Assembly: GCA_934098485.1 (NCBI GenBank)
Contig: CAKOOH010000001.1
Coordinates: 68,329-132,328, forward strand
Source: an uncultured Bacilli bacterium
GTDB lineage: Bacteria > Bacillota_I > Bacilli_A > RF39 > UBA660
Length of the DNA: 64,000 nt
Reading direction: 5' to 3'
The notes beneath the pieces were generated by a model that worked only from the letters and a program-made list of their open reading frames with translations, was not told where the DNA came from and searched no databases. Position numbers and translations under genes: made by a program. Positions within the stretch are counted from its first letter, which is position 1. Each line of letters opens with the position of its first letter. Below, piece by piece: positions 1-64,000 of the stretch.

Positions 1-195
1 GGGCTTAAAGGCTTAACAGATAAATATATTTTATCTTTTTTAACATTTACTGTTTGTAGTTTTTCTTTTACATATATTGGGTTAATTTTAGGAAAGTATT
101 CAGTTAAAGTATTAAAGGAAAAGGCGACTTATCTAGGAATATTAATTTTAATAGTTTTAGCACTGGCAAATATATGTCAAATTTTTCTTAATTAA
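1..195 (+). CDS. 3' end of a hydrophobic membrane protein; the 5' part lies outside the window
   Basis: Frame 1 is open from position 1 to TAA at 193-195. The translation ...FTYIGLILGKYSVKVLKEKATYLGILILIVLALANICQIFLN is strongly hydrophobic. Confidence 0.35.
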   Translation, partial: GLKGLTDKYILSFLTFTVCSFSFTYIGLILGKYSVKVLKEKATYLGILILIVLALANICQIFLN

Positions 196-261
196 ATTGA
201 CAATAAGAGTTAATAATCATATATTAAGAATGGTAAAAACTCTTTAAAGGAGGGATTTCTT

Positions 262-1521
262 ATAAAAAAATTAGTTATTGAAGGAAAAAAAGAATTAAAA
301 GGAACTATATCAATTGGTGGTGCTAAAAATAGTATTGTAGCATTAATTCCCGCAGCAATGCTTACTGATGGGGTTTGTGAGATTAGTAATGTTCCTAATA
401 TTACTGATGTTCATTTATTAATTGAGATGATGAAGATTCTAGGCTCTCATATTGAATTTAAAAATGGGTGTTTACATATTGATAATAGAAATGCTCATAA
501 TGATAAAATAGATACGAATTATGCATCAAAACTAAGGGCTTCTTATTATTTTATGGGAGTTTTATTATCAAAATATGGTAAGGCAGAAATTGCTTATCCT
601 GGTGGTTGTGTCATTGGATCTAGACCAATTAATTTTCATATTGAGGGATTTAAAAAACTTGGTGCAAAGGTAGAAATTGAAGAAGATAATAAATATTTAA
701 TAACTGCGGAAAAGTTAGTAGGAACAGATATTTTCTTTGATATTGCTAGTGTTGGAGCTACTTTAAATATTATGTTTGCAGCTGTAAAAGCTGAAGGCAC
801 TACAAGAATCTTTAATGCGGCTAAGGAACCAGAAATTGTTAATGTTGCTTCATTTTTAAATACTATGGGAGCTAAGGTATATGGTGCTGGTACAAGTCAA
901 ATAACAATTGAAGGAGTTAGTGAATTACATGATGGTATAGTTGAAGTAATTCCTGATAGGATTGAAGCAGGAACTTATATTATGATGGGAAGTTTACTGG
1001 GAAATAATTTAGAAATAAAGGGTGTTTTAAAAGAACACTTAGGTGCTGTTTTAACAAAGTTACAAGAAGTTGGTTGTAAATTTATTTATAAAGATAATTC
1101 GATTATTGTTAATAAAACAGAACATTTAAAGCCGGTTAATATTAAGACATTAGTGTATCCAGGATTTGTTACAGATTTAGGGCAACCAATGAGTACTTTT
1201 TTGACTCAGTGTGAAGGTGATTCTATTTTTGAAGAGACAATTTATGAAAATCGTATGAGGCATGTAAAGTATCTAAATATGATGGGAGCATCAATTGATG
1301 CTGATAATAAAATAGCTTATATTCATGGAAAAACACTTTTACACGGAACAAATGTTGAAGCAACAGATTTAAGGGCAGGTGCGGCGATGCTTTTTGCTGG
1401 TATGATTGCCGATGGCACTACAGTAATAAGTAATATTGAACATATATTAAGAGGTTATGAAAATATAGTTGATAAATTATCTAATGTTGGAGCAAGTATT
1501 AAAATAATAGAAGAAGATTAA
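262..1521 (+). CDS. murA: UDP-N-acetylglucosamine 1-carboxyvinyltransferase MurA, with an apparent non-ATG (ATA) start
   Basis: The product IKKLVIEGKKELKGTISIGGAKNSIVALIPAAML... aligns to the MurA N-terminus (MEKIIVRGG...GAKNAVLP). The reading frame is open from 217. RBS AAGGAGGG at 247-254 lies 7 nt before ATA at 262. The first in-frame ATG, at 358, falls inside the conserved domain. Confidence 0.8.
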   Translation: MKKLVIEGKKELKGTISIGGAKNSIVALIPAAMLTDGVCEISNVPNITDVHLLIEMMKILGSHIEFKNGCLHIDNRNAHNDKIDTNYASKLRASYYFMGVLLSKYGKAEIAYPGGCVIGSRPINFHIEGFKKLGAKVEIEEDNKYLITAEKLVGTDIFFDIASVGATLNIMFAAVKAEGTTRIFNAAKEPEIVNVASFLNTMGAKVYGAGTSQITIEGVSELHDGIVEVIPDRIEAGTYIMMGSLLGNNLEIKGVLKEHLGAVLTKLQEVGCKFIYKDNSIIVNKTEHLKPVNIKTLVYPGFVTDLGQPMSTFLTQCEGDSIFEETIYENRMRHVKYLNMMGASIDADNKIAYIHGKTLLHGTNVEATDLRAGAAMLFAGMIADGTTVISNIEHILRGYENIVDKLSNVGASIKIIEED

Positions 1522-1557
1522 AGTTTATGATAGACTGTTTGTAGAAAGGTTTAAAGA

Positions 1558-2196
1558 ATGGAAAAGGGAAATAATAAAGTATTTATAGTAATTATAGTTA
1601 TATTAGGGTTAATGGTTATTGGTTTAGGAAGTTATTTAATTTATGAAAATAAAGATTTAAAGTGCGAAATGGACGAGAAAAAATCTAGTACAACTACTAC
1701 GGTGACAACAAAAAAAGAAAATACTACAACACCTAAGGAAAATGTTAATAATACTACATCTTATAATAATTATTTAAAAAATTTAAAAACTAATTTAAAA
1801 AAAGCTTGTGACCAATTAAGTACTCCTGAAGAAGAAGATGCTGTAATTTGTGAAGGTCAATCAATTACAGGTTATGGTAAATTTTTAGAAAATTTTTATT
1901 TTGATATTTCTAAAGATGGCAAATTAACAATGTCAGGAAGTTCAAAAAATCTAAAAAATTATTTTATAAGTGATTCAGTATTAGAGGCTTTTATTTCTGA
2001 TAGTGGTGGCAATGGCGGGTATCAGCTTTTATATTTTATTAAAGAAGATGGTACTTTGAATCAATTTTGTATTGACTGCATTGTAAATGATGATGAAAAA
2101 ATAATTTTGACTACGGAATATAAAAATATTGTAAATGTTGTAAGCACAACAGCAGGTCCTTTATTTATTGATATTGATGGTAATGTTCACGTGTAA
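1558..2196 (+). CDS. hypothetical membrane-anchored protein with an N-terminal TM helix and a Thr-rich linker
   Basis: 212-aa ORF with a hydrophobic N-terminus (VFIVIIVILGLMVIGLGSYLIY) followed by a TTTTVTTKKENTTTPKE low-complexity linker. Confidence 0.45.
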   Translation: MEKGNNKVFIVIIVILGLMVIGLGSYLIYENKDLKCEMDEKKSSTTTTVTTKKENTTTPKENVNNTTSYNNYLKNLKTNLKKACDQLSTPEEEDAVICEGQSITGYGKFLENFYFDISKDGKLTMSGSSKNLKNYFISDSVLEAFISDSGGNGGYQLLYFIKEDGTLNQFCIDCIVNDDEKIILTTEYKNIVNVVSTTAGPLFIDIDGNVHV

Positions 2197-2249
2197 TTTT
2201 AGAAAAAATAATCATATGTAAAAATTAAAATATAAATTAACAAAAATTC

Positions 2250-2277
2250 TTGCATATCAGCGGTAATATGATATAAT
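2250..2277 (+). promoter_or_regulatory. sigma-A-type promoter upstream of rpmE
   Basis: TTGCAT at 2250-2255, a 16-nt spacer, then TGaTATAAT (extended -10) at 2269-2277. Confidence 0.4.
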
Positions 2278-2337
2278 ACCTAAGTAAAACGAATTTCTAT
2301 AACTTATATGAAGTTATGGCTGAAGGAGGAATAAATA

Positions 2338-2541
2338 ATGAAAAAGAATCTACATCCAGAAAGAGTTGAATGTATAATTACATGTGCTTGTGGCAATAGT
2401 TTTAAAACAATTTCTAACAAACCAAGTCATTTTGTAGAAAGCTGCAATAAATGTAATCCTGCTTACAATGAAAATATGAAGAAAACAACTAAAAAAGACG
2501 GAAATGTTGATAAATTCAAGAAAAAATATAATCTTGACTAA
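2338..2541 (+). CDS. rpmE: 50S ribosomal protein L31 (Zn-ribbon type)
   Basis: The 67-aa product MKKNLHPERVECIITCACGNSFKT...CNKCNPAY...VDKFKKKYN matches the L31 consensus MKKDIHP...CSCGN...CSKCHPF...VDRFNKRF. Confidence 0.85.
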   Translation: MKKNLHPERVECIITCACGNSFKTISNKPSHFVESCNKCNPAYNENMKKTTKKDGNVDKFKKKYNLD

Positions 2542-2562
2542 GAGTAAAATCTTAGTTTTTTT
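2536..2562 (+). terminator. rho-independent terminator after rpmE
   Basis: Stem ACTAAG/CTTAGT with an 8-nt loop, followed by a T7 run. Confidence 0.45.
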
Positions 2563-2599
2563 ATGCAGATAAATGTGATATGATAAGATAGGTGAGAAT

Positions 2600-3055
2600 A
2601 TGAAAATAGTAATAGGTTCAGATCATAATGGAAGCAAAATTAAAAGTGAAATAATTGAATATTTAAAAAATAAAGGTAATGAAGTTATTGATGTAAGTGT
2701 AAGTTCTGCTTCGGGAGATGATTATCCTATATATGCATTTAATGCGGGAGAGATAGTTGCTAATAAAGTATGTGATATAGGTATTTTATTATGTGGAACA
2801 GGTATTGGTATGAGTATAGCGGCAAATAAAGTAAAGGGAATAAGAGCGGCTCATATAAGTAGTGCTGATGAAGCCAGACTTGCTAAGGAACATAATAATG
2901 CAAACATAATTACACTTAGTGCTAATAGTAATAGTTTAGAGGAAATACTAAGATATATTGATATATTTGTAGATACTGAGTTTTTAAATGAAGAAAGACA
3001 TGTTAGAAGAAATGAATTAATTTCTAAATATGAAAATGGAGAATTAAATGTATAA
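2600..3055 (+). CDS. rpiB: ribose-5-phosphate isomerase B (RpiB/LacAB family)
   Basis: MKIVIGSDHNGSKIK...GILLCGTGIGMSIAANKVKGIRAA... is the typical RpiB signature. The product is 151 aa. Confidence 0.8.
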   Translation: MKIVIGSDHNGSKIKSEIIEYLKNKGNEVIDVSVSSASGDDYPIYAFNAGEIVANKVCDIGILLCGTGIGMSIAANKVKGIRAAHISSADEARLAKEHNNANIITLSANSNSLEEILRYIDIFVDTEFLNEERHVRRNELISKYENGELNV

Positions 3056-3242
3056 AACATTAATATATATATTTTGCGTTTTATTAAGTGTTTTTGTTGT
3101 TAGCGGGATTAATTTTAATAATTTTTTTAAGAAAAATCATGTTATAGAAGCAAAATTATTTGTTTTAGTCATAAGTTTTATTATGGGGTACTTATTAGGA
3201 AGTTTTATAATTGAGTTTTTAAATATAAGTAGCATTTTATAG
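3048..3242 (+). CDS. small hydrophobic protein (64 aa)
   Basis: The ORF overlaps the rpiB stop and encodes two predicted TM segments. There is no other support. Confidence 0.3.
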   Translation: MYKTLIYIFCVLLSVFVVSGINFNNFFKKNHVIEAKLFVLVISFIMGYLLGSFIIEFLNISSIL

Positions 3243-3254
3243 AGGATGATATTT

Positions 3255-4157
3255 ATGAAAAAATTAATTTTAATTATTATTTTTTTAGTACCGATTTATA
3301 TAAGTAGTTTTAAAGTAAAGGAAACTACTTTTTTTAATAATGATACAAGTAAGGTAATTAGTAAAACTAATAAAAATAGCAAGACTGTAATAGTACATGT
3401 TAAAGATAAAGATTTATATCTTGATTTAGAAGATTATGTTACTGGCGTAGTAGCAGCAGAAATGCCAGCGTTATTTGATGAAGACGCATTAAAAGCTCAA
3501 GCGGTGGCGTCAAGAAGTTATGCAATGAGTAGTGTAATGAATCACATAATAACTATTTCCTCATCTATTAGTGATCAAGTATATAAAACAAATTACGAAT
3601 TATCAGATAACTGGCAGGGTAATTATGATAAATATTTTAAGAAAATACAAGAAGCTGTAAGAGAAACAGAAAATTTAGTAATAAAAAGAGATAATAAAAT
3701 ACTTAGAACTTATTATTTTTCGATGAGTAATGGATATACAGAAAACTCTTTGGCAGTTTTTAATGAAAATACTTTTGAAAGTGTTTCTTCTAGCTTAGAA
3801 CAAAAATTAAGTAATTATTTAAAAACAGTTACTTTTACAAAAGGTGAATTATGTAAATTATTAAAATTAGATGATATTAATATTCAAAATATAAAAAGAA
3901 ATGAAACTAATCATGTTGATAAAATAATTATAAATAATAAAGAATTTACAGGAGTAGAATTTAGAAAATTATTAAATTTACGATCTACTGATTTTGAAAT
4001 TGAAGAAGAAAATGGGGAATACATAATTGCAACAAAAGGATATGGTCATGGAGTTGGCATGAGTCAGTATGGAGCAAATGAGATGGCAAAAACAGGGAAA
4101 AAATATGAAGAAATATTAAATCATTATTATAAGAATACAGAAATTAAAAAAATATAA
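3255..4157 (+). CDS. spoIID: SpoIID/LytB-domain protein (lytic transglycosylase / amidase enhancer family)
   Basis: The C-terminal GYGHGVGMSQYGANEMA motif is diagnostic of the SpoIID/LytB domain. The product has an N-terminal signal/TM segment. The start was moved to ATG 3255 because the RBS AGAGGA overlaps the ATG at 3246. Confidence 0.7.
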   Translation: MKKLILIIIFLVPIYISSFKVKETTFFNNDTSKVISKTNKNSKTVIVHVKDKDLYLDLEDYVTGVVAAEMPALFDEDALKAQAVASRSYAMSSVMNHIITISSSISDQVYKTNYELSDNWQGNYDKYFKKIQEAVRETENLVIKRDNKILRTYYFSMSNGYTENSLAVFNENTFESVSSSLEQKLSNYLKTVTFTKGELCKLLKLDDINIQNIKRNETNHVDKIIINNKEFTGVEFRKLLNLRSTDFEIEEENGEYIIATKGYGHGVGMSQYGANEMAKTGKKYEEILNHYYKNTEIKKI

Positions 4158-4205
4158 GTATAAAAATATAAAAACTACCCAAAATTTAATTGAAAGAGGT
4201 GGAAA

Positions 4206-4844
4206 ATGAAACCAAAATATAAGTTAAAAGGTTGGGTAGTAGTTAGTGTTTACTTATTATCTTTAACGGCAATCTTATCTAGTTTGTATTTACTGGGGAA
4301 GACGTTAAAAAATTCAATTTACAATGATGAAACTCTATCATATGTTTATAAAGGAATTTTTGATGATGCTATTCCGGTTGTTAAATATGATACTGATAAG
4401 ATAATTAAGCCATTTGCAGATGATAATGTAAAGGTTTTAAAAAAGTATTATGATAAGGATGCGGATAATAGCACACAAGAAGAATCTTTAATATTCTATC
4501 AAAATACATATATGCCAAATACAGGAATTTTGTATAGTAGTGATAAAAGTTTTGATGTTTTAGCTGTCCTTGATGGAACTGTTATGGATATTACCGCTGA
4601 TGAAATTATGGGAAATATAGTAACAATAAAACACTCTAATAATTTAAAAACTATATATCAGTGCTTAAATGAAGTAAAATTCTTTGTTGGTGATATTGTA
4701 AAACAAGGCGATGTAATTGGCAACTCAGGAGTAAATAAAATTGAATCTTCAAGTGACAACATGCTTCTATTTGAAGTAAATAATAATGGAGAATATATTA
4801 ATCCAGAAACCTTTTATAGTATGTTACCTAGCGAACTTTCTTAA
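4206..4844 (+). CDS. M23/LytM-domain protein, probably catalytically degenerate (SpoIIQ-like)
   Basis: N-terminal TM segment. The LytM-like core LAVLDGTVMDI...GNIVTIKHSNNLKTIYQCLNEV.FFVGDIVKQGDVIGNSG is present, but the HxH metal site is replaced by MLLFEV. Confidence 0.55.
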   Translation: MKPKYKLKGWVVVSVYLLSLTAILSSLYLLGKTLKNSIYNDETLSYVYKGIFDDAIPVVKYDTDKIIKPFADDNVKVLKKYYDKDADNSTQEESLIFYQNTYMPNTGILYSSDKSFDVLAVLDGTVMDITADEIMGNIVTIKHSNNLKTIYQCLNEVKFFVGDIVKQGDVIGNSGVNKIESSSDNMLLFEVNNNGEYINPETFYSMLPSELS

Positions 4845-4865
4845 GCCTTTAGATAGGCTTTTTAA
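4843..4865 (+). terminator. putative terminator
   Basis: AAGCCT-ttagat-AGGCTT hairpin followed by a TTTTT run. Confidence 0.35.
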
Positions 4866-4888
4866 ATGAAGGAGGGATATTTATAATT

Positions 4889-5392
4889 TTTGAATTTACA
4901 GATGAGTTTATATATGTTTATAATCGAAAAAAGAAAGAGATAATAAAAGAAAGTATTCCTTCTAAAGTAATATGGAAAAACAAAATATATGATTATGTTA
5001 AACTTTGCAAAATAGTAAATAAAATTGTGTATAAGTATAAACTTACGAACACTTTTTTTAAAACTAGGTTTTATATTTTATTATTTGAAAAAATAACGCC
5101 GGCGGAAGAATATTTATTTAAGAGATTATTTAATTTTATTTCTAATGTTTCTTTAAGCCTTATATATGCTACTAATTTATTTAATAAGGAAAATCACATT
5201 TTTATTAGTGGAAATATTTTATACTATAATAATAACGTTTTAAAAAAACTATCAGAAAAAAAGGAATATATATTAATTGGAAATAGTGATTTAAAGATTT
5301 ATGAAAAATATAAAGAGTATCTAATAAAAAAATATAAAATTCAAATTTTAACTTATGAAAATAGTAATATGATAATCTATGAGAGTATATAA
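4889..5392 (+). CDS. hypothetical protein rich in Tyr, Lys and Asn
   Basis: The frame is open from 4886. A TTG at 4889 lies 9 nt after RBS AAGGAGGG (4871-4879). The ORF track begins at GTG 5027. No recognisable domain. Confidence 0.3.
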   Translation, partial: FEFTDEFIYVYNRKKKEIIKESIPSKVIWKNKIYDYVKLCKIVNKIVYKYKLTNTFFKTRFYILLFEKITPAEEYLFKRLFNFISNVSLSLIYATNLFNKENHIFISGNILYYNNNVLKKLSEKKEYILIGNSDLKIYEKYKEYLIKKYKIQILTYENSNMIIYESI

Positions 5393-5462
5393 ATATGTAC
5401 TCTTTTTATTTGTTTTTGAATATTATTTATACTATAATTAAAATAAGAAAGAATGTGAGAAT

Positions 5463-8400
5463 ATGAAGGTAATTGATGGATGCAGTGCATGCGCAAATAT
5501 GGCTTATAATTTTAGTGATATTAGTTTTATTTATCCGATTACACCATCTAGTCCGATGGCAAGTCAAATAGATAATTTAAGTGGCAAAGATGTAAAAAAT
5601 ATTTTTAATGATACGGTTTCAGTTATTGAAATGCAAAGTGAAGCTGGGGCAGCAGGTGCGTTGCATGGGGCTTTATCAGCAGGTTTACTAGGAACAACTT
5701 TTACGGCAAGTCAAGGATTATTATTAATGATACCTAATATGTATAAAATGGCAGGTGAAATGCTTCCTGGGGTAATTCATGTGGCCGCGAGAAGTTTAGC
5801 AAGTCATGCTCTTAGTATATTTGGCGATCATCAAGATATATACGCTACAAGGCAAACGGGATTTTGTATGCTTGCTTCTACCAATGTTCAGGATGCTTAC
5901 AATTTAGCGTTAGTTGCTCATTTATCCGCAATTGAGGGAAGTTTACCTTTTCTACATTTTTTTGATGGCTTTAGGACTAGTCATGAATATAATCAAATTA
6001 AAGAAATTTCAAGAGAAGAAATTTTAAAATTAGTTAATTTTGACAAAATAAATGAATTTAGAAAAAGAGCACTTAATTCGGGTAAAGCAATTACAAAAGG
6101 AACAAATCAAAATGAAGATATATATTTTCAAAGTTTAGAAGCAAGAAATAGTGATTATGAAAAAATTCCCGATATTGTTAATAATTATATGCAAAAATTA
6201 AATGTGTTAACTAATATGGATTATAAGCCTTTTAATTATTATGGAAGCCCTAAGGCTAAATACGTCATAGTAGCAATGGGATCAGTATGTGATACAGTTA
6301 AGAGGGTCGTTCAAAATAAGAAAAATGTGGATTTTGGATTAATTGAAGTACATTTATATCGCCCTTTTAGTTCTAAGTATTTAAAACAAGTAATACCAAA
6401 AACTGTTAAAAGAATCGCTGTTTTAGATCGTACTAAGGAAAGCGGGTCTATTGGCGAACCTTTATATCTTGATGTTTTAGGGGCTTTAAATGATTTAAAA
6501 ATAAGCATTTATGGTGGTCGTTATGGTCTTTCAAGTAAAAATACAACAATGAATGATATTTATGATGTATTTATGAATTTAGAAAAGTGTCCTAAAAATA
6601 ATTTTACTGTTGGTATTATGGATGATGTTACAAATACAAGTTTGAAACATTTTGACTATACATTTGAAAATTATTATAGAGAATTTAAAATCTTTGGATT
6701 TGGATCAGATGGGATGGTTAGTGCTAGTAAAAACATATTAAAAGTTTTAGGAAATAACAATTTTGTTCAAGGATATTTTGAATATGATTCTAAAAAAAGT
6801 GGGGGAGTAACAATATCTCATATTAGATTAAGTGATGAAGTTATAGAAGCTCCTTATTATGTTACAAATCCCGAATTGGTGGTAGTAACAAAAGATGAAT
6901 ATTTTTATAAATTTAATACGATTGAAGGTATAAAAGAGGGAGGAATTCTTTTAATTAATACAATTAGGAAAGAAGATGAGTTAAATAAATTTTTGCCTGA
7001 TGATTTAAAAAATGAACTTCGAGATAAAAATATTCAAGTATTTATTATTAATGCAGAAGAATTAGCACAGAAAAATGGTATAAATGGAAAAATTAGCCTT
7101 ATTATGGAAGCATCTATTTTAAAACTACTTAATATTAAGAATTTTAAAGAAACGTTAGAAAAAGATATTAAGGAAAGATTTTTAACAAAGGGTGAAGATG
7201 TAGTTAATGCTAATTTAGCGTGTGTTAATGAATTTGAAAGTTATTTAAAAAAAATAGATATAACAGCTGAACAAGGAGTAATTCTTTCGAAAAATGAAGA
7301 TATATTTTCTATGATAAATGAAAGAAAAGGAAATCAATTAAAGGTAAGTGAGCTATTAGATTATAAAGATGGCGTTTTCCCAGGAGGAACTAGCGCTTTA
7401 GAAAAACGTAAAATGAGTTCTTTTGTGGCAAAATGGAATAAAGAAAAATGTATAGAATGTGGTATTTGTGCAACTGTTTGTCCGCATGCCGTAATTAGAT
7501 CTTTCTTAGTTGATGAAAAGCAGTATAAAGATGAATCAAAACCTTCACTAGAAAAAGGATATAATTTTATAATAGGTGTAAGTGAGGCGGATTGTACGGG
7601 GTGTGAACTTTGTGTTAAGAACTGTCCAACTAAATGTTTATCTATGGGAAAGTTTGATTTACAAAAACAGGTACTTGCTGATGAGCTATTTAATGATAAT
7701 ATTAATCCAGAAAGACCGTTAAATTCACCAAAAAATGTTAGTTTGCATAAGCCATTATTTGAATTTTCTGGGGCATGCGCTGGATGCGGAGAGACGCCCT
7801 ATATAAAACTTCTTACACAAATTGTAGGAGAAAAATTAGTAATTGCCAATGCAACGGGTTGCTCTAGCATATATGGAGCAAGCTGTCCTAATACACCTTA
7901 TAAAGTGTCTTGGGCTAATAGTTTATTTGAAGATAATGCAGAATATGGTTTTGGCATACTTTTATCTTATAATAAATTTCGTAATCGTATCGTGAAAGAA
8001 TTAGAAAGTTCACAATTACCTGATGCACAAGAAAAGCTAACTTATTATCTAAATAATAGTGAAGATTATGATAAAATGAAAAAGTTTACTTCGGAAGTAA
8101 AAAATTATATATCAAATGATTTATTAGATTATGTTACTCCAAAAAGCGTGTGGACGATTGGCGGTGATGGTTGGGCATACGATATAGGATATGGCGGTGT
8201 TGATCATGTTTTATCAAGTAATCAAAATGCTAAAATATTAGTATTAGATACGGAAGTTTATTCAAATACGGGTGGTCAAGCAAGTAAATCTAGTCATAAA
8301 GGAGCAGTAGCAGAATTTGCTAATAATGGTAAAATCACGACCAAAAAAGATTTGTTTAGAATTGCTATGAGTTATCCTAATACTTATGTAGCTCAGATAA

Positions 8401-8774
8401 GTTTAGGGGCAAACATTATGCATACTATTAATGTATTAAAAGAAGCGGAAGAACATCAAGGTCCAGCGATAGTTATTGCATACTGTCCTTGTGTTGAACA
8501 TGGGATAAATGGCGGAATGTCTAACTCTATTGCCGAAGAAAAATTAGCGGTTGATTCAGGGTATGTCTTATTAATGAGATATAAAGATAATAAGTTATTA
8601 TTAGATTCAAAAGAACCAGATTTTCAAAAATATGATGAATTTTTGTCTAATGAAGTTAGATATAAAGCTTTAAAAATAAAAAATAAAAAAATGGCGGAAT
8701 CTTTACTTTTAGAAAATAAAGAAAATGCCATTAATAGATATAATTATTATAAAAAATTAAGTGAAGAAAATTAA
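5463..8774 (+). CDS. nifJ: pyruvate:ferredoxin (flavodoxin) oxidoreductase, single-chain PFOR
   Basis: 1103 aa. N-terminus MKVIDGCSACANMAYNFSDISFIYPITPSSPMAS. Two 4Fe-4S Cys clusters (CIECGICATVCP and CTGCELCVKNCP). TPP-binding region GGDGWAYDIG. Confidence 0.9.
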   Translation: MKVIDGCSACANMAYNFSDISFIYPITPSSPMASQIDNLSGKDVKNIFNDTVSVIEMQSEAGAAGALHGALSAGLLGTTFTASQGLLLMIPNMYKMAGEMLPGVIHVAARSLASHALSIFGDHQDIYATRQTGFCMLASTNVQDAYNLALVAHLSAIEGSLPFLHFFDGFRTSHEYNQIKEISREEILKLVNFDKINEFRKRALNSGKAITKGTNQNEDIYFQSLEARNSDYEKIPDIVNNYMQKLNVLTNMDYKPFNYYGSPKAKYVIVAMGSVCDTVKRVVQNKKNVDFGLIEVHLYRPFSSKYLKQVIPKTVKRIAVLDRTKESGSIGEPLYLDVLGALNDLKISIYGGRYGLSSKNTTMNDIYDVFMNLEKCPKNNFTVGIMDDVTNTSLKHFDYTFENYYREFKIFGFGSDGMVSASKNILKVLGNNNFVQGYFEYDSKKSGGVTISHIRLSDEVIEAPYYVTNPELVVVTKDEYFYKFNTIEGIKEGGILLINTIRKEDELNKFLPDDLKNELRDKNIQVFIINAEELAQKNGINGKISLIMEASILKLLNIKNFKETLEKDIKERFLTKGEDVVNANLACVNEFESYLKKIDITAEQGVILSKNEDIFSMINERKGNQLKVSELLDYKDGVFPGGTSALEKRKMSSFVAKWNKEKCIECGICATVCPHAVIRSFLVDEKQYKDESKPSLEKGYNFIIGVSEADCTGCELCVKNCPTKCLSMGKFDLQKQVLADELFNDNINPERPLNSPKNVSLHKPLFEFSGACAGCGETPYIKLLTQIVGEKLVIANATGCSSIYGASCPNTPYKVSWANSLFEDNAEYGFGILLSYNKFRNRIVKELESSQLPDAQEKLTYYLNNSEDYDKMKKFTSEVKNYISNDLLDYVTPKSVWTIGGDGWAYDIGYGGVDHVLSSNQNAKILVLDTEVYSNTGGQASKSSHKGAVAEFANNGKITTKKDLFRIAMSYPNTYVAQISLGANIMHTINVLKEAEEHQGPAIVIAYCPCVEHGINGGMSNSIAEEKLAVDSGYVLLMRYKDNKLLLDSKEPDFQKYDEFLSNEVRYKALKIKNKKMAESLLLENKENAINRYNYYKKLSEEN

Positions 8775-8785
8775 ACAAAAAAATA

Positions 8786-8811
8786 GAGGCTAACCCCCTG
8801 GGGTAGCCTCA
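8786..8811. terminator. GC-rich hairpin after PFOR; candidate (bidirectional) terminator
   Basis: GAGGCTAaCCCCctGGGGTAGCCTC is an extended stem in AT-rich DNA. There is no T-run on the + side; a T-run follows on the - side. Further small hairpins lie at 8826-8880. Confidence 0.4.
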
Positions 8812-8946
8812 AAGAATAAAAAGGGGTTGGCTAGTGTGATACTAGCACCAATTCGCCTATAAGTGAATTGGTGATTTATATACTAATGGAAAAAGGGGTA
8901 AATGTCAACACTTTTTTTAATTATTTTTATAAAAAATGGAGGTTTT

Positions 8947-10941
8947 ATGTTAGAGGATATAAAAGGCCTGGGTCCAAAGTCAATTTTATATTTAAATGAG
9001 TTAAAAATCTATGATATAAAAGATTTATTAGAATATTATCCTTATCGTTATAATGTCTATAAACCAAATAATATTAGTGATGCTCATGATGATGAAACTT
9101 TATTAATTAATGGTATGATTGAGCCTCCAATAAAAGTGTTTTTTATTAAAAGAAATTTAAATAAACTTTCTTTTAAATTAAATACAGAAAAAGAAATTAT
9201 TAATGTTTCTATTTTTAATCGAGCTTTTCTTAAGAAAAATATGATTGTAGGAAAAACTATATCAGTTATTGGAAAATATAATAAGAAATCAAATAGTTTA
9301 GTTGCAAGTGATATAAAAATGGTACCAATATTAAAAACTACTATAGAAGGAGTTTATCATTTAAATGCTAATATAAAAAGAGCAAATTTTAAAAAAATAA
9401 TAGAAACAGCAGTTAATAATAATTTTTATGTTTCGTCTTTAGTTCCTTCTTATTTGGCGGAAAAATATAATTTTGTTTCTAAAATGTCTGCAGTTAGAGA
9501 AATGCATTTTCCTAAATCTATAGAAGCATTAAAGCAGGCAAAGATCTTTTTAATCTATGAAGAATTATTTGCGTTTATGTTAAAAATGAATTATTTAAAA
9601 ATGTCAAGAAATAATAATAATGAAATAGATAGTAAAATGTTTGATGAAAAGAAAGTAAATGATTTTATTTTGAGCTTGCCTTTTAAACTTACTGATGATC
9701 AATTAAAGGCGGTAGAGGAAATAAAGTGTGATTTTAAATCTACATCTAGAATGAACAGACTTATTTTAGGTGATGTAGGAAGTGGTAAAACAATAGTTGC
9801 ATTTATTTCATTATATATGAATTATTTGGCTGGGTTTCAAGGAGTTTTGATGGCGCCTACGGAATTACTTGCTTTACAACATTACAATAATATTATAAGT
9901 ACATTTAAAAATATAAACGTTAATGTGTGTTTACTTACAAGTTCTACTAAGAAAAAAGATAGATTACTGATACTTGAAGATTTAAAAAGTGGCAAATGTG
10001 ATATATTAATTGGAACTCATTCGGTTTTAAATAATGAGGTAGTCTTTAAAAATATTGGTTTAGTAATAACGGATGAACAACATAGATTTGGAGTTGCACA
10101 AAGAAAAAATTTACAAAATAAGGGCGACATGACTGATGTTCTTTATTTAAGCGCTACTCCTATACCTCGAACTTTGGCTTTGACTCTTTTTGGAGATATG
10201 GATATTTCGCAAATTAAAACAAAACCGGCAAATAGAAAACAAATTTATACAAAACTTTATAAAAATAATGAAATAAAATCGGTACTAAAGTTAATGCTTG
10301 ATGAAATAAAGAATAATCATCAAATTTATGTAGTTGCACCTTTAATTGAAGATGAAGAAGGTTCATCTAGTATGGAAAATGTAATATCTTTAAAAGAAAA
10401 AATTAATGTAGCATTTAATGGTAAAGTTCCTTTAGAGGTATTACACGGCAAGTTAAGTGCAAAAGAAAAAGAACAAATTATGAATGACTTTAAGTTAGGC
10501 ATTATTAAAATATTAATTTCTACAACGGTTATAGAGGTTGGCGTAGATGTAAAAAATGCAACGATGATGGTAGTTTTTAATGCGGAAAGATTTGGTCTAG
10601 CAACTCTTCATCAGTTAAGAGGACGTATTGGAAGAAACGATTTAGAAAGTAAGTGCCTTTTAGTAAGTGATTATGATACTCCTAGACTTAAAATATTAGA
10701 GGAGACAAACGATGGCTTTTTAATAAGTGAAAAAGATTTTGAATTAAGAGGCTCGGGTGATTTGTTTGGGGTTAGACAAAGTGGAGATATGAGTTTTAAA
10801 ATTGCAAATCTTGCTAGTGATTTTAAAATTTTAAAACAGTGTGATACTGATAGTAAAGAATTTATTAGTAATCATTTAAATGAAATTAAGAAGTTTCCAG
10901 AACAAAAAAAGGTATTAGATAGTGTATTTTTAAACAACTAA
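8947..10941 (+). CDS. recG: ATP-dependent DNA helicase RecG
   Basis: MLEDIKGLGPKSILYLNELKIYDIKDLLEYYPYRY (RecG N-terminus). Helicase motifs GDVGSGKT, DEQHRFGV and QLRGRIGR. The RBS GGAGG lies 4 nt before ATG 8947. Confidence 0.9.
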   Translation: MLEDIKGLGPKSILYLNELKIYDIKDLLEYYPYRYNVYKPNNISDAHDDETLLINGMIEPPIKVFFIKRNLNKLSFKLNTEKEIINVSIFNRAFLKKNMIVGKTISVIGKYNKKSNSLVASDIKMVPILKTTIEGVYHLNANIKRANFKKIIETAVNNNFYVSSLVPSYLAEKYNFVSKMSAVREMHFPKSIEALKQAKIFLIYEELFAFMLKMNYLKMSRNNNNEIDSKMFDEKKVNDFILSLPFKLTDDQLKAVEEIKCDFKSTSRMNRLILGDVGSGKTIVAFISLYMNYLAGFQGVLMAPTELLALQHYNNIISTFKNINVNVCLLTSSTKKKDRLLILEDLKSGKCDILIGTHSVLNNEVVFKNIGLVITDEQHRFGVAQRKNLQNKGDMTDVLYLSATPIPRTLALTLFGDMDISQIKTKPANRKQIYTKLYKNNEIKSVLKLMLDEIKNNHQIYVVAPLIEDEEGSSSMENVISLKEKINVAFNGKVPLEVLHGKLSAKEKEQIMNDFKLGIIKILISTTVIEVGVDVKNATMMVVFNAERFGLATLHQLRGRIGRNDLESKCLLVSDYDTPRLKILEETNDGFLISEKDFELRGSGDLFGVRQSGDMSFKIANLASDFKILKQCDTDSKEFISNHLNEIKKFPEQKKVLDSVFLNN

Positions 10942-10971
10942 TGATATAATTAGATTAGAGAGGAGTTTATA

Positions 10972-11580
10972 ATGAATAGAGTTAAAATTAAAAATCAGGC
11001 AAAAGAGATAATTAAAGGAAACATTTGGACACTTTTGCTACCATTTATTATAGCTGGAGCTTTATCAGGATTAGTTGGTGGTTTTTCTGGATACTATAGT
11101 TCTTCTACGGAAAGTGCAACTTTAAGTGTTATTTCTTCAATAGTAGAAATAGCAGTTTTACCTTTAACGATTGGTGCGACAGCTTACGTTATGAAATTTG
11201 TTAGAAAAGAACCTGTTGATTTAAATTATATGTTTTCTTTCTATAAACAATTTTGGCCAATCTTTGTACTTACATTTTTAATTGGACTATTTACATCATT
11301 ATGGACATTATTATTTATAGTTCCAGGGATTATAGCAGCAATTAGTTATTCGATGAGTCAGTATATTTTTATTGATGGTGAAGAAGATGCTATGGAATGC
11401 ATTAGAAAAAGTAAAAAAATGATGGATGGTTATAAAGCTGATTATTTTGTATTTAATTTAAGTTTTATAGGTTGGATTTTATTAGCAATTCCAACATTTG
11501 GATTAATTTTTATTTACCTTATTCCATATATGACAGTATCACAAGTGCTTTACTATGAAGAGTTAAAAAAATTAAATTAA
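10972..11580 (+). CDS. DUF975-family integral membrane protein
   Basis: MNRVKIKNQAKEIIKGNIWTLLLPFIIAG... shows the typical DUF975 N-terminus, followed by multiple TM segments. Confidence 0.5.
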   Translation: MNRVKIKNQAKEIIKGNIWTLLLPFIIAGALSGLVGGFSGYYSSSTESATLSVISSIVEIAVLPLTIGATAYVMKFVRKEPVDLNYMFSFYKQFWPIFVLTFLIGLFTSLWTLLFIVPGIIAAISYSMSQYIFIDGEEDAMECIRKSKKMMDGYKADYFVFNLSFIGWILLAIPTFGLIFIYLIPYMTVSQVLYYEELKKLN

Positions 11581-11703
11581 GTAGTAAAATGTTTATAAAA
11601 TGAATTGACAAAGTTTTATAAATTTTATATTATAGTTATAGCATGATAGAAATGTCATGCTGATATCTCTAACGATCTTAATGTTAGAGTGTATCAACCA
11701 AAA

Positions 11704-11734
11704 CCCCCTGAAGAGGCCGAAAGGCCTCATTTTT
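11704..11734 (+). terminator. CCCCCTGAAGAG-hairpin-T5 terminator element, copy 1 of 3
   Basis: CCCCCTGAAGAG at 11704-11715 overlaps the hairpin GAGGCC-gaaa-GGCCTC (11713-11728), followed by ATTTTT. Related copies lie at 23018-23057 and 34196-34234. Confidence 0.6.
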
Positions 11735-11770
11735 GTTTATTTTAAAGAATTTGAGGCCTATTAAATTATT

Positions 11771-11790
11771 TTAGGTACTAAGTTAGGTAC
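11771..11790 (+). repeat. TTAGGTAC tandem doublet (period 12), copy A
   Basis: TTAGGTAC at 11771-11778 and again at 11783-11790. It lies about 40 bp after terminator element 1 and about 120 bp upstream of the AbiEi-like gene. Confidence 0.7.
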
Positions 11791-11912
11791 GTAAATTTAA
11801 AAAAATACTAATTTTTTGACATAAATTATTGGTATTTTATTTTTATAATAGTATTGACATTCATACTGACAAAATATAAAATAATGATATAAAAGTCAAA
11901 AGGAGAATGTAT

Positions 11913-12539
11913 ATGGAAAAGATGACTATAAAAGAGTTTAAAGATCAAAGTAATATTGAGATAATACAGGAGCTAATGAAGGTTAATAATGGATATATTA
12001 CATCTAAACAACTAACCGAATTGGGCATTCATAGAATGTATCTTAATATTATGGTAGATAGAGGTATTATAGAAAAACTTGATAATGGAATATATCTTGA
12101 TGTTAATAAATTTCCAGATTCTTATTATGTACTTAATTTGAATTTATCAGGTATTATATATTCTCATATGACTGCATTATATTTTCATGGATTATCAATT
12201 AAAGCTCCTGATACCAAGTATGATATAACTGTTAAGAAAAATTATAATAGTGTTAAATTGAAAAATCATAATGTATTTTATGTATCTGATGATATATATG
12301 AATTAGGATTAACGGAAGTGAAAACACCATTTGGAAATAATGTTAGAGTATATGATATTGAAAGATGTATATGTGATATTATAAGGTCTAAAAAAAGAAT
12401 GGATAATGAACATATTAAATATAGTTTAAGAGAATATATTAAGAGAAAGGATAAGGATCTTGTTAAACTTTCTAAGTACGCAGATAAAATGGGTATTAAA
12501 AAAGAAGTAATGGATTTATTGGAGTGGTTATATGAATAA
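11913..12539 (+). CDS. AbiEi-like wHTH protein (type IV TA antitoxin / transcriptional regulator family)
   Basis: N-terminal ITSKQLTELGIHRMYLNIMVDRGIIEKLDNGIY resembles the AbiEi N-terminal winged helix. The C-terminal TPFGNNVRVYDIERCICDIIRSK region also resembles AbiEi. RBS AAAGGAGA lies 7 nt before ATG 11913. Confidence 0.55.
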   Translation: MEKMTIKEFKDQSNIEIIQELMKVNNGYITSKQLTELGIHRMYLNIMVDRGIIEKLDNGIYLDVNKFPDSYYVLNLNLSGIIYSHMTALYFHGLSIKAPDTKYDITVKKNYNSVKLKNHNVFYVSDDIYELGLTEVKTPFGNNVRVYDIERCICDIIRSKKRMDNEHIKYSLREYIKRKDKDLVKLSKYADKMGIKKEVMDLLEWLYE

Positions 12540-12732
12540 GATAATAGTTAATAAAATTAAATGTAAAAAATGTGGAGATGTTATTGAATCAACATATAGA
12601 TATGATTTTAAATTTTGTAAATGCGGTGCAGTTGCTGTAGATGGTGGAAAAGATTATTTAAGAAGATTAGGATATGAAGAAGATTATGAAGAATTATCTG
12701 AAGTAGTGAAGGAGGATAAAAAAGATGAATGA
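12532..12732 (+). CDS. small Zn-ribbon protein (CxxC...CxC)
   Basis: The 66-aa product KCKKCGDVIESTYRYDFKFCKCGAVAV carries four Cys residues in a zinc-ribbon arrangement. It overlaps the upstream stop by 8 nt, suggesting translational coupling. Confidence 0.45.
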   Translation: MNKIIVNKIKCKKCGDVIESTYRYDFKFCKCGAVAVDGGKDYLRRLGYEEDYEELSEVVKEDKKDE

Positions 12733-12946
12733 TAAATACGTATTTGAAACTGAAAGTTCTAGAGAAATGGAAATAGTAGCTTCTAGACATAAAATACTAT
12801 CAGTTTTAGATGATATAAAGAATTGGCGTAGAGAATTATATAAAGGATATGATAATAATGTAAGAATCTATGTAATGGTAAATTATATACTCACACTGAT
12901 TTTGAAGAAGCAAGAGATAAATTACCAAAAGATGAACATGGATTAA
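12725..12946 (+). CDS. small hypothetical protein, probably frameshifted (it continues in the -1 frame to 13038)
   Basis: Overlaps the upstream gene by 8 nt. A second frame, 12859-13038 (..DFEEARDKLPKDEHGLIKDCKHVYLDIDLIDKIDNILSEVNYLLDY), has no start codon, consistent with a frameshift. Confidence 0.3.
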   Translation: MNDKYVFETESSREMEIVASRHKILSVLDDIKNWRRELYKGYDNNVRIYVMVNYILTLILKKQEINYQKMNMD

Positions 12947-13183
12947 TAAAAGATTGTAAGCATGTTTATTTAGATATTGATTTAATAGATAAAATTGATA
13001 ATATACTTTCAGAAGTTAATTATTTATTAGATTACTAAATTCTATTTATGTATTGACAAAACAAATAATAATTAGTAAAATATCATTTATTATTTATGTT
13101 TTTGTGAAAAAATCACAAAAATAATAAAAATAAGTATACTTTTTTATAATTTGAGTATATAATATTAATAGGAGGAGATAAAA

Positions 13184-14452
13184 ATGCTTATAGAATTTAG
13201 TGTTAAAAATTTTTTATCATTTAAAGATAAAGTTACATTATCAATGGAAAAAGGTAATGGTGATGAAAAACTAGAAAATGTATTTACTAAAAATGATGTT
13301 GATCTGTTAAGAACAACTGCTATTTATGGAGCAAATGCATCTGGTAAAACAAATATTTTAAAAGCTTTTACTTGCGCAATATTAATGATTAGAAATTCTA
13401 ATTTTATGAATGCCACTAATAAATGGCTTTCAATAAAACCTTTCTTATTTGATAAAAAAACAAGTAAGGAACCTAGTGAATTTGAATTTATTTTCATTGC
13501 TAATGGTGTTAAATATAGATACTTCTTTAGTGCAGATGCAAATAAGATATATGATGAAATTTTAGATGCATATTATACACAGAAACCAACAAATATATTT
13601 ACAAGAACAAATACAAATGATTATGAATTTAATAATGATAAATCTAAATTAGACTCAATAGCTGCAAAGAATACTGAAAATAAACTATTTTTAACAACAG
13701 CAACAACTTGGAATTATGATAAAACAAAAGATGCATTTTTATGGTTTAGTGAAAAAATTGATACATATGATTCATTTGATAGGATATTAGATCAGGACTT
13801 AATTGAATATAGTAAAAATGATGGAGAATTAAAAGAATTTGCTTTAAAATTATTAAAAGAAGCAGATATATTTATTAAAGATATTCATGTTGATTATGAA
13901 GAAAAAGAAATGGATAATGCAATGATGGATTTGTTAATTCCACCACTTGCTAGAACTAACGGAACATTTAAAATGTCTAATGTTAGAATAGAATTAGAAC
14001 ATGAAATAACTGATGAAAATAAAAATAAACATATTTATAGTTTAAATTTCAATGATGAATCATCAGGAACACGAACATTATTTGCTTTAGCGCCATTTTT
14101 AAAAAGAGCATTTGAGAGTACAAAAACAATTGTAGTAGATGAACTAGAAAAAAGTATGCATCCAGCATTAGTAGAATTTATTGTAAAACTATTTAATGAT
14201 AAATCTGTTAATAAAGCAAATAGTCAGTTGATATTCATAACTCATGCAACAAATTTATTAACAATAGAATTATTAAGAAGAGATCAGATATGGTTTACTG
14301 AAAAAAATCCAGACACTGGTGTTTCAGAATTATATCCACTTGATTCGTTTTCAGTTAGAAAAGATGAAAATATTCAGAAAGGTTACATAAATGGTAGATA
14401 TGGGGCAGTTCCATTTATAAAAGATATTGATTCATGGCCAGAAGATATGTAG
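13184..14452 (+). CDS. AAA_21-type ABC ATPase (AbiLi/RloA-like)
   Basis: MLIEFSVKNFLSFKD...AIYGANASGKTNILKA (Walker A). Walker B IVVDELEKSMHP. RBS AGGAGGAG. Confidence 0.55.
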   Translation: MLIEFSVKNFLSFKDKVTLSMEKGNGDEKLENVFTKNDVDLLRTTAIYGANASGKTNILKAFTCAILMIRNSNFMNATNKWLSIKPFLFDKKTSKEPSEFEFIFIANGVKYRYFFSADANKIYDEILDAYYTQKPTNIFTRTNTNDYEFNNDKSKLDSIAAKNTENKLFLTTATTWNYDKTKDAFLWFSEKIDTYDSFDRILDQDLIEYSKNDGELKEFALKLLKEADIFIKDIHVDYEEKEMDNAMMDLLIPPLARTNGTFKMSNVRIELEHEITDENKNKHIYSLNFNDESSGTRTLFALAPFLKRAFESTKTIVVDELEKSMHPALVEFIVKLFNDKSVNKANSQLIFITHATNLLTIELLRRDQIWFTEKNPDTGVSELYPLDSFSVRKDENIQKGYINGRYGAVPFIKDIDSWPEDM

Positions 14453-15048
14453 CACCAAGAAAAAGTAAAAGACCAATAATTATTATTGGCTCTGAAGGTG
14501 AAGGTAGAAATACAGAAAAGTGTTATTTTGGAAACTTTTCAAATAATAGTTTAAGAATTAAATTTTCTACTGGTGGGAGTACTAATCCTAAAGGAATGGT
14601 TGATGATTTGATTAATTATATTCATAATATAGATGCTAAATCAGAAGATCACATAAGAACATTCTTAGTACTAGATACAGATTTAAGTGAAAAACGAATA
14701 AGTGAAATAAAAGAAATAGAACAGAAATGCAAAGATAATAATATTGAAATCATAACTTCGGCTCCAACATTTGAAATATGGTTTTTAATGCATTATAGAA
14801 ACAATAAATTAAAGTTTCTAACAAGTAAAGATGTAAAAAGGGAATTAGAAAAAATTAATGGTACATATTCAGAAACTATGGATATGTATAACAAAATTAA
14901 AAATCAAACAGATGATGCAAGAAGTACTGCACAATCTATTGAACAACAAATTATTAAAGATAGTGAAGATTTATTAAAATCTAATCCACATTCTAGTGTT
15001 TATAAAATATTAGATGCAATAGATGAATTTAATAATTTGAAAGATTAA
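14434..15048 (+). CDS. RloB-like protein (AbiLii-like, Toprim/OLD-related)
   Basis: RPIIIIGSEGEGRNTEKCYFGNF matches the RloB N-terminal EGExTExxYF motif. It overlaps the upstream ATPase gene by 19 nt. Confidence 0.5.
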   Translation: MARRYVAPRKSKRPIIIIGSEGEGRNTEKCYFGNFSNNSLRIKFSTGGSTNPKGMVDDLINYIHNIDAKSEDHIRTFLVLDTDLSEKRISEIKEIEQKCKDNNIEIITSAPTFEIWFLMHYRNNKLKFLTSKDVKRELEKINGTYSETMDMYNKIKNQTDDARSTAQSIEQQIIKDSEDLLKSNPHSSVYKILDAIDEFNNLKD

Positions 15049-15170
15049 ATAATTCTCTCTATATAACAAATATAAACATATGTTATAATGTAGTAAAGAA
15101 AGCGCTAGTACAGGCTTGATTAACAAGTTTATGTATTGGCGCTTTTTTAGTAGTAAAGGAGTATAAATAT

Positions 15171-17360
15171 ATGGAAGTTACTTTTAGAAATTATGAGACA
15201 AATAAAGATATTACACTTAATTCAGAAAAATCTTTATTAGTAATTTATGGTAAAAATGGTAGTGGAAAGACAACTTTATCGAGAAATAATTATTTTGATA
15301 AAAATTATGTTTTTAATGAAGATTTTATTTTTTCGAATGTTTATAATATTACAGAAACTGGTGCTTCGCAAACCGCTTCCACTAAAGAAAAATTTTCCGG
15401 ACTTTGGTTAGGCGAAGATATTGTAAAAATAAGAAAAGAAATTAGTAATATATTGGAAATTGAGAAAAAGATAAAAAATGATTTTCAAACTGAACAAACA
15501 AAATTACTAGATTTTTTTGCTAAAAATCAAATTCAAGTTAATATTTATGATAAAATCAAAGAATTAAATGATAAAGATTTTTGCTTGAATTTAGAAAAAT
15601 ATGATGAGCAAAAAGAAAACTATATTTCGACTTTAATTTTTAAAACCAATATAACAGATAAAGAAAAGTTTATTGAAAAATTAACATATTATAGAAAAAA
15701 TGATATTTATAATATGCTTGTTTCAAAGATAAAATCTAATAACTTATTATCTGAATTAATATTTGCAGATGTTAAAGGTTATATTGATAATATAAATATG
15801 AGGATAAGTCTATTAAGTAAGCAAAAAGAAATAATAGATGAAGTTGAAAAAATATATAAAGATGAAGAAATTACTAATGATCTAAAGGAAAAAATACAAG
15901 ATTGGTATGAAATCCATAAGGATAGGAATAAATGTGTATTTTGTGGCAATACAAATATAGAATCTGCAAAAACAAAATGGAAAAAAGTTTTTTTGAATGA
16001 ATTTATTGATTGCAAAAATAAATTAATAAAGGAATTAAGAATTGATTTAAATTATTGCGAAAATATTATCAATGAAAAACAATTTGCTGAAGTTGATAAA
16101 GATATTATTGACACTATTTCTAAATTGATCAACTATTTAAAAAAATACATTGAAGATACCGAAAAAAATGTATTTTCAAAATTTGAATATAAAGTGGAAT
16201 TTGTAAAAAAAGAAATTGTAGAATTAAATGATTTAATAAACAATTTAGTTAATTATGTTTTGAATAAAAAGAAAGATATCTTAGGTTTTTATCATAATTC
16301 ACAGCAATTTGTAGAAAAATTAAAAAAAGAAAAATTAGAATTAACTGATAAATTAATGGATGAAAAAGGCATTATAATAGCTGATAGTATAAACAAAAAA
16401 TTTGAAAAATTTGGATTAAATAAGAATATAAAGATAATTGTTGATAAACGCTCTACACCTCACAAATTTACATATTCTATCGAAAATCATAGTAATATTA
16501 ATGAATTAAGTGATGGTCAAAAACATAAATTAGCGCTAGCAATTTTTATGAATTATCTTGAAAATCACGATTTGAAAGGTAAAACAATTGTTATTGATGA
16601 TCCAGTGGTTTCACTAGACATTTCGAGTTATATTTTATTTAAACAATATTTATTAAATGATTTAATAATTCAAAAATTTGATGAAAGTACTAAATTGATA
16701 TTATTAACACATGATATCACATATTTATATATCCAATTGTCTAATATATTTGAGAATCAACATATGAGAAATATAACGCAAGTATTTAAATTGAATGGGG
16801 TTAAAATCGAAGAAATTCCATTAGACTTTATTAAAACAGATGACATCACACTATTTAGAGAAGCACTTGATAGTTTAACAAACATATCTGAACTAAGAAT
16901 ATTGAATGCAATAATAAATAAAATTTTCAGAATTGAAATAGACCTTAAGTTAAGGTTTTTTGGATTATCACTTACCGATAAAATAGGAATCGAAGAATTA
17001 AAAATTGATGAGGATAAAAAGAAAATAATTCGAGATTATGGGAAACACATTGTAGAAACAAGCAGAAGAGATCATCCGACCGATAGTGATATTCAACAAA
17101 GTTTATTATATTTAAAAGAAGTATCAGATATTTTAGGATTTAATGATTTTATCACAGATAACCATATTGAAAATATTAATAAAATAGTTAATGAACAAAT
17201 AGATGGACCAATAAATAGTGAGTTGTTTAATTTAATTGACTCTGTAAAGAAATTCCTAAAATCGGATAATAATGATGACTTTAAAAATTATATTGAACAT
17301 ACAAGGAATTCTTATACTCGTAATCTTATTGGTTTGGGGTTAGATGATTATTTCAATTAA
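15171..17360 (+). CDS. RloC/PrrC-like ABC ATPase with a coiled-coil zinc hook; putative abortive-infection anticodon-nuclease-type protein
   Basis: Walker A GKNGSGKTT. A long coiled coil contains CVFCGN (a CxxC hook). D-loop/Walker B IVIDDPVVSLD (AAA_13-like). The C-terminal roughly 200 aa are uncharacterised (..ETSRRDHPTDSD..). Confidence 0.4.
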   Translation: MEVTFRNYETNKDITLNSEKSLLVIYGKNGSGKTTLSRNNYFDKNYVFNEDFIFSNVYNITETGASQTASTKEKFSGLWLGEDIVKIRKEISNILEIEKKIKNDFQTEQTKLLDFFAKNQIQVNIYDKIKELNDKDFCLNLEKYDEQKENYISTLIFKTNITDKEKFIEKLTYYRKNDIYNMLVSKIKSNNLLSELIFADVKGYIDNINMRISLLSKQKEIIDEVEKIYKDEEITNDLKEKIQDWYEIHKDRNKCVFCGNTNIESAKTKWKKVFLNEFIDCKNKLIKELRIDLNYCENIINEKQFAEVDKDIIDTISKLINYLKKYIEDTEKNVFSKFEYKVEFVKKEIVELNDLINNLVNYVLNKKKDILGFYHNSQQFVEKLKKEKLELTDKLMDEKGIIIADSINKKFEKFGLNKNIKIIVDKRSTPHKFTYSIENHSNINELSDGQKHKLALAIFMNYLENHDLKGKTIVIDDPVVSLDISSYILFKQYLLNDLIIQKFDESTKLILLTHDITYLYIQLSNIFENQHMRNITQVFKLNGVKIEEIPLDFIKTDDITLFREALDSLTNISELRILNAIINKIFRIEIDLKLRFFGLSLTDKIGIEELKIDEDKKKIIRDYGKHIVETSRRDHPTDSDIQQSLLYLKEVSDILGFNDFITDNHIENINKIVNEQIDGPINSELFNLIDSVKKFLKSDNNDDFKNYIEHTRNSYTRNLIGLGLDDYFN

Positions 17361-17374
17361 AAAGACCTAGTCCA

Positions 17375-18614
17375 CTAAAGGACTAGGTCATCTTCTTTTT
17401 TATTATCTAAATCTTCATTATAATCATAATACTCAGCATCTTCATAATCAATAATTGTTTCTTTAGGTTCAGGTAATTCTTTCTGCTTACTTTCTAATAA
17501 TTTAGTATTTTGAACTTCTATAATTTGAACTATGTTCTCAAGTCTATTTTGGTACATATGAGAGTAGGTATTAAGTGTTTCATCAATTTTAGAATGTCCT
17601 AAGTACTTAGCTACTAATATTGGCTCCACTATCAATTAATAGCGATGCACAACTATGTCTAAAATCATGTACTCTTATATCTTTAACACCAGCTTTAAAA
17701 GCATTTTTAGTTTTTCTATCTCTTAATGTAGTTTCTGGTAATGGATCAATATCTCCAAAAACATACCAGTTATCATTGAAATTATAAAATCTACTACTAT
17801 CATCGTATAAATCTTTTAAGTAATTTAATAAGAAATTTGGAATAGGTATTGTTCTGTAACTAGACATTGTCTTGGGACTGGATACAGAGTAGGGTTTACC
17901 AGTATTTGGATCAGGTGTTTTAGTAATATTTTTATTTACTGATAAACAACCTTTTCTAAAGTTAATATCATTCCATGTTAATCCTCTAAGCTCACCATTT
18001 CTTAATCCATAATAGAATAATACTTGAAATGCACATACAAATTTAGGATCATCTTCAACAGATAAGAATTTTTGAAATTCTTCTGGTGTATAGAATAACA
18101 TTTCTCTTTTTCTTTCATTAGGATTAGTGAAATTAGTCATTTTATTATAAACTTTAATAAAATTAATATCATACCATTTAGTTCCAAAATTCATTATTGC
18201 TTTTAAATATTTATAAATACCATTTTTATATCTAGTAGATATCTTTTGCTTATTTATATATTGTCTCCACATTTCATAATGTCTAATATTAAATGATTCA
18301 AGTTTTATATTTAATAAAGGTTCTAAATAAACCATCATATTTTTATAATTATAAAGAGTAGTAGGTTTAACTTTATCTTCTTGATATTTATAATGCTCTT
18401 CAATTAATTCTTTAAAGGTTAAATCACTAAATTCAGTAATATTTTTAATATTAATTTTAAATTCTGCTTCATGATCTTTAGCTTCACGTCTAGTAGCAAA
18501 CTTTTTAGAGTGATATCTTCTGGGTCTTCCTAAGTAATCTCTATAAGTTAAATCGACCATCCATGTTCGACCATCTTTTGTAGCTTCTTTATTTTTTACT
18601 TGTCTTATAGCCAT
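17375..18614 (-). pseudogene. tyrosine recombinase/integrase, frameshifted (integrase paralog 1)
   Basis: ORF 17607-18614 has an N-terminal arm-binding-like domain and the catalytic-core boxes (..HDFRHSCASLL). ORF 17375-17635, in another frame, supplies LVAKYLGHSKIDETLNTYSHM, which includes the catalytic Tyr. The two ORFs overlap at 17607-17635. Confidence 0.7.
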
Positions 18615-18679
18615 AAATCTCCTCCTTTGTTATTTGTTTCATCGAATTCTCTTTGTGCTTCTTCATCCATTTGTCTTAG

Positions 18680-18975
18680 TCTTACACCTATTCTTTAGGA
18701 ACTCAAAGAAAGCCAATAAGTGGAAATGAAATACCAAATATTATAAAAGTAGTAAATAATTTTAAAGAGAATAAAGAATTTGATTATGATAAGGCTTTTG
18801 TTGTTTCTAAAGAAGAATTATTAAAAGATGATTGTTCTCTAACTTTAAATAAATACAAAAAAGTTGAAGTAGAAGAAAAAGAATATGAAAAACCAGAAGT
18901 AATTCTTAAAGAAATAATGGATATGGAGGAAGAATTTAAAACAAGACTTAAAGAACTTGGAGAGATGATTAAATG
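18680..18975 (+). pseudogene. hsdM: 3' remnant of the type I RM methyltransferase hsdM (about 98 codons, no start codon)
   Basis: The frame opens after TAG 18677-18679 with no ATG near the 5' end. The translation ...FDYDKAFVVSKEELLKDDCSLTLNKYKKVE...EEFKTRLKELGEMIK resembles an HsdM C-terminus. Its stop overlaps the hsdS start (ATGA). Confidence 0.55.
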
Positions 18976-20079
18976 AAATATCTAAAAATAAAAGATATTA
19001 TTGTAAATACTTCTCCAGAAAAAGTCCCAGTTGGAACTACTCCCTACATTGAAATAGGTGATATTGATATATTTAATAAAACATATCAACATAAAGACAA
19101 AAAATCTGTTAGCGGAGCTAAATACGCATTAAAAGACTCAATTATAGTATCAACTGTAAGGCCTACTAGAGGAGCAATTTCTATAATAAAAGAAGAAAAA
19201 ATAACTGTATCTAACGCATTTGCTATTATAAATGTAGATAAAGAACAATGTAATTTTAAATATTTATTTTATATGATAAATAGCAATAAATTTTATCAAT
19301 ATTTAGGATCTAATTCAAAGGGAGCAACTTATCCTACTTGTTCGAGAGAAGATGTTTATAATTATGAAATTGCATTACCTTCCTTAGACGAACAAAACAA
19401 AATAGTTAAAATATTCGACAACATATCTAATAGTATTATTGTTAAGAAACAACAGGTATTTAAACTAGAACAATTAATTAAATCACAATTTATCAAAATG
19501 TTTGAAAAAAATAACGATTATAAAACATTTAAATTAGAAGAGATTGGATATATGCAAACTGGTGGAACTCCATCTAGAAAAAATAATGAATATTTCAAAG
19601 GAAATATAAATTGGTTTACTGCTGGAGAATTGAATAGCCTGTTTATTAATGATTCTATTGAAAAAATAACTGTCGATGCATTAGAACATAGTTCTGCAAA
19701 ATTGTTTAAAGAAAACAGCTTATTGATAGGAATGTATGATACAGCGGCTATGAAAATGGGTATTCTAAAACATGAAGCAGCTTCGAATCAAGTATGTACA
19801 AATTTTTATCCCAAAGATAATAATGTAAATATAATTTGGTTATATTATTATCTCAACCATCACAAAGAAGATTTGCTAAACGAAAGAAAAGGAATCCGTC
19901 AAAAAAATATAAGTCTGGCTATATTAAAGAATTATTCAGTTAAGTTATATTCAATTATGATTCAAAATAAGTTTGCTAACATAGTAAAACGAATCGATAA
20001 ACAGAAATATGAATTTGAAAAACAATTAGAAAAATTAAAAGAATTACAAGAATCATTGATGAAAGAGTATTTCGGATAA
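18973..20079 (+). CDS. hsdS: type I restriction-modification specificity subunit HsdS (two TRDs)
   Basis: 368 aa with two target-recognition halves separated and followed by conserved coiled-coil repeats (LPSLDEQNKIVKIFD.. and ..LKELQESLMKEYF). Confidence 0.8.
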   Translation: MKYLKIKDIIVNTSPEKVPVGTTPYIEIGDIDIFNKTYQHKDKKSVSGAKYALKDSIIVSTVRPTRGAISIIKEEKITVSNAFAIINVDKEQCNFKYLFYMINSNKFYQYLGSNSKGATYPTCSREDVYNYEIALPSLDEQNKIVKIFDNISNSIIVKKQQVFKLEQLIKSQFIKMFEKNNDYKTFKLEEIGYMQTGGTPSRKNNEYFKGNINWFTAGELNSLFINDSIEKITVDALEHSSAKLFKENSLLIGMYDTAAMKMGILKHEAASNQVCTNFYPKDNNVNIIWLYYYLNHHKEDLLNERKGIRQKNISLAILKNYSVKLYSIMIQNKFANIVKRIDKQKYEFEKQLEKLKELQESLMKEYFG

Positions 20080-20086
20080 TGCTTTA

Positions 20087-20110
20087 AACGACTAAATAAG
20101 TCGTTTTTTT
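20087..20110 (+). terminator. rho-independent terminator after hsdS
   Basis: AACGACT-aaata-AGTCGTT hairpin followed by a T7 run. Confidence 0.6.
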
Positions 20111-20146
20111 ATGATATAATAAATGAGTTATGAGTGGTGATGAATT

Positions 20147-22876
20147 ATGGGTAGAATAAAACCAGAAGTTGAAATTAAATATATTTGTAGTGTGATTGAT
20201 AAAAACATTGTTGCACATTCTAAATTGAAAGATAGGGGATTATTATCAGAAAATATTCTTTCACAATTGAGAAATTTAACCGAAGATATAGCTATATTGA
20301 TTAATAATAAAGAGAATTCTTTAAATTTGGATTGCCATTACGATAATGTTGACACTTCAATGGATTTTGTTGCTGGAAAGAGTAAGTATAAATACATAAA
20401 GAAATTTCATGATTTTCTTCAATCTACTGTTTCTCATTATACTCCTGGAGAAAATGATGCAGAAAGATTAATGTTATATTATTTTAGATATTTGTGCATG
20501 TTTAAACAAACTTTATTAGATGAGTGTTCATTAAATATCCTTGATAAATTAGAGGATTTTCCGATATATGAAGATGAATTGACCAAAAATCATTATAAAG
20601 AGATATGCAAAAAAATAGAAGAAGTAGAAGATTTAACTAACAAAAGTTTAAAAAGAGGTAAGTTTTATGTTAATAAATGCAGGCCAATATATGCTTTTGG
20701 GAAACTATATTATGAGTTGACTTTAACAAAAGCGACAGATTATGTTAATAAATTTGAACGAATTTTAATGTATTCGAAACACTATATTCCAGATAATTAT
20801 TCTATAAAATTATCATATATAGAAAAAGAATTAAAAATTTTTTCATATGATTCTAAGATTAAAGTTATTGATAATTATATTATTTCAATTAGACCATGCG
20901 AAATAAGAAACATAGGAAGATTATTAGGAATTGATAAAAATGTTGATGATAATTATAATGAATATATTAGCTTAATGAAAATACTAAAGGAAGAAGAAAT
21001 AAATCTACTAGAATTATTAATGTCAGACAATATTAAATACAATAATTATTTAGCAATTATTAAGGAAAAAGCTCAAAACAATAATATATCTGAATTATTA
21101 GATAGATTACATGATAGATTAAGCCAAGAACTACCTGGTAATAATATTTTAAGGTATTGTTTAGTTAAAATGGAAAATTCTGTAATTAAGGATCAATTCC
21201 AACGTGTTCAAAATGAACATATTGGCAATCTTTATATTAAAAACCAAAGCATTCCATTCGATTCAATGCCATATGCTATGTCTCCATATAAGCATAATGT
21301 AAGTTGGTTTCATTTGGTTAGTGCAATTGATAATGATGGTCGAGAATATGAGCTACTTGGAAAAAGTATAAAATACAATTCAGAAATGAATAATAAATTA
21401 TATACAGATTTAGATGAAGTAGAAAAGTTTGGTAATGTAGATTCTCTTATAAAAAAATACAACGACGCACTTATATTGTATGGTATTGATTCTTCTGATA
21501 AAAGTAAGATAATTAAAGAAAATAATCTTTTGTTCATAAATTCATATGAAAAAAATTCTATTGAAATAATTAAAAAACTAAAAGCTTATATGTATAAACC
21601 ATCAGAAGAAATAATAGATACTTTTTCGAATAATATTTTAAATTATCCATTAGTAGACTTAACAGATGATAAAATAGAAATAACTAAAAAAATGTTTAAA
21701 AATAATTCTATTGTATTTATACATGGCCCTGCTGGAACTGGAAAAACTAAGATGTTAGAAGTAGTAGCAACAGCTTTTATAAATTATAAAAAAATATATT
21801 TATCTAATACAAATACATCAGTTGAAAATCTTAGAAGAAGAATTCTAAAATATGATGAAGAAAATTCCAATTTTGAAACAACATCACATTACATTAAATA
21901 TAATAATAATGATTATGATATTTTAATAATTGATGAAGGAAGTACTATCAGTAATGAAGAAATGCTTAAGGTATTAAATAAACAACAATATAAGCTGATA
22001 GTATTATCTGGAGATGTCTTTCAAATTGAATCTATAAAATATGGAAATTGGTTTTCTTTATCATATAATATATTTAAAAATGATTTCGTTTTTGAATTAA
22101 TTAAAACAAACAGAACTGATGATAAAGAATTATTAGAACTATGGAAACTAATAAGAGATAATAATGATCAGGCATATAATAAAATATGTAATCAGGAATA
22201 TTCATCTCTGCCAAATGAGAGTATTTTTAATAAAATAAGTGATGATGAAATAATATTATGTTTAAACTATGATGGATTATTTGGAATAAACAATATAAAT
22301 AAACTTCTACAAGAGAAAAACTCTAATAAAGAATATAATATTGGTATTGACTCATATAAGATTGATGATCCAATTGTATTTAATGATTGTCCTAGATTCA
22401 ATAATCTATATAATAATTTAAAGGGAAAAATTAAAAGTATAGAATTAGATGATGAAAATGATAGAGTATGGTTTACAATTTTAGTAGATGATTTTTTGCT
22501 TGATGAACCATTTAAATACGAAATACTTGATTATGTTGGATATAAGACTTTAATAAAGTTTTATGTTAATAATTTTAAGGATACTAATGATGATGAAAAT
22601 GGTTATGATCATATTATTCCATTTAATCTTGCATATGCAATTTCCATTCATAAAGCACAAGGTTTAGAATATGATTCTGTTAAAATAATAATCACTTCTA
22701 ACGTCGAAGATGATATTACAAAGAATATTTTTTATACAGCAATTACTAGAACAAAAAAATATTTAAAAATATTTTGGAGTTCTGAAAGTCAAGTAAAAAT
22801 ATTTGATCAAATGAAAAAGAGAAACAATTCGAGAGACATTTCAATTCTAAAACAAAAAATGAATATTAATTTATAA
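20147..22876 (+). CDS. 909-aa protein with a C-terminal SF1 RecD/Pif1-like helicase domain (AAA_30/UvrD_C_2-like) and a roughly 500-aa uncharacterised N-terminal region
   Basis: Motif I IFIHGPAGTGKTKM. Motif II LIIDEGSTIS. Motif III SGDVFQ. C-terminal SIHKAQGLEYDSVKII...FYTAITRTKKYLKIF. The N-terminal half has no recognisable motif. The gene has its own RBS and an upstream terminator. Confidence 0.55.
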   Translation: MGRIKPEVEIKYICSVIDKNIVAHSKLKDRGLLSENILSQLRNLTEDIAILINNKENSLNLDCHYDNVDTSMDFVAGKSKYKYIKKFHDFLQSTVSHYTPGENDAERLMLYYFRYLCMFKQTLLDECSLNILDKLEDFPIYEDELTKNHYKEICKKIEEVEDLTNKSLKRGKFYVNKCRPIYAFGKLYYELTLTKATDYVNKFERILMYSKHYIPDNYSIKLSYIEKELKIFSYDSKIKVIDNYIISIRPCEIRNIGRLLGIDKNVDDNYNEYISLMKILKEEEINLLELLMSDNIKYNNYLAIIKEKAQNNNISELLDRLHDRLSQELPGNNILRYCLVKMENSVIKDQFQRVQNEHIGNLYIKNQSIPFDSMPYAMSPYKHNVSWFHLVSAIDNDGREYELLGKSIKYNSEMNNKLYTDLDEVEKFGNVDSLIKKYNDALILYGIDSSDKSKIIKENNLLFINSYEKNSIEIIKKLKAYMYKPSEEIIDTFSNNILNYPLVDLTDDKIEITKKMFKNNSIVFIHGPAGTGKTKMLEVVATAFINYKKIYLSNTNTSVENLRRRILKYDEENSNFETTSHYIKYNNNDYDILIIDEGSTISNEEMLKVLNKQQYKLIVLSGDVFQIESIKYGNWFSLSYNIFKNDFVFELIKTNRTDDKELLELWKLIRDNNDQAYNKICNQEYSSLPNESIFNKISDDEIILCLNYDGLFGINNINKLLQEKNSNKEYNIGIDSYKIDDPIVFNDCPRFNNLYNNLKGKIKSIELDDENDRVWFTILVDDFLLDEPFKYEILDYVGYKTLIKFYVNNFKDTNDDENGYDHIIPFNLAYAISIHKAQGLEYDSVKIIITSNVEDDITKNIFYTAITRTKKYLKIFWSSESQVKIFDQMKKRNNSRDISILKQKMNINL

Positions 22877-22878
22877 TT

Positions 22879-22911
22879 TTAGGTACGTAATTAGGTACTA
22901 AAAGTACCTAA
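22879..22911 (+). repeat. TTAGGTAC tandem doublet plus inverted third copy, copy B
   Basis: TTAGGTAC at 22879-22886 and 22891-22898, then GTACCTAA at 22904-22911. This forms the 21-bp palindrome TTAGGTACtaaaaGTACCTAA. Confidence 0.7.
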
Positions 22912-22955
22912 ATGTATGTAAATTCGGATAAATCAAAATAAACTTATATGTTATT

Positions 22956-22978
22956 AAACCCTTATAAATAAAGGGTTT
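22956..22978 (+). terminator. hairpin, putative terminator
   Basis: AAACCCTT-ataaata-AAGGGTTT stem-loop with a weak T-tract. Confidence 0.3.
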
Positions 22979-23017
22979 CTTTAATATTACAAATATTGAC
23001 GTTTTGGAACTAAGGCG

Positions 23018-23057
23018 CCCCCTGAAGAGAGCATTTAACCGTGTTCTCATTTTTTTA
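23018..23057 (+). terminator. CCCCCTGAAGAGAG-hairpin-T8 terminator element, copy 2 of 3
   Basis: CCCCCTGAAGAGAG at 23018-23031. Hairpin GAGAGCA-tttaaccg-TGTTCTC (one G-U pair) followed by ATTTTTTT. Confidence 0.5.
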
Positions 23058-23106
23058 TAAGAAATTAAGCATTTTATATAAGATCTTACTAATTTTTAAT
23101 AAGTTT

Positions 23107-23140
23107 TTAGGTAAGAATTAGGTAATAAAAATTTACCTAA
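23107..23140 (+). repeat. TTAGGTAA tandem doublet plus inverted copy, copy B'
   Basis: TTAGGTAA at 23107-23114 and 23118-23125. TTACCTAA at 23133-23140 gives the palindrome AGGTAAtaaaaatTTACCT. The 20-mer TTTAGGTAAGAATTAGGTAA is identical to copy D. Confidence 0.7.
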
Positions 23141-23295
23141 AATGATAGATTATACTAATAATATGTAGTAAAGTGTTGTATTTTAAGGGATTGAAAAAGT
23201 GTATACTTTCTTCTGACAGTTTCGGTTGTAAGTAAATATGCATTTATAAATGGGATTATGGTATACTATAAATAACTAATGGAAGAGTTGATACT

Positions 23296-23856
23296 ATGAT
23301 AGAATTCCCTATACTTGAAAAAAATGAAATTGTTTTAAGAAGATTAGAAACAAGCGATTATAAAAGTTACCTTGACTATGTAACTGATGAAAAAATCTCC
23401 AGTCAATTTAATTTTAATTATAATGAGGAAAGTGCAAAGTTGCGATTAGAAGAATTAGTTGAAAAATATTCACAAGAAAATAAGCCATTTGTTTGGGTAA
23501 TAGCATTGAAAGATACAGATGAATTTGTTGGAATGATAACAATTGATTCGATTTCTTTTAGTAATAAGAGATTCAGTTTAGCTTATGGAATTAGGGCCAC
23601 TTATCGTGGTAATAATTATGCTTATATTGCCAGTGTTGCCTTAATAAATTATATTTTTAATAATTTTGATATGCATAGGTTAGAGTTAGCACATAATACA
23701 GATAACTTTGCATCACAAAAAATTATTGAAAAATTAGGTGCAAAATTTGAAGGAATAGCAAGAGAATCTAAATTCTATAACAACGGGTTTAAGGATCGCA
23801 AAATATATAGTATTTTAAAACAAGAGTGGTTAGAAGGCAAGAATAATGAATTATGA
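23296..23856 (+). CDS. GNAT-family N-acetyltransferase (RimJ/RimL-like)
   Basis: N-terminal IVLRRLETSDYKSYLDYVTDEKI and the acetyl-CoA binding region ..HRLELAHNTDNFASQKIIEKLGAKFEGIARES.. Confidence 0.65.
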   Translation: MIEFPILEKNEIVLRRLETSDYKSYLDYVTDEKISSQFNFNYNEESAKLRLEELVEKYSQENKPFVWVIALKDTDEFVGMITIDSISFSNKRFSLAYGIRATYRGNNYAYIASVALINYIFNNFDMHRLELAHNTDNFASQKIIEKLGAKFEGIARESKFYNNGFKDRKIYSILKQEWLEGKNNEL

Positions 23857-24451
23857 AATTTTAGTAAATAAGGAAAATCCAATTAGTGATGAATTAAAAG
23901 TAGAAGAATTAGTATCAGTTGGGAAACATTATAGCTTAGCAAATTTAGTATATACCGATCAAGATGTTCTTCTTGAAAAAACTGCAGCAATATTTTTAAA
24001 ACAGTTATTAGAGGATGCAAATAAGATTGATGAACATGTTGTTGTAGTACCAAACTCAGGTCATCGTAGTTTAGAATATCAAGAAAGAGTTATGGATTAT
24101 TATATTAAATTAGAAGGTTTGGAAAAAGCCAAAAGGCGAGTTGCTGCGCCAGGCACATCTGAACACCATACAGGTCTAGCAATTGATTTAATACTTTTTT
24201 ATAATGGTCAACTTTTAAAAGATTTAAATCAAGCATTAAAAACAATTATTTTTATTTATAATAATGCTCACAAATATGGATTTATTTTAAGATATCCAAA
24301 AGATAAAGAATGCATTACTGGCTATCCTTATGAACCATGGCATTTTAGATATGTTGGTATAAAGTTAGCTACATACTTATACGAGAATAGTATGACCTTA
24401 GAAGAATATTATTTAAATAAAAGACTTAACAATAATTTAGGTAAGAATTAG
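23846..24451 (+). CDS. VanY-type D-Ala-D-Ala carboxypeptidase (M15 family)
   Basis: ..SGHRSLEYQERVMDYY..AAPGTSEHHTGLAIDL..YGFILRYPKDKECITGYPYEPWHFRYVG shows the canonical VanY/M15B motifs SxHxxGxAxD and EPWH. Confidence 0.7.
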   Translation: MNYEILVNKENPISDELKVEELVSVGKHYSLANLVYTDQDVLLEKTAAIFLKQLLEDANKIDEHVVVVPNSGHRSLEYQERVMDYYIKLEGLEKAKRRVAAPGTSEHHTGLAIDLILFYNGQLLKDLNQALKTIIFIYNNAHKYGFILRYPKDKECITGYPYEPWHFRYVGIKLATYLYENSMTLEEYYLNKRLNNNLGKN

Positions 24452-24455
24452 GTAA
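24437..24455 (+). repeat. TTAGGTAA tandem doublet, copy D
   Basis: TTAGGTAA at 24437-24444 and 24448-24455. The 20-mer is identical to copy B'. It overlaps the stop codon of the VanY gene. Confidence 0.65.
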
Positions 24456-24643
24456 GAAAAAAGTAAAATGGGCTAACAAGATATAGCAAAACAACTTTTA
24501 ACACTTTTTAGCACATTTTAACACCAAATGAACGAAAATGAATCGATAATCCACAACCCCCTGCCACATCCAACGAAAAATCAGAATTGATTAAAGCCAA
24601 TGTTTATAAGGGTTTGTGAGCATATAGAAGATTGAAAATAATT

Positions 24644-24665
24644 CTTGGGAACAACTTGGGAACAG
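24644..24665 (+). repeat. CTTGGGAACA(A/G) perfect tandem doublet (period 11)
   Basis: CTTGGGAACAA followed by CTTGGGAACAG, about 120 bp upstream of the 24785 operon. A related GGGAACAA doublet lies at 34073-34092. Confidence 0.6.
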
Positions 24666-24784
24666 GTTTTACTAAAATCGCATGATTATTGCAGACATTT
24701 AAGTAGAAAAGTAGTATAATGGAATCATAAAGTTCTATACAATTAAAGTATAGAATTTTTTCTTTTTATAAGGAGGGTATTTAT

Positions 24785-25432
24785 ATGAATGAATTAGTAC
24801 CAGAGTTTAATGATTCCTTATTAATTGATTCTTCAGATATAATCGGTGATTATTTAGAATTGGGAATTGATAGTATTTTAGATAATGAAAGTTTGAAAGA
24901 AATACCCATTATTAAGACATTTATAGGTGTAGGAAAAATTACAAAGAGTATTAGAGAAAGAAACTTAATGAAGAATCTTGCAATTTTTATAAATGAACTT
25001 AATAGTGGAAAAATAGATAAAGAAAAACTTAGTAAGCATAAGGAAGAGTTAAGACAAAATCCTAGAAAAGCAGAAAAGGAATTAGGAAGAATTTTAATAA
25101 TTTTAGAACAAACGATAGATAACATTAAATCATCAATATTAGGAAAACTCTATAAAGCATATATTAACCAAGAAATTGATTGGGATGGGTTTGCTGAATT
25201 TAGTGAAATAACTAATAGACTTTTTATGTTTGATATAAACATTCTTAACGTCATGTGGTCTAAAGAGTATAATGCTTATATCGAACAAAAAGATGATAAT
25301 TTTAGAATAGAAAGAATGTATTCATTAGGAATAATTGGTAATATATTTCCATCTATCAATGAAACTAAACATTTACATGGAAGAGTATTGAATGGATTAG
25401 GTAAAAAATATTGCGATATAATTTTTAGATAG
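24785..25432 (+). CDS. hypothetical protein (215 aa), first gene of a two-gene operon of unknown function
   Basis: Strong RBS AAGGAGGG. No recognisable motif and no TM segment. Confidence 0.5.
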   Translation: MNELVPEFNDSLLIDSSDIIGDYLELGIDSILDNESLKEIPIIKTFIGVGKITKSIRERNLMKNLAIFINELNSGKIDKEKLSKHKEELRQNPRKAEKELGRILIILEQTIDNIKSSILGKLYKAYINQEIDWDGFAEFSEITNRLFMFDINILNVMWSKEYNAYIEQKDDNFRIERMYSLGIIGNIFPSINETKHLHGRVLNGLGKKYCDIIFR

Positions 25433-25443
25433 GAGGTTAAATA

Positions 25444-26907
25444 TTGAAAGGATTAAAATTTTCTGAGTTATTTGAAGTTGAAAAAGAAATATTGGAAGAG
25501 GAGGGCTTTGTAGATCTTTCCCTTTTATGCGACTTGCCACTGTTTATAGATCCATTTTTAATATTTGGTAGTCAAAAAGAAGAATATCAATTATTAAATG
25601 ACGAAATAAATAAGTATTTATTATTTCTAAAAAATAAAGCTATTAATTATGATTTGACAAAAGGCTTATTAAAAAGTTGGTTTACTTTTTCTGAAGTCTC
25701 AAATAACTGGCTCGGGTACTGTAAATTTGGAAATAAGGGTTCTGGATTAGGAACAAAATTTGCAAAAAACTTATACTTTAATCTAAAAAACAAATTAAAT
25801 AATTTTGGTAGTAGTGATATTTTAAAAGTAGACCATATAGAAAAATTATGTCTAATAGATGACAATATAGGTTCCGATAATATTAGCGATTTTGTTGTAA
25901 ATATTATAAAAAAGTATTTCTTGGATAAAACACAAGCGTTTGCTCAAAAGTATTTAAAAAAAGAACATTGCAAATTGTTTAAAGTCGATAAAGTATACTT
26001 TGATTATGATTTAGAAAGATGGATGCCAAAGCAATACTATCTTCCATTTATCAATGATGAATATATTATATTAACACCTATAGATATGTTGACAAAAGAT
26101 TCTTCATGGTTAAACACAAATGATATGTTGGATAGATTTTATTTGATAGTAGAAAAAATACCAAATGAACAATTAAAATTTGAAATAAATAATTATTTAT
26201 CCTCACTATATAAAAAAGACATGACAAAAGAAGAAAAGAGAAAGGGACAATTAGATGTTATAAAAGAATTTCCTGTGTTGATAGATTACTATCTCTTAGA
26301 TCGTGAAGACACCATTGATGAAGCTTCTTCAAGAGGGATAGAAAAGAGCTTATTTATAGATGAAACAATACCAACAATTGTACAGGGAATAGCTAATGCA
26401 TTAAAAGAAACACAATTTTATGACTGCGATGATTCTTCATTTGAAGAGGCAAAAAAAAGAGCTTATTATTTGAAAAAATGTATTGAAGATAATGATGTTT
26501 ATAGGTTGTTCTATGATTCAAAAGGAAATGTTAGACTAACAAAAGAAGAAGATTTACAATTATTATTTAGATTAGTTTGTTTTGGTGTTATTTCTGATGT
26601 TAATAGAGAATGTAACAATGGACGAGGACCTGTAGATTATAAGTTTTCTAAATCTAACTTTGATAAGTCATTAATAGAATTTAAATTAGCTAATAATTCT
26701 AAACTAAAACAAAATTTAAAAAATCAAGTTCAAATTTACGAAAAAGCAAATGACACAAAAAAATCGATAAAAATTATTTTATATTTTACTGATAAAGAAA
26801 AAGAACGTGTAGATAAGATTTTGAAAGAATTAAAACTAACGAATGATGAATCTATTATCTTAATTGATGCAATTAATAATAAAAAGTCTGCTTCAAATGT
26901 TAAATAA
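25444..26907 (+). CDS. hypothetical 487-aa protein with a C-terminal RecB/Cas4-like PD-(D/E)xK nuclease motif
   Basis: TTG start 7 nt after RBS AGGAGG, 11 nt after the upstream stop. C-terminal ..GRGPVDYKFS...SLIEFKLANN..KNQVQIY gives the D...EFK...QxxxY pattern of RecB-family nucleases. The N-terminal roughly 350 aa are unassigned. Confidence 0.45.
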   Translation: MKGLKFSELFEVEKEILEEEGFVDLSLLCDLPLFIDPFLIFGSQKEEYQLLNDEINKYLLFLKNKAINYDLTKGLLKSWFTFSEVSNNWLGYCKFGNKGSGLGTKFAKNLYFNLKNKLNNFGSSDILKVDHIEKLCLIDDNIGSDNISDFVVNIIKKYFLDKTQAFAQKYLKKEHCKLFKVDKVYFDYDLERWMPKQYYLPFINDEYIILTPIDMLTKDSSWLNTNDMLDRFYLIVEKIPNEQLKFEINNYLSSLYKKDMTKEEKRKGQLDVIKEFPVLIDYYLLDREDTIDEASSRGIEKSLFIDETIPTIVQGIANALKETQFYDCDDSSFEEAKKRAYYLKKCIEDNDVYRLFYDSKGNVRLTKEEDLQLLFRLVCFGVISDVNRECNNGRGPVDYKFSKSNFDKSLIEFKLANNSKLKQNLKNQVQIYEKANDTKKSIKIILYFTDKEKERVDKILKELKLTNDESIILIDAINNKKSASNVK

Positions 26908-27011
26908 TTAAAATAACCGAGAAACTAATCTGAAGTTGTAAGATAAAAGTAGACAGAAAAAACTGTTTACTTTTTTTCTTTGATATAATTTGTATAAGGA
27001 GATGATAAAAT

Positions 27012-27362
27012 ATGGCAAGTAAAAGGCAAAAATTTAAACATTGGTCAAAAGAAGAAAAATTAAGGATAGTCAAAAAGATTGTTAATGAAGGTAAATCTAG
27101 TTATCAAGTAGCAAAAGAAGAAAATATTCAATCAACAGGAATGATTAGACATTGGGTAAAACTTTATATTGAGCAAGGAGAAAATGCATTAGTAAATAAA
27201 AAGAAACCAGGTAATCCTTTAAGTAAATATCAAAATAAAACGAACTTAACAAAAGAAGAACAATTAGAATACGAAAATATGAAATTAAGAATTGAGAATG
27301 AACTATTAAAAAAAGGATACCTAATGAAAGGAGATGGTACAATTGTAAAATTCATGAAGTAA
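27012..27362 (+). CDS. IS3-family transposase OrfA (HTH plus leucine zipper)
   Basis: MASKRQKFKHWSKEEKLRIVKKIVNEGKSSYQVAKEENIQ... is a typical IS3 OrfA. An A7 slippery run (A_AAA_AAA G) lies at 27308-27315, near its 3' end. Confidence 0.75.
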   Translation: MASKRQKFKHWSKEEKLRIVKKIVNEGKSSYQVAKEENIQSTGMIRHWVKLYIEQGENALVNKKKPGNPLSKYQNKTNLTKEEQLEYENMKLRIENELLKKGYLMKGDGTIVKFMK

Positions 27363-28249
27363 CTCAAATAAAATATGAAATAATCTAGAATTTAAGTAAG
27401 GAATATAATATTAAATCATTATGTTTGATAATGAAAGTATCTAGAAGTGGTTATTATAGATGGTTAAAAAATAAAAATATATTAAATCAACATGAAATTA
27501 ATCGTAAAGATTTAGGTGAATTAATTAAAGATATTCGCAAAAGAAAACCAAGTTACGGATATCATAAGATTAATGCAATAATAAGACGTGAAATTGGTTG
27601 AATTGTATCGGATAATTTAGTTCATAAGGTATGTAAAATATTAAATATTAAATCAAAAGCCAAACATTATAAATACAAGAAACTTGGAATGGAATCAATT
27701 AAATATTCAAATCAAATATGTGGTAATTGGAACACATCTAGACCATTTGAAAAAATAGTATCAGATACAACTACGTTTTGGTTTAAGAAAAAGAAATATG
27801 ATTGGACTTTCTATTTAGATATATTTAATAATGAAATAGTTGGTTATGATGTAAGGGATTCAATGCACGGCAATGGTATTATAAATCATAGAGAAGCACT
27901 GAATAATATGTTAAATAACAAAATAAAAAGAGGATATAAAGACCTAGAAACAATCGTTCACACTGATCAAGGTTCAGTATATTCCTCAGTGTCATTTAAC
28001 AATATATTCAATTCTTATAAAGTTACCAGATCTATGTCAAAAGCTGGCACACCAACAGATAATCCAGTTATCGAATCTAAAAATGGCTGGATTAAAAAAG
28101 AAATGTATATTGATTTTGACATAAATAATTATAACACAGTTCAAGAATTTATTGATGAATTTGTTTATGATAATAATTATTATAGACCTAGTTATGCATT
28201 AAATTATAAAACCCCCATCGAGTATAAAACTCAATTGGTGTTTAATTAG
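27314..28249 (+). pseudogene. IS3-family transposase OrfB (DDE/rve), interrupted by in-frame TAG and TGA stops
   Basis: The -1 frame contains ..SRSGYYRWLKNK..RKPSYGYHKINAII.. and the catalytic core HTDQGSVYSS..DNPVIESKNGWIKKE. In-frame stops lie at 27386-27388 (TAG) and 27599-27601 (TGA). Confidence 0.6.
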
Positions 28250-28286
28250 AACTTTTTGTGTCTACTTTTTGTTGACAACTTCAAAA

Positions 28287-29287
28287 CTAATCCTCGGTTT
28301 TATTATTATCTAAATTATCTATTACTGCAACTACTTCATCTAAAGTGCTTGTAAATAGATGTGAATAAGTTTTTAAAGTTTCTTCAACTTTTGTGTGACC
28401 TAAGTATTTTGCTACAACTTGAACATTAGCTCCTTTATTAACTAAAAGAGATGCACATGAATGTCTAAAATCGTGTAATCTAATTTGCTTAACATTAGCA
28501 AATTTACAGTTAACATTTTTATGATTAGTAAGTGTATTGCTACATACAGGAAGCATGTCTCCAGCAACAAAGAAATTATCATTGAATCCTGGTATCTTTT
28601 CTGCCTCGTTTTTCACCATTTTAAGGTCATTTGTGAGGACTTGTGGCATTTTTAATATTCTTATACTACTTTTTGTTTTAGGAACCGAGAATCACCAATT
28701 TTTAATGGAACCACGACGGTCATTAATTTGCTTGGAGATACTTAAAGTTCTATCTTTAAAATTGATATCTTTCCATTGTAATCCTCTAAGCACTCCACGT
28801 CTTAATCCACAGTAATATAATATTTCAAAAATACCAATCTATTTGATATCAGTTTCAACAGAAAGAAATTGTTTAAATTCTTCATAAGTAAAAAATAATT
28901 GTTCTTTAGGAAATTCATTAGAATCATTAAAGTTATACATTTTAGGATATACCTTAGCAAAGTTAAACTCATGCCAAGCAGTAGCATAATTCAAAATAGT
29001 TTTTAATAATTTATATATGTCATTTTTAGTTCTTGTAGCAAGATGAGTACTATTTATTTCATCATGCCATCTTTCAAAAGTAGGGTGGTTAAAATCTTTA
29101 AGTTTAACTTTATATAATGATTTTAAATAAGGCAATTTGTTGTTATAACCATATAATGTATTTTCCTTAACTTTATCTTTTCTAAAATATACTTTTCCAA
29201 ATAACTATCATAGTTATTATAAAAAGGATCAATAACCTTTTCACATTCTTCATCACTTATATCTTCATCAGTACATTTCCTTAACAT
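28287..29287 (-). pseudogene. tyrosine integrase paralog 2, multiply frameshifted and 3'-truncated by the IS
   Basis: Fragments 28287-28649 (..RLHDFRHSCASLLVNKGANVQVVAKYLGHTKVEETLKTYSHL..) and 28839-29135 are paralogous to integrase 1 (..FLSVEDDPK versus FLSVETDIK). The start is ATG 29287 with RBS GGAGGTG. The last codons are encoded by the IS right inverted repeat. Confidence 0.6.
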
Positions 29288-29416
29288 AAACACCTCCATA
29301 TGTATTAATCACTCTAAAAAATATCAAGCTTTTATAAAGAATTATTATAAAATCCAATAGTTTTCTAGGAAAAAAACGACAATTAATGATATAATTAATA
29401 TGGGAGGATAAGGGAA

Positions 29417-30652
29417 ATGGAACTAATAAACAACGTGAATAATTTAGATGGAAAAAATTGGCTTAGAAATGCAATTAATTTTTATGAATTAAAAACATTT
29501 GATTTAGAAGAAATACAAAAGAAGTTCTATGACCTTTGTTATAAAAAAAGAACTTCAGGAAAAACATTTTTAATTAATAGTGAATATAAGATTTTAAATT
29601 ATGATTTCACTTTTCAATATATTCATCATTTTGAAGAGTTAAAAAAAACATTTGATATAATAATAAATTCTTCATATAATTCTTATCATGCAATTTTAGT
29701 GGATGATGAATTAGATAACAATATTTTAATTTCAAAATCTATAACTGAATATGTAGAAAATTCTGGATTAGAATATAGAGGAAAGATAATTGTTAATTTC
29801 AAAGAAGAAAATATAACAAAAAAGGTTTTCTTAATACTTAATAGATTATCAGAGGTTAAACAAATAAAGTTAAAAAAACATGAAATCAACCACGAAAAGA
29901 AATCTGAATATGTTATATCAAGTAAAAGTAAAATTGATAAAATTGGATTAAAGCATCCTGCACCATATAGCTACAATGATATAGAATCGCTAATTGAAAA
30001 AGAAAATATACATGATAAGGTAATTTTGGATCCATTCTTAGGAATTGGTTCAACAATCATTGGAACTTATAAAACTAATTACAATATAGGGATTGAACTT
30101 AATAAAGAATATGTTGAGTTAATAAAAGAAAGAATTAAATTTTTAAATATCAGTGATTTAGATGATAGTAAATATAAAATAATTAATGGTAATTCTTCAA
30201 AAGAAATAAAAAAGATAGATCAAAATATTGATGTTGTTATTACATCACCACCATACTTCAATATTTTAAAAAATAAAAGTAAAGGTGTAAGACATGATAA
30301 AAGTCAAACAAGACAGGGGGTTGAATATTATAGTGAGTTAAAAGATGATATTGGGAATTTAGATGAATATGATGATTACTTAAAGGCAATGGAAAAAATA
30401 TTCAAAGAGTCATTTAATAAAATGAATAATGGCGGAAAGTTTTATTTAATAATTAGTGATTTTACAATAAATAAGAAAGAAACTGATATTCATTCTGATA
30501 TGATCCTTTTAATGAATAAAGTAGGATTTACATATAATGGTACTTCATATATCTTGCAAAATCAAAAAGCAATATATCCTTTTGGATATCCATATAAAAT
30601 TGTATTAAATCATATTTTTCAATATATAATTGTTTTTGAAAAGAGGTGGTAG
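29417..30652 (+). CDS. DNA methyltransferase (N4/N6 family, PF01555-like), RM operon gene 1
   Basis: AdoMet motif ILDPFLGIGSTIIG and catalytic motif VVITSPPYFN. The product is 411 aa with an N-terminal region of about 180 aa of unknown function. Confidence 0.65.
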   Translation: MELINNVNNLDGKNWLRNAINFYELKTFDLEEIQKKFYDLCYKKRTSGKTFLINSEYKILNYDFTFQYIHHFEELKKTFDIIINSSYNSYHAILVDDELDNNILISKSITEYVENSGLEYRGKIIVNFKEENITKKVFLILNRLSEVKQIKLKKHEINHEKKSEYVISSKSKIDKIGLKHPAPYSYNDIESLIEKENIHDKVILDPFLGIGSTIIGTYKTNYNIGIELNKEYVELIKERIKFLNISDLDDSKYKIINGNSSKEIKKIDQNIDVVITSPPYFNILKNKSKGVRHDKSQTRQGVEYYSELKDDIGNLDEYDDYLKAMEKIFKESFNKMNNGGKFYLIISDFTINKKETDIHSDMILLMNKVGFTYNGTSYILQNQKAIYPFGYPYKIVLNHIFQYIIVFEKRW

Positions 30653-31917
30653 TAATGAATAAACAAAGTAAAGACTATAAAGCTAGAAAGAAAATTGGAC
30701 AGTTTTTTACTGAAATCAAATTGGCTGAAAAACTAATTGAAATGTTTGAATTGGATTTTAACAATAAGGTTATAGTTGAACCATCATGTGGGGATGGTGT
30801 ATTTATTAAACAAATTATAAAAAAATCACCATTATTCAAAAATATCATTGGAATTGATATAGATAAAAAGGCACTTAGTAAATTATCTGGATTAAGTGAT
30901 AATATTGAATTAAAAAATAAAGATTTTCTAAAATTAAAATTCTCTAATGTTGATGTTGTGATTGGTAATCCGCCATTTAATTTAAAAGTCGATGACTTTG
31001 TTGATTCAACTGAAGCTTTTATTTCAAAAGGAATTGATATTTTAAAACCTGGAGGCGAATTAATATTAATAATTCCGAATACTGTTCTTAGAAGTCAAAA
31101 ATATCAAAAACTAAGAACAAAAATTTTAGATGAAACAAAAATTATAGGCATTGTAGATACAAGAGGACATGAGTTCCTGGGAGCTGATGTTGAAACGGTT
31201 GCAATATATTTGAAAAAAGAAAAAATAAGTGCACAAGAATATTACTATATTTCCAATGGCCAAAAGAGAAATATTGTTTTAGAAAGAAATATAAGAGATA
31301 CAATTTTATTGTATAATCGAAATTACTATAACATTATAAATAGTAAAATATTAGGTTGTAATTTGGAAGAATTATTCTATGTTAGAAGAGGTAATTGCAA
31401 GGCAAATGGGTTAAAAGGAAGAGATCTAGATTTTTACAATGATATTTATTATATGCCAGACGGTAATAGTGTATTTATAGCTATACAAAATATAGCGTAT
31501 AGATTGACTGCAAATGTAGTTAGAGGAGATCTTGACAAAATTTCTGATACTATAACAATGCTAATTCCAAAAAAGAATATGACAATTTTAGAAATGAAGT
31601 ATATTGCAAATTATTTAAATTCATCAGTTGCTTATTACAATTTGCATATAAATTGTTTAAATAATAGCAGGTTAACTATACATATGGATAAATATTATAT
31701 TGATGATATCAAAATACCAAGTTGTGATAATAAAGTATTGGATCATATGAGCAATATATTAAAAGGTCACGAGAGAAAACAAGATATTATTAATATTAGA
31801 AATGACTTCTTTTATAATACGTTTTCGTTGGATTTAGAAGTAATAAATGAAATAGAAAAATTTTGGAAGGCTCCAAAATATAAACTAAAAGAAGGAAGTA
31901 TGGGGTATGAATGTTGA
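30646..31917 (+). CDS. gamma-class N6-adenine DNA methyltransferase (Eco57I/TaqI-like), RM operon gene 2
   Basis: Motif X GQFFTE. Motif I EPSCGDGVF. Motif IV GNPPFN. A C-terminal TRD-like region follows. Overlaps gene 1 by 7 nt. Confidence 0.65.
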   Translation: MVVMNKQSKDYKARKKIGQFFTEIKLAEKLIEMFELDFNNKVIVEPSCGDGVFIKQIIKKSPLFKNIIGIDIDKKALSKLSGLSDNIELKNKDFLKLKFSNVDVVIGNPPFNLKVDDFVDSTEAFISKGIDILKPGGELILIIPNTVLRSQKYQKLRTKILDETKIIGIVDTRGHEFLGADVETVAIYLKKEKISAQEYYYISNGQKRNIVLERNIRDTILLYNRNYYNIINSKILGCNLEELFYVRRGNCKANGLKGRDLDFYNDIYYMPDGNSVFIAIQNIAYRLTANVVRGDLDKISDTITMLIPKKNMTILEMKYIANYLNSSVAYYNLHINCLNNSRLTIHMDKYYIDDIKIPSCDNKVLDHMSNILKGHERKQDIINIRNDFFYNTFSLDLEVINEIEKFWKAPKYKLKEGSMGYEC

Positions 31918-32401
31918 AAATGTTGTAAACTATGAAAATGAAATTGCAATGTATCCAGATATAATGGAGAGTATTAAGTTTTATATGGATTTATTTGGAT
32001 ATGAATGTAAGGTATTTGAAACTTGGCATGAGTTTAAGCCTGAATTGCGTGAGAGATTTCAAAGAGAAATAGATATATTAGGTGATTTTGGTAAGCCAGA
32101 TATTACGGTCTTATATAGAAAATCAAGTGATGAAGATGATAAAGTGTTAATAATAGAAGCTAAATTGAATAGTGTTGTTATGAAAGATATAGCTCAAGCA
32201 AAAATGTATGGTGATATCTTTAAGGCAGATAAGGTCTTTTTAGTTGCTCCTTATGAATTAAGGAGAATGATTGAACAATACTATTATGTAAATAAAAATA
32301 TTTTTAGATATGATGGCGATAAAGAAATTAAATATGTAAGGCTTTCTGATTGTAATCTACTTATACAACAATCAATCCCATCGGGAGGTGAGTTGTTTTG
32401 A
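31907..32401 (+). CDS. small PD-(D/E)xK nuclease-fold protein (candidate restriction endonuclease catalytic subunit)
   Basis: GKPDITVLYRK...VLIIEAKL fits the PD...ExK motif. Overlaps gene 2 by 11 nt. Confidence 0.4.
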   Translation: MNVENVVNYENEIAMYPDIMESIKFYMDLFGYECKVFETWHEFKPELRERFQREIDILGDFGKPDITVLYRKSSDEDDKVLIIEAKLNSVVMKDIAQAKMYGDIFKADKVFLVAPYELRRMIEQYYYVNKNIFRYDGDKEIKYVRLSDCNLLIQQSIPSGGELF

Positions 32402-33402
32402 TAACTGCAAATGAATCGTATTTATTAGGAATCCTATTTGGTAAGGGTTCTATTATTGTTACTGATAATGGTAATGTAGTGTTAAATTTTAGGGTTAAAT
32501 TTAGAAGACCTACTGATGGATCTTTGAGAACTGATAATATTCATACTCAAAGTGAAGAAAGAGCATATGTAGAAACATTAAAATCAAAACTATCTAATGA
32601 CTTTTCTGAAATAATTTATTTACTAAGAGATACATGGAACATTAATTCAAAGATAGATCTTCCTAATTCATATAGTTTAGATGATTGGAAAATGAAAGAA
32701 ATACTTATATCAACCGAAGAAATACCATGTGATTATCAAAGATTATGTGAATTGCTTAATGTTGGATACTTAGAAAATAATGTATTAAAAAAATTTCCTT
32801 TTCATCTAAATTTAGAAAATAATAAAATGAATGCGTTGTCTTTTTTACAGGGAATATGTGATTCTTGTTCGCTTGTTCCAAATGAAGCATCAAGTAGCTA
32901 TGGAGGAGATGGAGATTCTAGAATTCAACTTGAACCATCTCAAGAAAGATGGGAAATACCTATTGGGATTTGTAGGGTATTTCAAGTTGGATTATCAATA
33001 CCTGTAAATAACATAAATTGGGGCCATCCGCAAATTAGAGGCATGGATGTGTGGAGAGGCCAAAATCACCAATTTAGAGTTAGTTTAAAAAATATTCCTC
33101 CACAAATTGAATTATACAGATTATCATATAAAAGAGAAGAATATCGTAATTTATATGCTAGAAGAAATACATCTTATGAAGAAGCAGATTTATGCCCAGT
33201 TAGTAAGAGAGTAAAAGAGGGAGAAGTAATTCACGTATATAGAACATCAAATCCTGAGATTGATAATGATTTATTGGATGAAAGAATTAGAGGTATTAGC
33301 ATAGATGTATCACAAAGAAAGAGCCTTATAGTATGTAAGCTATTAGGGTGTACTCAGTGCCAAGACTATTTTGATGTTGAAATTGATAAAAATGATAATT
33401 AA
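32398..33402 (+). CDS. hypothetical 334-aa protein; candidate DNA-recognition partner of the small nuclease
   Basis: TTG start overlapping the upstream TGA (TTGA), with RBS GGGAGGTGAG 6 nt upstream. No recognisable motif. Confidence 0.35.
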   Translation: MITANESYLLGILFGKGSIIVTDNGNVVLNFRVKFRRPTDGSLRTDNIHTQSEERAYVETLKSKLSNDFSEIIYLLRDTWNINSKIDLPNSYSLDDWKMKEILISTEEIPCDYQRLCELLNVGYLENNVLKKFPFHLNLENNKMNALSFLQGICDSCSLVPNEASSSYGGDGDSRIQLEPSQERWEIPIGICRVFQVGLSIPVNNINWGHPQIRGMDVWRGQNHQFRVSLKNIPPQIELYRLSYKREEYRNLYARRNTSYEEADLCPVSKRVKEGEVIHVYRTSNPEIDNDLLDERIRGISIDVSQRKSLIVCKLLGCTQCQDYFDVEIDKNDN

Positions 33403-33408
33403 AATAAT

Positions 33409-33440
33409 TTGCTTAGATTTTGATAATCTAGGCTTTTTTA
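33409..33440 (+). terminator. rho-independent terminator after the RM-like operon
   Basis: GCTTAGATT-ttgat-AATCTAGGC hairpin (one G-U pair) followed by a T6 run. Confidence 0.6.
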
Positions 33441-33477
33441 GTGATATAATATATAACTAATAAATGAGGTGACTAAA

Positions 33478-34065
33478 ATGAAAGAATCAAGAATCATTAT
33501 AATTATTTCAATTGCTATGCTGATAGCACTAATTCCTTTATTATACGTTTTGCAATTGTGTGGAATAAGTAGTGAATTGAGTATAAATATAATTACCAAT
33601 TTAGGATGTGGGATTATAGTTGGTTTAGTTACAGCCATATGTCAGTATTTTATGGCAAAAAGTCGTATTATAAATACAGTGTACGGTCTATATTTTGAAT
33701 TATATACTACTTATTATTCTGTTAAAAATAAAGAATTTTTCCATCATATTAATACTATTGCATTATTTAAAAAACTTACTGGATTATCCACCGAAATCAA
33801 GAATACATTGTCAGAATATCATGGCTTTTTTAAAGAAAAGGAATCTATGTATACGAAAATTAATCCACAGATCAATATAGGTGAAAATTATAAAGCTGAA
33901 AAAATAATTAAAACTATTATTAAATGGTTTAATGAGAAAGCATTTGATGAAAGTGTTGAACCATTTATAAATGAAGTAGAGAATATATTAAAAAGTATTG
34001 ATGAAAAAAGATTTAAAGAAGATAAAGAACAAATGATAAAAATGTTTAATTATATATGGAAATAG
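33478..34065 (+). CDS. hypothetical membrane protein (2 N-terminal TM segments plus a cytoplasmic domain)
   Basis: The extended -10 TGaTATAAT lies at 33439-33449. RBS AATGAGGTGA lies 6 nt before ATG 33478. The track's GTG 33469 start is less likely. Confidence 0.4.
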   Translation: MKESRIIIIISIAMLIALIPLLYVLQLCGISSELSINIITNLGCGIIVGLVTAICQYFMAKSRIINTVYGLYFELYTTYYSVKNKEFFHHINTIALFKKLTGLSTEIKNTLSEYHGFFKEKESMYTKINPQINIGENYKAEKIIKTIIKWFNEKAFDESVEPFINEVENILKSIDEKRFKEDKEQMIKMFNYIWK

Positions 34066-34072
34066 TTATTTC

Positions 34073-34092
34073 GGGAACAAATGGGGAACAAT
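34073..34092 (+). repeat. GGGAACAA tandem doublet (period 12)
   Basis: cGGGAACAAatgGGGAACAA lies immediately after the 33478 gene stop. It is related to the doublet at 24644-24665. Confidence 0.55.
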
Positions 34093-34195
34093 TACATAGG
34101 GCAAGATAGATAAAATAGGACTATTTACGAAAAATATAGCAAATGATAAGTCAATAATAATGAAAAATATGACAAAAAAATAGGGTATAATTTTT

Positions 34196-34234
34196 CCCCT
34201 CCTGAAGAGAGCATCTAACCGTGCTCTTATTTTT
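34196..34234 (+). terminator. CCCCTCCTGAAGAGAG-hairpin-T5 terminator element, copy 3 of 3
   Basis: AGAGCA-tctaaccg-TGCTCT hairpin followed by TATTTTT. It is preceded by a TATAAT-like box at 34184-34189. Confidence 0.5.
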
Positions 34235-34282
34235 GTGCCTATTTTATAAGGAATTGTGAGGTATCAAGTTTGCTAAAATAAT

Positions 34283-34301
34283 TTAGGTACAATTTAGGTA
34301 C
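34283..34301 (+). repeat. TTAGGTAC tandem doublet (period 11), copy E
   Basis: TTTAGGTACAA followed by TTTAGGTACAA, about 45 bp after terminator element 3. Confidence 0.65.
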
Positions 34302-34468
34302 AAAAAAATTTGATTTAAGTATAGTTCATTGCATAAAAGTGATGAAAATGGCAAAAAAATCTTTTGTAAAAATATGTTGTTATTCTTTGCAAGTTATTTG
34401 GAAGTTCCACATGGTGAAGGAGATTTTTCACTTCTTATTAAGAACTTAGTAAAAATGATTGTACTACT

Positions 34469-34765
34469 ATGCGATCGGATGACAAAGAAAAATTTTATGC
34501 GGTTTTAAAGGCACTTGTGGTAAAACCACTAGTAGATATTTCGAGAGCTAAAGGTATTATTCCAGGACTAGATGTACAATATAGTAGTGCTAAAAATACA
34601 AATTGCTTTAAATTAACTTGGGATTATGAAGATAGTGATGGCATTAGAGTATACACTACTGATTTAATAGATTCTACCGTATATGATTATGAAGGTGGCA
34701 TTTATGCTGGTGCTGATTTATCTTTTGAACTTATAATCAAGACAAAAAAGTATGAAAATTTTTAA
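34469..34765 (+). CDS. hypothetical protein (98 aa)
   Basis: ORF only; no motif. Confidence 0.35.
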   Translation: MRSDDKEKFYAVLKALVVKPLVDISRAKGIIPGLDVQYSSAKNTNCFKLTWDYEDSDGIRVYTTDLIDSTVYDYEGGIYAGADLSFELIIKTKKYENF

Positions 34766-34952
34766 AGAAGTTCTTCCAGGGGGACTTACAAAATAAACTA
34801 ATGATAAACCTTGTTTTAAGTAAATCAATAATACTTTGAACAGGGTTTTTCTTTGCTTTAAACTAATTGTTTAATTAATTAAACTTAATATATGTAGGTA
34901 GTTTTTATAATTTATGATAGTTTATTTTCAGAGAAAGGAGATTAAAAAATTT

Positions 34953-35666
34953 ATGAAAAAGAATATAGGATTAATGATGGGAGTACTAGTATTTTTGGTA
35001 TTAATAGGATTAATTTGCGCTTTACTTTATAAAGATAACAATAAATATATAGAACAAGAACTTCCAAAACCAGAACTATCGGAAGGTTTAAGGGGTAAAT
35101 ACGGAATTGACAAAAATATTAATGAGGCAACTATTGATAATTATTTAAATCGATCAGATACGGTTTATCGTGATGTGCGTATGCTTGTTGATACAGCAAC
35201 TTGGGAAAATAAAGGTGGAGACAGATATTTAACTGGATATATTAAAGGATTTGAAGTAATTCCTTCACCATATTTGGCAAGTTATACTGATGCTTACATC
35301 AAGCAAAAAGAAAAGGAAAATGTTAGTGGTTTATATACAGGCGATACTTTATTTACCTTAAATGATGATGGAAGTTATACTGCCAATTATGAAGAATCCA
35401 TGGATATTTTAGAAGCGGTTTTCCCTAAGGATAAGAATATTTTTATTATATGTGGAGCTGGCGGGTATGCAGGTCAAGTTAAAGAAATGTTAGTTTCACT
35501 AGGCTGGGATGAAAATAAAGTTAGAGATATTGGTGGTTACTGGTATTATAAGGGACAAAATTCTATTCAAGTAAAAGAAATAAAAAATGGAAAAGATTAT
35601 TATAATTTTAGTAAAGTTCCTTATTACAATATAGATTTTAAATCACTACATAAAGTAAACAAATGA
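34953..35666 (+). CDS. membrane-anchored or secreted protein with a rhodanese-like C-terminal region
   Basis: N-terminal TM/signal segment. ..IFIICGAGGYAGQVKEMLVSLGW..IGGYWYY resembles the rhodanese active-site loop Cys(X)5. RBS AAAGGAG. Confidence 0.4.
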   Translation: MKKNIGLMMGVLVFLVLIGLICALLYKDNNKYIEQELPKPELSEGLRGKYGIDKNINEATIDNYLNRSDTVYRDVRMLVDTATWENKGGDRYLTGYIKGFEVIPSPYLASYTDAYIKQKEKENVSGLYTGDTLFTLNDDGSYTANYEESMDILEAVFPKDKNIFIICGAGGYAGQVKEMLVSLGWDENKVRDIGGYWYYKGQNSIQVKEIKNGKDYYNFSKVPYYNIDFKSLHKVNK

Positions 35667-36100
35667 AAAAAATAGTTTTAATTTTACTAGCAATTTTTAC
35701 ATTAATGGGATGTAGTAATAAGGAAAATAAATTTTATTTAGATGATGAATATTATGGTAATGGCAAACTGTTAAGTATAAAAGCTGAGGATATTAACTCT
35801 TTAGAAGATAAAACTTATATTGTTTTCATTTATAATAACTATTGTAATTTACCAATACCATGTGAAGATATTTTTAAGGAAGTGGCAAAAGATAATGATT
35901 TGATTTTTTATACTTTGTCATATGAAGAAATGCAAAATACTTTTTTCAAAGAAAAAATTCAATATGCTCCTTCAGTTGTGATAGTGCATAAAGGAGAAAT
36001 TATTGACTATTTAGATGCTAATAGCGACGATGATTATGATAAATACCAGGATAAAAAGGCATTTCTAAACTGGCTTAAAAACTATATTTATTTGAAATAA
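35663..36100 (+). CDS. lipoprotein, function unknown
   Basis: Lipobox LMGCSN. Overlaps the upstream gene (ATGA). Confidence 0.5.
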   Translation: MKKIVLILLAIFTLMGCSNKENKFYLDDEYYGNGKLLSIKAEDINSLEDKTYIVFIYNNYCNLPIPCEDIFKEVAKDNDLIFYTLSYEEMQNTFFKEKIQYAPSVVIVHKGEIIDYLDANSDDDYDKYQDKKAFLNWLKNYIYLK

Positions 36101-36114
36101 AAAAATATTTAAAG

Positions 36115-36143
36115 ATGTAAACGTTAAAAAGTTTACATTTTTT
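36115..36143 (+). terminator. rho-independent terminator
   Basis: ATGTAAAC-gttaaaaa-GTTTACAT perfect 8-bp stem followed by TTTTT. Confidence 0.7.
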
Positions 36144-36390
36144 ATATGTATTCTTTTCTTTTTAGAATTTCTATTTGGTTATTGATTTTAATTTTAGATA
36201 AAAGTATAATGAAATTATGAAAAATAAAGAACTAAAAAAAGTAATTAAAGAATTAGTATTTGATATCATTTTTGTGTTATTTTTAATAATATTATCTTTT
36301 TATGTTTCTAAAAAAATTTACGGAAATATAAATGAAATAAATAATAATTTAGGAGAAGATAATGTTATAAATAATGATTTAAATAAATAA

Positions 36391-36903
36391 TTAATTGTTA
36401 TTTTCAGGAAACAATCTTTCATAGAAAATGGTAGCAAGAGTTTCCGGACTTTCTTTGGCACCATTTAAAATCCACATTTTACTAGCGTTATATATAGCGC
36501 CACTTAAAATATATAAACGATACTTTTGAGTTATATCGTTTTTATTATTAGGATAAAAAGCAGTCATATATTCATTTAATTTATTTTGGATTATACTGGA
36601 TAGATTAGATTTTTCTAAAACGATAAATAAATCCTTATTATTATAAAAAAAATTAAATGCAAATAAGAAACGATCATAGATATCTTTTTCTTCAATGTTA
36701 CTTTGTAAATATTCTTCTTTAAGTTCTTCAAAATAATCCTTTAAAATATCTTCTTTATATGTATAATTACGATAATAAGCCATTCTAGAGACACCAGCTT
36801 TTTCAGTAATTTCCGTAATTGTGATATCTTTAAAATTTTTTTCATTCATAAGAATTAATAAAGAATCTTTTATGCATTTTTTAATAAATTTATTTCCTTT
36901 CAA
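36391..36903 (-). CDS. TetR/AcrR-family transcriptional regulator
   Basis: N-terminal HTH ..FKDITITEITEKAGVSRMAYYRNYTYKEDIL. Confidence 0.7.
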   Translation of the reverse strand: MKGNKFIKKCIKDSLLILMNEKNFKDITITEITEKAGVSRMAYYRNYTYKEDILKDYFEELKEEYLQSNIEEKDIYDRFLFAFNFFYNNKDLFIVLEKSNLSSIIQNKLNEYMTAFYPNNKNDITQKYRLYILSGAIYNASKMWILNGAKESPETLATIFYERLFPENNN

Positions 36904-36960
36904 ACAAAAAACCTCCTTTTGTAACTTTTTTATAAAGTATCTTTTTAAATTATTTAAACT

Positions 36961-36978
36961 ATGTTACAATTGTAACAT
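36961..36978. promoter_or_regulatory. perfect 18-bp palindrome ATGTTACAATTGTAACAT; candidate TetR operator in the divergent promoter region
   Basis: The sequence is identical to its own reverse complement. A TTGTAAC half-site also lies at 36920-36926. It sits between the tetR gene and the acyl-CoA synthetase gene. Confidence 0.5.
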
Positions 36979-37002
36979 ACAATGTGAAAGAAAGGTATAT
37001 TT

Positions 37003-38739
37003 ATGGGTGTAGTTAATCAATATATTGATAAATTAATGGATTTTATAAAAAATAAAACTATTGATCCAGAAAAAGCTTGGTTAAAATATTATAATAAAAT
37101 GCCTGAACATTTAAGTTATAGTCAGGGTAGTATTTATGACGCGCTAAAAAATGCCGCAAGTTTATATCCTAAGAATATTGCTTATAGATATTTTGGATAT
37201 GAAGTTTCTTATAGAGGTTTTTTAAAGAAAATAGATAAGATTGCTAGTTGTTTAAAGCAGTTTGATATAGTAGAAAACGAATGTGTAACAATGTGTTTAC
37301 CTAATTCGCCAGAATCTTTTGCGCTTTTTTATGCCATTAATAAGATAGGGGCAATAGCAAATATTGTGCATCCTTTATCTTCAACGGCGGATATTGAAAG
37401 AGCATTAAAGGAAACTAATAGTTCAATTTTATTTGTTTCAGATGCAAGTATGCCTAAAGCACGAGGTATTAAAGTTAAACATTTTATAATGGTGCCTACA
37501 AGTTTTAGTTTTAAAGGTATTCTTAAATTAGGTTATAATATTAAAGAAGCAGCAAATTTAAAACTTGATGAAGGAATGATAAGTTTTAGTGATTTTTTGC
37601 TTGAAGCAACTAATGATGATGTATATGTAAAAAGAGATGGAACCGATCCAGCTGCTATTATTTATAGTGGTGGTACGACTGGTAAACCAAAAGGAATTAT
37701 AATATCAAACTTAAATTTTAATGCGATGGCCCTTCAAACGAGAACGGTTTGTGATATTATAAGTCCAGGAAATTCTGTTTTAGCGGCATTACCAATATTT
37801 CATGTGTTTGGACTTGCACTTTGCTGTCATACTTGTTTATCATCAGGAATGACTTGCATTATTGTACCTAGACTTAATACAAAAGCGATTAATATGGAAT
37901 TAAAAAAGTATAAGCCAAATGTTTATCCGGCCGTTCCTTCTTTGTTAAAAATGTCTTTAGATGGCATTTTTCCAGGAAGAGCTGCTTTTAAAGATATAAA
38001 AGTTGTTGTAGTTGGCGGCGATTATTTATCACCAAAAGTAAAGGAAGATTTTGAAGAGTTCTTAAAAAAATGTGGTAGTAATGCAGTTGTAAAAGTTGGC
38101 TATGGTTTATCAGAAGCAACTGGTTTTAGTGCTTGTACGGCAGCGATGGATGAAAAAGACGTTATTAATGGGACTTTAGGAATACCTAATCCAGATATGG
38201 ATATAAAAGTTATCGAATTAAATAGTGATGTGGAAAAAGCATATGGCGAAATTGGTGAACTTTGTATAAGTGGTCCAACAATAATGATGGGTTATATTAA
38301 TGAAAGTGAAGAAACTAAGAAAACTTTAGTATTACATAGTGATGGAAAAGTTTGGCTTCATACAGGAGACTTGGGTTATAGAGATGAAAATGGTTTATTT
38401 TTCTATAGTTCAAGATTAAAGAGAATGATAATTACTAATGGATATAATGTATATCCGGTGGAACTAGAAGAAATTATTTCAAAGTGTGAGTATGTTAAGG
38501 CGTGCACTGTAGTTGGGGTTCCTCATAAAACAAAGGGACAAACGCCTAAAGCAGTTATTGTACTTAAAGATGGTGTAGAAGAAAATATTGAAATAAGAAG
38601 TAAAATTAGAAAATATTGCAAAGAAAATTTGGCAAATTATGCGGTTCCAACAGAATTTGAATACCGAACTACTTTACCGGTAACGGCAGTGGGGAAAGTG
38701 GCATATCGCGATTTAGAAAAGAATAAAACAAAAAAATAA
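37003..38739 (+). CDS. AMP-dependent synthetase/ligase (long-chain acyl-CoA synthetase-like)
   Basis: AMP-binding motif IYSGGTTGKPKGI, plus ..GYGLSEATG.. and a C-terminal ..GKV.YRDL region. Confidence 0.8.
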   Translation: MGVVNQYIDKLMDFIKNKTIDPEKAWLKYYNKMPEHLSYSQGSIYDALKNAASLYPKNIAYRYFGYEVSYRGFLKKIDKIASCLKQFDIVENECVTMCLPNSPESFALFYAINKIGAIANIVHPLSSTADIERALKETNSSILFVSDASMPKARGIKVKHFIMVPTSFSFKGILKLGYNIKEAANLKLDEGMISFSDFLLEATNDDVYVKRDGTDPAAIIYSGGTTGKPKGIIISNLNFNAMALQTRTVCDIISPGNSVLAALPIFHVFGLALCCHTCLSSGMTCIIVPRLNTKAINMELKKYKPNVYPAVPSLLKMSLDGIFPGRAAFKDIKVVVVGGDYLSPKVKEDFEEFLKKCGSNAVVKVGYGLSEATGFSACTAAMDEKDVINGTLGIPNPDMDIKVIELNSDVEKAYGEIGELCISGPTIMMGYINESEETKKTLVLHSDGKVWLHTGDLGYRDENGLFFYSSRLKRMIITNGYNVYPVELEEIISKCEYVKACTVVGVPHKTKGQTPKAVIVLKDGVEENIEIRSKIRKYCKENLANYAVPTEFEYRTTLPVTAVGKVAYRDLEKNKTKK

Positions 38740-38857
38740 AAAGTTCATTTTAATAAAGGGGCTTTTTATTTTTTATAATATTGACTATAATTTTATGTTG
38801 TTATTCTTTTTTAAAATATTATTTTTTGATATAATTTATTAATGGTAGGAGCGGTTT

Positions 38858-40588
38858 ATGAAAGTGTTTATTGCGAATTTAAAATTAGTTTGGAGATTTG
38901 CAAAATATCAAAAGAAAAATATTATAAAAACTACAATATGGAAAATAATTATAATGATAATAAGTGTTGTAGTTCCTTTGATTTCAGCAAAGATTATTGT
39001 AAATTTAACAGATAATAAAATATATCAATGTTTGATGTTTGTAGTTTTAATGTTTGTTATAGAAAATTTAAGAAACTTTGCAATTTATTTTTCTAATTGT
39101 TTTAGTCAAGTGGTTTTTAGAGAAACAATGGTACTTATGCAAAAGTCATTGGGGGATGCTATGTTAAAATTAGAGACTAAAGTTATTGATGATGATGGAT
39201 CAGGTGTTTTTATTCAAAGATTAACAAATGATGTTTCACTTTTATCGGATGAATTTTCTTCAATTAATAATTATTTTGGAAATATTATTACAAACATAGG
39301 TATATTTGTGGCTATATTTGTGATAAATAAATGGATATTTTTATATTCGGTTTTGTATACGATTCTTTTGTATTATATTTTTAAGAAAAGAAATTATTTA
39401 TATAATGAAAAAAAGAAAATTTATAAAAAAGAATCGGAAATTACTACCGGCTTTATTGGAGAATTAGTTAGAGGAATTAGAGATATTAAAATGCTTAATT
39501 CGGAAAAAAGTTTTTTAAATAAAATGGAAGATAATGTTGTTTCTTTAAATAATAGCGCGTATGATATGAATACAGTCCAAAGAAATTATACTTTGATTAG
39601 TGGATTTACTTACGATTTTGGAGATTTCATTTTACAATTTATTATTGGGTTATCTATTTTGTATGAAAAAATAACGATACCTAATGGAATTGTTCTTTTT
39701 AATTATTCGGGAAGAGTTATTGATCTAGGAAGAACATTAGATAGTTTTTCTAAAGAAATAAAAGATTTTAATTTGGCAAGTGAGAGAGTTTTTTCAATAA
39801 TTGATGGGGATGATTATAAAAAAGAAGAGTTTGGTAGTATTCATTTAAAGAAAGTTAATGGGGATTTTGAATTTAAGAATGTTTCATTTGCTTATGATAA
39901 AAATAAAGTTTTAAAAAATTTAAATTTTAAAATTAATGCGAACGAAACTGTGGCTTTTGTTGGTAAAACCGGTGCAGGAAAAACGACTATATTTAGTTTG
40001 TTGTGCAAAATGTATGATAATTATGAGGGCGAAATAACTATTGATAATATTGATATAAAGAAACTGGATAAAGATTCAATAAGAGGAAATATTACCATTA
40101 TAAGTCAAAATCCATATATTTTTCATATGAGTATTAAAGAAAATTTAAAATTGGTAAAAGGCAATTTAACTAAAAAAGAAATGATAGAGGCGTGTAAAGC
40201 GGCTTCTTTGCATGATTTTATTATGACTTTGCCTAAAAAGTACGATACTATAATTGGTGAGGGTGGTGTAAATCTTTCAGGTGGCCAAAAGCAAAGATTA
40301 GCAATCGCTAGAGCTTTAGTGCAGAAAACTGAAATAATTTTATTTGATGAAGCAACGAGCGCTCTTGATAATGAGACCCAAATGCACATTCAAAAGGCAA
40401 TTGAAAATATGAAAAATGAATATACGATTTTAATCATTGCTCATCGCTTATCAACAATTATAAATGCAGATAGAATTTTATTTTTAGATAATGGAAAAAT
40501 AACAGCAAGTGGCACACATAAAGAATTATTAAAAAATTGTCCTGCTTATAAAAATTTATACGAATCAGAAATTACGAAAGATTCATAA
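38858..40588 (+). CDS. ABC transporter, fused permease/ATP-binding subunit (exporter type)
   Basis: N-terminal 6-TM region. Walker A GKTGAGKTT. Signature LSGGQKQRLAIARAL. Walker B ILFDEATSALD. Confidence 0.8.
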   Translation: MKVFIANLKLVWRFAKYQKKNIIKTTIWKIIIMIISVVVPLISAKIIVNLTDNKIYQCLMFVVLMFVIENLRNFAIYFSNCFSQVVFRETMVLMQKSLGDAMLKLETKVIDDDGSGVFIQRLTNDVSLLSDEFSSINNYFGNIITNIGIFVAIFVINKWIFLYSVLYTILLYYIFKKRNYLYNEKKKIYKKESEITTGFIGELVRGIRDIKMLNSEKSFLNKMEDNVVSLNNSAYDMNTVQRNYTLISGFTYDFGDFILQFIIGLSILYEKITIPNGIVLFNYSGRVIDLGRTLDSFSKEIKDFNLASERVFSIIDGDDYKKEEFGSIHLKKVNGDFEFKNVSFAYDKNKVLKNLNFKINANETVAFVGKTGAGKTTIFSLLCKMYDNYEGEITIDNIDIKKLDKDSIRGNITIISQNPYIFHMSIKENLKLVKGNLTKKEMIEACKAASLHDFIMTLPKKYDTIIGEGGVNLSGGQKQRLAIARALVQKTEIILFDEATSALDNETQMHIQKAIENMKNEYTILIIAHRLSTIINADRILFLDNGKITASGTHKELLKNCPAYKNLYESEITKDS

Positions 40589-40626
40589 TAATTATAAAGT
40601 TACTTATAATATAATAAAGGAGTGTT

Positions 40627-41061
40627 ATGAAAAAATTTATTATATTATTAATAGTGACTTTTTTTATTGGAGTAATTCCTTCATTACTTGTAGGTAATGA
40701 TGTGACAGGTTTAATATTACCAAAGTTTTATCCACCTAAAATATTATTTCCAATAATGTGGAGTATACTTTATTTATTAATGACAATTTCAGTATATTTA
40801 GCTACTAAAAACAGTGATGATGCCTATAAAATATACTTTATCCAGTTAATTGTAAATGCTTTTTGGACAGTAATTTTCTTTGGATTAAAATTAAGATTAC
40901 TTGCTTTTCTTTGGATTATATTTTTATTCATTTTGGTTATTATCATGATAAAGAAATTTTATAAAGAAAATAAAAACGCCGGTCTTTTACAAATTCCGTA
41001 TATAATTTGGCTTTTAATAGCAATGTATTTAAATTTATCTATTTATCTATTAAATATGTAA
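40627..41061 (+). CDS. tspO: TspO/MBR-family tryptophan-rich membrane protein
   Basis: 144 aa with 5 TM segments. LPKFYPPKILFPIMWSILYLLMTIS fits the TspO consensus. Confidence 0.55.
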   Translation: MKKFIILLIVTFFIGVIPSLLVGNDVTGLILPKFYPPKILFPIMWSILYLLMTISVYLATKNSDDAYKIYFIQLIVNAFWTVIFFGLKLRLLAFLWIIFLFILVIIMIKKFYKENKNAGLLQIPYIIWLLIAMYLNLSIYLLNM

Positions 41062-41108
41062 GTGTAATTTTAAGAAAAATACAAATAATAAAATAAAGGT
41101 GTATTAAT

Positions 41109-41432
41109 ATGAAGCAGTATTATTTTGTTATTTGTATTTTATTATTGTTTATAATTTTGAATATTAAAGAGAGTTTTGCTTATAAAAATGATAATTTAGT
41201 TATAGAACCTAAAAATGTAACTACAAAAAATCTAAGTGAGTATGTGAAAGAAAATATTAGTAGAGATATAAATTATTTTTGTTCTTATGATGATTGCTAT
41301 TTAGTTAAAGAAAAAAATATAAATAAATCGATTTCTAATTTTGAAGAAAATTATTTTAAAAGATTAAATGAAGATGATAGACTGATATTAAATGTTAAAG
41401 GAATTGCGATTACTAAAATAGTACTTTATTAG
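41109..41432 (+). CDS. hypothetical secreted protein
   Basis: N-terminal signal-like hydrophobic segment. No motif. Confidence 0.35.
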   Translation: MKQYYFVICILLLFIILNIKESFAYKNDNLVIEPKNVTTKNLSEYVKENISRDINYFCSYDDCYLVKEKNINKSISNFEENYFKRLNEDDRLILNVKGIAITKIVLY

Positions 41433-42782
41433 TTAAAGTTTGATTATTTCAAGGTCTTTTTTGTTTTCTTTAATTAATTCTTTAACAAAAAGAGAGTAAT
41501 TACTATATGGTACTAGAAGATAAGCACTATTTCTTGTTCTAGTAAGGGCAACATAAAAAAGTCTTCTTTCTTCTTCATAAGGAATGGTTTCTTTAAATGA
41601 TAAAAGATTTATTATTTGATGATTTTTAATTTTTGAGGGTAAACTATTAGTTTTGTTTAAAAGATTAATAATTATTATATTATCTTCTTCTAAGCCTTTA
41701 GATTTATGAATTGTCAGAAACTTTATATTATCAGATTCTGAGACATTAAATGTTTCTTTATCTTTATTATTTCGTCCTAAAATTAAAATATGACCACCAA
41801 TTAATTTAATTATTTTTTCTAAACAAGTTTTTTCGTTTTTGTAAAATACTATTTTGATGGGTTTTTCAGTATCCTTTAAACAAATAGTATTTTTTTTAAT
41901 TTGTTTTTTATTTTTCATAATAAAGTTATTGGTAATATTAACGAGAGTCTGACTGTTTCGATAATTATAATCTAGATTAATAATAGTTAGATTTTCAAGA
42001 TAATCTTTTAGATTTATAAGAATTTTTAAATCACAGCCACTAAAACGGTATATTGATTGGTAATCATCTCCGACCGCAAAAAGATGTCCGTTATTTTGAT
42101 CAATGATTGCTTTTATTAAATTAAATCTAATTAGGGAAGTGTCTTGAAATTCATCTATGATAACAAATTTATATTTAGTTTTTACTTCATTATTATTTAT
42201 TTTGGCAGTGCCGATACTAATCATATCATTAAAATCAAGATAACCTGATGATGATAGTTCATTTTGATATAATAAGTAAATTTCAATAATAAGTAAAAGA
42301 TAATCTTTGGTTATAAAATGAGCATTTTTATATAGAGATATGAGATAATCAATATTACTGTAATTGGCTTTATAGAGATTTATAAAAGTTGAAATTAAGT
42401 TAATTAGATTATCTTTAGTGTTTTCTAATAAAATTTTTCTGATGATTTTCTTTTGTCTTTTATTTTGGGGCTTATTAAGATATTCTTTAATTAAAAATGT
42501 AAGCATGCTTTCTTTGGCAATTTTAGTATTATCATCACGAATTAAATCTAAAGCTAGTTTGTGAAATGTTTTTACATCTATATTATATTTAATTTTTCTT
42601 TTTATATCATTTACAGATTCATTAGTAAAAGAAATGGCGAGTATTTCATTTTCTTTATATAGATTATTTTCAATTAAATAATTAATTTTATTTATGATAG
42701 TAAAAGTTTTCCCGGAACCAGCACCGGCGATTAATAAAACATTACCAAGAGTAGTAACGGCCAATTGTTGTTTTTCATTCAT
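41433..42782 (-). CDS. compact UvrD/Rep-family SF1 helicase
   Basis: MNEKQQLAVTTLGNVLLIAGAGSGKTFTI (motif I). C-terminal ..RRLFYVALTRTRNSAYLL. Own promoter TTGACA-17 nt-TATATT just upstream. The TTG-extended ORF to 42818 would run through that promoter. Confidence 0.6.
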   Translation of the reverse strand: MNEKQQLAVTTLGNVLLIAGAGSGKTFTIINKINYLIENNLYKENEILAISFTNESVNDIKRKIKYNIDVKTFHKLALDLIRDDNTKIAKESMLTFLIKEYLNKPQNKRQKKIIRKILLENTKDNLINLISTFINLYKANYSNIDYLISLYKNAHFITKDYLLLIIEIYLLYQNELSSSGYLDFNDMISIGTAKINNNEVKTKYKFVIIDEFQDTSLIRFNLIKAIIDQNNGHLFAVGDDYQSIYRFSGCDLKILINLKDYLENLTIINLDYNYRNSQTLVNITNNFIMKNKKQIKKNTICLKDTEKPIKIVFYKNEKTCLEKIIKLIGGHILILGRNNKDKETFNVSESDNIKFLTIHKSKGLEEDNIIIINLLNKTNSLPSKIKNHQIINLLSFKETIPYEEERRLFYVALTRTRNSAYLLVPYSNYSLFVKELIKENKKDLEIIKL

Positions 42783-42827
42783 GATTACTAATATAAGATA
42801 AGAAAAAAATATTGTCAATCAAAAAAA

Positions 42828-45800
42828 CTAGTTAAGGTCAACTAGTTTTTTATCAAGAAGAGAATAAAGATATATTGATGTTTGCTTATTAGTTTTATAC
42901 TCGATGTAGTTTTTATAGCCTGTTAACTGTTTAAGATAAGCCGCATCCGAAGTATGTTTTAATTTATAATCAATAATAATATTGTGATTTTCAAAGGTAA
43001 GTAGTAAATCAATTACTCCCGTTTTAGAAATATTGTTTTCTTCATAAATAAACTCATACTCCTTGTAAATTTTGGCATCTTTAATATTTTCTAATAATTT
43101 ATTATTTAATAAGTTTTTAACAATATCTATTTCAAATTCGTTTAATAAAGAAAAATTAGGATTTTTAAAATCAATATTTTCAAGGATGTAGTGAAGTTTA
43201 ATTCCTAAAAGCATATTTTCTTTTTCTGTATTAGTTATCAGTTTGTTTTGCTCTTTAGAATAGTGTTCCTCGTTAATAACTTCGTTTTTTTCTTCTATTT
43301 CATTAACAATAATTTCATTTTCGGCAACTTTTAGATTGCTAATATCTATTTCTTTATTTATTTTGTAATTATTATTTATTTCGGGAACTTTGACATTTTT
43401 AATATATTTTTCAAGATAAGGATATATTGATTCTAAGATATTTTTAAAATTTTTATATTTTATTCGTGATAGATAATCAATTACTTCATTATTATCTGCT
43501 GTCATAATTGCATCATCTTTTAACTCAGTAACTATAATCATTTTTTCTTTACATCTTGTTAAAGCAACATAAAATAATCTTATTTTTTCAGAAATTTCAT
43601 CTTTAATATATTTTTCTTTATTAATAAAGGAAACAAAACTTGATTTAATACCATTATCATATGTAGGGATTATTAAACCATATTTGTTATTAAAAATAAA
43701 TTTTGCTTTAACTTCGTCCATATTAAAATCTTTGTGAAAGCCAGAAAAATAACATATTTTATATTCTAAACCTTTAGATTTATGAATATTTGTTATAGTT
43801 ACTGAATCACTTTCGGTGATAAGAGCATTTATTTTTAGTTCTTCTTTATCATTTATTAAGGACGCTAAATAATCATTTATCCCATAAATATCAATACCAA
43901 CTTTATTTAAATCAGCAATTTTATTTATTAAATTGTTTAAGATAATAGTGCGATAATTAATGTTCCCAATAGTTATCATTCGTTTATAGAAGTCAAATTT
44001 ATCTATGATTGTTTCAATTAATTCTTTGTTACCAAATGATTCTAAGTTATTTACAATTTCTAAACAGTACTTATAAATAGTAGTTTCGCTTAATTTTTTA
44101 TTAATTATAATTTCATAAATTTCATTATCATTCATACTAAATAAATAACTTCTAGCAATACTAGTAAAATAGAATTTAGTCGTTTCATCATATATATGAT
44201 TTTTAATATTGATAATTAAACCAACAATGTTCTTTATTAAATAAGTTTCATTAGAAATTAAAATATTTTCATCTTTATAAATATTTAAAGGAATCATAAG
44301 ATAGTCAAATACTTTTTTATAAATATCAAAACTACTAGTGCGGTCCATTAAAATACAAAAATCTTTATAAGTACAAGGTCTTAAGGTATTATCTAGGACA
44401 AGATATTTATTTTCAATTTTTTCTTTTATATCGTTACCAATTATAAAGGCTTCAATTTCTTCTTTTTTGTGAATATCATCTTTTTCATAACGGTATATTT
44501 CTAAATTATTATTATAGCTGTTATTTCCTATTTCGTTAAACATCATGTTGCCAAAAACAAGTTGGTGCTCTTTTTGATAATCAGCGTTACCAAGTTCATC
44601 ATCCATAATATGATTAAAGATGTTATTTATACTATATAATACTGCGTCTCTAGAGCGAAAATTTTTATTTAAATCGATTTTGATGCCACCATTATTATTT
44701 TTGTATAAATCATATTTTATTTTAAAAATATCAGGATTAGCATTTCTAAAACGATAAATAGATTGCTTGATATCACCAACCATGTAAACATTATTATTTT
44801 CAATAAGTTTAATAAATTCTTCTTGAATATCACTGGTATCTTGATATTCATCAATCATTATTTCTTTAAAACTATCCTTAAGATCATTTCTGATATTCTC
44901 ATTATTTTTAATTAAATTTATGGCCATTTTACTAATATCATTAAACTCAAACATTTGATATTTTCTTTTAAAGCTACTTACTTTATTGTTTAATTTTAAT
45001 AAAACGTCAATAATTATTTCGGCATATTTTTTAGTTGATCTTAAGTCATTAATTAATACTTCTTTATCATAAAAAGTATATGATTTTAAAACTTTAATAA
45101 TATTAGTAATTTCACTTTTATAATATTTGCCATTTTCAGTTGAGCCAGTTAGTCTAAAAGAACCAATATCTAAATTATTTCTGATTTCATCATATGTTTT
45201 AGCATTTATTAATGGAGTAAGAGCCTGGCTATAATTATTAAAGAACTTTTCTGGCGCTTCAAATGATAAATTATAAAGAGATGTTTTAATAGTTTCGATT
45301 CTTTTTAATAGATTATTTACGTATTCATTAAATAAAAAATTAATATTTTCTTCACTGTAGTAGTCATTTATATAATTTTTTAAATATTCTTCTTTGTTTA
45401 TTAATAAATCGATTTTACTATCTAAAGATAAAATAATTTTTTTGATAGGTTTATCGTTTTTACCACAAAAGGAAGTTACAAAATCAATAAAATTTTGATT
45501 GTTTTCTAAATATAATTCATTGAAAATTTCATTTATAATGTTCTTTTTTTGATTGTTTATAATGGAAGAATCAATGATACTTATATTTTGATCTAAGTTT
45601 AGCAAGTAATGGTATTTTTTTACTAAAGATAAGACAAAAGCATCAAAGGTTGTAATGCTAGAACTTTCAACAAGTTTGGCTTCTTTTTTAATTTCTTCAT
45701 CTTCTAAAATAGCTTTTTTAATTCGGGTCTTCATTTCAGCGGCTGCATTATTAGTAAATGTAAGAATTAATAGTTCGTTAACATGAATTCCATTTTTGAT

Positions 45801-45929
45801 TTTATTTATAACTCGCGCAGTTAAAACAGCAGTTTTTCCAGAACCAGCACCTGCAGAAACAATGATATTTGATCCTTCGGTATTTATTGCTTTTTGTTGT
45901 TCTAGAGTCCATTTAGGCATCAATATCAT
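42828..45929 (-). CDS. addA: ATP-dependent helicase/nuclease subunit A (AddA)
   Basis: N-terminal MPKWTLEQQKAINTEGSNIIVSAGAGSGKTAVL. The C-terminal RecB-type nuclease has GVIDLL...IIDYKLKHTSD. Confidence 0.85.
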   Translation of the reverse strand: MILMPKWTLEQQKAINTEGSNIIVSAGAGSGKTAVLTARVINKIKNGIHVNELLILTFTNNAAAEMKTRIKKAILEDEEIKKEAKLVESSSITTFDAFVLSLVKKYHYLLNLDQNISIIDSSIINNQKKNIINEIFNELYLENNQNFIDFVTSFCGKNDKPIKKIILSLDSKIDLLINKEEYLKNYINDYYSEENINFLFNEYVNNLLKRIETIKTSLYNLSFEAPEKFFNNYSQALTPLINAKTYDEIRNNLDIGSFRLTGSTENGKYYKSEITNIIKVLKSYTFYDKEVLINDLRSTKKYAEIIIDVLLKLNNKVSSFKRKYQMFEFNDISKMAINLIKNNENIRNDLKDSFKEIMIDEYQDTSDIQEEFIKLIENNNVYMVGDIKQSIYRFRNANPDIFKIKYDLYKNNNGGIKIDLNKNFRSRDAVLYSINNIFNHIMDDELGNADYQKEHQLVFGNMMFNEIGNNSYNNNLEIYRYEKDDIHKKEEIEAFIIGNDIKEKIENKYLVLDNTLRPCTYKDFCILMDRTSSFDIYKKVFDYLMIPLNIYKDENILISNETYLIKNIVGLIINIKNHIYDETTKFYFTSIARSYLFSMNDNEIYEIIINKKLSETTIYKYCLEIVNNLESFGNKELIETIIDKFDFYKRMITIGNINYRTIILNNLINKIADLNKVGIDIYGINDYLASLINDKEELKINALITESDSVTITNIHKSKGLEYKICYFSGFHKDFNMDEVKAKFIFNNKYGLIIPTYDNGIKSSFVSFINKEKYIKDEISEKIRLFYVALTRCKEKMIIVTELKDDAIMTADNNEVIDYLSRIKYKNFKNILESIYPYLEKYIKNVKVPEINNNYKINKEIDISNLKVAENEIIVNEIEEKNEVINEEHYSKEQNKLITNTEKENMLLGIKLHYILENIDFKNPNFSLLNEFEIDIVKNLLNNKLLENIKDAKIYKEYEFIYEENNISKTGVIDLLLTFENHNIIIDYKLKHTSDAAYLKQLTGYKNYIEYKTNKQTSIYLYSLLDKKLVDLN

Positions 45930-48228
45930 CTCCTAACTTTAATTCTTTTTCGGTAGTTAAATATTCTAAATCTTTATCGGTCACATAACAAACGGATTTA
46001 TAAGGACAAAACTCACAACTTAGGTTAGTGTTACCAAGCATTTTAGGGGCAATTTTAAATTCAGCATTTTTAATATCTTTAATACAATCTTTAATTTTAC
46101 TTTCGGTTAAGTTATATAAATAATTAAAATCATTCGCCGTTAAAATTTTGGCATATTTAGAAAAACCATTTTGGGTCATTTTCATACCTTTAATAAAATC
46201 ACTATTTTCATAAGTGGGATCAAAATCTTTTAGTAATTCTTCATTTCCTAAAGTGTATCCATCTAATTTTAGGTAGTTTTCATAAATTTCAGTTTCATTT
46301 TTTTCAAAGTCACTGGTAATCATAGGTTTTAAAATGTGCTGTAAATATATTCCAACAACTAAAGAATCAGGATATAGTTTTTTTATTAGATATAAATAGC
46401 ATGGCAATTGTAAGTTTAAACCATATTTTGCTAATCTTAAATCGATTTCCGGGTTTCCCGTTTTGTAATCAATTAAAACTACTTTATCTTCGTACATCAT
46501 AATTTTATCAATAATACCGATAAACTTCGTATCATCAATCATTATATTAATATTTTTTTCACATTCAATATTTTGATATTTATTTTGACTAGATAGACTT
46601 TTAATATATTTGATGGCGCCCTTTAATTCTTTCATTATTTTATTAGTGAAAACTTTGTTTTCAGGGGTTAATTCAAATTCGTTATTTTTAATAAACGTTT
46701 CATAAGAACTTTCAAAACTTTTATTTTCGTCATATATTTCTGATAATATATAATGGCATAAAGAACCTAACCAAGCATCAAAAGTACTTTCAAATTTGTT
46801 TAATTTTAAAATATTATCTAAATAATATCTAAAAGGGCACTCATAATAAGTATTCATTTTAGAATAAGATAAGTTAAAATTATAATTTTGTAAATTTACT
46901 TTTTGATATTTATTATTATAAGATTGATATCCTTGATTAGGATATGTTTTTAGTAATACTTCTAAACTAGGACTTTTAAGGTTAAATTTAATATAATCGT
47001 CTAAAATTAAGCCTAAATTATATAAATTACTTTCATGAGAGTGACCACTAGGGCTATAATCAACATTTTTAATTTCTAGATTTAATTCTTTAATAAGAGG
47101 TGATGGCTCAAGAGAACCGCCTAAATTTTGAAGAGCCGCACTAATAAAAAGATTAGGTGTATTATTTAAAATGCTTTCCCAAATAATAATTTCATTGTTA
47201 TTTTTTTCAATAGTATTTTCTAAGTATGAAGGCTTTTCTTTATCATTAATAAAGTCTTCATCTTTATAGACTTTAGGTATATATTCACGGTTAAAATCTA
47301 ATAAGTAAATATACTCATCATTGTTAAAATAATTATCTTTTAATTCTACGATATTAACTGCGTTTTGATATTTAGGATTTTTAAGTTTAGCCGTTTTAAA
47401 TTCTTCCGTTAAAAGATTTTTTATTTCATTTTTATTTTCAATAAAATAATATTCATTTAATATATTAATAATAGCATTTTTTATTTCAGGAGTTTTAACA
47501 AGTGATAAGGCTTTATCTAAGTCGTGCATGTTATTTAAAAAATTTTGGCCATCAATTGTGTCAAAAATGGTTTTTTCATTATTAAAATTTACTTTTAAAT
47601 GATAAAATTTACTAATTTTTTTAATTGTACTTTCATTTTCTTTGTTAACATTAGCAAAAAATACTTTGGAAGGGTTTAAATTTTTATTTAAGATATCATT
47701 AAAAATATAATCTATTTCGTTTTCTATAGTTTTAAAATTTAGAATAATTTCTTTTTTATTTAAAGTATTTTCATGGGAAACGATAGTAACTTTGGCACTT
47801 TTTTCTAATATGCCGATTAATTTTTTTTGATACTTGGTAATTATAGTAAAGCCCCAAAATAAAATTTCTTTATCTTTTATTGTTTCATAAAATAATGGAT
47901 CTTTAATTAGTAACTCATGATTTAAAAGATCATCTTTGATATTTTCTAAATATTTTAATTTTTCATTCTCATAACCTAAATCAAGTAAGTTATATAAGCT
48001 CCTTATGATTTCTTTAGCGTTACTTAGACTTAGATGATAATTTTGATATAAATAATAAATTCCTTTTTTATCATAATCATAAAACATTCTTTTTTTTAGT
48101 TCTTCCATTGTTAAAATTTTTATGTTGTACATTTTATCTAAAGAATTTAAATATTTGATGATTTTTTTCTTTATATTACTGGGAATTATTAATATTAAAT
48201 TGTCGTGTAAATATTGCAATAAATTCAT
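45913..48228 (-). CDS. addB: ATP-dependent helicase/nuclease subunit B (AddB)
   Basis: 771 aa, overlapping the addA start. The C-terminal Cys cluster ..CEFCPYKSVCY is typical of the AddB Fe-S nuclease domain. Confidence 0.8.
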   Translation of the reverse strand: MNLLQYLHDNLILIIPSNIKKKIIKYLNSLDKMYNIKILTMEELKKRMFYDYDKKGIYYLYQNYHLSLSNAKEIIRSLYNLLDLGYENEKLKYLENIKDDLLNHELLIKDPLFYETIKDKEILFWGFTIITKYQKKLIGILEKSAKVTIVSHENTLNKKEIILNFKTIENEIDYIFNDILNKNLNPSKVFFANVNKENESTIKKISKFYHLKVNFNNEKTIFDTIDGQNFLNNMHDLDKALSLVKTPEIKNAIINILNEYYFIENKNEIKNLLTEEFKTAKLKNPKYQNAVNIVELKDNYFNNDEYIYLLDFNREYIPKVYKDEDFINDKEKPSYLENTIEKNNNEIIIWESILNNTPNLFISAALQNLGGSLEPSPLIKELNLEIKNVDYSPSGHSHESNLYNLGLILDDYIKFNLKSPSLEVLLKTYPNQGYQSYNNKYQKVNLQNYNFNLSYSKMNTYYECPFRYYLDNILKLNKFESTFDAWLGSLCHYILSEIYDENKSFESSYETFIKNNEFELTPENKVFTNKIMKELKGAIKYIKSLSSQNKYQNIECEKNINIMIDDTKFIGIIDKIMMYEDKVVLIDYKTGNPEIDLRLAKYGLNLQLPCYLYLIKKLYPDSLVVGIYLQHILKPMITSDFEKNETEIYENYLKLDGYTLGNEELLKDFDPTYENSDFIKGMKMTQNGFSKYAKILTANDFNYLYNLTESKIKDCIKDIKNAEFKIAPKMLGNTNLSCEFCPYKSVCYVTDKDLEYLTTEKELKLGDDIDA

Positions 48229-48328
48229 AATACCACCTTTTAAATTATATCATATGTTATCTTTATTTTATTAAAAACACAAAAAAAGCATATACTTTTT
48301 GGCATATACTTTTAAAGTTATTTTTATT

Positions 48329-48589
48329 TTAAATATTTTTTTCTTTTCCTTTTAAAAATATTTTTTTTACACGAGATATCATACTGGCATCAAAGTTAAG
48401 CGCGACTGTCGTGACAGGTAAATTATATCTTTCGGCAACGTCTATAATAGCTCTAGCAGTTTCGTCATTTTCGGCATTTATAATATAATCATGCCATTCT
48501 TTTTTATTAGAAAAACCACTTTTGATAGCGTCTTCGGTATCTTTTTTTTGTAATAATTTAATCTCTAATTTGTAATCTTCTATATTCAT
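48329..48589 (-). CDS. hypothetical protein (86 aa)
   Basis: ORF only. Confidence 0.35.
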   Translation of the reverse strand: MNIEDYKLEIKLLQKKDTEDAIKSGFSNKKEWHDYIINAENDETARAIIDVAERYNLPVTTVALNFDASMISRVKKIFLKGKEKNI

Positions 48590-48597
48590 AAAACCTC

Positions 48598-49605
48598 CTA
48601 ATCAGGGTAAACTGATGTTAAACCAAAGTAGTTTTCCATCGTTATCCACGAACCACTATTATATAATTTTTTGGCTAAATCTTTACCGACATAACGAATA
48701 TGCCATGGTTCAAATATGTAACCAGTTTCACTTGTTGAACCTTCGGGGTATCTTAATATGTAGCCATATAAATAACAGTTATTGGCAATCCAGATGCCTT
48801 CTTTTGTATCTTTAAAATCCGTTGTTATGGTGTTTAAATCAAAGGCTAAACCAGTTTGATGTTCGGAGTTTCCTGGTCTTGCGGAAGAAGTATCAGCGGC
48901 TGCTTTGCCTTTGCGTTTAACATAACTATTATATAAATCACTTTGATAACTATAAGAGCGATATCCACTTTGAGCCCATAAATTTAAACCGATAGCCTTA
49001 GAATCACTAAGCATTTCATTCCAAGCATTATAGGCATCTTTATCTAGTGGGTCACGCGCAAAGCCACTTGATGGCACGCTTTTATAGGGATTTAGGGGCA
49101 CAAAATTTTCATCTAATTTATAAGTTTTGTTGACAATTAGGTAATTATCAACATAGTAAGCGCCATTTTTGTAAGTAATTGTATAACCTTTACTGCTGGT
49201 ACCAACATAACCTTCTTTAGTGCTAGATTTAGTTGTGGTGGTAGTTTTCTTTGTTGTTAACTTAGCTGTAGTAGTGGTAGTGGTTGTCTTAGCATTGGTT
49301 GTTACACTTGTATTAATTACTTCAGAAGAAACAGTAGTTGCTTCATTAGTATTTTTCTCATTGGATGTTAGTGTAGTTTTAGTAGACGTAGATAAATTAT
49401 TTTTATCATCGCATTTTTTTAATAGTAAGAAGTTAAACGTATTTACGATTAAAATACATATAATTGTTAAAAGAATATTTAATAGTATTTTTTTCTTTTT
49501 TATTTTCTTTAAAATAAGAATACTAATATATAAAAAGCCTAAAACCAAAGAACCATATAAAATTATATTATGAGTTAAATTAAAAACATTATCTTCTAAA
49601 CACAT
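48598..49605 (-). CDS. membrane-anchored VanY-type D,D-carboxypeptidase (M15) with a Thr-rich linker
   Basis: N-terminal TM segment and a TTTTTTAKLTTKKTTTTTK linker. C-terminal ..SGYRSYSYQ..RPGNSEHQTGLAFDL..YGYILRYPEG..EPWHIRYVG. Confidence 0.65.
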   Translation of the reverse strand: MCLEDNVFNLTHNIILYGSLVLGFLYISILILKKIKKKKILLNILLTIICILIVNTFNFLLLKKCDDKNNLSTSTKTTLTSNEKNTNEATTVSSEVINTSVTTNAKTTTTTTTAKLTTKKTTTTTKSSTKEGYVGTSSKGYTITYKNGAYYVDNYLIVNKTYKLDENFVPLNPYKSVPSSGFARDPLDKDAYNAWNEMLSDSKAIGLNLWAQSGYRSYSYQSDLYNSYVKRKGKAAADTSSARPGNSEHQTGLAFDLNTITTDFKDTKEGIWIANNCYLYGYILRYPEGSTSETGYIFEPWHIRYVGKDLAKKLYNSGSWITMENYFGLTSVYPD

Positions 49606-49612
49606 ATCACAC

Positions 49613-50422
49613 CTACTTTATATTAAATTTAATGCTGTTTGTTTCTAAAAATTCCATAATTGTTTGGGAATTTATAGCATAACCTAAAGTTAATTTTAGA
49701 TCTTTAGAAGCATTTAAAGTTTTAGAGCCTACTAACATACCTAAAATATAACCATTTTTATCAGCTACAATGCCGCCACTTTGTCCGGGAAGAGCAGGAT
49801 TAGATGTTTCAAACATGGAAATAACTTCATTATCGCTGGCAATATTACGAGTAATAATTCCTTCAGTGGGAAAAATGGGGAAGTTCATTATTTTATTTGT
49901 CGTTTTTATTACGCATTCATTCTCATCATAGGAAAAAGCATCATATTCAGGAAAAGCAAATCCGATATTACAAATACTAGTACCTATTTGAGGGATTTCT
50001 TTAGAAAATACCGGAAAATTCTTAACATGAACTTTATTAACTTTTTCAGATTTTATAATAGCTAAATCTAATTCAGGATGTTTTATAATATCAATTTTTC
50101 CTTCTATATTAGCTGTATCAACAATAATATTGTGCATTGCAACGACAGTATCATTAGTAATACCATATTTCTTTTCGATTTTTTTAATTTGTCTAGGACT
50201 TTTTTCTTTTAATTCTTTTAAAATAGGATTGTATACTTCACCAATTTCTTCAGAAAGTAAAATTAAATCAGCATTACTTGCGGTAGTTAAAATATCACCA
50301 TCTTCATTTAGAACAATCATGGTAGAAATATAATTATTTAAATGATCACTATTATAAAATAAACGAGCGGTTATAATTGGTCTTAAAAAATTAACAGCGT
50401 TTTTAATTGCTACTTTAAACAT
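49613..50422 (-). CDS. trypsin-like serine protease (S1 family)
   Basis: The catalytic Ser motif appears as PGQSGGIV. The product is 269 aa. Confidence 0.5.
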   Translation of the reverse strand: MFKVAIKNAVNFLRPIITARLFYNSDHLNNYISTMIVLNEDGDILTTASNADLILLSEEIGEVYNPILKELKEKSPRQIKKIEKKYGITNDTVVAMHNIIVDTANIEGKIDIIKHPELDLAIIKSEKVNKVHVKNFPVFSKEIPQIGTSICNIGFAFPEYDAFSYDENECVIKTTNKIMNFPIFPTEGIITRNIASDNEVISMFETSNPALPGQSGGIVADKNGYILGMLVGSKTLNASKDLKLTLGYAINSQTIMEFLETNSIKFNIK

Positions 50423-50515
50423 ATTATCACCTTTTTAATTATAGCACGGATAATATATAACTTAAAGTTTTTGTAGATTAATAATTTTAAATAAAGATTG
50501 GAAAATAAAAAGAAA

Positions 50516-50710
50516 CTACTTGGTTTCTTTGATAATCTTATATAGGCCTAATAACTCGATAGCAAGAGATAATATTAATAAAGCAAAACAGTAAGTATCA
50601 CTTATTTCAACATAACGATTTACTAATAATGATATTATTAAAAATATGGCGCCCATAAATAAAATTAATAAACCTGTATTTTTCTTTTTTTCCTTTTTCA
50701 TAGCTTCCAC
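50516..50710 (-). CDS. small membrane protein (64 aa)
   Basis: Two hydrophobic helices. ORF only. Confidence 0.3.
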   Translation of the reverse strand: MEAMKKEKKKNTGLLILFMGAIFLIISLLVNRYVEISDTYCFALLILSLAIELLGLYKIIKETK

Positions 50711-50763
50711 CCTTTGTTAAAAATATTATAGCATTTTATAAAAACACTTTTAAGAAGAAAAGA

Positions 50764-51285
50764 TTGATTTTACACTTATTTTATATTATAAATAGATTTG
50801 GTGATTTGATGCAAAAAATAATAATTAATGAAGAAAATCTTAAAGAGGAAGAAATAAACACTAAAATTGGTAAAATATATATAATTTTAGTTAATGAAAA
50901 AGATGAAGTTTTTTTAGAAAAAAGACATAATACATATCACTTTATAGATGGATATATTAATAAAGAAGGTAATATAGATGATTTAGTTATGATGATAATA
51001 AAAGATAAAACAAATATTGAAAAAATAAAAACAATAAAACCATTTTTACTTAAAGAAGAATATATTAGTGATTATCCAACAATTAATGATAAAACTTTGT
51101 ATTATTCATATTATTATTTTGCTAGTTATGAGGGTAAGGAAAATCATGTTGTTTGGAAAGAATCTTCAGAATATGAATATATTTCTTTTAAAAATCTTAA
51201 AAATACTTTAGAAAGTAACCGTTATGATAATCCGAGAAATCAAATGACAGTAAAGGAAATGATAGATGTAATAGAGTATATATAA
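50764..51285 (+). CDS. hypothetical protein (alternative start ATG 50809)
   Basis: ORF only. Possible distant NUDIX-like fold; not supported by motifs. Confidence 0.35.
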   Translation: MILHLFYIINRFGDLMQKIIINEENLKEEEINTKIGKIYIILVNEKDEVFLEKRHNTYHFIDGYINKEGNIDDLVMMIIKDKTNIEKIKTIKPFLLKEEYISDYPTINDKTLYYSYYYFASYEGKENHVVWKESSEYEYISFKNLKNTLESNRYDNPRNQMTVKEMIDVIEYI

Positions 51286-51335
51286 ATATTCCTTTTATTA
51301 TTTTCTTTTTTTTATTATAATGATAAAGATGAAGA

Positions 51336-52781
51336 ATGAAAAAATTTTTAAAAAGCAATTATAAATATATATTTAGTTTTATTTTACTTTTTGTAATTAG
51401 TTACTTTTTTCCTTATACTGCCGATGATTTTTATTGGGGATCTAAAAGTTTAAACATAAAAGAATTTATTAATATAAGTAAGGATATTTATTTAAACGGA
51501 AGATATTTGGGTGATTTTTTTGCAATTATAATGGTAAAATCAAGAATTTTTAGAAGCTTAATTGTAAGTTTAGTAATAAATTTAATAATTTATTTAATAA
51601 GTAAAAAAGAAAATGTTAAATTTTGGTTAGTAGGATTATTGTTTTTAGCGATATTTCCTCTTGTTTTGGCACAGTCAGTTGTTTGGACTAGTGGCTTTGC
51701 TAATTATGGATTATCGGCACTTTTAGTAATTTATTTGTATTATGAAAAGGATAATTTAATTAATTCTACGAGTAGAAAATATCATGTGATTCACGGTTTA
51801 CTAGTATTTTTGGGACAGTTCTTTTTGGAGAATATTTCAATATTTGTTGTATGCTACTTTATATATTTAAATATTATTAGTTATAAGAAAAATAAAAAAA
51901 TAAATGTGACATTGATTGTCTATTTGATAATATCTTTTATAGGTTTAATACTGATGTTTAGTCATCCATCATATGTATCATCACTAGCAGTGGGTGGTAA
52001 TGGTTATAAAAAAATTAATTATAGATTTACTGATGTTACGAGTAGAATATTTGACAACTATTCGAGAATTTGTAAGTATATATTTGTTTTTTCATTTGTT
52101 TGTACTTTTATTTTAACATTAATTCTTTTTATTAAAGATAAGAAAAAGAACTTTAACAATAAAAAGATTAATTTGGTATTTCATATCTATAACTTTGCCT
52201 TTTGTTTATATTCCTTAATTTTTTGTTTATTATTTTTAGCACAGGAATTTAGTTTGGTAAATTCAATTCTTAGTACTTTATTTATTATAAATATAATTTA
52301 TTTTATGATTCGTCTTTATAAAAAAGAAAAAGATTTATGGGAAATTTTAATGATGATTATTATGATAATTTTACCACTTTCGATTGTACAGCCAATAGGA
52401 GCAAGAAACTTTTTTATAATAAATCTTTTAGAAATAATTTTTATAATTAAACTTAATAATAAAGAAAAAGTATTTACTATGGATAAAGAGTTCCTTTGTA
52501 AATATTTGAAATTTATTTTGGGATTATTAATATGTTATCTATCATTTATTTATGTATATTTAGGCATTTTGGATTTTAAAAGAAATAATTATATAAAAGA
52601 AGAAGTGAATAAAGGAAGCACAAATATCAAAGTATTTAAGTATCCTTTTGCTAATTATGTATGGCGAAGTGAGTTAGATGGTGAATACTTTGGTGGCTAT
52701 TATAATAAGTTCTATGGATATAGTAATGAAGTAAAATATGATAATATTTCATTAAATGAATGGCGCAAATTAACTAAATAA
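51336..52781 (+). CDS. polytopic integral membrane protein (at least 10 TM), function unknown
   Basis: 481-aa hydrophobic protein with aromatic-rich loops. Confidence 0.45.
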   Translation: MKKFLKSNYKYIFSFILLFVISYFFPYTADDFYWGSKSLNIKEFINISKDIYLNGRYLGDFFAIIMVKSRIFRSLIVSLVINLIIYLISKKENVKFWLVGLLFLAIFPLVLAQSVVWTSGFANYGLSALLVIYLYYEKDNLINSTSRKYHVIHGLLVFLGQFFLENISIFVVCYFIYLNIISYKKNKKINVTLIVYLIISFIGLILMFSHPSYVSSLAVGGNGYKKINYRFTDVTSRIFDNYSRICKYIFVFSFVCTFILTLILFIKDKKKNFNNKKINLVFHIYNFAFCLYSLIFCLLFLAQEFSLVNSILSTLFIINIIYFMIRLYKKEKDLWEILMMIIMIILPLSIVQPIGARNFFIINLLEIIFIIKLNNKEKVFTMDKEFLCKYLKFILGLLICYLSFIYVYLGILDFKRNNYIKEEVNKGSTNIKVFKYPFANYVWRSELDGEYFGGYYNKFYGYSNEVKYDNISLNEWRKLTK

Positions 52782-52852
52782 TTATTTTTAGCACTTGATA
52801 TTGACAAGTGCTATTTTTAGTGTTAAAACTATAATTAGAAAAGAGGAATATT

Positions 52853-54736
52853 ATGAAGAAAAGAGAGTTTAAATCATCATCAAAAAAAGTTTTGGATATG
52901 ATGATTAATTCAATATATACAAATAAAGATATATTTTTAAGAGAACTTATTTCTAATGCGAGTGATGCTTTAGATAAATTATCTTATTTAGCCCTTACAG
53001 ATAAAAGTATTAATATATTACCTAGCAGTTTAGAAATTAATATTAAAGCAAATAAGGAAGACAGAACACTTACAATAAGTGATAATGGACTTGGCATGAA
53101 TGAAGAAGATTTAGAAAACAATTTAGGAACAATCGCAGAATCTGGTTCATTAAAATTTAAAGAAGATAATAAAGATAGCAAAGATGCCGAGATAATTGGT
53201 CAATTTGGAGTTGGTTTTTATTCAGCATTTATGGTGGCTAAAAAGGTGGAAGTTTTTTCTAGAAAATACAATGAAAGTGAAGGGTTTTTATGGTCTAGTG
53301 AAGGCGCCGATGGTTACACAATAAGTAAGTGTGCTAAAGAAAATATAGGAACAACTATAAAATTATATTTAAAAGATGATACAGATGAAGAAAATTATAC
53401 AAATTATTTAGAAGAGTATACGATTAGAAGTATTATTAAAAAATATAGTGATTATATAAAATACCCAATAAAGATGGAAGTAACTAATAAAGTTTTAAAA
53501 GAAGGATCAAAAGATGAATATGAAACTGTTATAGAAAATCAAACGATTAATTCAATGATTCCTTTATGGAAAAAAGAAAAAAAAGATATTACTAATGAAG
53601 AATATGAAAATTTTTATTCATCAAGATTTAATGATTATGAAAAACCTCTTAAAGTATTACATAATACTGTAGAAGGGAATGTTTCTTATAAGTCATTATT
53701 GTTTATACCTTCTCATGCACCATTTGATTACTATTATAAAGATTTTAAAAAAGGATTAGAACTTTATACAAATGGGGTAATGATTATGGAAAAGTGTGAA
53801 GAATTACTTCCTGATTATTATAGTTTTGTTAAAGGCGTAGTAGATTCTCAAGATTTAAGTTTAAATATTTCAAGAGAAACTTTACAAAATGATAGACATG
53901 TTTTAGCTATTGCAAAAACTTTGGAAACGAGAATTCATAATGAACTTTTAGATATGTTGAAAAAAGATTTTGATAATTATAAGAAATTTTTTGATGCTTT
54001 TGGTTCACAAATAAAATATGGTGTTTATAATATGTATGGCGTAAATAAAGATAAATTAAAAGATTTATTAATATTTTATTCATCAAAAAACGAAAAATTT
54101 ATAACTTTAGAAGATTATGTTAATAGCATGGATGAAAAACAAGAAAATATTTACTATGCATGTGGTGAAACAATTGATAAAATAAATCTACTTCCGCAAG
54201 TAGAACAAGTAAAGAAGAAAAATTATGATATTTTATATTTAACTGATTATTTAGATGAATTTGTTTTAGGTGTTTTAAATGAATTTAATGGTAAGAAATT
54301 TAAGAATGTTGCTGATAGTTCTTTAGAATTAGATACCGAAGAAGAAAAAGAAGCATTAAATAAAATAAATGAAGATAATAAAGAGATGCTTGATGTAATT
54401 AAGAAAGAACTTGGTGAAGATGTAGAACGCGTAAGATTTACCAATAAACTAGCAACGCATCCGGTATGTTTAACAACCGAAGGTGAAGTAAGCGTGGAAA
54501 TGCAGAAGGTTATTAATGCAATGCCGGGTGATGATAAAGTTAAAGCCAAAATGGTTTTAGAAATAAATGAAAATCATCCAATTAGTGATAAGCTTAAAGA
54601 TTTATATAAAAATGATAAAGATGAGCTTAGAAAGTACGCTAAAGTATTGTACTCTGAGGCTCGTTTAATAGAAGGTTTATCAATTGACAATCCAACAGAA
54701 ATATCCAATTTAATTTGTGATTTATTATCCAAATAA
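52853..54736 (+). CDS. htpG: molecular chaperone HtpG (Hsp90)
   Basis: N-terminal motifs FLRELISNASDALDKL and GQFGVGFYSAFMVA. Confidence 0.9.
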   Translation: MKKREFKSSSKKVLDMMINSIYTNKDIFLRELISNASDALDKLSYLALTDKSINILPSSLEINIKANKEDRTLTISDNGLGMNEEDLENNLGTIAESGSLKFKEDNKDSKDAEIIGQFGVGFYSAFMVAKKVEVFSRKYNESEGFLWSSEGADGYTISKCAKENIGTTIKLYLKDDTDEENYTNYLEEYTIRSIIKKYSDYIKYPIKMEVTNKVLKEGSKDEYETVIENQTINSMIPLWKKEKKDITNEEYENFYSSRFNDYEKPLKVLHNTVEGNVSYKSLLFIPSHAPFDYYYKDFKKGLELYTNGVMIMEKCEELLPDYYSFVKGVVDSQDLSLNISRETLQNDRHVLAIAKTLETRIHNELLDMLKKDFDNYKKFFDAFGSQIKYGVYNMYGVNKDKLKDLLIFYSSKNEKFITLEDYVNSMDEKQENIYYACGETIDKINLLPQVEQVKKKNYDILYLTDYLDEFVLGVLNEFNGKKFKNVADSSLELDTEEEKEALNKINEDNKEMLDVIKKELGEDVERVRFTNKLATHPVCLTTEGEVSVEMQKVINAMPGDDKVKAKMVLEINENHPISDKLKDLYKNDKDELRKYAKVLYSEARLIEGLSIDNPTEISNLICDLLSK

Positions 54737-54795
54737 ATTGGATTTTTTTAGTGTTATTATTGACAAATATATGTTCGATATTATATACTGGTTTT

Positions 54796-55998
54796 ATGAG
54801 AGAAAATAAGATAGCAAAATTAATTATTCTTTTACTAATTATTAGTTTTTTATGGGGATGTAGTAATAAAAAAGAAGAGGAAAATCCTTCTCTTACAAAG
54901 ATAACTGTAAAAATTAATAGTTTTGAATATGCAGAGAGAAAAAATAATTCTATTCTAGATGCCTTGGATATAACCGATGGTGAATTTATTAATGCAGAAG
55001 ATAAGATAAATACATTAGTTTTAGGAGAACATACAGTTAATGTTAAATATAAAAATAGTAATGGGAAAACACAAAAATATAAATATGTTTATACTGTAAA
55101 AGATACAACAAAACCAATGATATTACATAGAAGTGTATTTAATGTAAATGTGGGAAGTAATCCAGATATTTTAAGTCAAATAATTTGTGGAGATAATTAT
55201 GATAGTAATTTGGTGTGTGAAATAGAAGGAGAATATGATTTTAATAAAATAGGGGAATATAAAGTTTATTTTACAGCAAAAGATAGTAGTGGGAATTTAA
55301 CAAAATCACCATTTAAAATTGTTGTTAAAGAAAAACAGGAATCTAATAGCTCTAATAATACACCTGTAAAGGGCAAAGATATAGCAGACTTTATAAAAAA
55401 ATATAAAAGTGATAATAATGAAATTGGCATTGATGTATCTACGTGGCAGGGTGATGTTGATTATGAAAAAGTTAAAAATGCTGGGATAGATTTTGTATTT
55501 ATAAGATTAGGCTTTGCTAGTAAAGATGGAAAAATTACTTTAGATAATAAGTTTAAACAGAATCTAAAAAATGCTAAAGAGGCAGGATTAAAAGTTGGGG
55601 TTTATTTTTATTCAAAGGCATCAACAATAATGATGGCAAAAGAGCAGGCAAAATATGTAATTGATGCTTTAGATGGAGAAGAACTTTCTTTACCAATTGC
55701 TTTTGACTGGGAGTGCTGGAATGATTTTAATAGTTTTCATATTAGTTATACTGATTTAAATTTAATTGCTGAAGAATTTATAAAAACCGTTCAAGAGGCT
55801 GGATATATTGGCATGAATTATGGCAGTGCTTCGTATTTAGAAAAGGTTTGGTTTATAGATGAGTATCCGGTATGGATGGCACATTATACGACAAAAACTG
55901 ATTTTAAAAAAGAGTATTATATATGGCAAGCAAGTAATGTGGGAGTAGTACCAGGGATTGACGGATTTGTGGATTTAGATGTATCATATATTAAATAA
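54796..55998 (+). CDS. lipoprotein with Ig-like domains and a C-terminal GH25 muramidase (lysozyme) domain
   Basis: Lipobox LWGCSN. GH25 motifs GIDVSTWQGDVDYEKVKNAGIDFVFIRLG and ..DGFVDLDVSY. The start was moved to ATG 54796 because the track's start lies inside the promoter TTGACA-..-TATACT. Confidence 0.65.
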   Translation: MRENKIAKLIILLLIISFLWGCSNKKEEENPSLTKITVKINSFEYAERKNNSILDALDITDGEFINAEDKINTLVLGEHTVNVKYKNSNGKTQKYKYVYTVKDTTKPMILHRSVFNVNVGSNPDILSQIICGDNYDSNLVCEIEGEYDFNKIGEYKVYFTAKDSSGNLTKSPFKIVVKEKQESNSSNNTPVKGKDIADFIKKYKSDNNEIGIDVSTWQGDVDYEKVKNAGIDFVFIRLGFASKDGKITLDNKFKQNLKNAKEAGLKVGVYFYSKASTIMMAKEQAKYVIDALDGEELSLPIAFDWECWNDFNSFHISYTDLNLIAEEFIKTVQEAGYIGMNYGSASYLEKVWFIDEYPVWMAHYTTKTDFKKEYYIWQASNVGVVPGIDGFVDLDVSYIK

Positions 55999-56000
55999 TA

Positions 56001-56891
56001 ATGGAGGAAAAAATGAAATCAAAAGTATATTTTATTAGAGAAATAAATGAAGATAATTTAGTTAAATTATATGATTTATTAAATATTAACTTAGAAGGTA
56101 ATGTGGCGGTAAAAGTGCATTCTGGTGAAAAAGGAAATCAAAACTTTTTAAAACCACCATTTTATGAGAAAATTATAAATAGAGTAAATGGTACGATTGT
56201 AGAATGCAATACAGCTTATGATGGTGCAAGAAATACAACATCGAAGCATCAAGAATTAATGAATGAACATGGCTGGACAAAATATTATGATGTTGACATT
56301 ATGGATAAAGACGGTGATAAAACATTAGATATTCCAAATGGCAAAATAATTAAGGAAAATTATGTTGGTAAGGATATAGATAATTATGATTCAATGCTAG
56401 TAGTAAGCCATTTTAAAGGACATCCAATGGGCGGTTACGGTGGAGCATTAAAGCAATTATCTATTGGAGTTGCTTCTTCTAATGGAAAAGCATATATTCA
56501 TTCAGCAGGTAAAATTAAAAATCAAAAAGAATTATGGGAAAATATTGCTCCACAAAATGATTTTTTAGAAGCAATGGCGGATGCTGCTTCTAGCGTTTGT
56601 AAATTATTTAAAAATAAAATTGCATTTATAAATGTAATGGCAAATATGAGTGTTGACTGTGATTGCTGCGCAGTGGCGGAAGATCCTTGTTTAAAAGATA
56701 TTGGTATTTTAGCAAGTTTAGATCCTGTTGCGATAGATAAGGCTTGTTTGGATTTAGTAATAAATAGTGAAGATGAGGGAAAAGAACATTTCTTAGAAAG
56801 AGTAAATTCTAGAAATGGTATGCATATTTTAGAAGCAGCTGAAGAACTTGAAGTAGGAACAACTGATTACGAGCTAATTGAGGTTAAATAA
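56001..56891 (+). CDS. DUF362-domain protein
   Basis: N-terminal MEEKMKSKVYFIREINEDNLVKLYDLL. The C-terminal Cys cluster VDCDCCAVAEDPC is typical of the DUF362 family. Confidence 0.55.
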   Translation: MEEKMKSKVYFIREINEDNLVKLYDLLNINLEGNVAVKVHSGEKGNQNFLKPPFYEKIINRVNGTIVECNTAYDGARNTTSKHQELMNEHGWTKYYDVDIMDKDGDKTLDIPNGKIIKENYVGKDIDNYDSMLVVSHFKGHPMGGYGGALKQLSIGVASSNGKAYIHSAGKIKNQKELWENIAPQNDFLEAMADAASSVCKLFKNKIAFINVMANMSVDCDCCAVAEDPCLKDIGILASLDPVAIDKACLDLVINSEDEGKEHFLERVNSRNGMHILEAAEELEVGTTDYELIEVK

Positions 56892-56896
56892 TTATT

Positions 56897-57442
56897 ATGG
56901 AACTTTGGGGATTTTTATTTATAAGTTTATTTGGAACTTTAGGACACTTTATGTATGAATGGACCAATCATAATAAATATGCGTCTATTATATTTGCGGT
57001 AAATGAAAGCACATGGGAACATATGAAATTAGTGGTTTTTCCATCGCTAATTTGGATATTTGTAGAAATTCCATTTCTATATAATAATCCTAATTTTATA
57101 GCGGCTAAATTTATTTCACTAGTTACTATGTTAATTTTAATTCCGGTACTGTTTTATTTGTATAAATTATTTTTTAAAAAACATAGTTTAATTTATAGTA
57201 TTGTAGAATTTTTAATTTCCATAGCAGCTGGTCAATATCTTAGTTACTTAGTGCTTCAAGCTGATGCCATAAATCCGATTTATAATTATATTAGTTTAAT
57301 TTTGTTAATCTTAATTATTAGTTATTTTTTAGTAGCAACTTTAATTCCTGGAACAAGTGAATTATATACTGATCCGATTACTAATAAAAAAGGAATAAAA
57401 GGACATACTCATATGAGTCATGATCATAAAGAACACAAATAG
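56897..57442 (+). CDS. hypothetical membrane protein (5-6 TM)
   Basis: Hydrophobic 181-aa ORF with a His-rich C-terminus (HTHMSHDHKEHK). Confidence 0.4.
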   Translation: MELWGFLFISLFGTLGHFMYEWTNHNKYASIIFAVNESTWEHMKLVVFPSLIWIFVEIPFLYNNPNFIAAKFISLVTMLILIPVLFYLYKLFFKKHSLIYSIVEFLISIAAGQYLSYLVLQADAINPIYNYISLILLILIISYFLVATLIPGTSELYTDPITNKKGIKGHTHMSHDHKEHK

Positions 57443-57520
57443 TTTGAACTCCTAACGTGTTTTTTTTATTATTTATTTACTTTTAAGAAAAGTTTTTATA
57501 TAATAAATATCGCAACTTGG

Positions 57521-58723
57521 GTGAGAAGTATGAATACAAAGAAAAAAGCAATTAAATATATAACAGAAAAATTAAAAAATAAACCAGATATATTAGCAAA
57601 AAGTATAATGGCAGGTTTCTTATTAGAAAGTGCTGGCGCTAGTGATAATGAAGTAATTGCTGGTTATCTTTCTTTTGTCATAGATGAAAACGGTGACTGT
57701 ATAGAGGAAATAATTTCTTTTTTTGGTGGAGAAATAAGTAGTTTAGTACTTACTTCAAAAAGAATTGTTGGAGAAATGTCTATTGAAGAGAGAATGAGAC
57801 AAAATAATAAAAATATTATTGGATTACCTGATAAGAATAAAGATGTTTTATGTGCGAAAATCATAGCATATTTAGAATATGATAAAGATAAAAAAGGTAG
57901 CGATGAATTTTTAAATGATATTGATGCTCCACTAGATAAAAAGATGACACTTTTAAATGGTATGTTTAACCATTTAGCAACTGATTATGCAAGTTCTTTA
58001 ATTTCTATGCTATATTCTTTACTTAATGAAATGATGATTGCTGATTATGGTTTTTCTTATGTAGAAAACTTTGTGCCTAGTGATTTACGAACAGAATTAA
58101 ATCATTTAAAAAATGCTTTGCTAAGTAATAAACCTTATTTAATTATATTAACAAATGGAGAATTTAATACTTCTAGTTCTTTTAGTGATGTTCTTCTAAA
58201 ATTATTTGATGTAAAATATCGTCTTAAGGTTAATGATAGAGAAGAAAATTTATCTTTTGATTATATAAAAGAAAGTCTTTCTTTAGTAGAAAAAAATCTT
58301 TTACTTAGCGCTTCATTAAAGGGAAACGTCTTAGAAAGATTAATTGGCGATGATAGTGTAATTTTGGGAAGTGACTATTTATTAGAACTTTTTGATTTTG
58401 TCGCAATGCTTATAAAAGAAAAAACAATTTCCTTAGAAGATATAAAGAATTTTGCTAGTAAAAATCAAAGACTTATAGAAAGTGCAGTGAATATTGTTTT
58501 TGTAAATTATGCTGCTAATAAGGAATTGGATTTAGAAGATAGTAATACTAGCGAGTATGAAGATTTACTGGAAAACTGTAAAAGGCTAATTGTAAGTGAT
58601 GTAAAAGACGTTGATATAACTAAAATTACAAGTAGAGAAGAAACAGTAATAATTACAGGAATGTTACTTCCATATATGGATAAAGGTAGAATTCTTGCAT
58701 TAAGAGAAAGTATTATAAAATAA
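57521..58723 (+). CDS. hypothetical protein; the N-terminus resembles a degenerate HD domain
   Basis: ..IMAGFLLESAGASDNEVIAGYLSFVIDENGD.. resembles the HD-domain helix pair, but the HD dyad is replaced. Confidence 0.3.
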   Translation: MRSMNTKKKAIKYITEKLKNKPDILAKSIMAGFLLESAGASDNEVIAGYLSFVIDENGDCIEEIISFFGGEISSLVLTSKRIVGEMSIEERMRQNNKNIIGLPDKNKDVLCAKIIAYLEYDKDKKGSDEFLNDIDAPLDKKMTLLNGMFNHLATDYASSLISMLYSLLNEMMIADYGFSYVENFVPSDLRTELNHLKNALLSNKPYLIILTNGEFNTSSSFSDVLLKLFDVKYRLKVNDREENLSFDYIKESLSLVEKNLLLSASLKGNVLERLIGDDSVILGSDYLLELFDFVAMLIKEKTISLEDIKNFASKNQRLIESAVNIVFVNYAANKELDLEDSNTSEYEDLLENCKRLIVSDVKDVDITKITSREETVIITGMLLPYMDKGRILALRESIIK

Positions 58724-58756
58724 AAAAACTAACTTAAAATTTTCCAAAGTTAGTTT

Positions 58757-59032
58757 TTATTTGTGAGTATTTTCATAATAATTACGTTCAGCAAGTTCTG
58801 TTAATATTATATCTAATTCTTCATCAAGAGTGTCTTCATATGCTTCTTCGGCTTCATAGATAATTTCATTTAAAGATGACATATTTTGATAATCAATATT
58901 AAATCTTTTTAAAACTTCAATTTGATAATTAGTTAAGTATAATTTGTCATTAACTTTAATCAATTTATTTTTTTGAAAATCAACATTTTTTAGTAAATCA
59001 TTAATGTTTTCCATATTAAATAAAGGATACAA
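58757..59032 (-). CDS. hypothetical protein (91 aa)
   Basis: ORF only. Confidence 0.35.
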   Translation of the reverse strand: MYPLFNMENINDLLKNVDFQKNKLIKVNDKLYLTNYQIEVLKRFNIDYQNMSSLNEIIYEAEEAYEDTLDEELDIILTELAERNYYENTHK

Positions 59033-59213
59033 TATCGATGATATTTTTACTTTCTAAAATATATAAAATAGTGATGATGATAAGAATTATTAAAATTATT
59101 ATTAATATAGTTATAAGGGAGCGGCTTCCTAATCTTTCAGTAGCTACGGGACTTTCCACAATTAATTTCTTTTTGAATTCTTCACTATCATTTTTATTAT
59201 TCAAATAGATCAC
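59016..59213 (-). CDS. small membrane protein (65 aa)
   Basis: Single hydrophobic helix. ORF only. Confidence 0.3.
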   Translation of the reverse strand: MIYLNNKNDSEEFKKKLIVESPVATERLGSRSLITILIIILIILIIITILYILESKNIIDIVSFI

Positions 59214-59236
59214 CTTTTCTTTTAATAAATTATATC

Positions 59237-60016
59237 TTATTTAAAATATTTCTTCAATTTTTTTCGGAATTTCTTAGGATTTAGTAAGTAAAGTGCTAAA
59301 AGGATAGTGGCAAGCAATATATATTCAAAAGTTCCCGTTTTACGCGTAAATTTAGCAGTTAATTCAATATTGGAAGTAATCTTAGTATTAAAGTCAAATT
59401 TTTGATCATTTAAATACCAACCGTCAAAATTATAACCACTTTTTTCGGGAGTAAAACTTGCAACCACCTCGTTTTCATCTACTTTAACTTGTTTTTCATT
59501 ATTGTCATATATAAACTTAACAATATAGGTAACAGGTGTGTAGTCGCTCCATAATCCTAATTTTTGCTTTTTTGCTTCATTTTCAATTTCATATAATTCT
59601 TCTAAATAAGAGTACTTTCCATAAACGTATTTTATTTTGGCATAGCCAACTTCGATTAATTCTTTTTGAAGTAAACTATTATCAACCCAAACCCATGCAA
59701 GTATGCGACCATATTTATCTAATTTAGTACTTTTATCATCATATTCAAGTTCGATTTTTTTAGCATTTGTAATTTTATTACAGGTATAACTACTAGCGTC
59801 TTTGCCGTAAGCTTCAACTTCTTTATTGGGATGAACCGTTTCGGGGGTATCTATTGCTAGAAATCTTACTTTTGTTTTTTCTCCATCAATATTAAAAACA
59901 GCTGTATCACCATCTACACATTTAACGAATTTAACAGTTTCTTTAGTATTTGCATAAACATTATTATTTAGATTTAATGTTAATAAAAACAGACTTATAA
60001 ACAATATCTTTTTCAT
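59237..60016 (-). CDS. nuc: secreted, membrane-anchored thermonuclease (SNase family)
   Basis: Signal peptide. SNase core VKCVDGDTAVFNIDGEKTKVRFLAIDTPET..YGKDAS....DKYGRILAWVW. C-terminal hydrophobic anchor. Confidence 0.75.
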   Translation of the reverse strand: MKKILFISLFLLTLNLNNNVYANTKETVKFVKCVDGDTAVFNIDGEKTKVRFLAIDTPETVHPNKEVEAYGKDASSYTCNKITNAKKIELEYDDKSTKLDKYGRILAWVWVDNSLLQKELIEVGYAKIKYVYGKYSYLEELYEIENEAKKQKLGLWSDYTPVTYIVKFIYDNNEKQVKVDENEVVASFTPEKSGYNFDGWYLNDQKFDFNTKITSNIELTAKFTRKTGTFEYILLATILLALYLLNPKKFRKKLKKYFK

Positions 60017-60114
60017 ATTTTTACCTCTATATAATAATAAAGTTAATTTTTAAATTTAGCAATATATTTGTTTAAAGATGTATTTATTTATGATACAATT
60101 ATTTAGAATAAGAG

Positions 60115-61725
60115 GTGGCTTTTGTGAAAGTAATAAACGATTTATTAAATGCTTTAACAAATGTAGAAAAATCTATTGGTGATCCAATTAATGATGCTCA
60201 AACTCGAAAAAATGAGATTTTAGAAATTAAAAATATATTATTTAATTATAATAACGAAATAACAGAAAAAAATATATTAGATTTTAAAGATGAAGATATC
60301 AAACGCATTTTAGAACTTTATAGTCATGATAATAATGAACTATATAAACAATATAATATATATAAAAATATCGTTGTTTCATATGAAGAAATAAATAATA
60401 AATATAAAAATATTGATGCTCCGCAGGTGGAAAGTGCTAAAAAATGGTTTAAAAAACTTGCTTTTGACATCACAAAATATATGCAAAATGTAACAGATAC
60501 AACCGATGAATATATAAAATCATTAAAAGAAAAAAATGTTTTGCCACGTAAATACTTAAATATGTTTAAAAACGAAAAATTAGTTGAACCTATATTATCA
60601 ATAAGTGAATTTAATGAACTCATAAATGAGATGTTTTTTGATTTAAAAAAGAGAATAAAAATTAAAAGCGAAATTGCTAAAATGAATGTGGAAATAATGT
60701 TTTTAGATGATCAAGAAGAAAGTGCAGCAGTCTTAGAACTAGAAAAATATAAGAATTTAGTAGAAAATGTTAAATCTAAACAGCAAAAAATTTATGATGA
60801 ATTGAATGAGCAAAAATTTACAGTAAATGAAGTTAAAGATAAAACTGATGAATTAAGTAAAAAATATAAACTAGATGAAAAGACGCTTCAAGATGTTATT
60901 AAAGCGGTTTTACTTAATAAAGAATTAAATAATGAAAATGTATCTTTAGAAAAATTAGAGGAAATATATAATTTAAAATTAGAACTAACTAAAGAGGAAA
61001 ATAAAAAAAGTGATCTAGAAGATGCTTCTATAATAAGTGAAGTTAATCAAATTTTAGAAAAAGAAAAAAGATTAATTAATAAAACAAACGAAAAAGAATT
61101 TGATATTTATCTAGCGCAAAGTATTGATTCTAACGATGAAAAAGCAATAAGTTATAAAATTGTTTCTGTATTAACTGCTTTATATAGCGAGTGTGAAAAG
61201 TTAAAAAATTCAAAAGGATTAAAACTTACCCATGATAATGCGGTAGGAAATATTAGACAGTATATTGATGCTTATAATGTTTTACATGAAACGTTAGAAA
61301 AAGTATTAAATGAAAAGATGAAAAAAGTCCTTTATTTAACAAATAAAAAGGAATATCCTTATATATTGGAAGATGCTAAAAAGTACAATGAAACGGAAAA
61401 AAATGGTTTATATGATTTACTTTATAATCTTTTTTATGAAGATATAAGTAAGGTAAAATGTAGTGAAATTTTATCTGATTTAGAAATATATAGAATTAGT
61501 AATGATGTTATAAAAATGGCTTTTATTAAGTTAGATAATGATTATCTTTTGGTTTTAAATGCATCTATAATTAATGGTGATGATAAACCAAGTTCATTTG
61601 TTTTTTCACAAGACGTTAAAGTTATAAAAGATGTAATAAAAATGAGTAGTGATAAGGATAAAATAGAAAAACTTTATAAAAAGCAGGCTAAATTTAGAAA
61701 AGAGTTATGGGAAACTTTAAACTAG
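60115..61725 (+). CDS. hypothetical coiled-coil protein (536 aa)
   Basis: Lys/Glu-rich heptad-like sequence with no enzymatic motif. Confidence 0.4.
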   Translation: MAFVKVINDLLNALTNVEKSIGDPINDAQTRKNEILEIKNILFNYNNEITEKNILDFKDEDIKRILELYSHDNNELYKQYNIYKNIVVSYEEINNKYKNIDAPQVESAKKWFKKLAFDITKYMQNVTDTTDEYIKSLKEKNVLPRKYLNMFKNEKLVEPILSISEFNELINEMFFDLKKRIKIKSEIAKMNVEIMFLDDQEESAAVLELEKYKNLVENVKSKQQKIYDELNEQKFTVNEVKDKTDELSKKYKLDEKTLQDVIKAVLLNKELNNENVSLEKLEEIYNLKLELTKEENKKSDLEDASIISEVNQILEKEKRLINKTNEKEFDIYLAQSIDSNDEKAISYKIVSVLTALYSECEKLKNSKGLKLTHDNAVGNIRQYIDAYNVLHETLEKVLNEKMKKVLYLTNKKEYPYILEDAKKYNETEKNGLYDLLYNLFYEDISKVKCSEILSDLEIYRISNDVIKMAFIKLDNDYLLVLNASIINGDDKPSSFVFSQDVKVIKDVIKMSSDKDKIEKLYKKQAKFRKELWETLN

Positions 61726-61738
61726 GTGGTGATAAAAA

Positions 61739-64000
61739 TGGTAAATGAAGAATATGTTATTAAACTTATAAAAAATAAACTAGAGATGGTTGATGCAGAA
61801 AAAAAAGATCAAATAGATTTGTTAAGTATTGCAAATTTAAAAGATATTTTAAAAAGAATCAATGATGATAAAGAATATTTTAACTATTTTCTTTTGGATA
61901 TTAAAGATGAAGATATAAATGCCATTTTGTCAATTACCAAAGATGATGAAGAAAAAAATAACTTTGCTGGTATGCTTTTCTATATAAAAAAAATAATTGA
62001 AATTAGTAAGAAAGAAGAAACCGCAATACCATTAAGTGACAATCAATTATTGGTTTTAAAAGAGTTTGCTGAGTTACTAAAACGTTATGTTAATATAAGT
62101 GAATATAAAAATGAGACACTTAAAGGAAAAGAAGCGAAAAATAAAACCGCACTTCTAGCGATTTTAGAAAAACTAGAAAAGAAAGCTCATTTAAATGGCA
62201 AAGATATTGATAATTTAAAACTTTTGGATGTTTCTTTAACTGAACTTGATCAAATTATTTCATTTGTAAACGAGTATAATGTACAAGTTTATTTAGATTC
62301 TCAAAACGGCGAGGAAAAGGCGAATGTAACTACTACCGCGACTGATAAAGAAGAAAACCAAGAAAAATTAGAAGAAGCAAATACTGATGAGGTTACAAAA
62401 GAAGCGTTTTTAGAAAAGCCTAGCGAAGAAGAAAAAATTGAAACAAATGTAAATGATGCAGATTTAGAAAATAAAAAGGAAGTAAGCCCAAGTAAAGAAG
62501 AAAATATTAAGAAAGATGTTCCTAAAAAGAAAAAAGAGAATAATGCTGATGTTAGTAAAATTGTAAATGATCCATATCATGCAATGGGTGATAGTTTACA
62601 AAAAGATGATGAACCAAAAATTATTTTTAAAAAGAGTCTTAACCAGATAATTGAAGAAGATTTACTTCCGAAAACAGACAAGCAATTAGATACAAATGAT
62701 AACAGTGGTGAGGAAATTGATTTATTTAAACCACAGAGTTTTGATTTTGTGCCAAAACAGTCAAAGAACAAAGAAGATGACACTTTCAAAAATGAAGAAA
62801 TAACAGCAAATGAAGAAATGGCACCAACTGATGAAAAAGTATCTATGGAAGAAGAAAGCCCATTAAAAGAAAATGCAGCGCCTACTATAGTAAATACTGG
62901 TACAGTAGCAGATGGAATAACGGAAATAAAAAATTGGTTAAAAGAACTTAATATTAATTATGATGAACTTCCAGCTGGTAGTAAAAGTCAGTTATTAAAT
63001 AATAGTAATATGGAGGATATTAAAGGTGTAATATCATATTTAAAAGAAAAGAGATATACAAAAGAAATAATGATGCGACCACTTTGTTTACTTTTATCGC
63101 AAACAAATGATAAAAGTATGAACGCTAGTATCAACTTATTAAATAAATATTATAAACTTACTGATGAAAATATAGTATCTTTAATTAATAGATTTACGGT
63201 AATATTTACGAAAAAGGGCTATAACAATTTAATAAAAAATATTGACATCATTAAAAATCTAGATGGACAGTTAGTTGCAGATGTTATTCAGAAAAATCCT
63301 GGTTTACTTGCTACAAATAGTGATAATTTGAAGGAGGTTTTGGAAGTTTTAAGCAACTTTAAAGTTAGCAGTAGTATTTTCTTACATACGTGGATCTATA
63401 ATTTAGATGTTAATGATTTACTAAAAAATGTAGATGTTTTAAATAGTTATGGACTTGATGCTTATACTTATATTGATGATGAAACTTTTACACTTTTATT
63501 AAACCCTAATTTGCCTTTTATGCTTGATCAGTTTATTGAAATGGGAATGGATAGTTATATTTATAGTGATGAAACGCAAGCATTTAGAAAAATTAAATCT
63601 TTAATTATTAAGAGAATTTTCTATGCTTATAAAAATAATTTATCTATTTGGAAAAACGATAATGTGATTGATTCTTTTGAAAAGATTATTCAAAATAATT
63701 ATTTGATTGTTAGTGAAGATGATATAACCGGTTTAATAAAAAAATATCCAAAACTTGAAGCCTTAGAAGAAGGGTATAGATTAGCATTATACACTAATAC
63801 CAATATGGCGAAAATAAAAAGAAAGTGTGAACTTGTTTTTGGTAATAAAATTATATCAAGATTAAAGGTATATAGTGTTCTTAACTGCTTATTAGATGCG
63901 GGAATTAGTTTAAAGGAAGCCTTAATTTATGCGATAACCTATAATTCAATTTTGGAGCCTTATGAACTTGAAAAACTAGAAACATGTGTAAATAATATTA
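61739..64000 (+). CDS. large hypothetical protein; 3' end beyond the window
   Basis: RBS AGGTGGTGA before ATG 61739. The frame stays open to position 64000. An acidic low-complexity middle region is followed by a conserved-looking helical C-terminal part. Confidence 0.4.

Follow-up and report, generated by a model that had tools for sequence, protein, structure and literature searches.

A predicted nuclease gene of the DUF8370/DUF8371 family as an apparently exchangeable cassette behind a putative DNA-binding-type gene borne by mobile elements

Described systems and the present locus

PDC-M36 is a predicted phage-defence candidate of the "guilt-by-embedding" kind (Payne et al., bioRxiv 10.1101/2024.01.29.577857). 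It is a three-gene cassette (FAM_01399>>FAM_00303>>FAM_00303) and, like the family of the second gene described here (gene 2), is embedded in restriction-modification (R-M) loci. Amino acid positions 28–253 of gene 2 match positions 29–248 of the 457-position PDC-M36A profile with an E-value = 1.3e-14, and a Vibrio homolog of gene 2 matches down to 6.6e-24. The match takes in only the N-terminal half of gene 2, with the C-terminal nuclease half outside it, and the B component of PDC-M36 is absent at the locus. Neither the first gene (gene 1) nor four upstream neighbours of gene 2 homologs match any PADLOC model.

Gene 2 shares the core fold and the D...ExK triad of the RecB/Cas4-type and restriction-endonuclease-type PD-(D/E)xK nucleases, and with the RecB/Cas4 type it shares in addition the QxxxY signature, situated 14 residues after the lysine. 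However the four-cysteine Fe-S ligands that flank the nuclease core of Cas4 are missing. There is no conserved cysteine in positions 350–487, the sole near-invariant cysteine, C136, being in the N-terminal domain, and gene 2 gives no PADLOC Cas4 match. The sensor signatures of Shedu SduA, Card1/Can2/Cap4 and the MspJI-type Type IV enzymes are likewise absent from the gene 2 N-terminus, which displays no CARF, SAVED, SRA or DUF4263 signature.

For gene 1 the nearest parallels are regulators of defence islands: the WYL regulators BrxR/CapW (PMC9122601), RptR (PMC12255303) and the C-proteins of R-M systems. Gene 1 likewise is found first, co-oriented with defence genes of various kinds and closely coupled to them, and is associated with Type I R-M; the promoter/leader region in front of it contains direct repeats together with a palindrome. 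However it carries no WYL or HTH_3 domain, the likeness to BrxR/CapW being a functional analogy, and with 215 aa it greatly exceeds the 9 kDa RptR in size. Unlike these regulators, gene 1 sometimes occupies an inner position in an operon, and its DNA binding is a prediction. AbiAlpha, a single-gene abortive infection (Abi) protein of ~270 aa with no known domains, is encoded by E. faecalis prophage 6 (PMC6356687). Gene 1 resembles the AbiAlpha (Abi_alpha/DUF4393) proteins in size class, in helical character and in being a single gene borne by mobile elements, but its fold search suggests a winged helix and the protein gives no match to the family.

With moderate confidence, the locus is read here as a nuclease cassette that is autonomous, situated in a hotspot beside an integrase and preceded by gene 1, a probable DNA-binding regulator. 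The predicted status of PDC-M36 itself counts against this reading.

Layout of the locus

The locus is situated in a 64-kb stretch of DNA, called the window, which has a GC content of 25.3% and whose close relatives are from human gut metagenomes. The tight two-gene arrangement of the original prediction, with 11 nt from gene 1 to gene 2, is confirmed from the sequence (Table 1), and the defence-island setting proposed for it is supported.

Table 1. Coordinates of the predicted features, numbered by position in the window
Feature	Position	Strand	Remarks
Direct-repeat doublet GGGAACA-N4-GGGAACA	24647..24664	+	11-nt period; 5′ of promoter-like site
Sigma-70-like promoter candidate CAGACA-17-TATAAT	24692..24720	+	10/12 matches
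Leader palindrome/hairpin TTCTATAC-N7-GTATAGAA, then T-run	24733..24761	+	10 nt 5′ of RBS
Gene 1, 215 aa	24785..25432	+	Conserved N-terminus, helical middle, winged-helix-like C-terminal third
RBS of gene 2, AGGAGG	25431..25436	+	Overlaps gene 1 stop codon; read from sequence
Gene 2, 487 aa, TTG start	25444..26907	+	DUF8370+DUF8371 family protein
Gene 2 N-terminal domain, ~350 aa	25444..26493	+	Strongly conserved
Gene 2 C-terminal PD-(D/E)xK nuclease domain, aa ~365–480	26536..26883	+	Motif and predicted fold
Gene 2 motif residues E368, E389, D398, E412, K414, Q428xxxY432	D398 26635–26637; E412 26677–26679; K414 26683–26685		
IS3-family insertion sequence	26909..28305	+	Between gene 2 and recombinase remnant; inverted repeats, ORFs
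Degraded tyrosine recombinase gene	28287..29135	−	Convergent with gene 2; right-hand conserved flank of cassette slot

Comparison of loci shows the GGGAACA doublet, a candidate protein-binding site, kept in L007, L010, L096, L097, L102 and L103 and not present in L013 or L174–176. The promoter candidate is conserved in L007 and L010, the density of sigma-70-like sites not being above that of shuffled sequences. The leader palindrome, a candidate operator or attenuator, shows a predicted RNA fold of −13.7 kcal/mol (z = −3.58), and variants of it with a common TCTATA core are found in L013 and L174–176. The leader region gives no Rfam match.

The gene 2 protein

The original prediction placed a PD-(D/E)xK nuclease with the RecB-type QxxxY signature at the C-terminus of gene 2, and this reading holds. 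In an alignment of 54 homologs E412, K414 and Q428 are invariant, D398 and Y432 are present in ≥90%, and the predicted fold agrees. It displays the alpha-beta-beta-beta-alpha-beta core of restriction-endonuclease-like proteins and matches the restriction endonucleases BstYI and BamHI, and more weakly Cas4. Gene 2 is predicted to encode a restriction-enzyme-like nuclease domain. In a direct Pfam search at E ≤ 1 only a noise-level hit to DUF5347 was obtained, with none to PDDEXK_1 or Cas_Cas4, and a family profile run against the sequences of PDB chains gave nothing at E ≤ 10. A Shedu variant, named as an alternative in the original prediction, finds no support, as no match to the DUF4263 nuclease domain is present in gene 2.

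The invariant features of the N-terminal domain are D30, D36, E84, N97, H131, E133, K134, D145, S148 and D149, together with a Gly-rich loop at positions 91–103. PDB searches revealed no solved structural relative of this domain. HEPN (Rx4-6H) and Walker A/GHKL readings of the conserved motifs of the two genes were also considered, and were rejected on motif order and key residues.

Pfam DUF8370 (PF28123) and DUF8371 (PF28130) are found on the cluster representative P0001 and on all full-length gene 2 homologs listed, which are ~485–500 aa long; the assignment of gene 2 is made by way of the precomputed hits on P0001, which is 95% identical and shares its 90% cluster. By sequence, then, gene 2 appears to be a member of a catalogued but uncharacterised family. 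The statement that the partner and the N-terminal ~350 aa of gene 2 match nothing recognisable stands in part: no characterised family was found for either, but gene 2 itself belongs to DUF8370+DUF8371 and is a partial relative of PDC-M36A. The literature searched yielded nothing on DUF8370, DUF8371, PDC-M36 or the accessions of the Vibrio homologs, and no experimental work on the gene 1 or gene 2 protein.

Distribution and neighbourhoods of gene 2

Gene 2 has more than 3,389 homologs, and the family covers at least 582 species of nearly all bacterial phyla, with 43–51% identity. The original prediction took the two genes for a dedicated sensor/partner and nuclease system. This does not agree with the distribution, as none of 80 loci that carry gene 2 homologs in other species has a gene 1 relative. 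Lack of co-occurrence had been named beforehand as refuting the pair, and the two genes are not found together outside one narrow gut lineage of close relatives (the window, L010–12 and L100–102). At 47 of 73 gene 2 homolog loci no same-strand neighbour is situated within 30 nt, and where neighbours are coupled they are heterogeneous in size (71–1094 aa). The most frequent neighbour family occurs at most 8 times in 145, ResIII/HsdR, integrase and HsdS being the commonest. The upstream neighbours were considered as hidden relatives of gene 1 or PDC-M36B, and this was ruled out by BLASTP and PADLOC. From these comparisons gene 2 appears to be a widespread stand-alone accessory gene, and gene 1 appears not to be its dedicated partner.

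A toxin-antitoxin-like pair, with gene 2 as the toxic nuclease and gene 1 as a DNA-binding, neutralising and autoregulating antitoxin, would fit the small gene upstream of a large one, the overlapping translation signals, the DNA-binding-like fold of gene 1 and the leader palindrome. Antitoxins co-evolve with their toxins. However gene 2 homologs have no conserved upstream partner and mostly no coupled neighbour, and gene 1 itself recurs beside unrelated proteins and is sometimes downstream of its neighbour, so that such a pair is highly improbable.

Gene 2 homologs are often enclosed in Type I R-M operons. One is carried by a Vibrio superintegron and others by 15 plasmids, conjugative ones included, and resolvases and integrases are among their neighbours; none is found in 50,697 phage records. 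These mobile settings, together with the spread across phyla at about 45–50% identity, could also be produced by a nuclease that serves the mobile element in DNA processing or recombination, or by a selfish restriction-like gene, rather than by a defence gene. This explanation is very unlikely: the flanking element types vary with no consistent link to transfer or replication genes, embedding in Type I R-M operons is the pattern used to predict defence genes, and the phage records hold no copy. Gene 2 seems to be an accessory gene that moves horizontally and is of the defence/restriction type, with a putative role in defence.

Under the preferred reading of an autonomous cassette, gene 2 would be a single self-contained nuclease, in which the N-terminal domain is joined to the DNA-cleaving PD-(D/E)xK domain and may have a sensing or autoinhibitory role. 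The protein would be idle until the N-terminal domain recognises a trigger, and nucleic acid would then be cut. Because gene 2 is usually found without a partner or antitoxin gene, it is probably self-controlled. If it protects against phages, a function would be gained for a very widespread and unusually well-conserved family, and the 350-aa N-terminal domain could then be proposed as a sensing module of a new type.

The gene 1 family

The family of gene 1 is separate from that of gene 2, consists of 2,567 clusters at 50% identity and has no Pfam entry. The gene 1 protein gives no match in Pfam, NCBIfam or PADLOC, and the best hit of the family among PDB chains is the uncharacterised protein 4w9r at noise level (E-value = 0.018). 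Positions 1–55 are highly conserved yet are predicted with low confidence in the structure. In a fold search the C-terminal third has a winged-helix-like predicted fold, which may be MarR-like. There are two subtypes of this C-terminal region, and no correlation of subtype with partner or with operator sequence was found.

Gene 1 relatives adjoin at least ten neighbour types, including AlbA_2, STAND-like, CoiA-like, PDC-S06, PDC-S22, AAA_21 and R-M genes, and the family as a whole is found with many unrelated defence genes, in Type I R-M operons, in temperate phages from the gut and on large plasmids that resemble phages. The neighbour sometimes precedes gene 1, and in several lineages gene 1 is inside an operon, e.g. 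HsdM-HsdS-AlbA_2-gene 1-HsdR. An autoregulator would not normally be expected inside an operon, and gene 1 may instead have a partner role, structural or enzymatic, which counts against the preferred reading. Relatives are also terminal in two gut phage genomes, and others are found on large IncFIB plasmids with dnaE, recombinase and exonuclease genes of their own; these phage- and plasmid-borne copies have no adjacent effector.

Three of 81 divergent gene 1 relatives weakly match Abi_alpha in Pfam (best E-value = 0.0018). This raises the possibility of two independent single-gene defences stacked in a hotspot operon, gene 1 being an AbiAlpha-related Abi gene and gene 2 a nuclease. Like the prophage-borne AbiAlpha (PMC6356687), gene 1 relatives are borne by phages and prophage-like elements and can occur as single genes, and gene 1 is retained intact as the cassette decays. 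However the three matches are near noise, the window protein gives no Abi_alpha match at E ≤ 1 and none in PADLOC, and the fold evidence favours a winged-helix DNA binder. Stacked defences are decidedly unlikely. An Abi variant had been offered as an alternative in the original prediction, and gene 1, which gives no match above the Abi_alpha (PF14337) gathering score, does not bear it out.

In the preferred reading gene 1 is most likely a DNA binder that would act as leader gene and transcriptional regulator of the cassette that follows. As regulator or adaptor, the family could help to locate new cassettes of defence genes in genomes from Firmicutes and the gut, in a manner comparable to the WYL regulators BrxR/CapW and RptR in Proteobacteria.

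Exchange of the cassette behind gene 1

L007 carries, at the corresponding chromosomal position, a gene 1 copy with 91% identity and behind it a Schlafen/AlbA_2 gene. Identity between the window and L007 extends from position 24596 to 25444 and picks up again at 28288; the homology ends exactly at the gene 2 start codon. A nearly identical gene 1 preceding an unrelated gene speaks against the dedicated pair of the original prediction. L010 carries gene 1, gene 2 and an integrase at a different chromosomal site. For one and the same pair of loci, pS is 0.456 for gene 1 vs 0.163 for gene 2. A block consisting of gene 1, AlbA_2, integrase, repressor-like, HTH_3 and replication genes is present at three or more insertion sites. 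A decay comparison shows broken cassettes beside an intact gene 1, some of the "pseudogenes" in metagenomes possibly being assembly errors. On this comparison of sequences gene 2 appears to be a cassette that can be exchanged, situated after a separate gene of DNA-binding type that is borne by mobile elements, and the locus offers a clean natural example of the exchange of a one-ORF cassette at an integrase-adjacent hotspot.

The spacing from gene 1 to whichever cassette comes next is 11–14 nt. This coupling could reflect a functional stoichiometric partnership, a point against the preferred reading. It bears on a modular two-component system in which gene 1 would be a general adaptor for DNA sensing or licensing, in physical contact with effectors that can replace one another (DUF8370/71 nuclease, Schlafen-like AlbA_2 protein, STAND NTPase or CoiA-like nuclease), as in one-sensor, many-effector families. 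The RBS inside the 3′ end of gene 1 and the differing effectors downstream are consistent with an adaptor, as is the recurrence of AlbA_2 with gene 1 in both orders at gene 1 identities of 47–91%. The conserved but low-confidence positions 1–55 are what would be expected of a segment that folds on a partner. Such an adaptor is nevertheless fairly unlikely, as the gene 2 family manages without gene 1 at all 80 other-species loci and is mostly monocistronic, gene 1 proteins with 91% identity are adjacent to unrelated partners, the C-terminal subtypes do not follow the partner, phage and plasmid copies have no adjacent effector, and gene 1 is intact where the cassette is broken. The wider proposal, a new immune architecture in which proteins of the gene 1 family are portable adaptors for the licensing or triggering of structurally unrelated effectors next to them, ABC-type ATPases included, is unlikely. 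If this were true, phage-like integrative elements and Type I R-M operons would both carry a "one adaptor, many effectors" system, and triggers would be sensed by a domain of a new kind, the DUF8370 N-terminal domain.

According to the preferred reading of a regulator-led cassette, gene 2 would fill a one-gene swappable slot with gene 1 on the left and the convergent tyrosine recombinase gene on the right, at the end of the cargo of an integrative mobile element that is nearest to the integrase. In related strains the same slot holds a Schlafen-like AlbA_2 gene. The tyrosine recombinase gene, degraded in the window, is intact in L010 (241 aa) and L174–177 (374 aa). The IS3-family element is missing from L010 and is outside the module. 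Both genes display purifying selection, with pN/pS of ~0.13 for gene 1 and 0.075 for gene 2.

Gene pair structure and selection

The two open reading frames of 215 and 487 aa in the original prediction match the sequence in coordinates, TTG start of gene 2, 11-nt gap and overlap of the gene 2 ribosome binding site (RBS) with the gene 1 stop. The TAG stop lies at 25430–25432 and the RBS, AGGAGG, at 25431–25436, with the TTG start 7 nt further on; this start agrees with the family alignment, where the invariant F6 and F10 align. The predicted GGGAACA doublet is present as GGGAACA-N4-GGGAACA at 24647–24664 and is kept in several relatives. For the pair's own promoter there is a promoter-like CAGACA-17-TATAAT at 24692–24720, but consensus matches are not commoner than in shuffled sequences. 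Both genes show purifying selection (pN/pS = 0.075 in gene 2, about 0.13 in gene 1) and have the base composition of the window as a whole (25.3% GC).

Features of the window and genes adjoining gene 1 relatives (L numbers are homologous loci compared with the window)
Locus	Feature	Position	Strand	Remark
Window	Gene 1 ORF	24785..25432	+	ATG start, 215 aa
Window	Gene 2 ORF	25444..26907	+	TTG start, 487 aa
Window	IS3-family element	26909–28305		Between gene 2 stop and recombinase remnant
Window	Degraded recombinase	28287–29135	-	Broken into two ORFs
Window, L010–12, L100–102	DUF8370/71	11 nt downstream of gene 1		
L007, L099, L174–177	SLFN_AlbA_2	11–14 nt downstream of gene 1		405 aa
L013, L105, L181	SLFN_AlbA_2	Upstream of gene 1		L181 inside HsdM-HsdS-AlbA_2-gene 1-HsdR
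L013	STAND-like NTPase	Downstream of gene 1		1067 aa
L103	CoiA-like nuclease	Downstream of gene 1		
L104	PDC-S06 ATPase	Upstream of gene 1		
L156	AAA_21 ATPase	Upstream of gene 1		
L150	ResIII protein	Upstream of gene 1		Borderline match
L106	PDC-S22/KilA-N; ASCH protein	Downstream; upstream of gene 1		
L108–L153	Zn-ribbon protein, 357 aa	Constant 48 nt upstream of gene 1		Unannotated; abundant gut subfamily

Gene 2 domains and family

In gene 2 a conserved PD-(D/E)xK nuclease domain is joined to a second conserved domain of uncharacterised type. The family alignment has no variation at E412, F413, K414 and Q428, nor at E368, E389 and N392 of the C-terminus, while conservation of D398 and Y432 is at least 90%. 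The best fold matches are BstYI (7.9), BamHI (7.5), OkrAI (7.2) and BglII (6.8), followed by Bax1, McrC, CdiA-CT, Cas4 (5.4), Can2, Cap4 and Shedu SduA (4.7). All are PD-(D/E)xK folds, with ~100–130 residues aligned in each. Thus the proposed catalytic set is conserved and, as had been predicted, the last ~120 aa are a nuclease domain that carries the RecB-type QxxxY. Foldseek against the whole PDB gave no match at E ≤ 0.001 but is consistent with these folds. The modelled domain is structurally closer to Type II restriction enzymes; by sequence profile it falls in no named PD-(D/E)xK family, and the Cys cluster of Cas4 is missing. Membership tests ruled out Shedu, Cas4 and toxin-antitoxin toxins.

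The N-terminal ~350 aa have no relative in the PDB by sequence or structure. Invariant polar residues (D30, D36, E84, N97, H131, E133, K134, D145, S148, D149) and a Gly-rich loop at 91–103 suggest, from the alignment, a binding or catalytic pocket. The earlier view that neither this region nor gene 1 is recognisable holds for gene 1, which has no Pfam, NCBIfam or PADLOC match, and only in part for gene 2, a member of a catalogued DUF family (DUF8370/71). The one defence-catalogue entry to which gene 2 is linked is PADLOC PDC-M36A (E = 1.3e-14). PDC-M36 is a three-gene defence candidate found through "guilt by embedding" (bioRxiv 10.1101/2024.01.29.577857); assignment of gene 2 to it was rejected, as the match covers aa 28–253 only.

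A database search gave more than 3,389 homologs. Precomputed Pfam places PF28123 (DUF8370) and PF28130 (DUF8371) on all full-length ones; a Pfam release older than these models gave no match. All but one are named "hypothetical protein" at source, the exception being protein P0114 (JGI), called a Cas4/RecB-family exonuclease. In a scan of one genome per species, at least 582 species carry a homolog, with 43–51% identity to the window protein, in Bacillota, Pseudomonadota, Bacteroidota, Actinomycetota, Planctomycetota, Acidobacteriota, Nitrospirota, Chloroflexota and CPR bacteria. Relatives are found on 15 of 72,556 plasmids, in none of 50,697 phage records and on seven IMG/VR contigs. Gene 2 is a patchily distributed accessory gene under strong constraint.

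Gene 2 would be self-restrained, and would cleave nucleic acid once its N-terminal domain recognises a trigger, or once activated by some feature of the substrate (such as modified or foreign DNA). Type IV restriction enzymes and Shedu-like proteins are analogues for such activation, and gene 2 may be likened in its mode of working to single-protein sensor-nucleases.

Association of gene 1 with gene 2

The original prediction of a two-gene sensor/partner and nuclease system fails on co-occurrence: a gene 1 profile found no relative in 80 gene 2 loci from other species. Gene 1 is not a partner of gene 2 except within a narrow lineage. Gene 2 is usually monocistronic, without a cognate methyltransferase, antitoxin or partner; of 73 loci where both neighbours were called, 47 lack a same-strand neighbour within 30 nt. 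Tightly coupled upstream genes (n = 20) range from 71 to 1094 aa. The genes that precede gene 2 in Peribacillus, Vibrio and a gut contig show no relationship to gene 1 or among themselves, and have no PADLOC match. No Pfam family accounts for more than 8 of 145 immediate neighbours; ResIII/HSDR_N, Phage_integrase and Methylase_S lead, thus Type I R-M operons and mobile elements appear to be the setting. In Vibrio parahaemolyticus (L003/L004, 5037–7455) the homolog lies inside a chromosomal superintegron cassette array and directly follows a 271-aa protein with a faint match to DUF4238, the signature of a single-gene defence system.

Gene 1 relatives likewise adjoin many unrelated genes, mostly of defence type (see table). 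AlbA_2 may be the commonest companion; the two are neighbours in both orders, also within Type I R-M operons (L181 4175–8696, L105 4151–8693, L007 6001–7880, L174 5001–6886, L013 4338–6657).

Cassette exchange and decay

The decisive comparison for modularity is that of the window with L007, which shares its chromosomal neighbourhood (PDC-S53 helicase upstream, methyltransferase downstream) and a 91% identical gene 1 protein. DNA identity (89%) extends from 24596 to 25444, the first base of the gene 2 start codon, is then lost, and returns where the recombinase remnant ends, at 28288. In L010, gene 1, gene 2 and a recombinase that is intact (241 aa) lie elsewhere on the chromosome; their DNA is 90% identical to that of the window, apart from the IS3 element, which L010 lacks. 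The IS3 element has imperfect 53-nt inverted repeats (26909–26961 and 28253–28305), orfA (27012–27362) and a split orfB (27425–27601 and 27689–28249). At synonymous sites the window and L010 differ by 0.163 in gene 2 but by 0.456 in gene 1, thus the neighbours have different histories.

In several loci gene 1 is intact beside a decayed cassette. Gene 2 is frameshifted in L101 (3649–5108), has a nonsense codon at position 89 in L102 (5669–7129) and is reduced to its last 29 codons in L103 (5666–5752); in L096–98 the AlbA_2 gene is frameshifted. Such frequent inactivation downstream of gene 1 could reflect the cost of nucleases, or assembly errors, which could explain some of these cases.

Mobile-element setting

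P0457, a gene 1 homolog with 63% identity, lies in a block with AlbA_2, a convergent 374-aa tyrosine integrase, a 220-aa minus-strand gene, an HTH_3 gene and a Phage_rep_org_N gene. Insertions of the block are found behind each of three host genes (NT5C, RecG, trypsin-like). Thus gene 1 and its cassette are integrase-proximal cargo of a prophage- or PICI-like integrative element. More distant relatives (34% and 27% identical), all annotated hypothetical, occur at the extreme genome end of two gut Heliusvirales phages, beyond the lysis module (L182/L183; PV036427, PV036430), and on ~110-kb non-mobilizable IncFIB plasmids of Klebsiella (L184, NZ_CP083035) and Enterobacter, which encode a dnaE, a recombinase and an exonuclease of their own. 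On these phages and plasmids gene 1 has no nuclease gene as its neighbour.

Gene 1 family and proposed role

An exhaustive profile search gave 2,567 gene 1 clusters (50% identity) at E ≤ 1e-3, of which 1,166 reach E ≤ 1e-10; the majority are about 215–240 aa long. Relatives have no precomputed Pfam domain. There are two C-terminal subtypes, uncorrelated with the partner. The literature searched gave neither a description of the family nor experiments on the two proteins.

The most plausible role of gene 1 is that of a DNA-binding regulator of the operon that it heads, as its modelled wHTH-like fold, direct repeats of 11-bp period just upstream of the promoter-like site and a conserved leader palindrome suggest. 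The palindrome, TTCTATAC-N7-GTATAGAA, lies between the promoter-like site and the RBS, and its TCTATA core is retained upstream of diverged homologs. The leader RNA (24722–24790) folds better than shuffles (-13.7 kcal/mol, z = -3.58) into an AT-rich hairpin with a U-run, and a second stem forms between a pyrimidine run and the RBS; the leader has no Rfam match. BrxR/CapW (PMC9122601), RptR (PMC12255303) and R-M C-proteins are functional analogues, none of them homologous to gene 1. The chief doubt is that in some lineages gene 1 lies within operons and that it occurs with AlbA_2 in both orders, which leaves room for an adaptor or partner of many effectors, or for an independent Abi-like function. 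We rate the locus as a nuclease cassette in a defence island. The N-terminal domain of the nuclease is of uncharacterised type, and a new companion of putative wHTH type leads the cassette. Gene 1, as a modular family, and the DUF8370/71 nuclease, which is pan-bacterial, both merit experimental work.

Human gut metagenome contigs (L108–L153) carry a gene 1 subfamily of 226 aa that is abundant and about 42% identical. The Zn-ribbon protein always found upstream at exactly the same spacing has a C-terminal CxxC...CxxC motif and no Pfam or PADLOC match, while downstream genes vary; the two may be a true conserved two-gene unit.

Other features of the window

The island holds several defence candidates besides gene 2: a 909-aa SF1 helicase at 20147–22876 (+) matches PADLOC PDC-S53 over its full length (E = 3.6e-287), and upstream a 729-aa ORF at 15171–17360 (+) matches PDC-S06 and MADS mad3. 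An intact tyrosine recombinase gene at 17607–18614 (-) lies about 10.8 kb from the degraded one, with 70–76% DNA identity. It adjoins a Type I HsdS gene (18973–20079), possibly as a phase-variable specificity locus.

An intergenic module of ~110 nt is repeated at 23018–23132, 24428–24462, 24570–24665 and 34198–34308. At 23018 and 34198 (89% identical, 11,180 nt apart) it begins with a 37-nt terminator-like CCCCCTGAAGAGAGCATTTAACCGTGTTCTCATTTTT, followed by TTTATAAG and a doublet of 11-bp period that differs per copy (TTAGGTAAGAA x2, TTGGGAACAAC x2, TTTAGGTACAA x2). These modules may mark the bounds of an ~11-kb island, as att-like or regulatory sites. A GNAT acetyltransferase and VanY D-Ala-D-Ala carboxypeptidase pair (23296–24451) is a ~1.5-kb insertion relative to L007, flanked by 35-nt direct repeats (23098–23132 and 24428–24462).

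At 41433–48228 (-) lie a pair of UvrD/AddA-like helicases and a 771-aa protein that has a Cas4-like nuclease domain, probably a housekeeping AddAB/RexAB recombination complex. This is the second RecB-type nuclease motif of the window and is unrelated to the gene 1/gene 2 locus.

Follow-up and report, generated by a model that had tools for sequence, protein, structure and literature searches.

A probable four-gene restriction-modification operon pairing a minimal PD-(D/E)XK nuclease with a predicted LAGLIDADG-fold subunit in an uncultured Bacilli bacterium

Which protein reads the DNA and which one cuts it, when two methyltransferase genes are followed by one gene for a 164-aa nuclease-like protein and another for a 334-aa protein that matches no sequence family? 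This question is raised by four tightly coupled genes at positions 29417-33402 of a 64,000-nucleotide stretch of DNA from an uncultured Bacilli bacterium (GCA_934098485.1, CAKOOH010000001.1:68329-132328), which is referred to here as the window. The four open reading frames described in an earlier note on this DNA are all present on the + strand, and the set is conserved among related loci. They are called M1, M2, S and L below.

29417..30652, + strand: M1, 411 aa from ATG, DNA methyltransferase of the N4/N6 (PF01555) family
30655..31917, + strand: M2, 420 aa from ATG 30655 (423 aa if from GTG 30646), gamma-class N6-adenine-type methyltransferase
31907..32401, + strand: S, 164 aa from ATG, 19.5 kDa, minimal PD-(D/E)XK nuclease subunit (predicted)
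32398..33402, + strand: L, 334 aa from TTG, 38.6 kDa, double LAGLIDADG-fold subunit (predicted)
33411..33439, + strand: terminator-like hairpin followed by T6, end of the operon

Two of the three gene overlaps reported earlier are found, namely 11 nt between M2 and S and 4 nt between S and L, the latter being TTGA with GGGAGGTG 5' of it. The third, 7 nt between M1 and M2, hinges on a GTG start at 30646. The ATG at 30655 lies 2 nt past the M1 stop. Since a AGAGGTGG site precedes it and gene callers begin M2 there on identical metagenome contigs (420 aa), this ATG is probably the start, and the junction is probably a 2-nt gap rather than an overlap. The hairpin at 33411-33433 is real, but only 3 of the pairs in its 9-bp stem, which T6 follows, are G-C, and the description "strong terminator" overstates it. 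No HTH controller protein is encoded in the window's operon; one is present at some related loci.

M1 and M2 are two different DNA methyltransferases by profile search, as their motifs had suggested, and the motifs quoted for them and for S were all found. M1 matches PF01555 N6_N4_Mtase (E 4.9e-18) as well as many PADLOC Type II methyltransferase models, and its orthologs are full-length at all related loci. Its motif I (DPFLGIGST, aa 205-213, nt 30029-30055) precedes motif IV (SPPY, aa 277-280, nt 30245-30256), an order that is a known permutation, found also in existing PADLOC Type II methyltransferase models that align in one piece. We take SPPY to suggest N4-cytosine methylation. The N-terminal ~150-180 residues of M1 gave no independent family match and are presumed to be its target-recognition region. 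M2 matches PF07669 Eco57I and PF02384 N6_Mtase (E about 1e-12) with its motifs in the order X (GQFFTE), I (EPSCGDGVF) and IV (NPPF), and the C-terminal ~220 aa after motif IV are presumed to form its recognition domain. The methyltransferase genes are linked to the nuclease genes at all complete related loci. The earlier suggestion that two methyltransferases point to an asymmetric site agrees, by analogy, with the Type IIT rule that two such enzymes go with an asymmetric recognition sequence, one per strand (Pingoud et al. 2014, PMC4081073).

S has the features expected of the cutting subunit. Its motifs KPDITV (aa 63-68) and IIEAKL (aa 82-87) hold the catalytic candidates D65, E84 and K86 (nt 32093-32167), which, together with P64, are invariant in 31/31 aligned sequences (30 homologs and the window protein); the catalytic residues are thus not lost across homologs. 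The AQAK at residues 96-99 is also invariant. Profile and PDB sequence searches gave no family or PDB match for S, and its PADLOC matches were weak ones to PD-T4-6 models only. In the AF2 model (pLDDT 91.6), D65 is found just ahead of strand 66-71, with E84 at the end of strand 79-85 and K86 just beyond it, which fits the alpha-beta-beta-beta-alpha-beta core of the PD-(D/E)XK superfamily, where D...(D/E)xK falls on consecutive strands. The best Foldseek matches come from PD-(D/E)XK domains of restriction enzymes and CRISPR-ancillary proteins, those of PaqCI, Can2, BamHI, EcoT38I and MspJI, with probabilities of 0.82-0.99 and weak E-values (7e-3 and weaker). The invariant residues and the predicted fold support the view that S is an endonuclease subunit with a minimal PD-(D/E)XK domain, as had been proposed.

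The related loci indicate that S does not act alone. Each complete locus, in genomes of Bacilli, Clostridia and Izemoplasma, carries all four genes; their order is the same at 11 loci and rearranged at 2, and L and S are adjacent at every one, the rearranged loci included. L occupies the last position of the restriction-modification operon at all loci examined and is neither in an intron or intein nor a free-standing homing element. Its conservation among these loci equals that of M1 and exceeds that of S. In a widespread sister clade, the two proteins are replaced by a single polypeptide of ~545 aa (533-574 aa), with an L-like module at about residues 3-335 and a C-terminal domain homologous to S; the A2 profile matches the fused protein P0181, which contains IKPDVV...FIEAK, at E 2.6e-10. 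The fused proteins adjoin two methyltransferases in 4/4 contexts examined, and a second paralog with the nuclease fold serves their clade as an additional small subunit. Elsewhere, on plasmid p9 of Lactiplantibacillus plantarum and in a phage of Lachnospiraceae, an L+S pair is accompanied by one ~700-aa C5 methyltransferase. The L. plantarum relative resides on a 6.5-kb plasmid of a cultured strain. The nuclease module is therefore paired with three different methyltransferase sets, as is expected of a restriction enzyme. The adjacency, the sister-clade fusion and the three sets of partners link S and L as one enzyme, and the strict co-occurrence and natural single-chain fusions support the earlier idea that the 164-aa and 334-aa proteins are the parts of one split nuclease.

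The identity of L is less evident from its sequence. It had been described as an unknown, and this stands as far as sequence families are concerned: no Pfam, NCBIfam, PADLOC, PHROG or PDB sequence match was obtained, and no Pfam family, those of LAGLIDADG included, scored better than noise with L or with any of ten superfamily members. Its AlphaFold model is confident (pTM 0.90) and has a double LAGLIDADG fold, with which the AF2 secondary-structure order agrees. In a Foldseek search of the PDB, the best 24 matches were all LAGLIDADG-fold proteins, including bI3 maturase (E 3.6e-5), I-DmoI, I-PanMI, PI-SceI, I-AniI, I-SceI, I-OnuI and the WhiA N-domain. The TM-scores reached 0.56 when normalised to the target and were modest (0.3-0.4) when normalised to the query. 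With hhalign, only a 16-residue motif aligned to I-CreI, with a probability of 0.6 per cent; the motif register (Y8-I19 of L against L11-I23 of I-CreI) agrees, in an alignment that is itself not significant. By AlphaFold and Foldseek, L most likely has a double LAGLIDADG fold, for which profile-sequence methods give no link to LAGLIDADG families, and the identity now proposed for it is that fold without the canonical catalytic acids. The features of L that bear on this model are as follows.

32419-32454, + strand: degenerate LAGLIDADG motif 1, YLLGILFGKGSI
32842-32877, + strand: degenerate LAGLIDADG motif 2, FLQGICDSCSLV
33016-33039, + strand: conserved family hallmark NWGHPQIR
33061-33078, + strand: conserved family hallmark QNHQFR
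33190-33360, + strand: C-terminal Cys4 cluster, C266, C313, C318 and C321

In I-CreI (D20) and I-DmoI (D20/E117), an acid ends each LAGLIDADG helix, whereas L has K16 and C157 instead. Among the 74 homologs from which conservation was counted, position 1 is K16 in 74/74 and position 2 is C157 in 67/74, otherwise S or A; the fused clade has R instead and the L. plantarum clade N, and neither position is acidic in any clade examined. The only canonical catalytic site recognisable in the nuclease pair is that of S, whereas Type IIT enzymes have two different ones. Because the canonical acids are replaced, the role of L is most likely to recognise DNA and not to cleave it. The basic pI of the L homologs (median 8.9; 8.45 for the N-terminal part of the fused clade) is consistent with DNA binding; the L of the window departs from its family in being acidic (pI 5.45). 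Loss of these acids is known in other LAGLIDADG proteins, since WhiA and the maturases likewise have none at the canonical position (PMC3384342). WhiA/DUF199 and group I intron maturases such as bI3, whose LAGLIDADG folds are no longer nucleases, resemble L in having a two-domain fold of this kind with the metal-binding acids replaced, and both are among its best structural matches (target-normalised TM 0.56 for the WhiA N-domain). They differ from L in that WhiA has a C-terminal HTH and is a transcription regulator and the maturases bind RNA, whereas L has a Cys4 C-terminal module, an operon with methyltransferases and a nuclease partner or fusion. The monomeric homing endonucleases I-DmoI, I-AniI, I-SceI and I-OnuI share with L the overall fold, the motif register and a pseudo-two-fold, asymmetric architecture of the sort that suits asymmetric targets. 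L is unlike them in that it has no catalytic D/E at the helix ends and no Pfam match, is not borne by an intron or intein, and has methyltransferases alongside.

It is conceivable, but in our judgement unlikely, that L is also catalytic and nicks one strand through a non-canonical site at the LAGLIDADG centre (e.g. D155, E179, E163 and K16) while S cuts the other. There is only one PD-(D/E)XK domain in the clade of the window and in the L. plantarum clade. The acids D46, D155, E163 and E179 and the lysine K16 are each kept in 74/74 or 73/74 homologs and lie near the presumed active centre, and D155, in LAGLIDADG motif 2, is kept across all clades examined. A precedent is given by the Class III heterodimers BtsI, BsrDI and BspD6I, in which the large subunit alone is a nickase. 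However, the invariant acids of L are off the canonical positions, which are never acidic themselves. E163 and E179 are apparently absent from the fused and L. plantarum sequences inspected, which suits specificity determinants of a single clade better than an active site common to all, and the extra nuclease-fold small subunit of the fused clade suggests a scaffold that does not cut.

An L without catalytic LAGLIDADG residues might instead stand outside the nuclease, with S as a small stand-alone restriction enzyme and L as a regulator or an unrelated relic of a domesticated homing endonuclease. WhiA shows that LAGLIDADG domains are able to become regulators (PMC3384342), and the window's operon, unlike some related loci, has no HTH controller of its own. 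This explanation is very improbable in view of the covalent fusion of L and S in a large sister clade, and of an adjacency that survives gene-order rearrangement and three different methyltransferase partners. A regulator or relic would also have to be as conserved as M1 and more so than S, and a 164-aa homodimer would be unable to read the asymmetric site implied by two methyltransferase classes.

The nearest functional analogues of the proposed L+S enzyme are the heterodimeric Type IIS/IIT enzymes BtsI, BsrDI and BspD6I, and a large specificity subunit with a small non-specific catalytic subunit and two methyltransferases is an established Type IIT pattern (PMC4081073; PMC3017599). BtsI and BsrDI ("Class III", Chan, Stoddard and Xu 2011) come closest: like the window, they belong to Bacillota hosts and have two separate methyltransferases (two amino-methyltransferases for BtsI; an N6A and an N4C enzyme for BsrDI), a large subunit of ~38 kDa and a PD-Xn-ExK small subunit of 18-19 kDa that has no specificity of its own, as is proposed for S. 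The BtsI S gene is 495 bp, the length of the window's S gene, with the catalytic Asp at D65 in both; its L gene is 987 bp against 1005 bp, and its subunits are 18.6 and 37.6 kDa against 19.5 and 38.6 kDa. In the window's L, ID87-X13-E101-X12-Q114R115 is spaced like D58/E72/Q85R86 of BtsI-B. On these grounds the operon could belong, as a diverged branch, to the characterised BtsI/BsrDI family (GCAGTG or GCAATG, 2/0) and hence be already known, but we consider this improbable. [quoted passage not shown] S has E84/K86, not E78/K80; its PD-to-ExK spacing is X18, and the PD-X12-14-ExKxK pattern of BtsI-A or BsrDI-A is absent from all S homologs. By published descriptions of BtsI and BsrDI, gene order and orientation are also unlike, and the predicted LAGLIDADG fold of L is unlike their large subunit. 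Armalyte et al. reportedly described the domains of Mva1269I in 2005 as EcoRI-like and FokI-like. No PADLOC model matches L, S has only its weak matches there, and the homologs named in any source are all called hypothetical. The window shows no depletion of BtsI-type sites, at counts too low to carry weight.

BspD6I/BstNBI, with adjacent genes for a 604-aa large nickase and a 186-aa catalytic subunit, resembles the proposed L+S enzyme in that the large subunit recognises DNA and the small PD-(D/E)XK subunit only cuts. The BspD6I large subunit has a FokI-like recognition region and carries its own PD-(D/E)XK domain, whereas L (334 aa) has no recognisable nuclease domain, and the BspD6I subunits were not among the best 50 Foldseek matches of S. 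FokI-type Type IIS enzymes join a sequence-specific binding module to a non-specific PD-(D/E)XK cleavage module, as the fused sister clade does in a single chain. The binding module of FokI consists of winged-helix domains; here it would have a LAGLIDADG fold, and the modules are on separate polypeptides in the window. By analogy with FokI, both strands would likely be cut through dimerisation of the cleavage module.

Taken together, we think it probable that these genes, which lie on a degraded mobile element, form a Type II restriction-modification operon, of the IIS/IIT type, in which L reads and S cuts. The two strands of an asymmetric recognition sequence would be shared between the methyltransferases, one strand each, with M1 probably acting at N4-cytosine and M2 probably at N6-adenine. 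The restriction enzyme would be a non-covalent complex of the two subunits. L would serve as a monomeric two-domain LAGLIDADG-fold scaffold that has lost the canonical metal-binding acids and binds DNA to read its sequence. The parts of L that may hold S are its C-terminal four-cysteine module and the WGHPxxR/HQ surface. S would be a bare PD-(D/E)XK catalytic domain (D65, E84, K86), without room for specificity of its own, placed next to the recognition site by L. Because no more than one catalytic domain can be recognised, cutting both strands would require either two copies of S, by FokI-type transient dimerisation, or sequential cuts.

No published report of a LAGLIDADG fold in any restriction enzyme was found. 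Restriction endonucleases have reportedly been assigned, by Orlowski and Bujnicki in 2008 and by Pingoud et al. in 2014, to the PD-(D/E)XK, HNH, GIY-YIG, phospholipase-D and half-pipe folds. LAGLIDADG is nowhere mentioned in the Pingoud et al. 2014 review (PMC4081073). A 2012 review of homing-endonuclease relatives gives only WhiA and maturases as LAGLIDADG relatives among host proteins, and no LAGLIDADG case was found in its separate section on restriction-enzyme relatives (PMC3384342).

It is also possible, but more doubtful, that the window belongs to a large unannotated superfamily of restriction enzymes that use a domesticated homing-endonuclease (LAGLIDADG) scaffold as DNA reader, in split, fused and three-part forms across bacteria, archaea, plasmids and phages. 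Since LAGLIDADG scaffolds contact long, asymmetric targets, its members could be natural rare cutters, with sites longer than those of their methyltransferases. They could also be hybrids that nick one strand with a remodelled LAGLIDADG centre and cut the other with the PD-(D/E)XK subunit. Such a superfamily would offer a natural template for meganuclease-nuclease fusions.

The operon is only 4 kb in size, and m6A and m4C are both readable by SMRT sequencing, which makes the system directly testable. If the model of L is true, several hundred "hypothetical proteins" beside methyltransferases would be explained, and nature would have arrived, in fused form as well as in trans, at the design that genome engineers make by hand, a meganuclease-type reader with a non-specific nuclease. 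The LAGLIDADG fold would then be common to homing endonucleases and restriction enzymes, a link that was not previously known.

The four-gene arrangement proposed in the earlier note was borne out. Four tightly joined ORFs occupy 29417-33402 on one strand, and they very probably constitute a restriction-modification (RM) system, an interpretation already offered in that note and supported by the present analysis. The cassette and its immediate surroundings are as follows.

27012-27362: HTH part of an IS3-type transposase, a fragment just upstream of the cassette
27689-28249: rve part of an IS3-type transposase, likewise a fragment
28287-28649 and 28839-29135, minus strand: two ORFs just upstream, tyrosine-recombinase fragments by eye
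29417-30652, plus strand: M1, a 411-aa methyltransferase (stop codon TAG at 30650-30652)
30655-31917, plus strand: M2, a gamma-class methyltransferase
31907-32401, plus strand: S, a 164-aa PD-(D/E)XK candidate
32398-33402, plus strand: L, a 334-aa protein
33411-33433: terminator-like hairpin followed by T6, 3' of L

The overlaps of 11 nt between M2 and S and of 4 nt (TTGA) between S and L were as previously described. However, the 7-nt overlap claimed for M1 and M2 needs the GTG at 30646, a less likely start than the ATG at 30655, which lies 2 nt downstream of the M1 stop and was chosen (420 aa) by gene callers on identical metagenome contigs. AGAGGTGG precedes this ATG, and the TTG start of L has GGGAGGTG 8 nt before it. 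The G+C content of the window is about 25%, and the exact S protein is encoded on 19 human gut metagenome contigs, Hadza samples being among their sources.

M1 and M2 are two different methyltransferases, and the motifs noted earlier in both were found at the expected places. The PF01555 match of M1 (N6_N4_Mtase, E 4.9e-18) is split in two, since motif I (DPFLGIGST, residues 205-213) precedes motif IV (SPPY, residues 277-280). Residues 180-410 align as a single piece to two PADLOC Type II methyltransferase models, and known enzymes therefore already include this permutation; no independent family match was obtained for residues 1 to about 150. M2 matches Eco57I and N6_Mtase and carries GQFFTE, EPSCGDGVF and NPPF in the gamma order X-I-IV, and some 220 residues remain on the C-terminal side. 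Judging by what is generally known of these families, we take M1 (SPPY) to modify cytosine at N4 and M2 (NPPF) adenine at N6.

When the four window proteins were compared by tblastn with 16 fetched loci, all four genes were present wherever the flanks were long enough. The order is M1-M2-S-L in eleven loci; two others, both from a single distant relative, are rearranged, with L before S and both methyltransferases convergent on the other strand. In a GTDB scan the family was confined to 8 species genomes, covering Bacilli, Clostridia/Eubacteriales, Acutalibacteraceae and Oscillospiraceae MAGs, one 'uncultured bacterium' MAG and Candidatus Izemoplasma sp. B36, and tblastn of L against plasmids gave no match. 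Integrases, a Mob protein and serine recombinases occur in the flanks of related loci, and the window cassette adjoins a decayed mobile element (27012-29135); these genes and fragments indicate that the cassette is mobile. A hidden fifth component was sought, and the genes downstream of L vary by locus and match neither the L nor the S profile. A DUF4357 protein is encoded directly before the cassette in some relatives (L001, 3961-4794; L004, 3883-4930; L005, 314-1361), in L004 and L005 together with a small HTH_26 protein; the window has neither gene.

Other genes farther upstream in the window were also recorded. At 13184-17360 the genes for an AAA_21 ATPase (422 aa) and an RloB-like protein (204 aa) overlap, and one for an AAA_13 ATPase (729 aa) comes next, an arrangement that resembles a defence-island pair or trio. 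A minus-strand tyrosine integrase adjoins a Type I RM specificity subunit gene (17607-20079); neither hsdM nor hsdR was recognisable among its scanned neighbours, and the gene may be an orphan or shufflon remnant. A 909-aa SF1 helicase (20147-22876) has about 500 N-terminal residues without a family match, and two adjacent proteins at 24785-26907 (215 aa; 487 aa with a TTG start) had no Pfam match.

Neither S nor L gave a meaningful match in Pfam, NCBIfam, PADLOC or PHROGs, and phmmer and profile hmmsearch against PDB sequences returned only noise. The 42 homolog clusters of S and the 78 of L are called hypothetical wherever a source names them. Fold assignments, which we regard as likely for both subunits, come from predicted structures. 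The AlphaFold model of S is confident (pLDDT 91.6, pTM 0.88), and its top PDB fold matches are PD-(D/E)XK nuclease domains (PaqCI, Can2, BamHI, EcoT38I and MspJI) with probabilities of 0.82-0.99 but E-values of just 7e-3 and weaker. P64, D65, E84 and K86 are invariant in 31 aligned sequences, as is AQAK at residues 96-99. With only 164 aa, S amounts to little more than a catalytic core.

The model of L is also confident (pLDDT 89.1, pTM 0.90). A unit of helix, two strands, helix, two strands and helix occurs twice (residues 4-120 and 143-256) and is followed by a C-terminal region. All 24 best Foldseek PDB matches are LAGLIDADG-fold proteins, led by the bI3 maturase (E 3.6e-5) and I-DmoI (9e-5) and including I-PanMI, PI-SceI, I-AniI, I-SceI, I-OnuI variants and the WhiA N-domain; for the compact ones, TM-scores normalised to the target are 0.48-0.56. 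The interface helices end in YLLGILFGKGSI (8-19) and FLQGICDSCSLV (149-160). YLLGILFGKGSI is in register with LYLAGFVDGDGSI of the homing endonuclease I-CreI (sequence verified against PDB), which places K16 opposite the catalytic D20, in an alignment that is not statistically significant: hhalign, used as a register check only, aligned just this 16-residue motif with a probability of 0.6 per cent. K16 is invariant in the 74 full-length homologs. Its counterpart in motif 2, C157, is kept in 67 of the 74 and is otherwise S or A, and D155, two residues earlier at motif position 6, is invariant. With K16 and C157 at the catalytic positions, L lacks the catalytic hallmark of LAGLIDADG nucleases, as do WhiA and the maturases (PMC3384342). 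L is thus predicted to be a catalytically degenerate LAGLIDADG fold. The main rival explanation is that L can still nick DNA at a non-canonical site, in which case the enzyme would be a true Class III heterodimer.

Also invariant in all 74 homologs are R36, P38, R44, D46, N47, R175, Q177, E179, R184, W185, W208-G-H-P211, R214, H224, Q225 and R227, and C266, C313, C318 and C321 are nearly so; the four cysteines look like a zinc site. The window L is acidic (pI 5.45), and this was rejected as an argument against DNA binding because the family is basic, with a median pI of 8.9.

The best-supported reading is that L would read the sequence and S would cut, a division of labour that we favour to a moderate degree. 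An asymmetric two-domain LAGLIDADG scaffold would suit the asymmetric site implied by two methyltransferases. The clade-specific invariant polar residues R36, R44, D46, N47, E163, Q177 and E179 would fit specificity contacts, common to a clade with orthologous methyltransferases, and the superfamily-wide residues (motif 1 G-x-G, D155, R175, W185, WGHPxxR and HQ) may serve structure, backbone contacts or docking of S. The simplest guess is that one type of catalytic domain cuts both strands through dimerisation of S, as in FokI; the small subunit of BtsI has been reported to self-associate.

BtsI, BsrDI and BspD6I, heterodimeric Type IIS/IIT enzymes, are the nearest functional analogues, and BtsI is the nearest in organisation and size, with an S ORF of 495 bp (catalytic D65), an L ORF of 987 bp and two amino-methyltransferases. 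L even holds ID87-X13-E101-X12-Q114R115 (residues 87-115, window 32656-32742), the spacing of BtsI-B. However, D87, E101 and Q114 are kept in only 22, 25 and 4 of the 74 homologs, respectively, so the string is a chance occurrence and not a site; homology to BtsI by motif was rejected, and the string is a trap for motif-based annotation. D58/E72/QR85-86 of BtsI-B occurs in none of the collected proteins, none of which agrees with the residue numbering published for BtsI or BsrDI, and the ExKxK pattern is missing from all S homologs. L and S are set apart from BtsI/BsrDI by published residue positions and motifs, and could prove to belong to a known family. No depletion of BtsI, BsrDI, BsmI or BsrI sites was seen in the window, whose low counts make this result uninformative. 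No description of a LAGLIDADG-fold restriction subunit was found in open-access text, and the word LAGLIDADG is never used in a comprehensive 2014 review (PMC4081073).

A search of 1.84 billion representatives with the L-alignment profile gave 136 matches. These include proteins of about 540-557 aa that match L over residues 3-335 and the S profile over the C-terminal 150 or so residues (P0181, E 2.6e-10, IKPDVV...FIEAK). At least 205 clusters have this fused form, which extends to Acinetobacter baumannii, Empedobacter falsenii, Nanoarchaeota, Patescibacteria and Heimdallarchaeia, and its descriptive names are hypothetical except for one JGI label from RNA polymerase subunit M / TFIIS. In the four contexts examined, a translationally coupled 158-168-aa protein follows the fused gene, and two methyltransferases, an N6_N4 enzyme and an Eco57I-type or Dam-type enzyme, flank the pair; an HTH gene is present in two. 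The small protein (loci L017, L019, L020 and L022, about 7620-8146) has the nuclease fold of S, as a divergent paralog whose ExK is altered (PD...ELVxxNR), and may be a pseudo-nuclease partner for heterodimerisation. In one case PD is lost as well. By blastp, the window S matches the fused C-terminal domain (1.5e-10) better than it matches this paralog (6.8e-4).

Other architectures were observed among the collected proteins. Five of 991-1299 aa (P0151, P0178, P0182, P0196 and P0235; locus L031, 1211-4186) have at the C-terminus only the second LAGLIDADG-like domain and the C-terminal module of L (L profile positions about 140-325). They had no Pfam match and may be a further single-chain restriction architecture; P0151 adjoins an N6_N4 methyltransferase. 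P0135 (555 aa) has an extra LAGLIDADG-like module (CYLLGLAKA..., FLQGVINAGAV) N-terminal to its L-like region.

A third clade pairs an L-like protein of about 290 aa (profile E 1e-14; GNG at motif 1) with an S-like protein of about 165 aa (E 1e-6; IEAK), accompanied by a single C5 methyltransferase of about 700 aa. It occurs in a Lachnospiraceae phage and on the 6.5-kb plasmid p9 of the cultured Lactiplantibacillus plantarum P9, where a YafQ toxin gene lies beside it.

NZ_CP060181.1, 690-4316: p9 system, 700-aa C5 methyltransferase, L-like protein of 292 aa and S-like protein of 168 aa

The L and S module thus stays together while its methyltransferase partners change, which is the signature of a restriction enzyme. 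We conclude that L is a member of a large superfamily of restriction nucleases, both split and fused, that has gone unannotated and for which the p9 system of L. plantarum P9 is a convenient experimental model.
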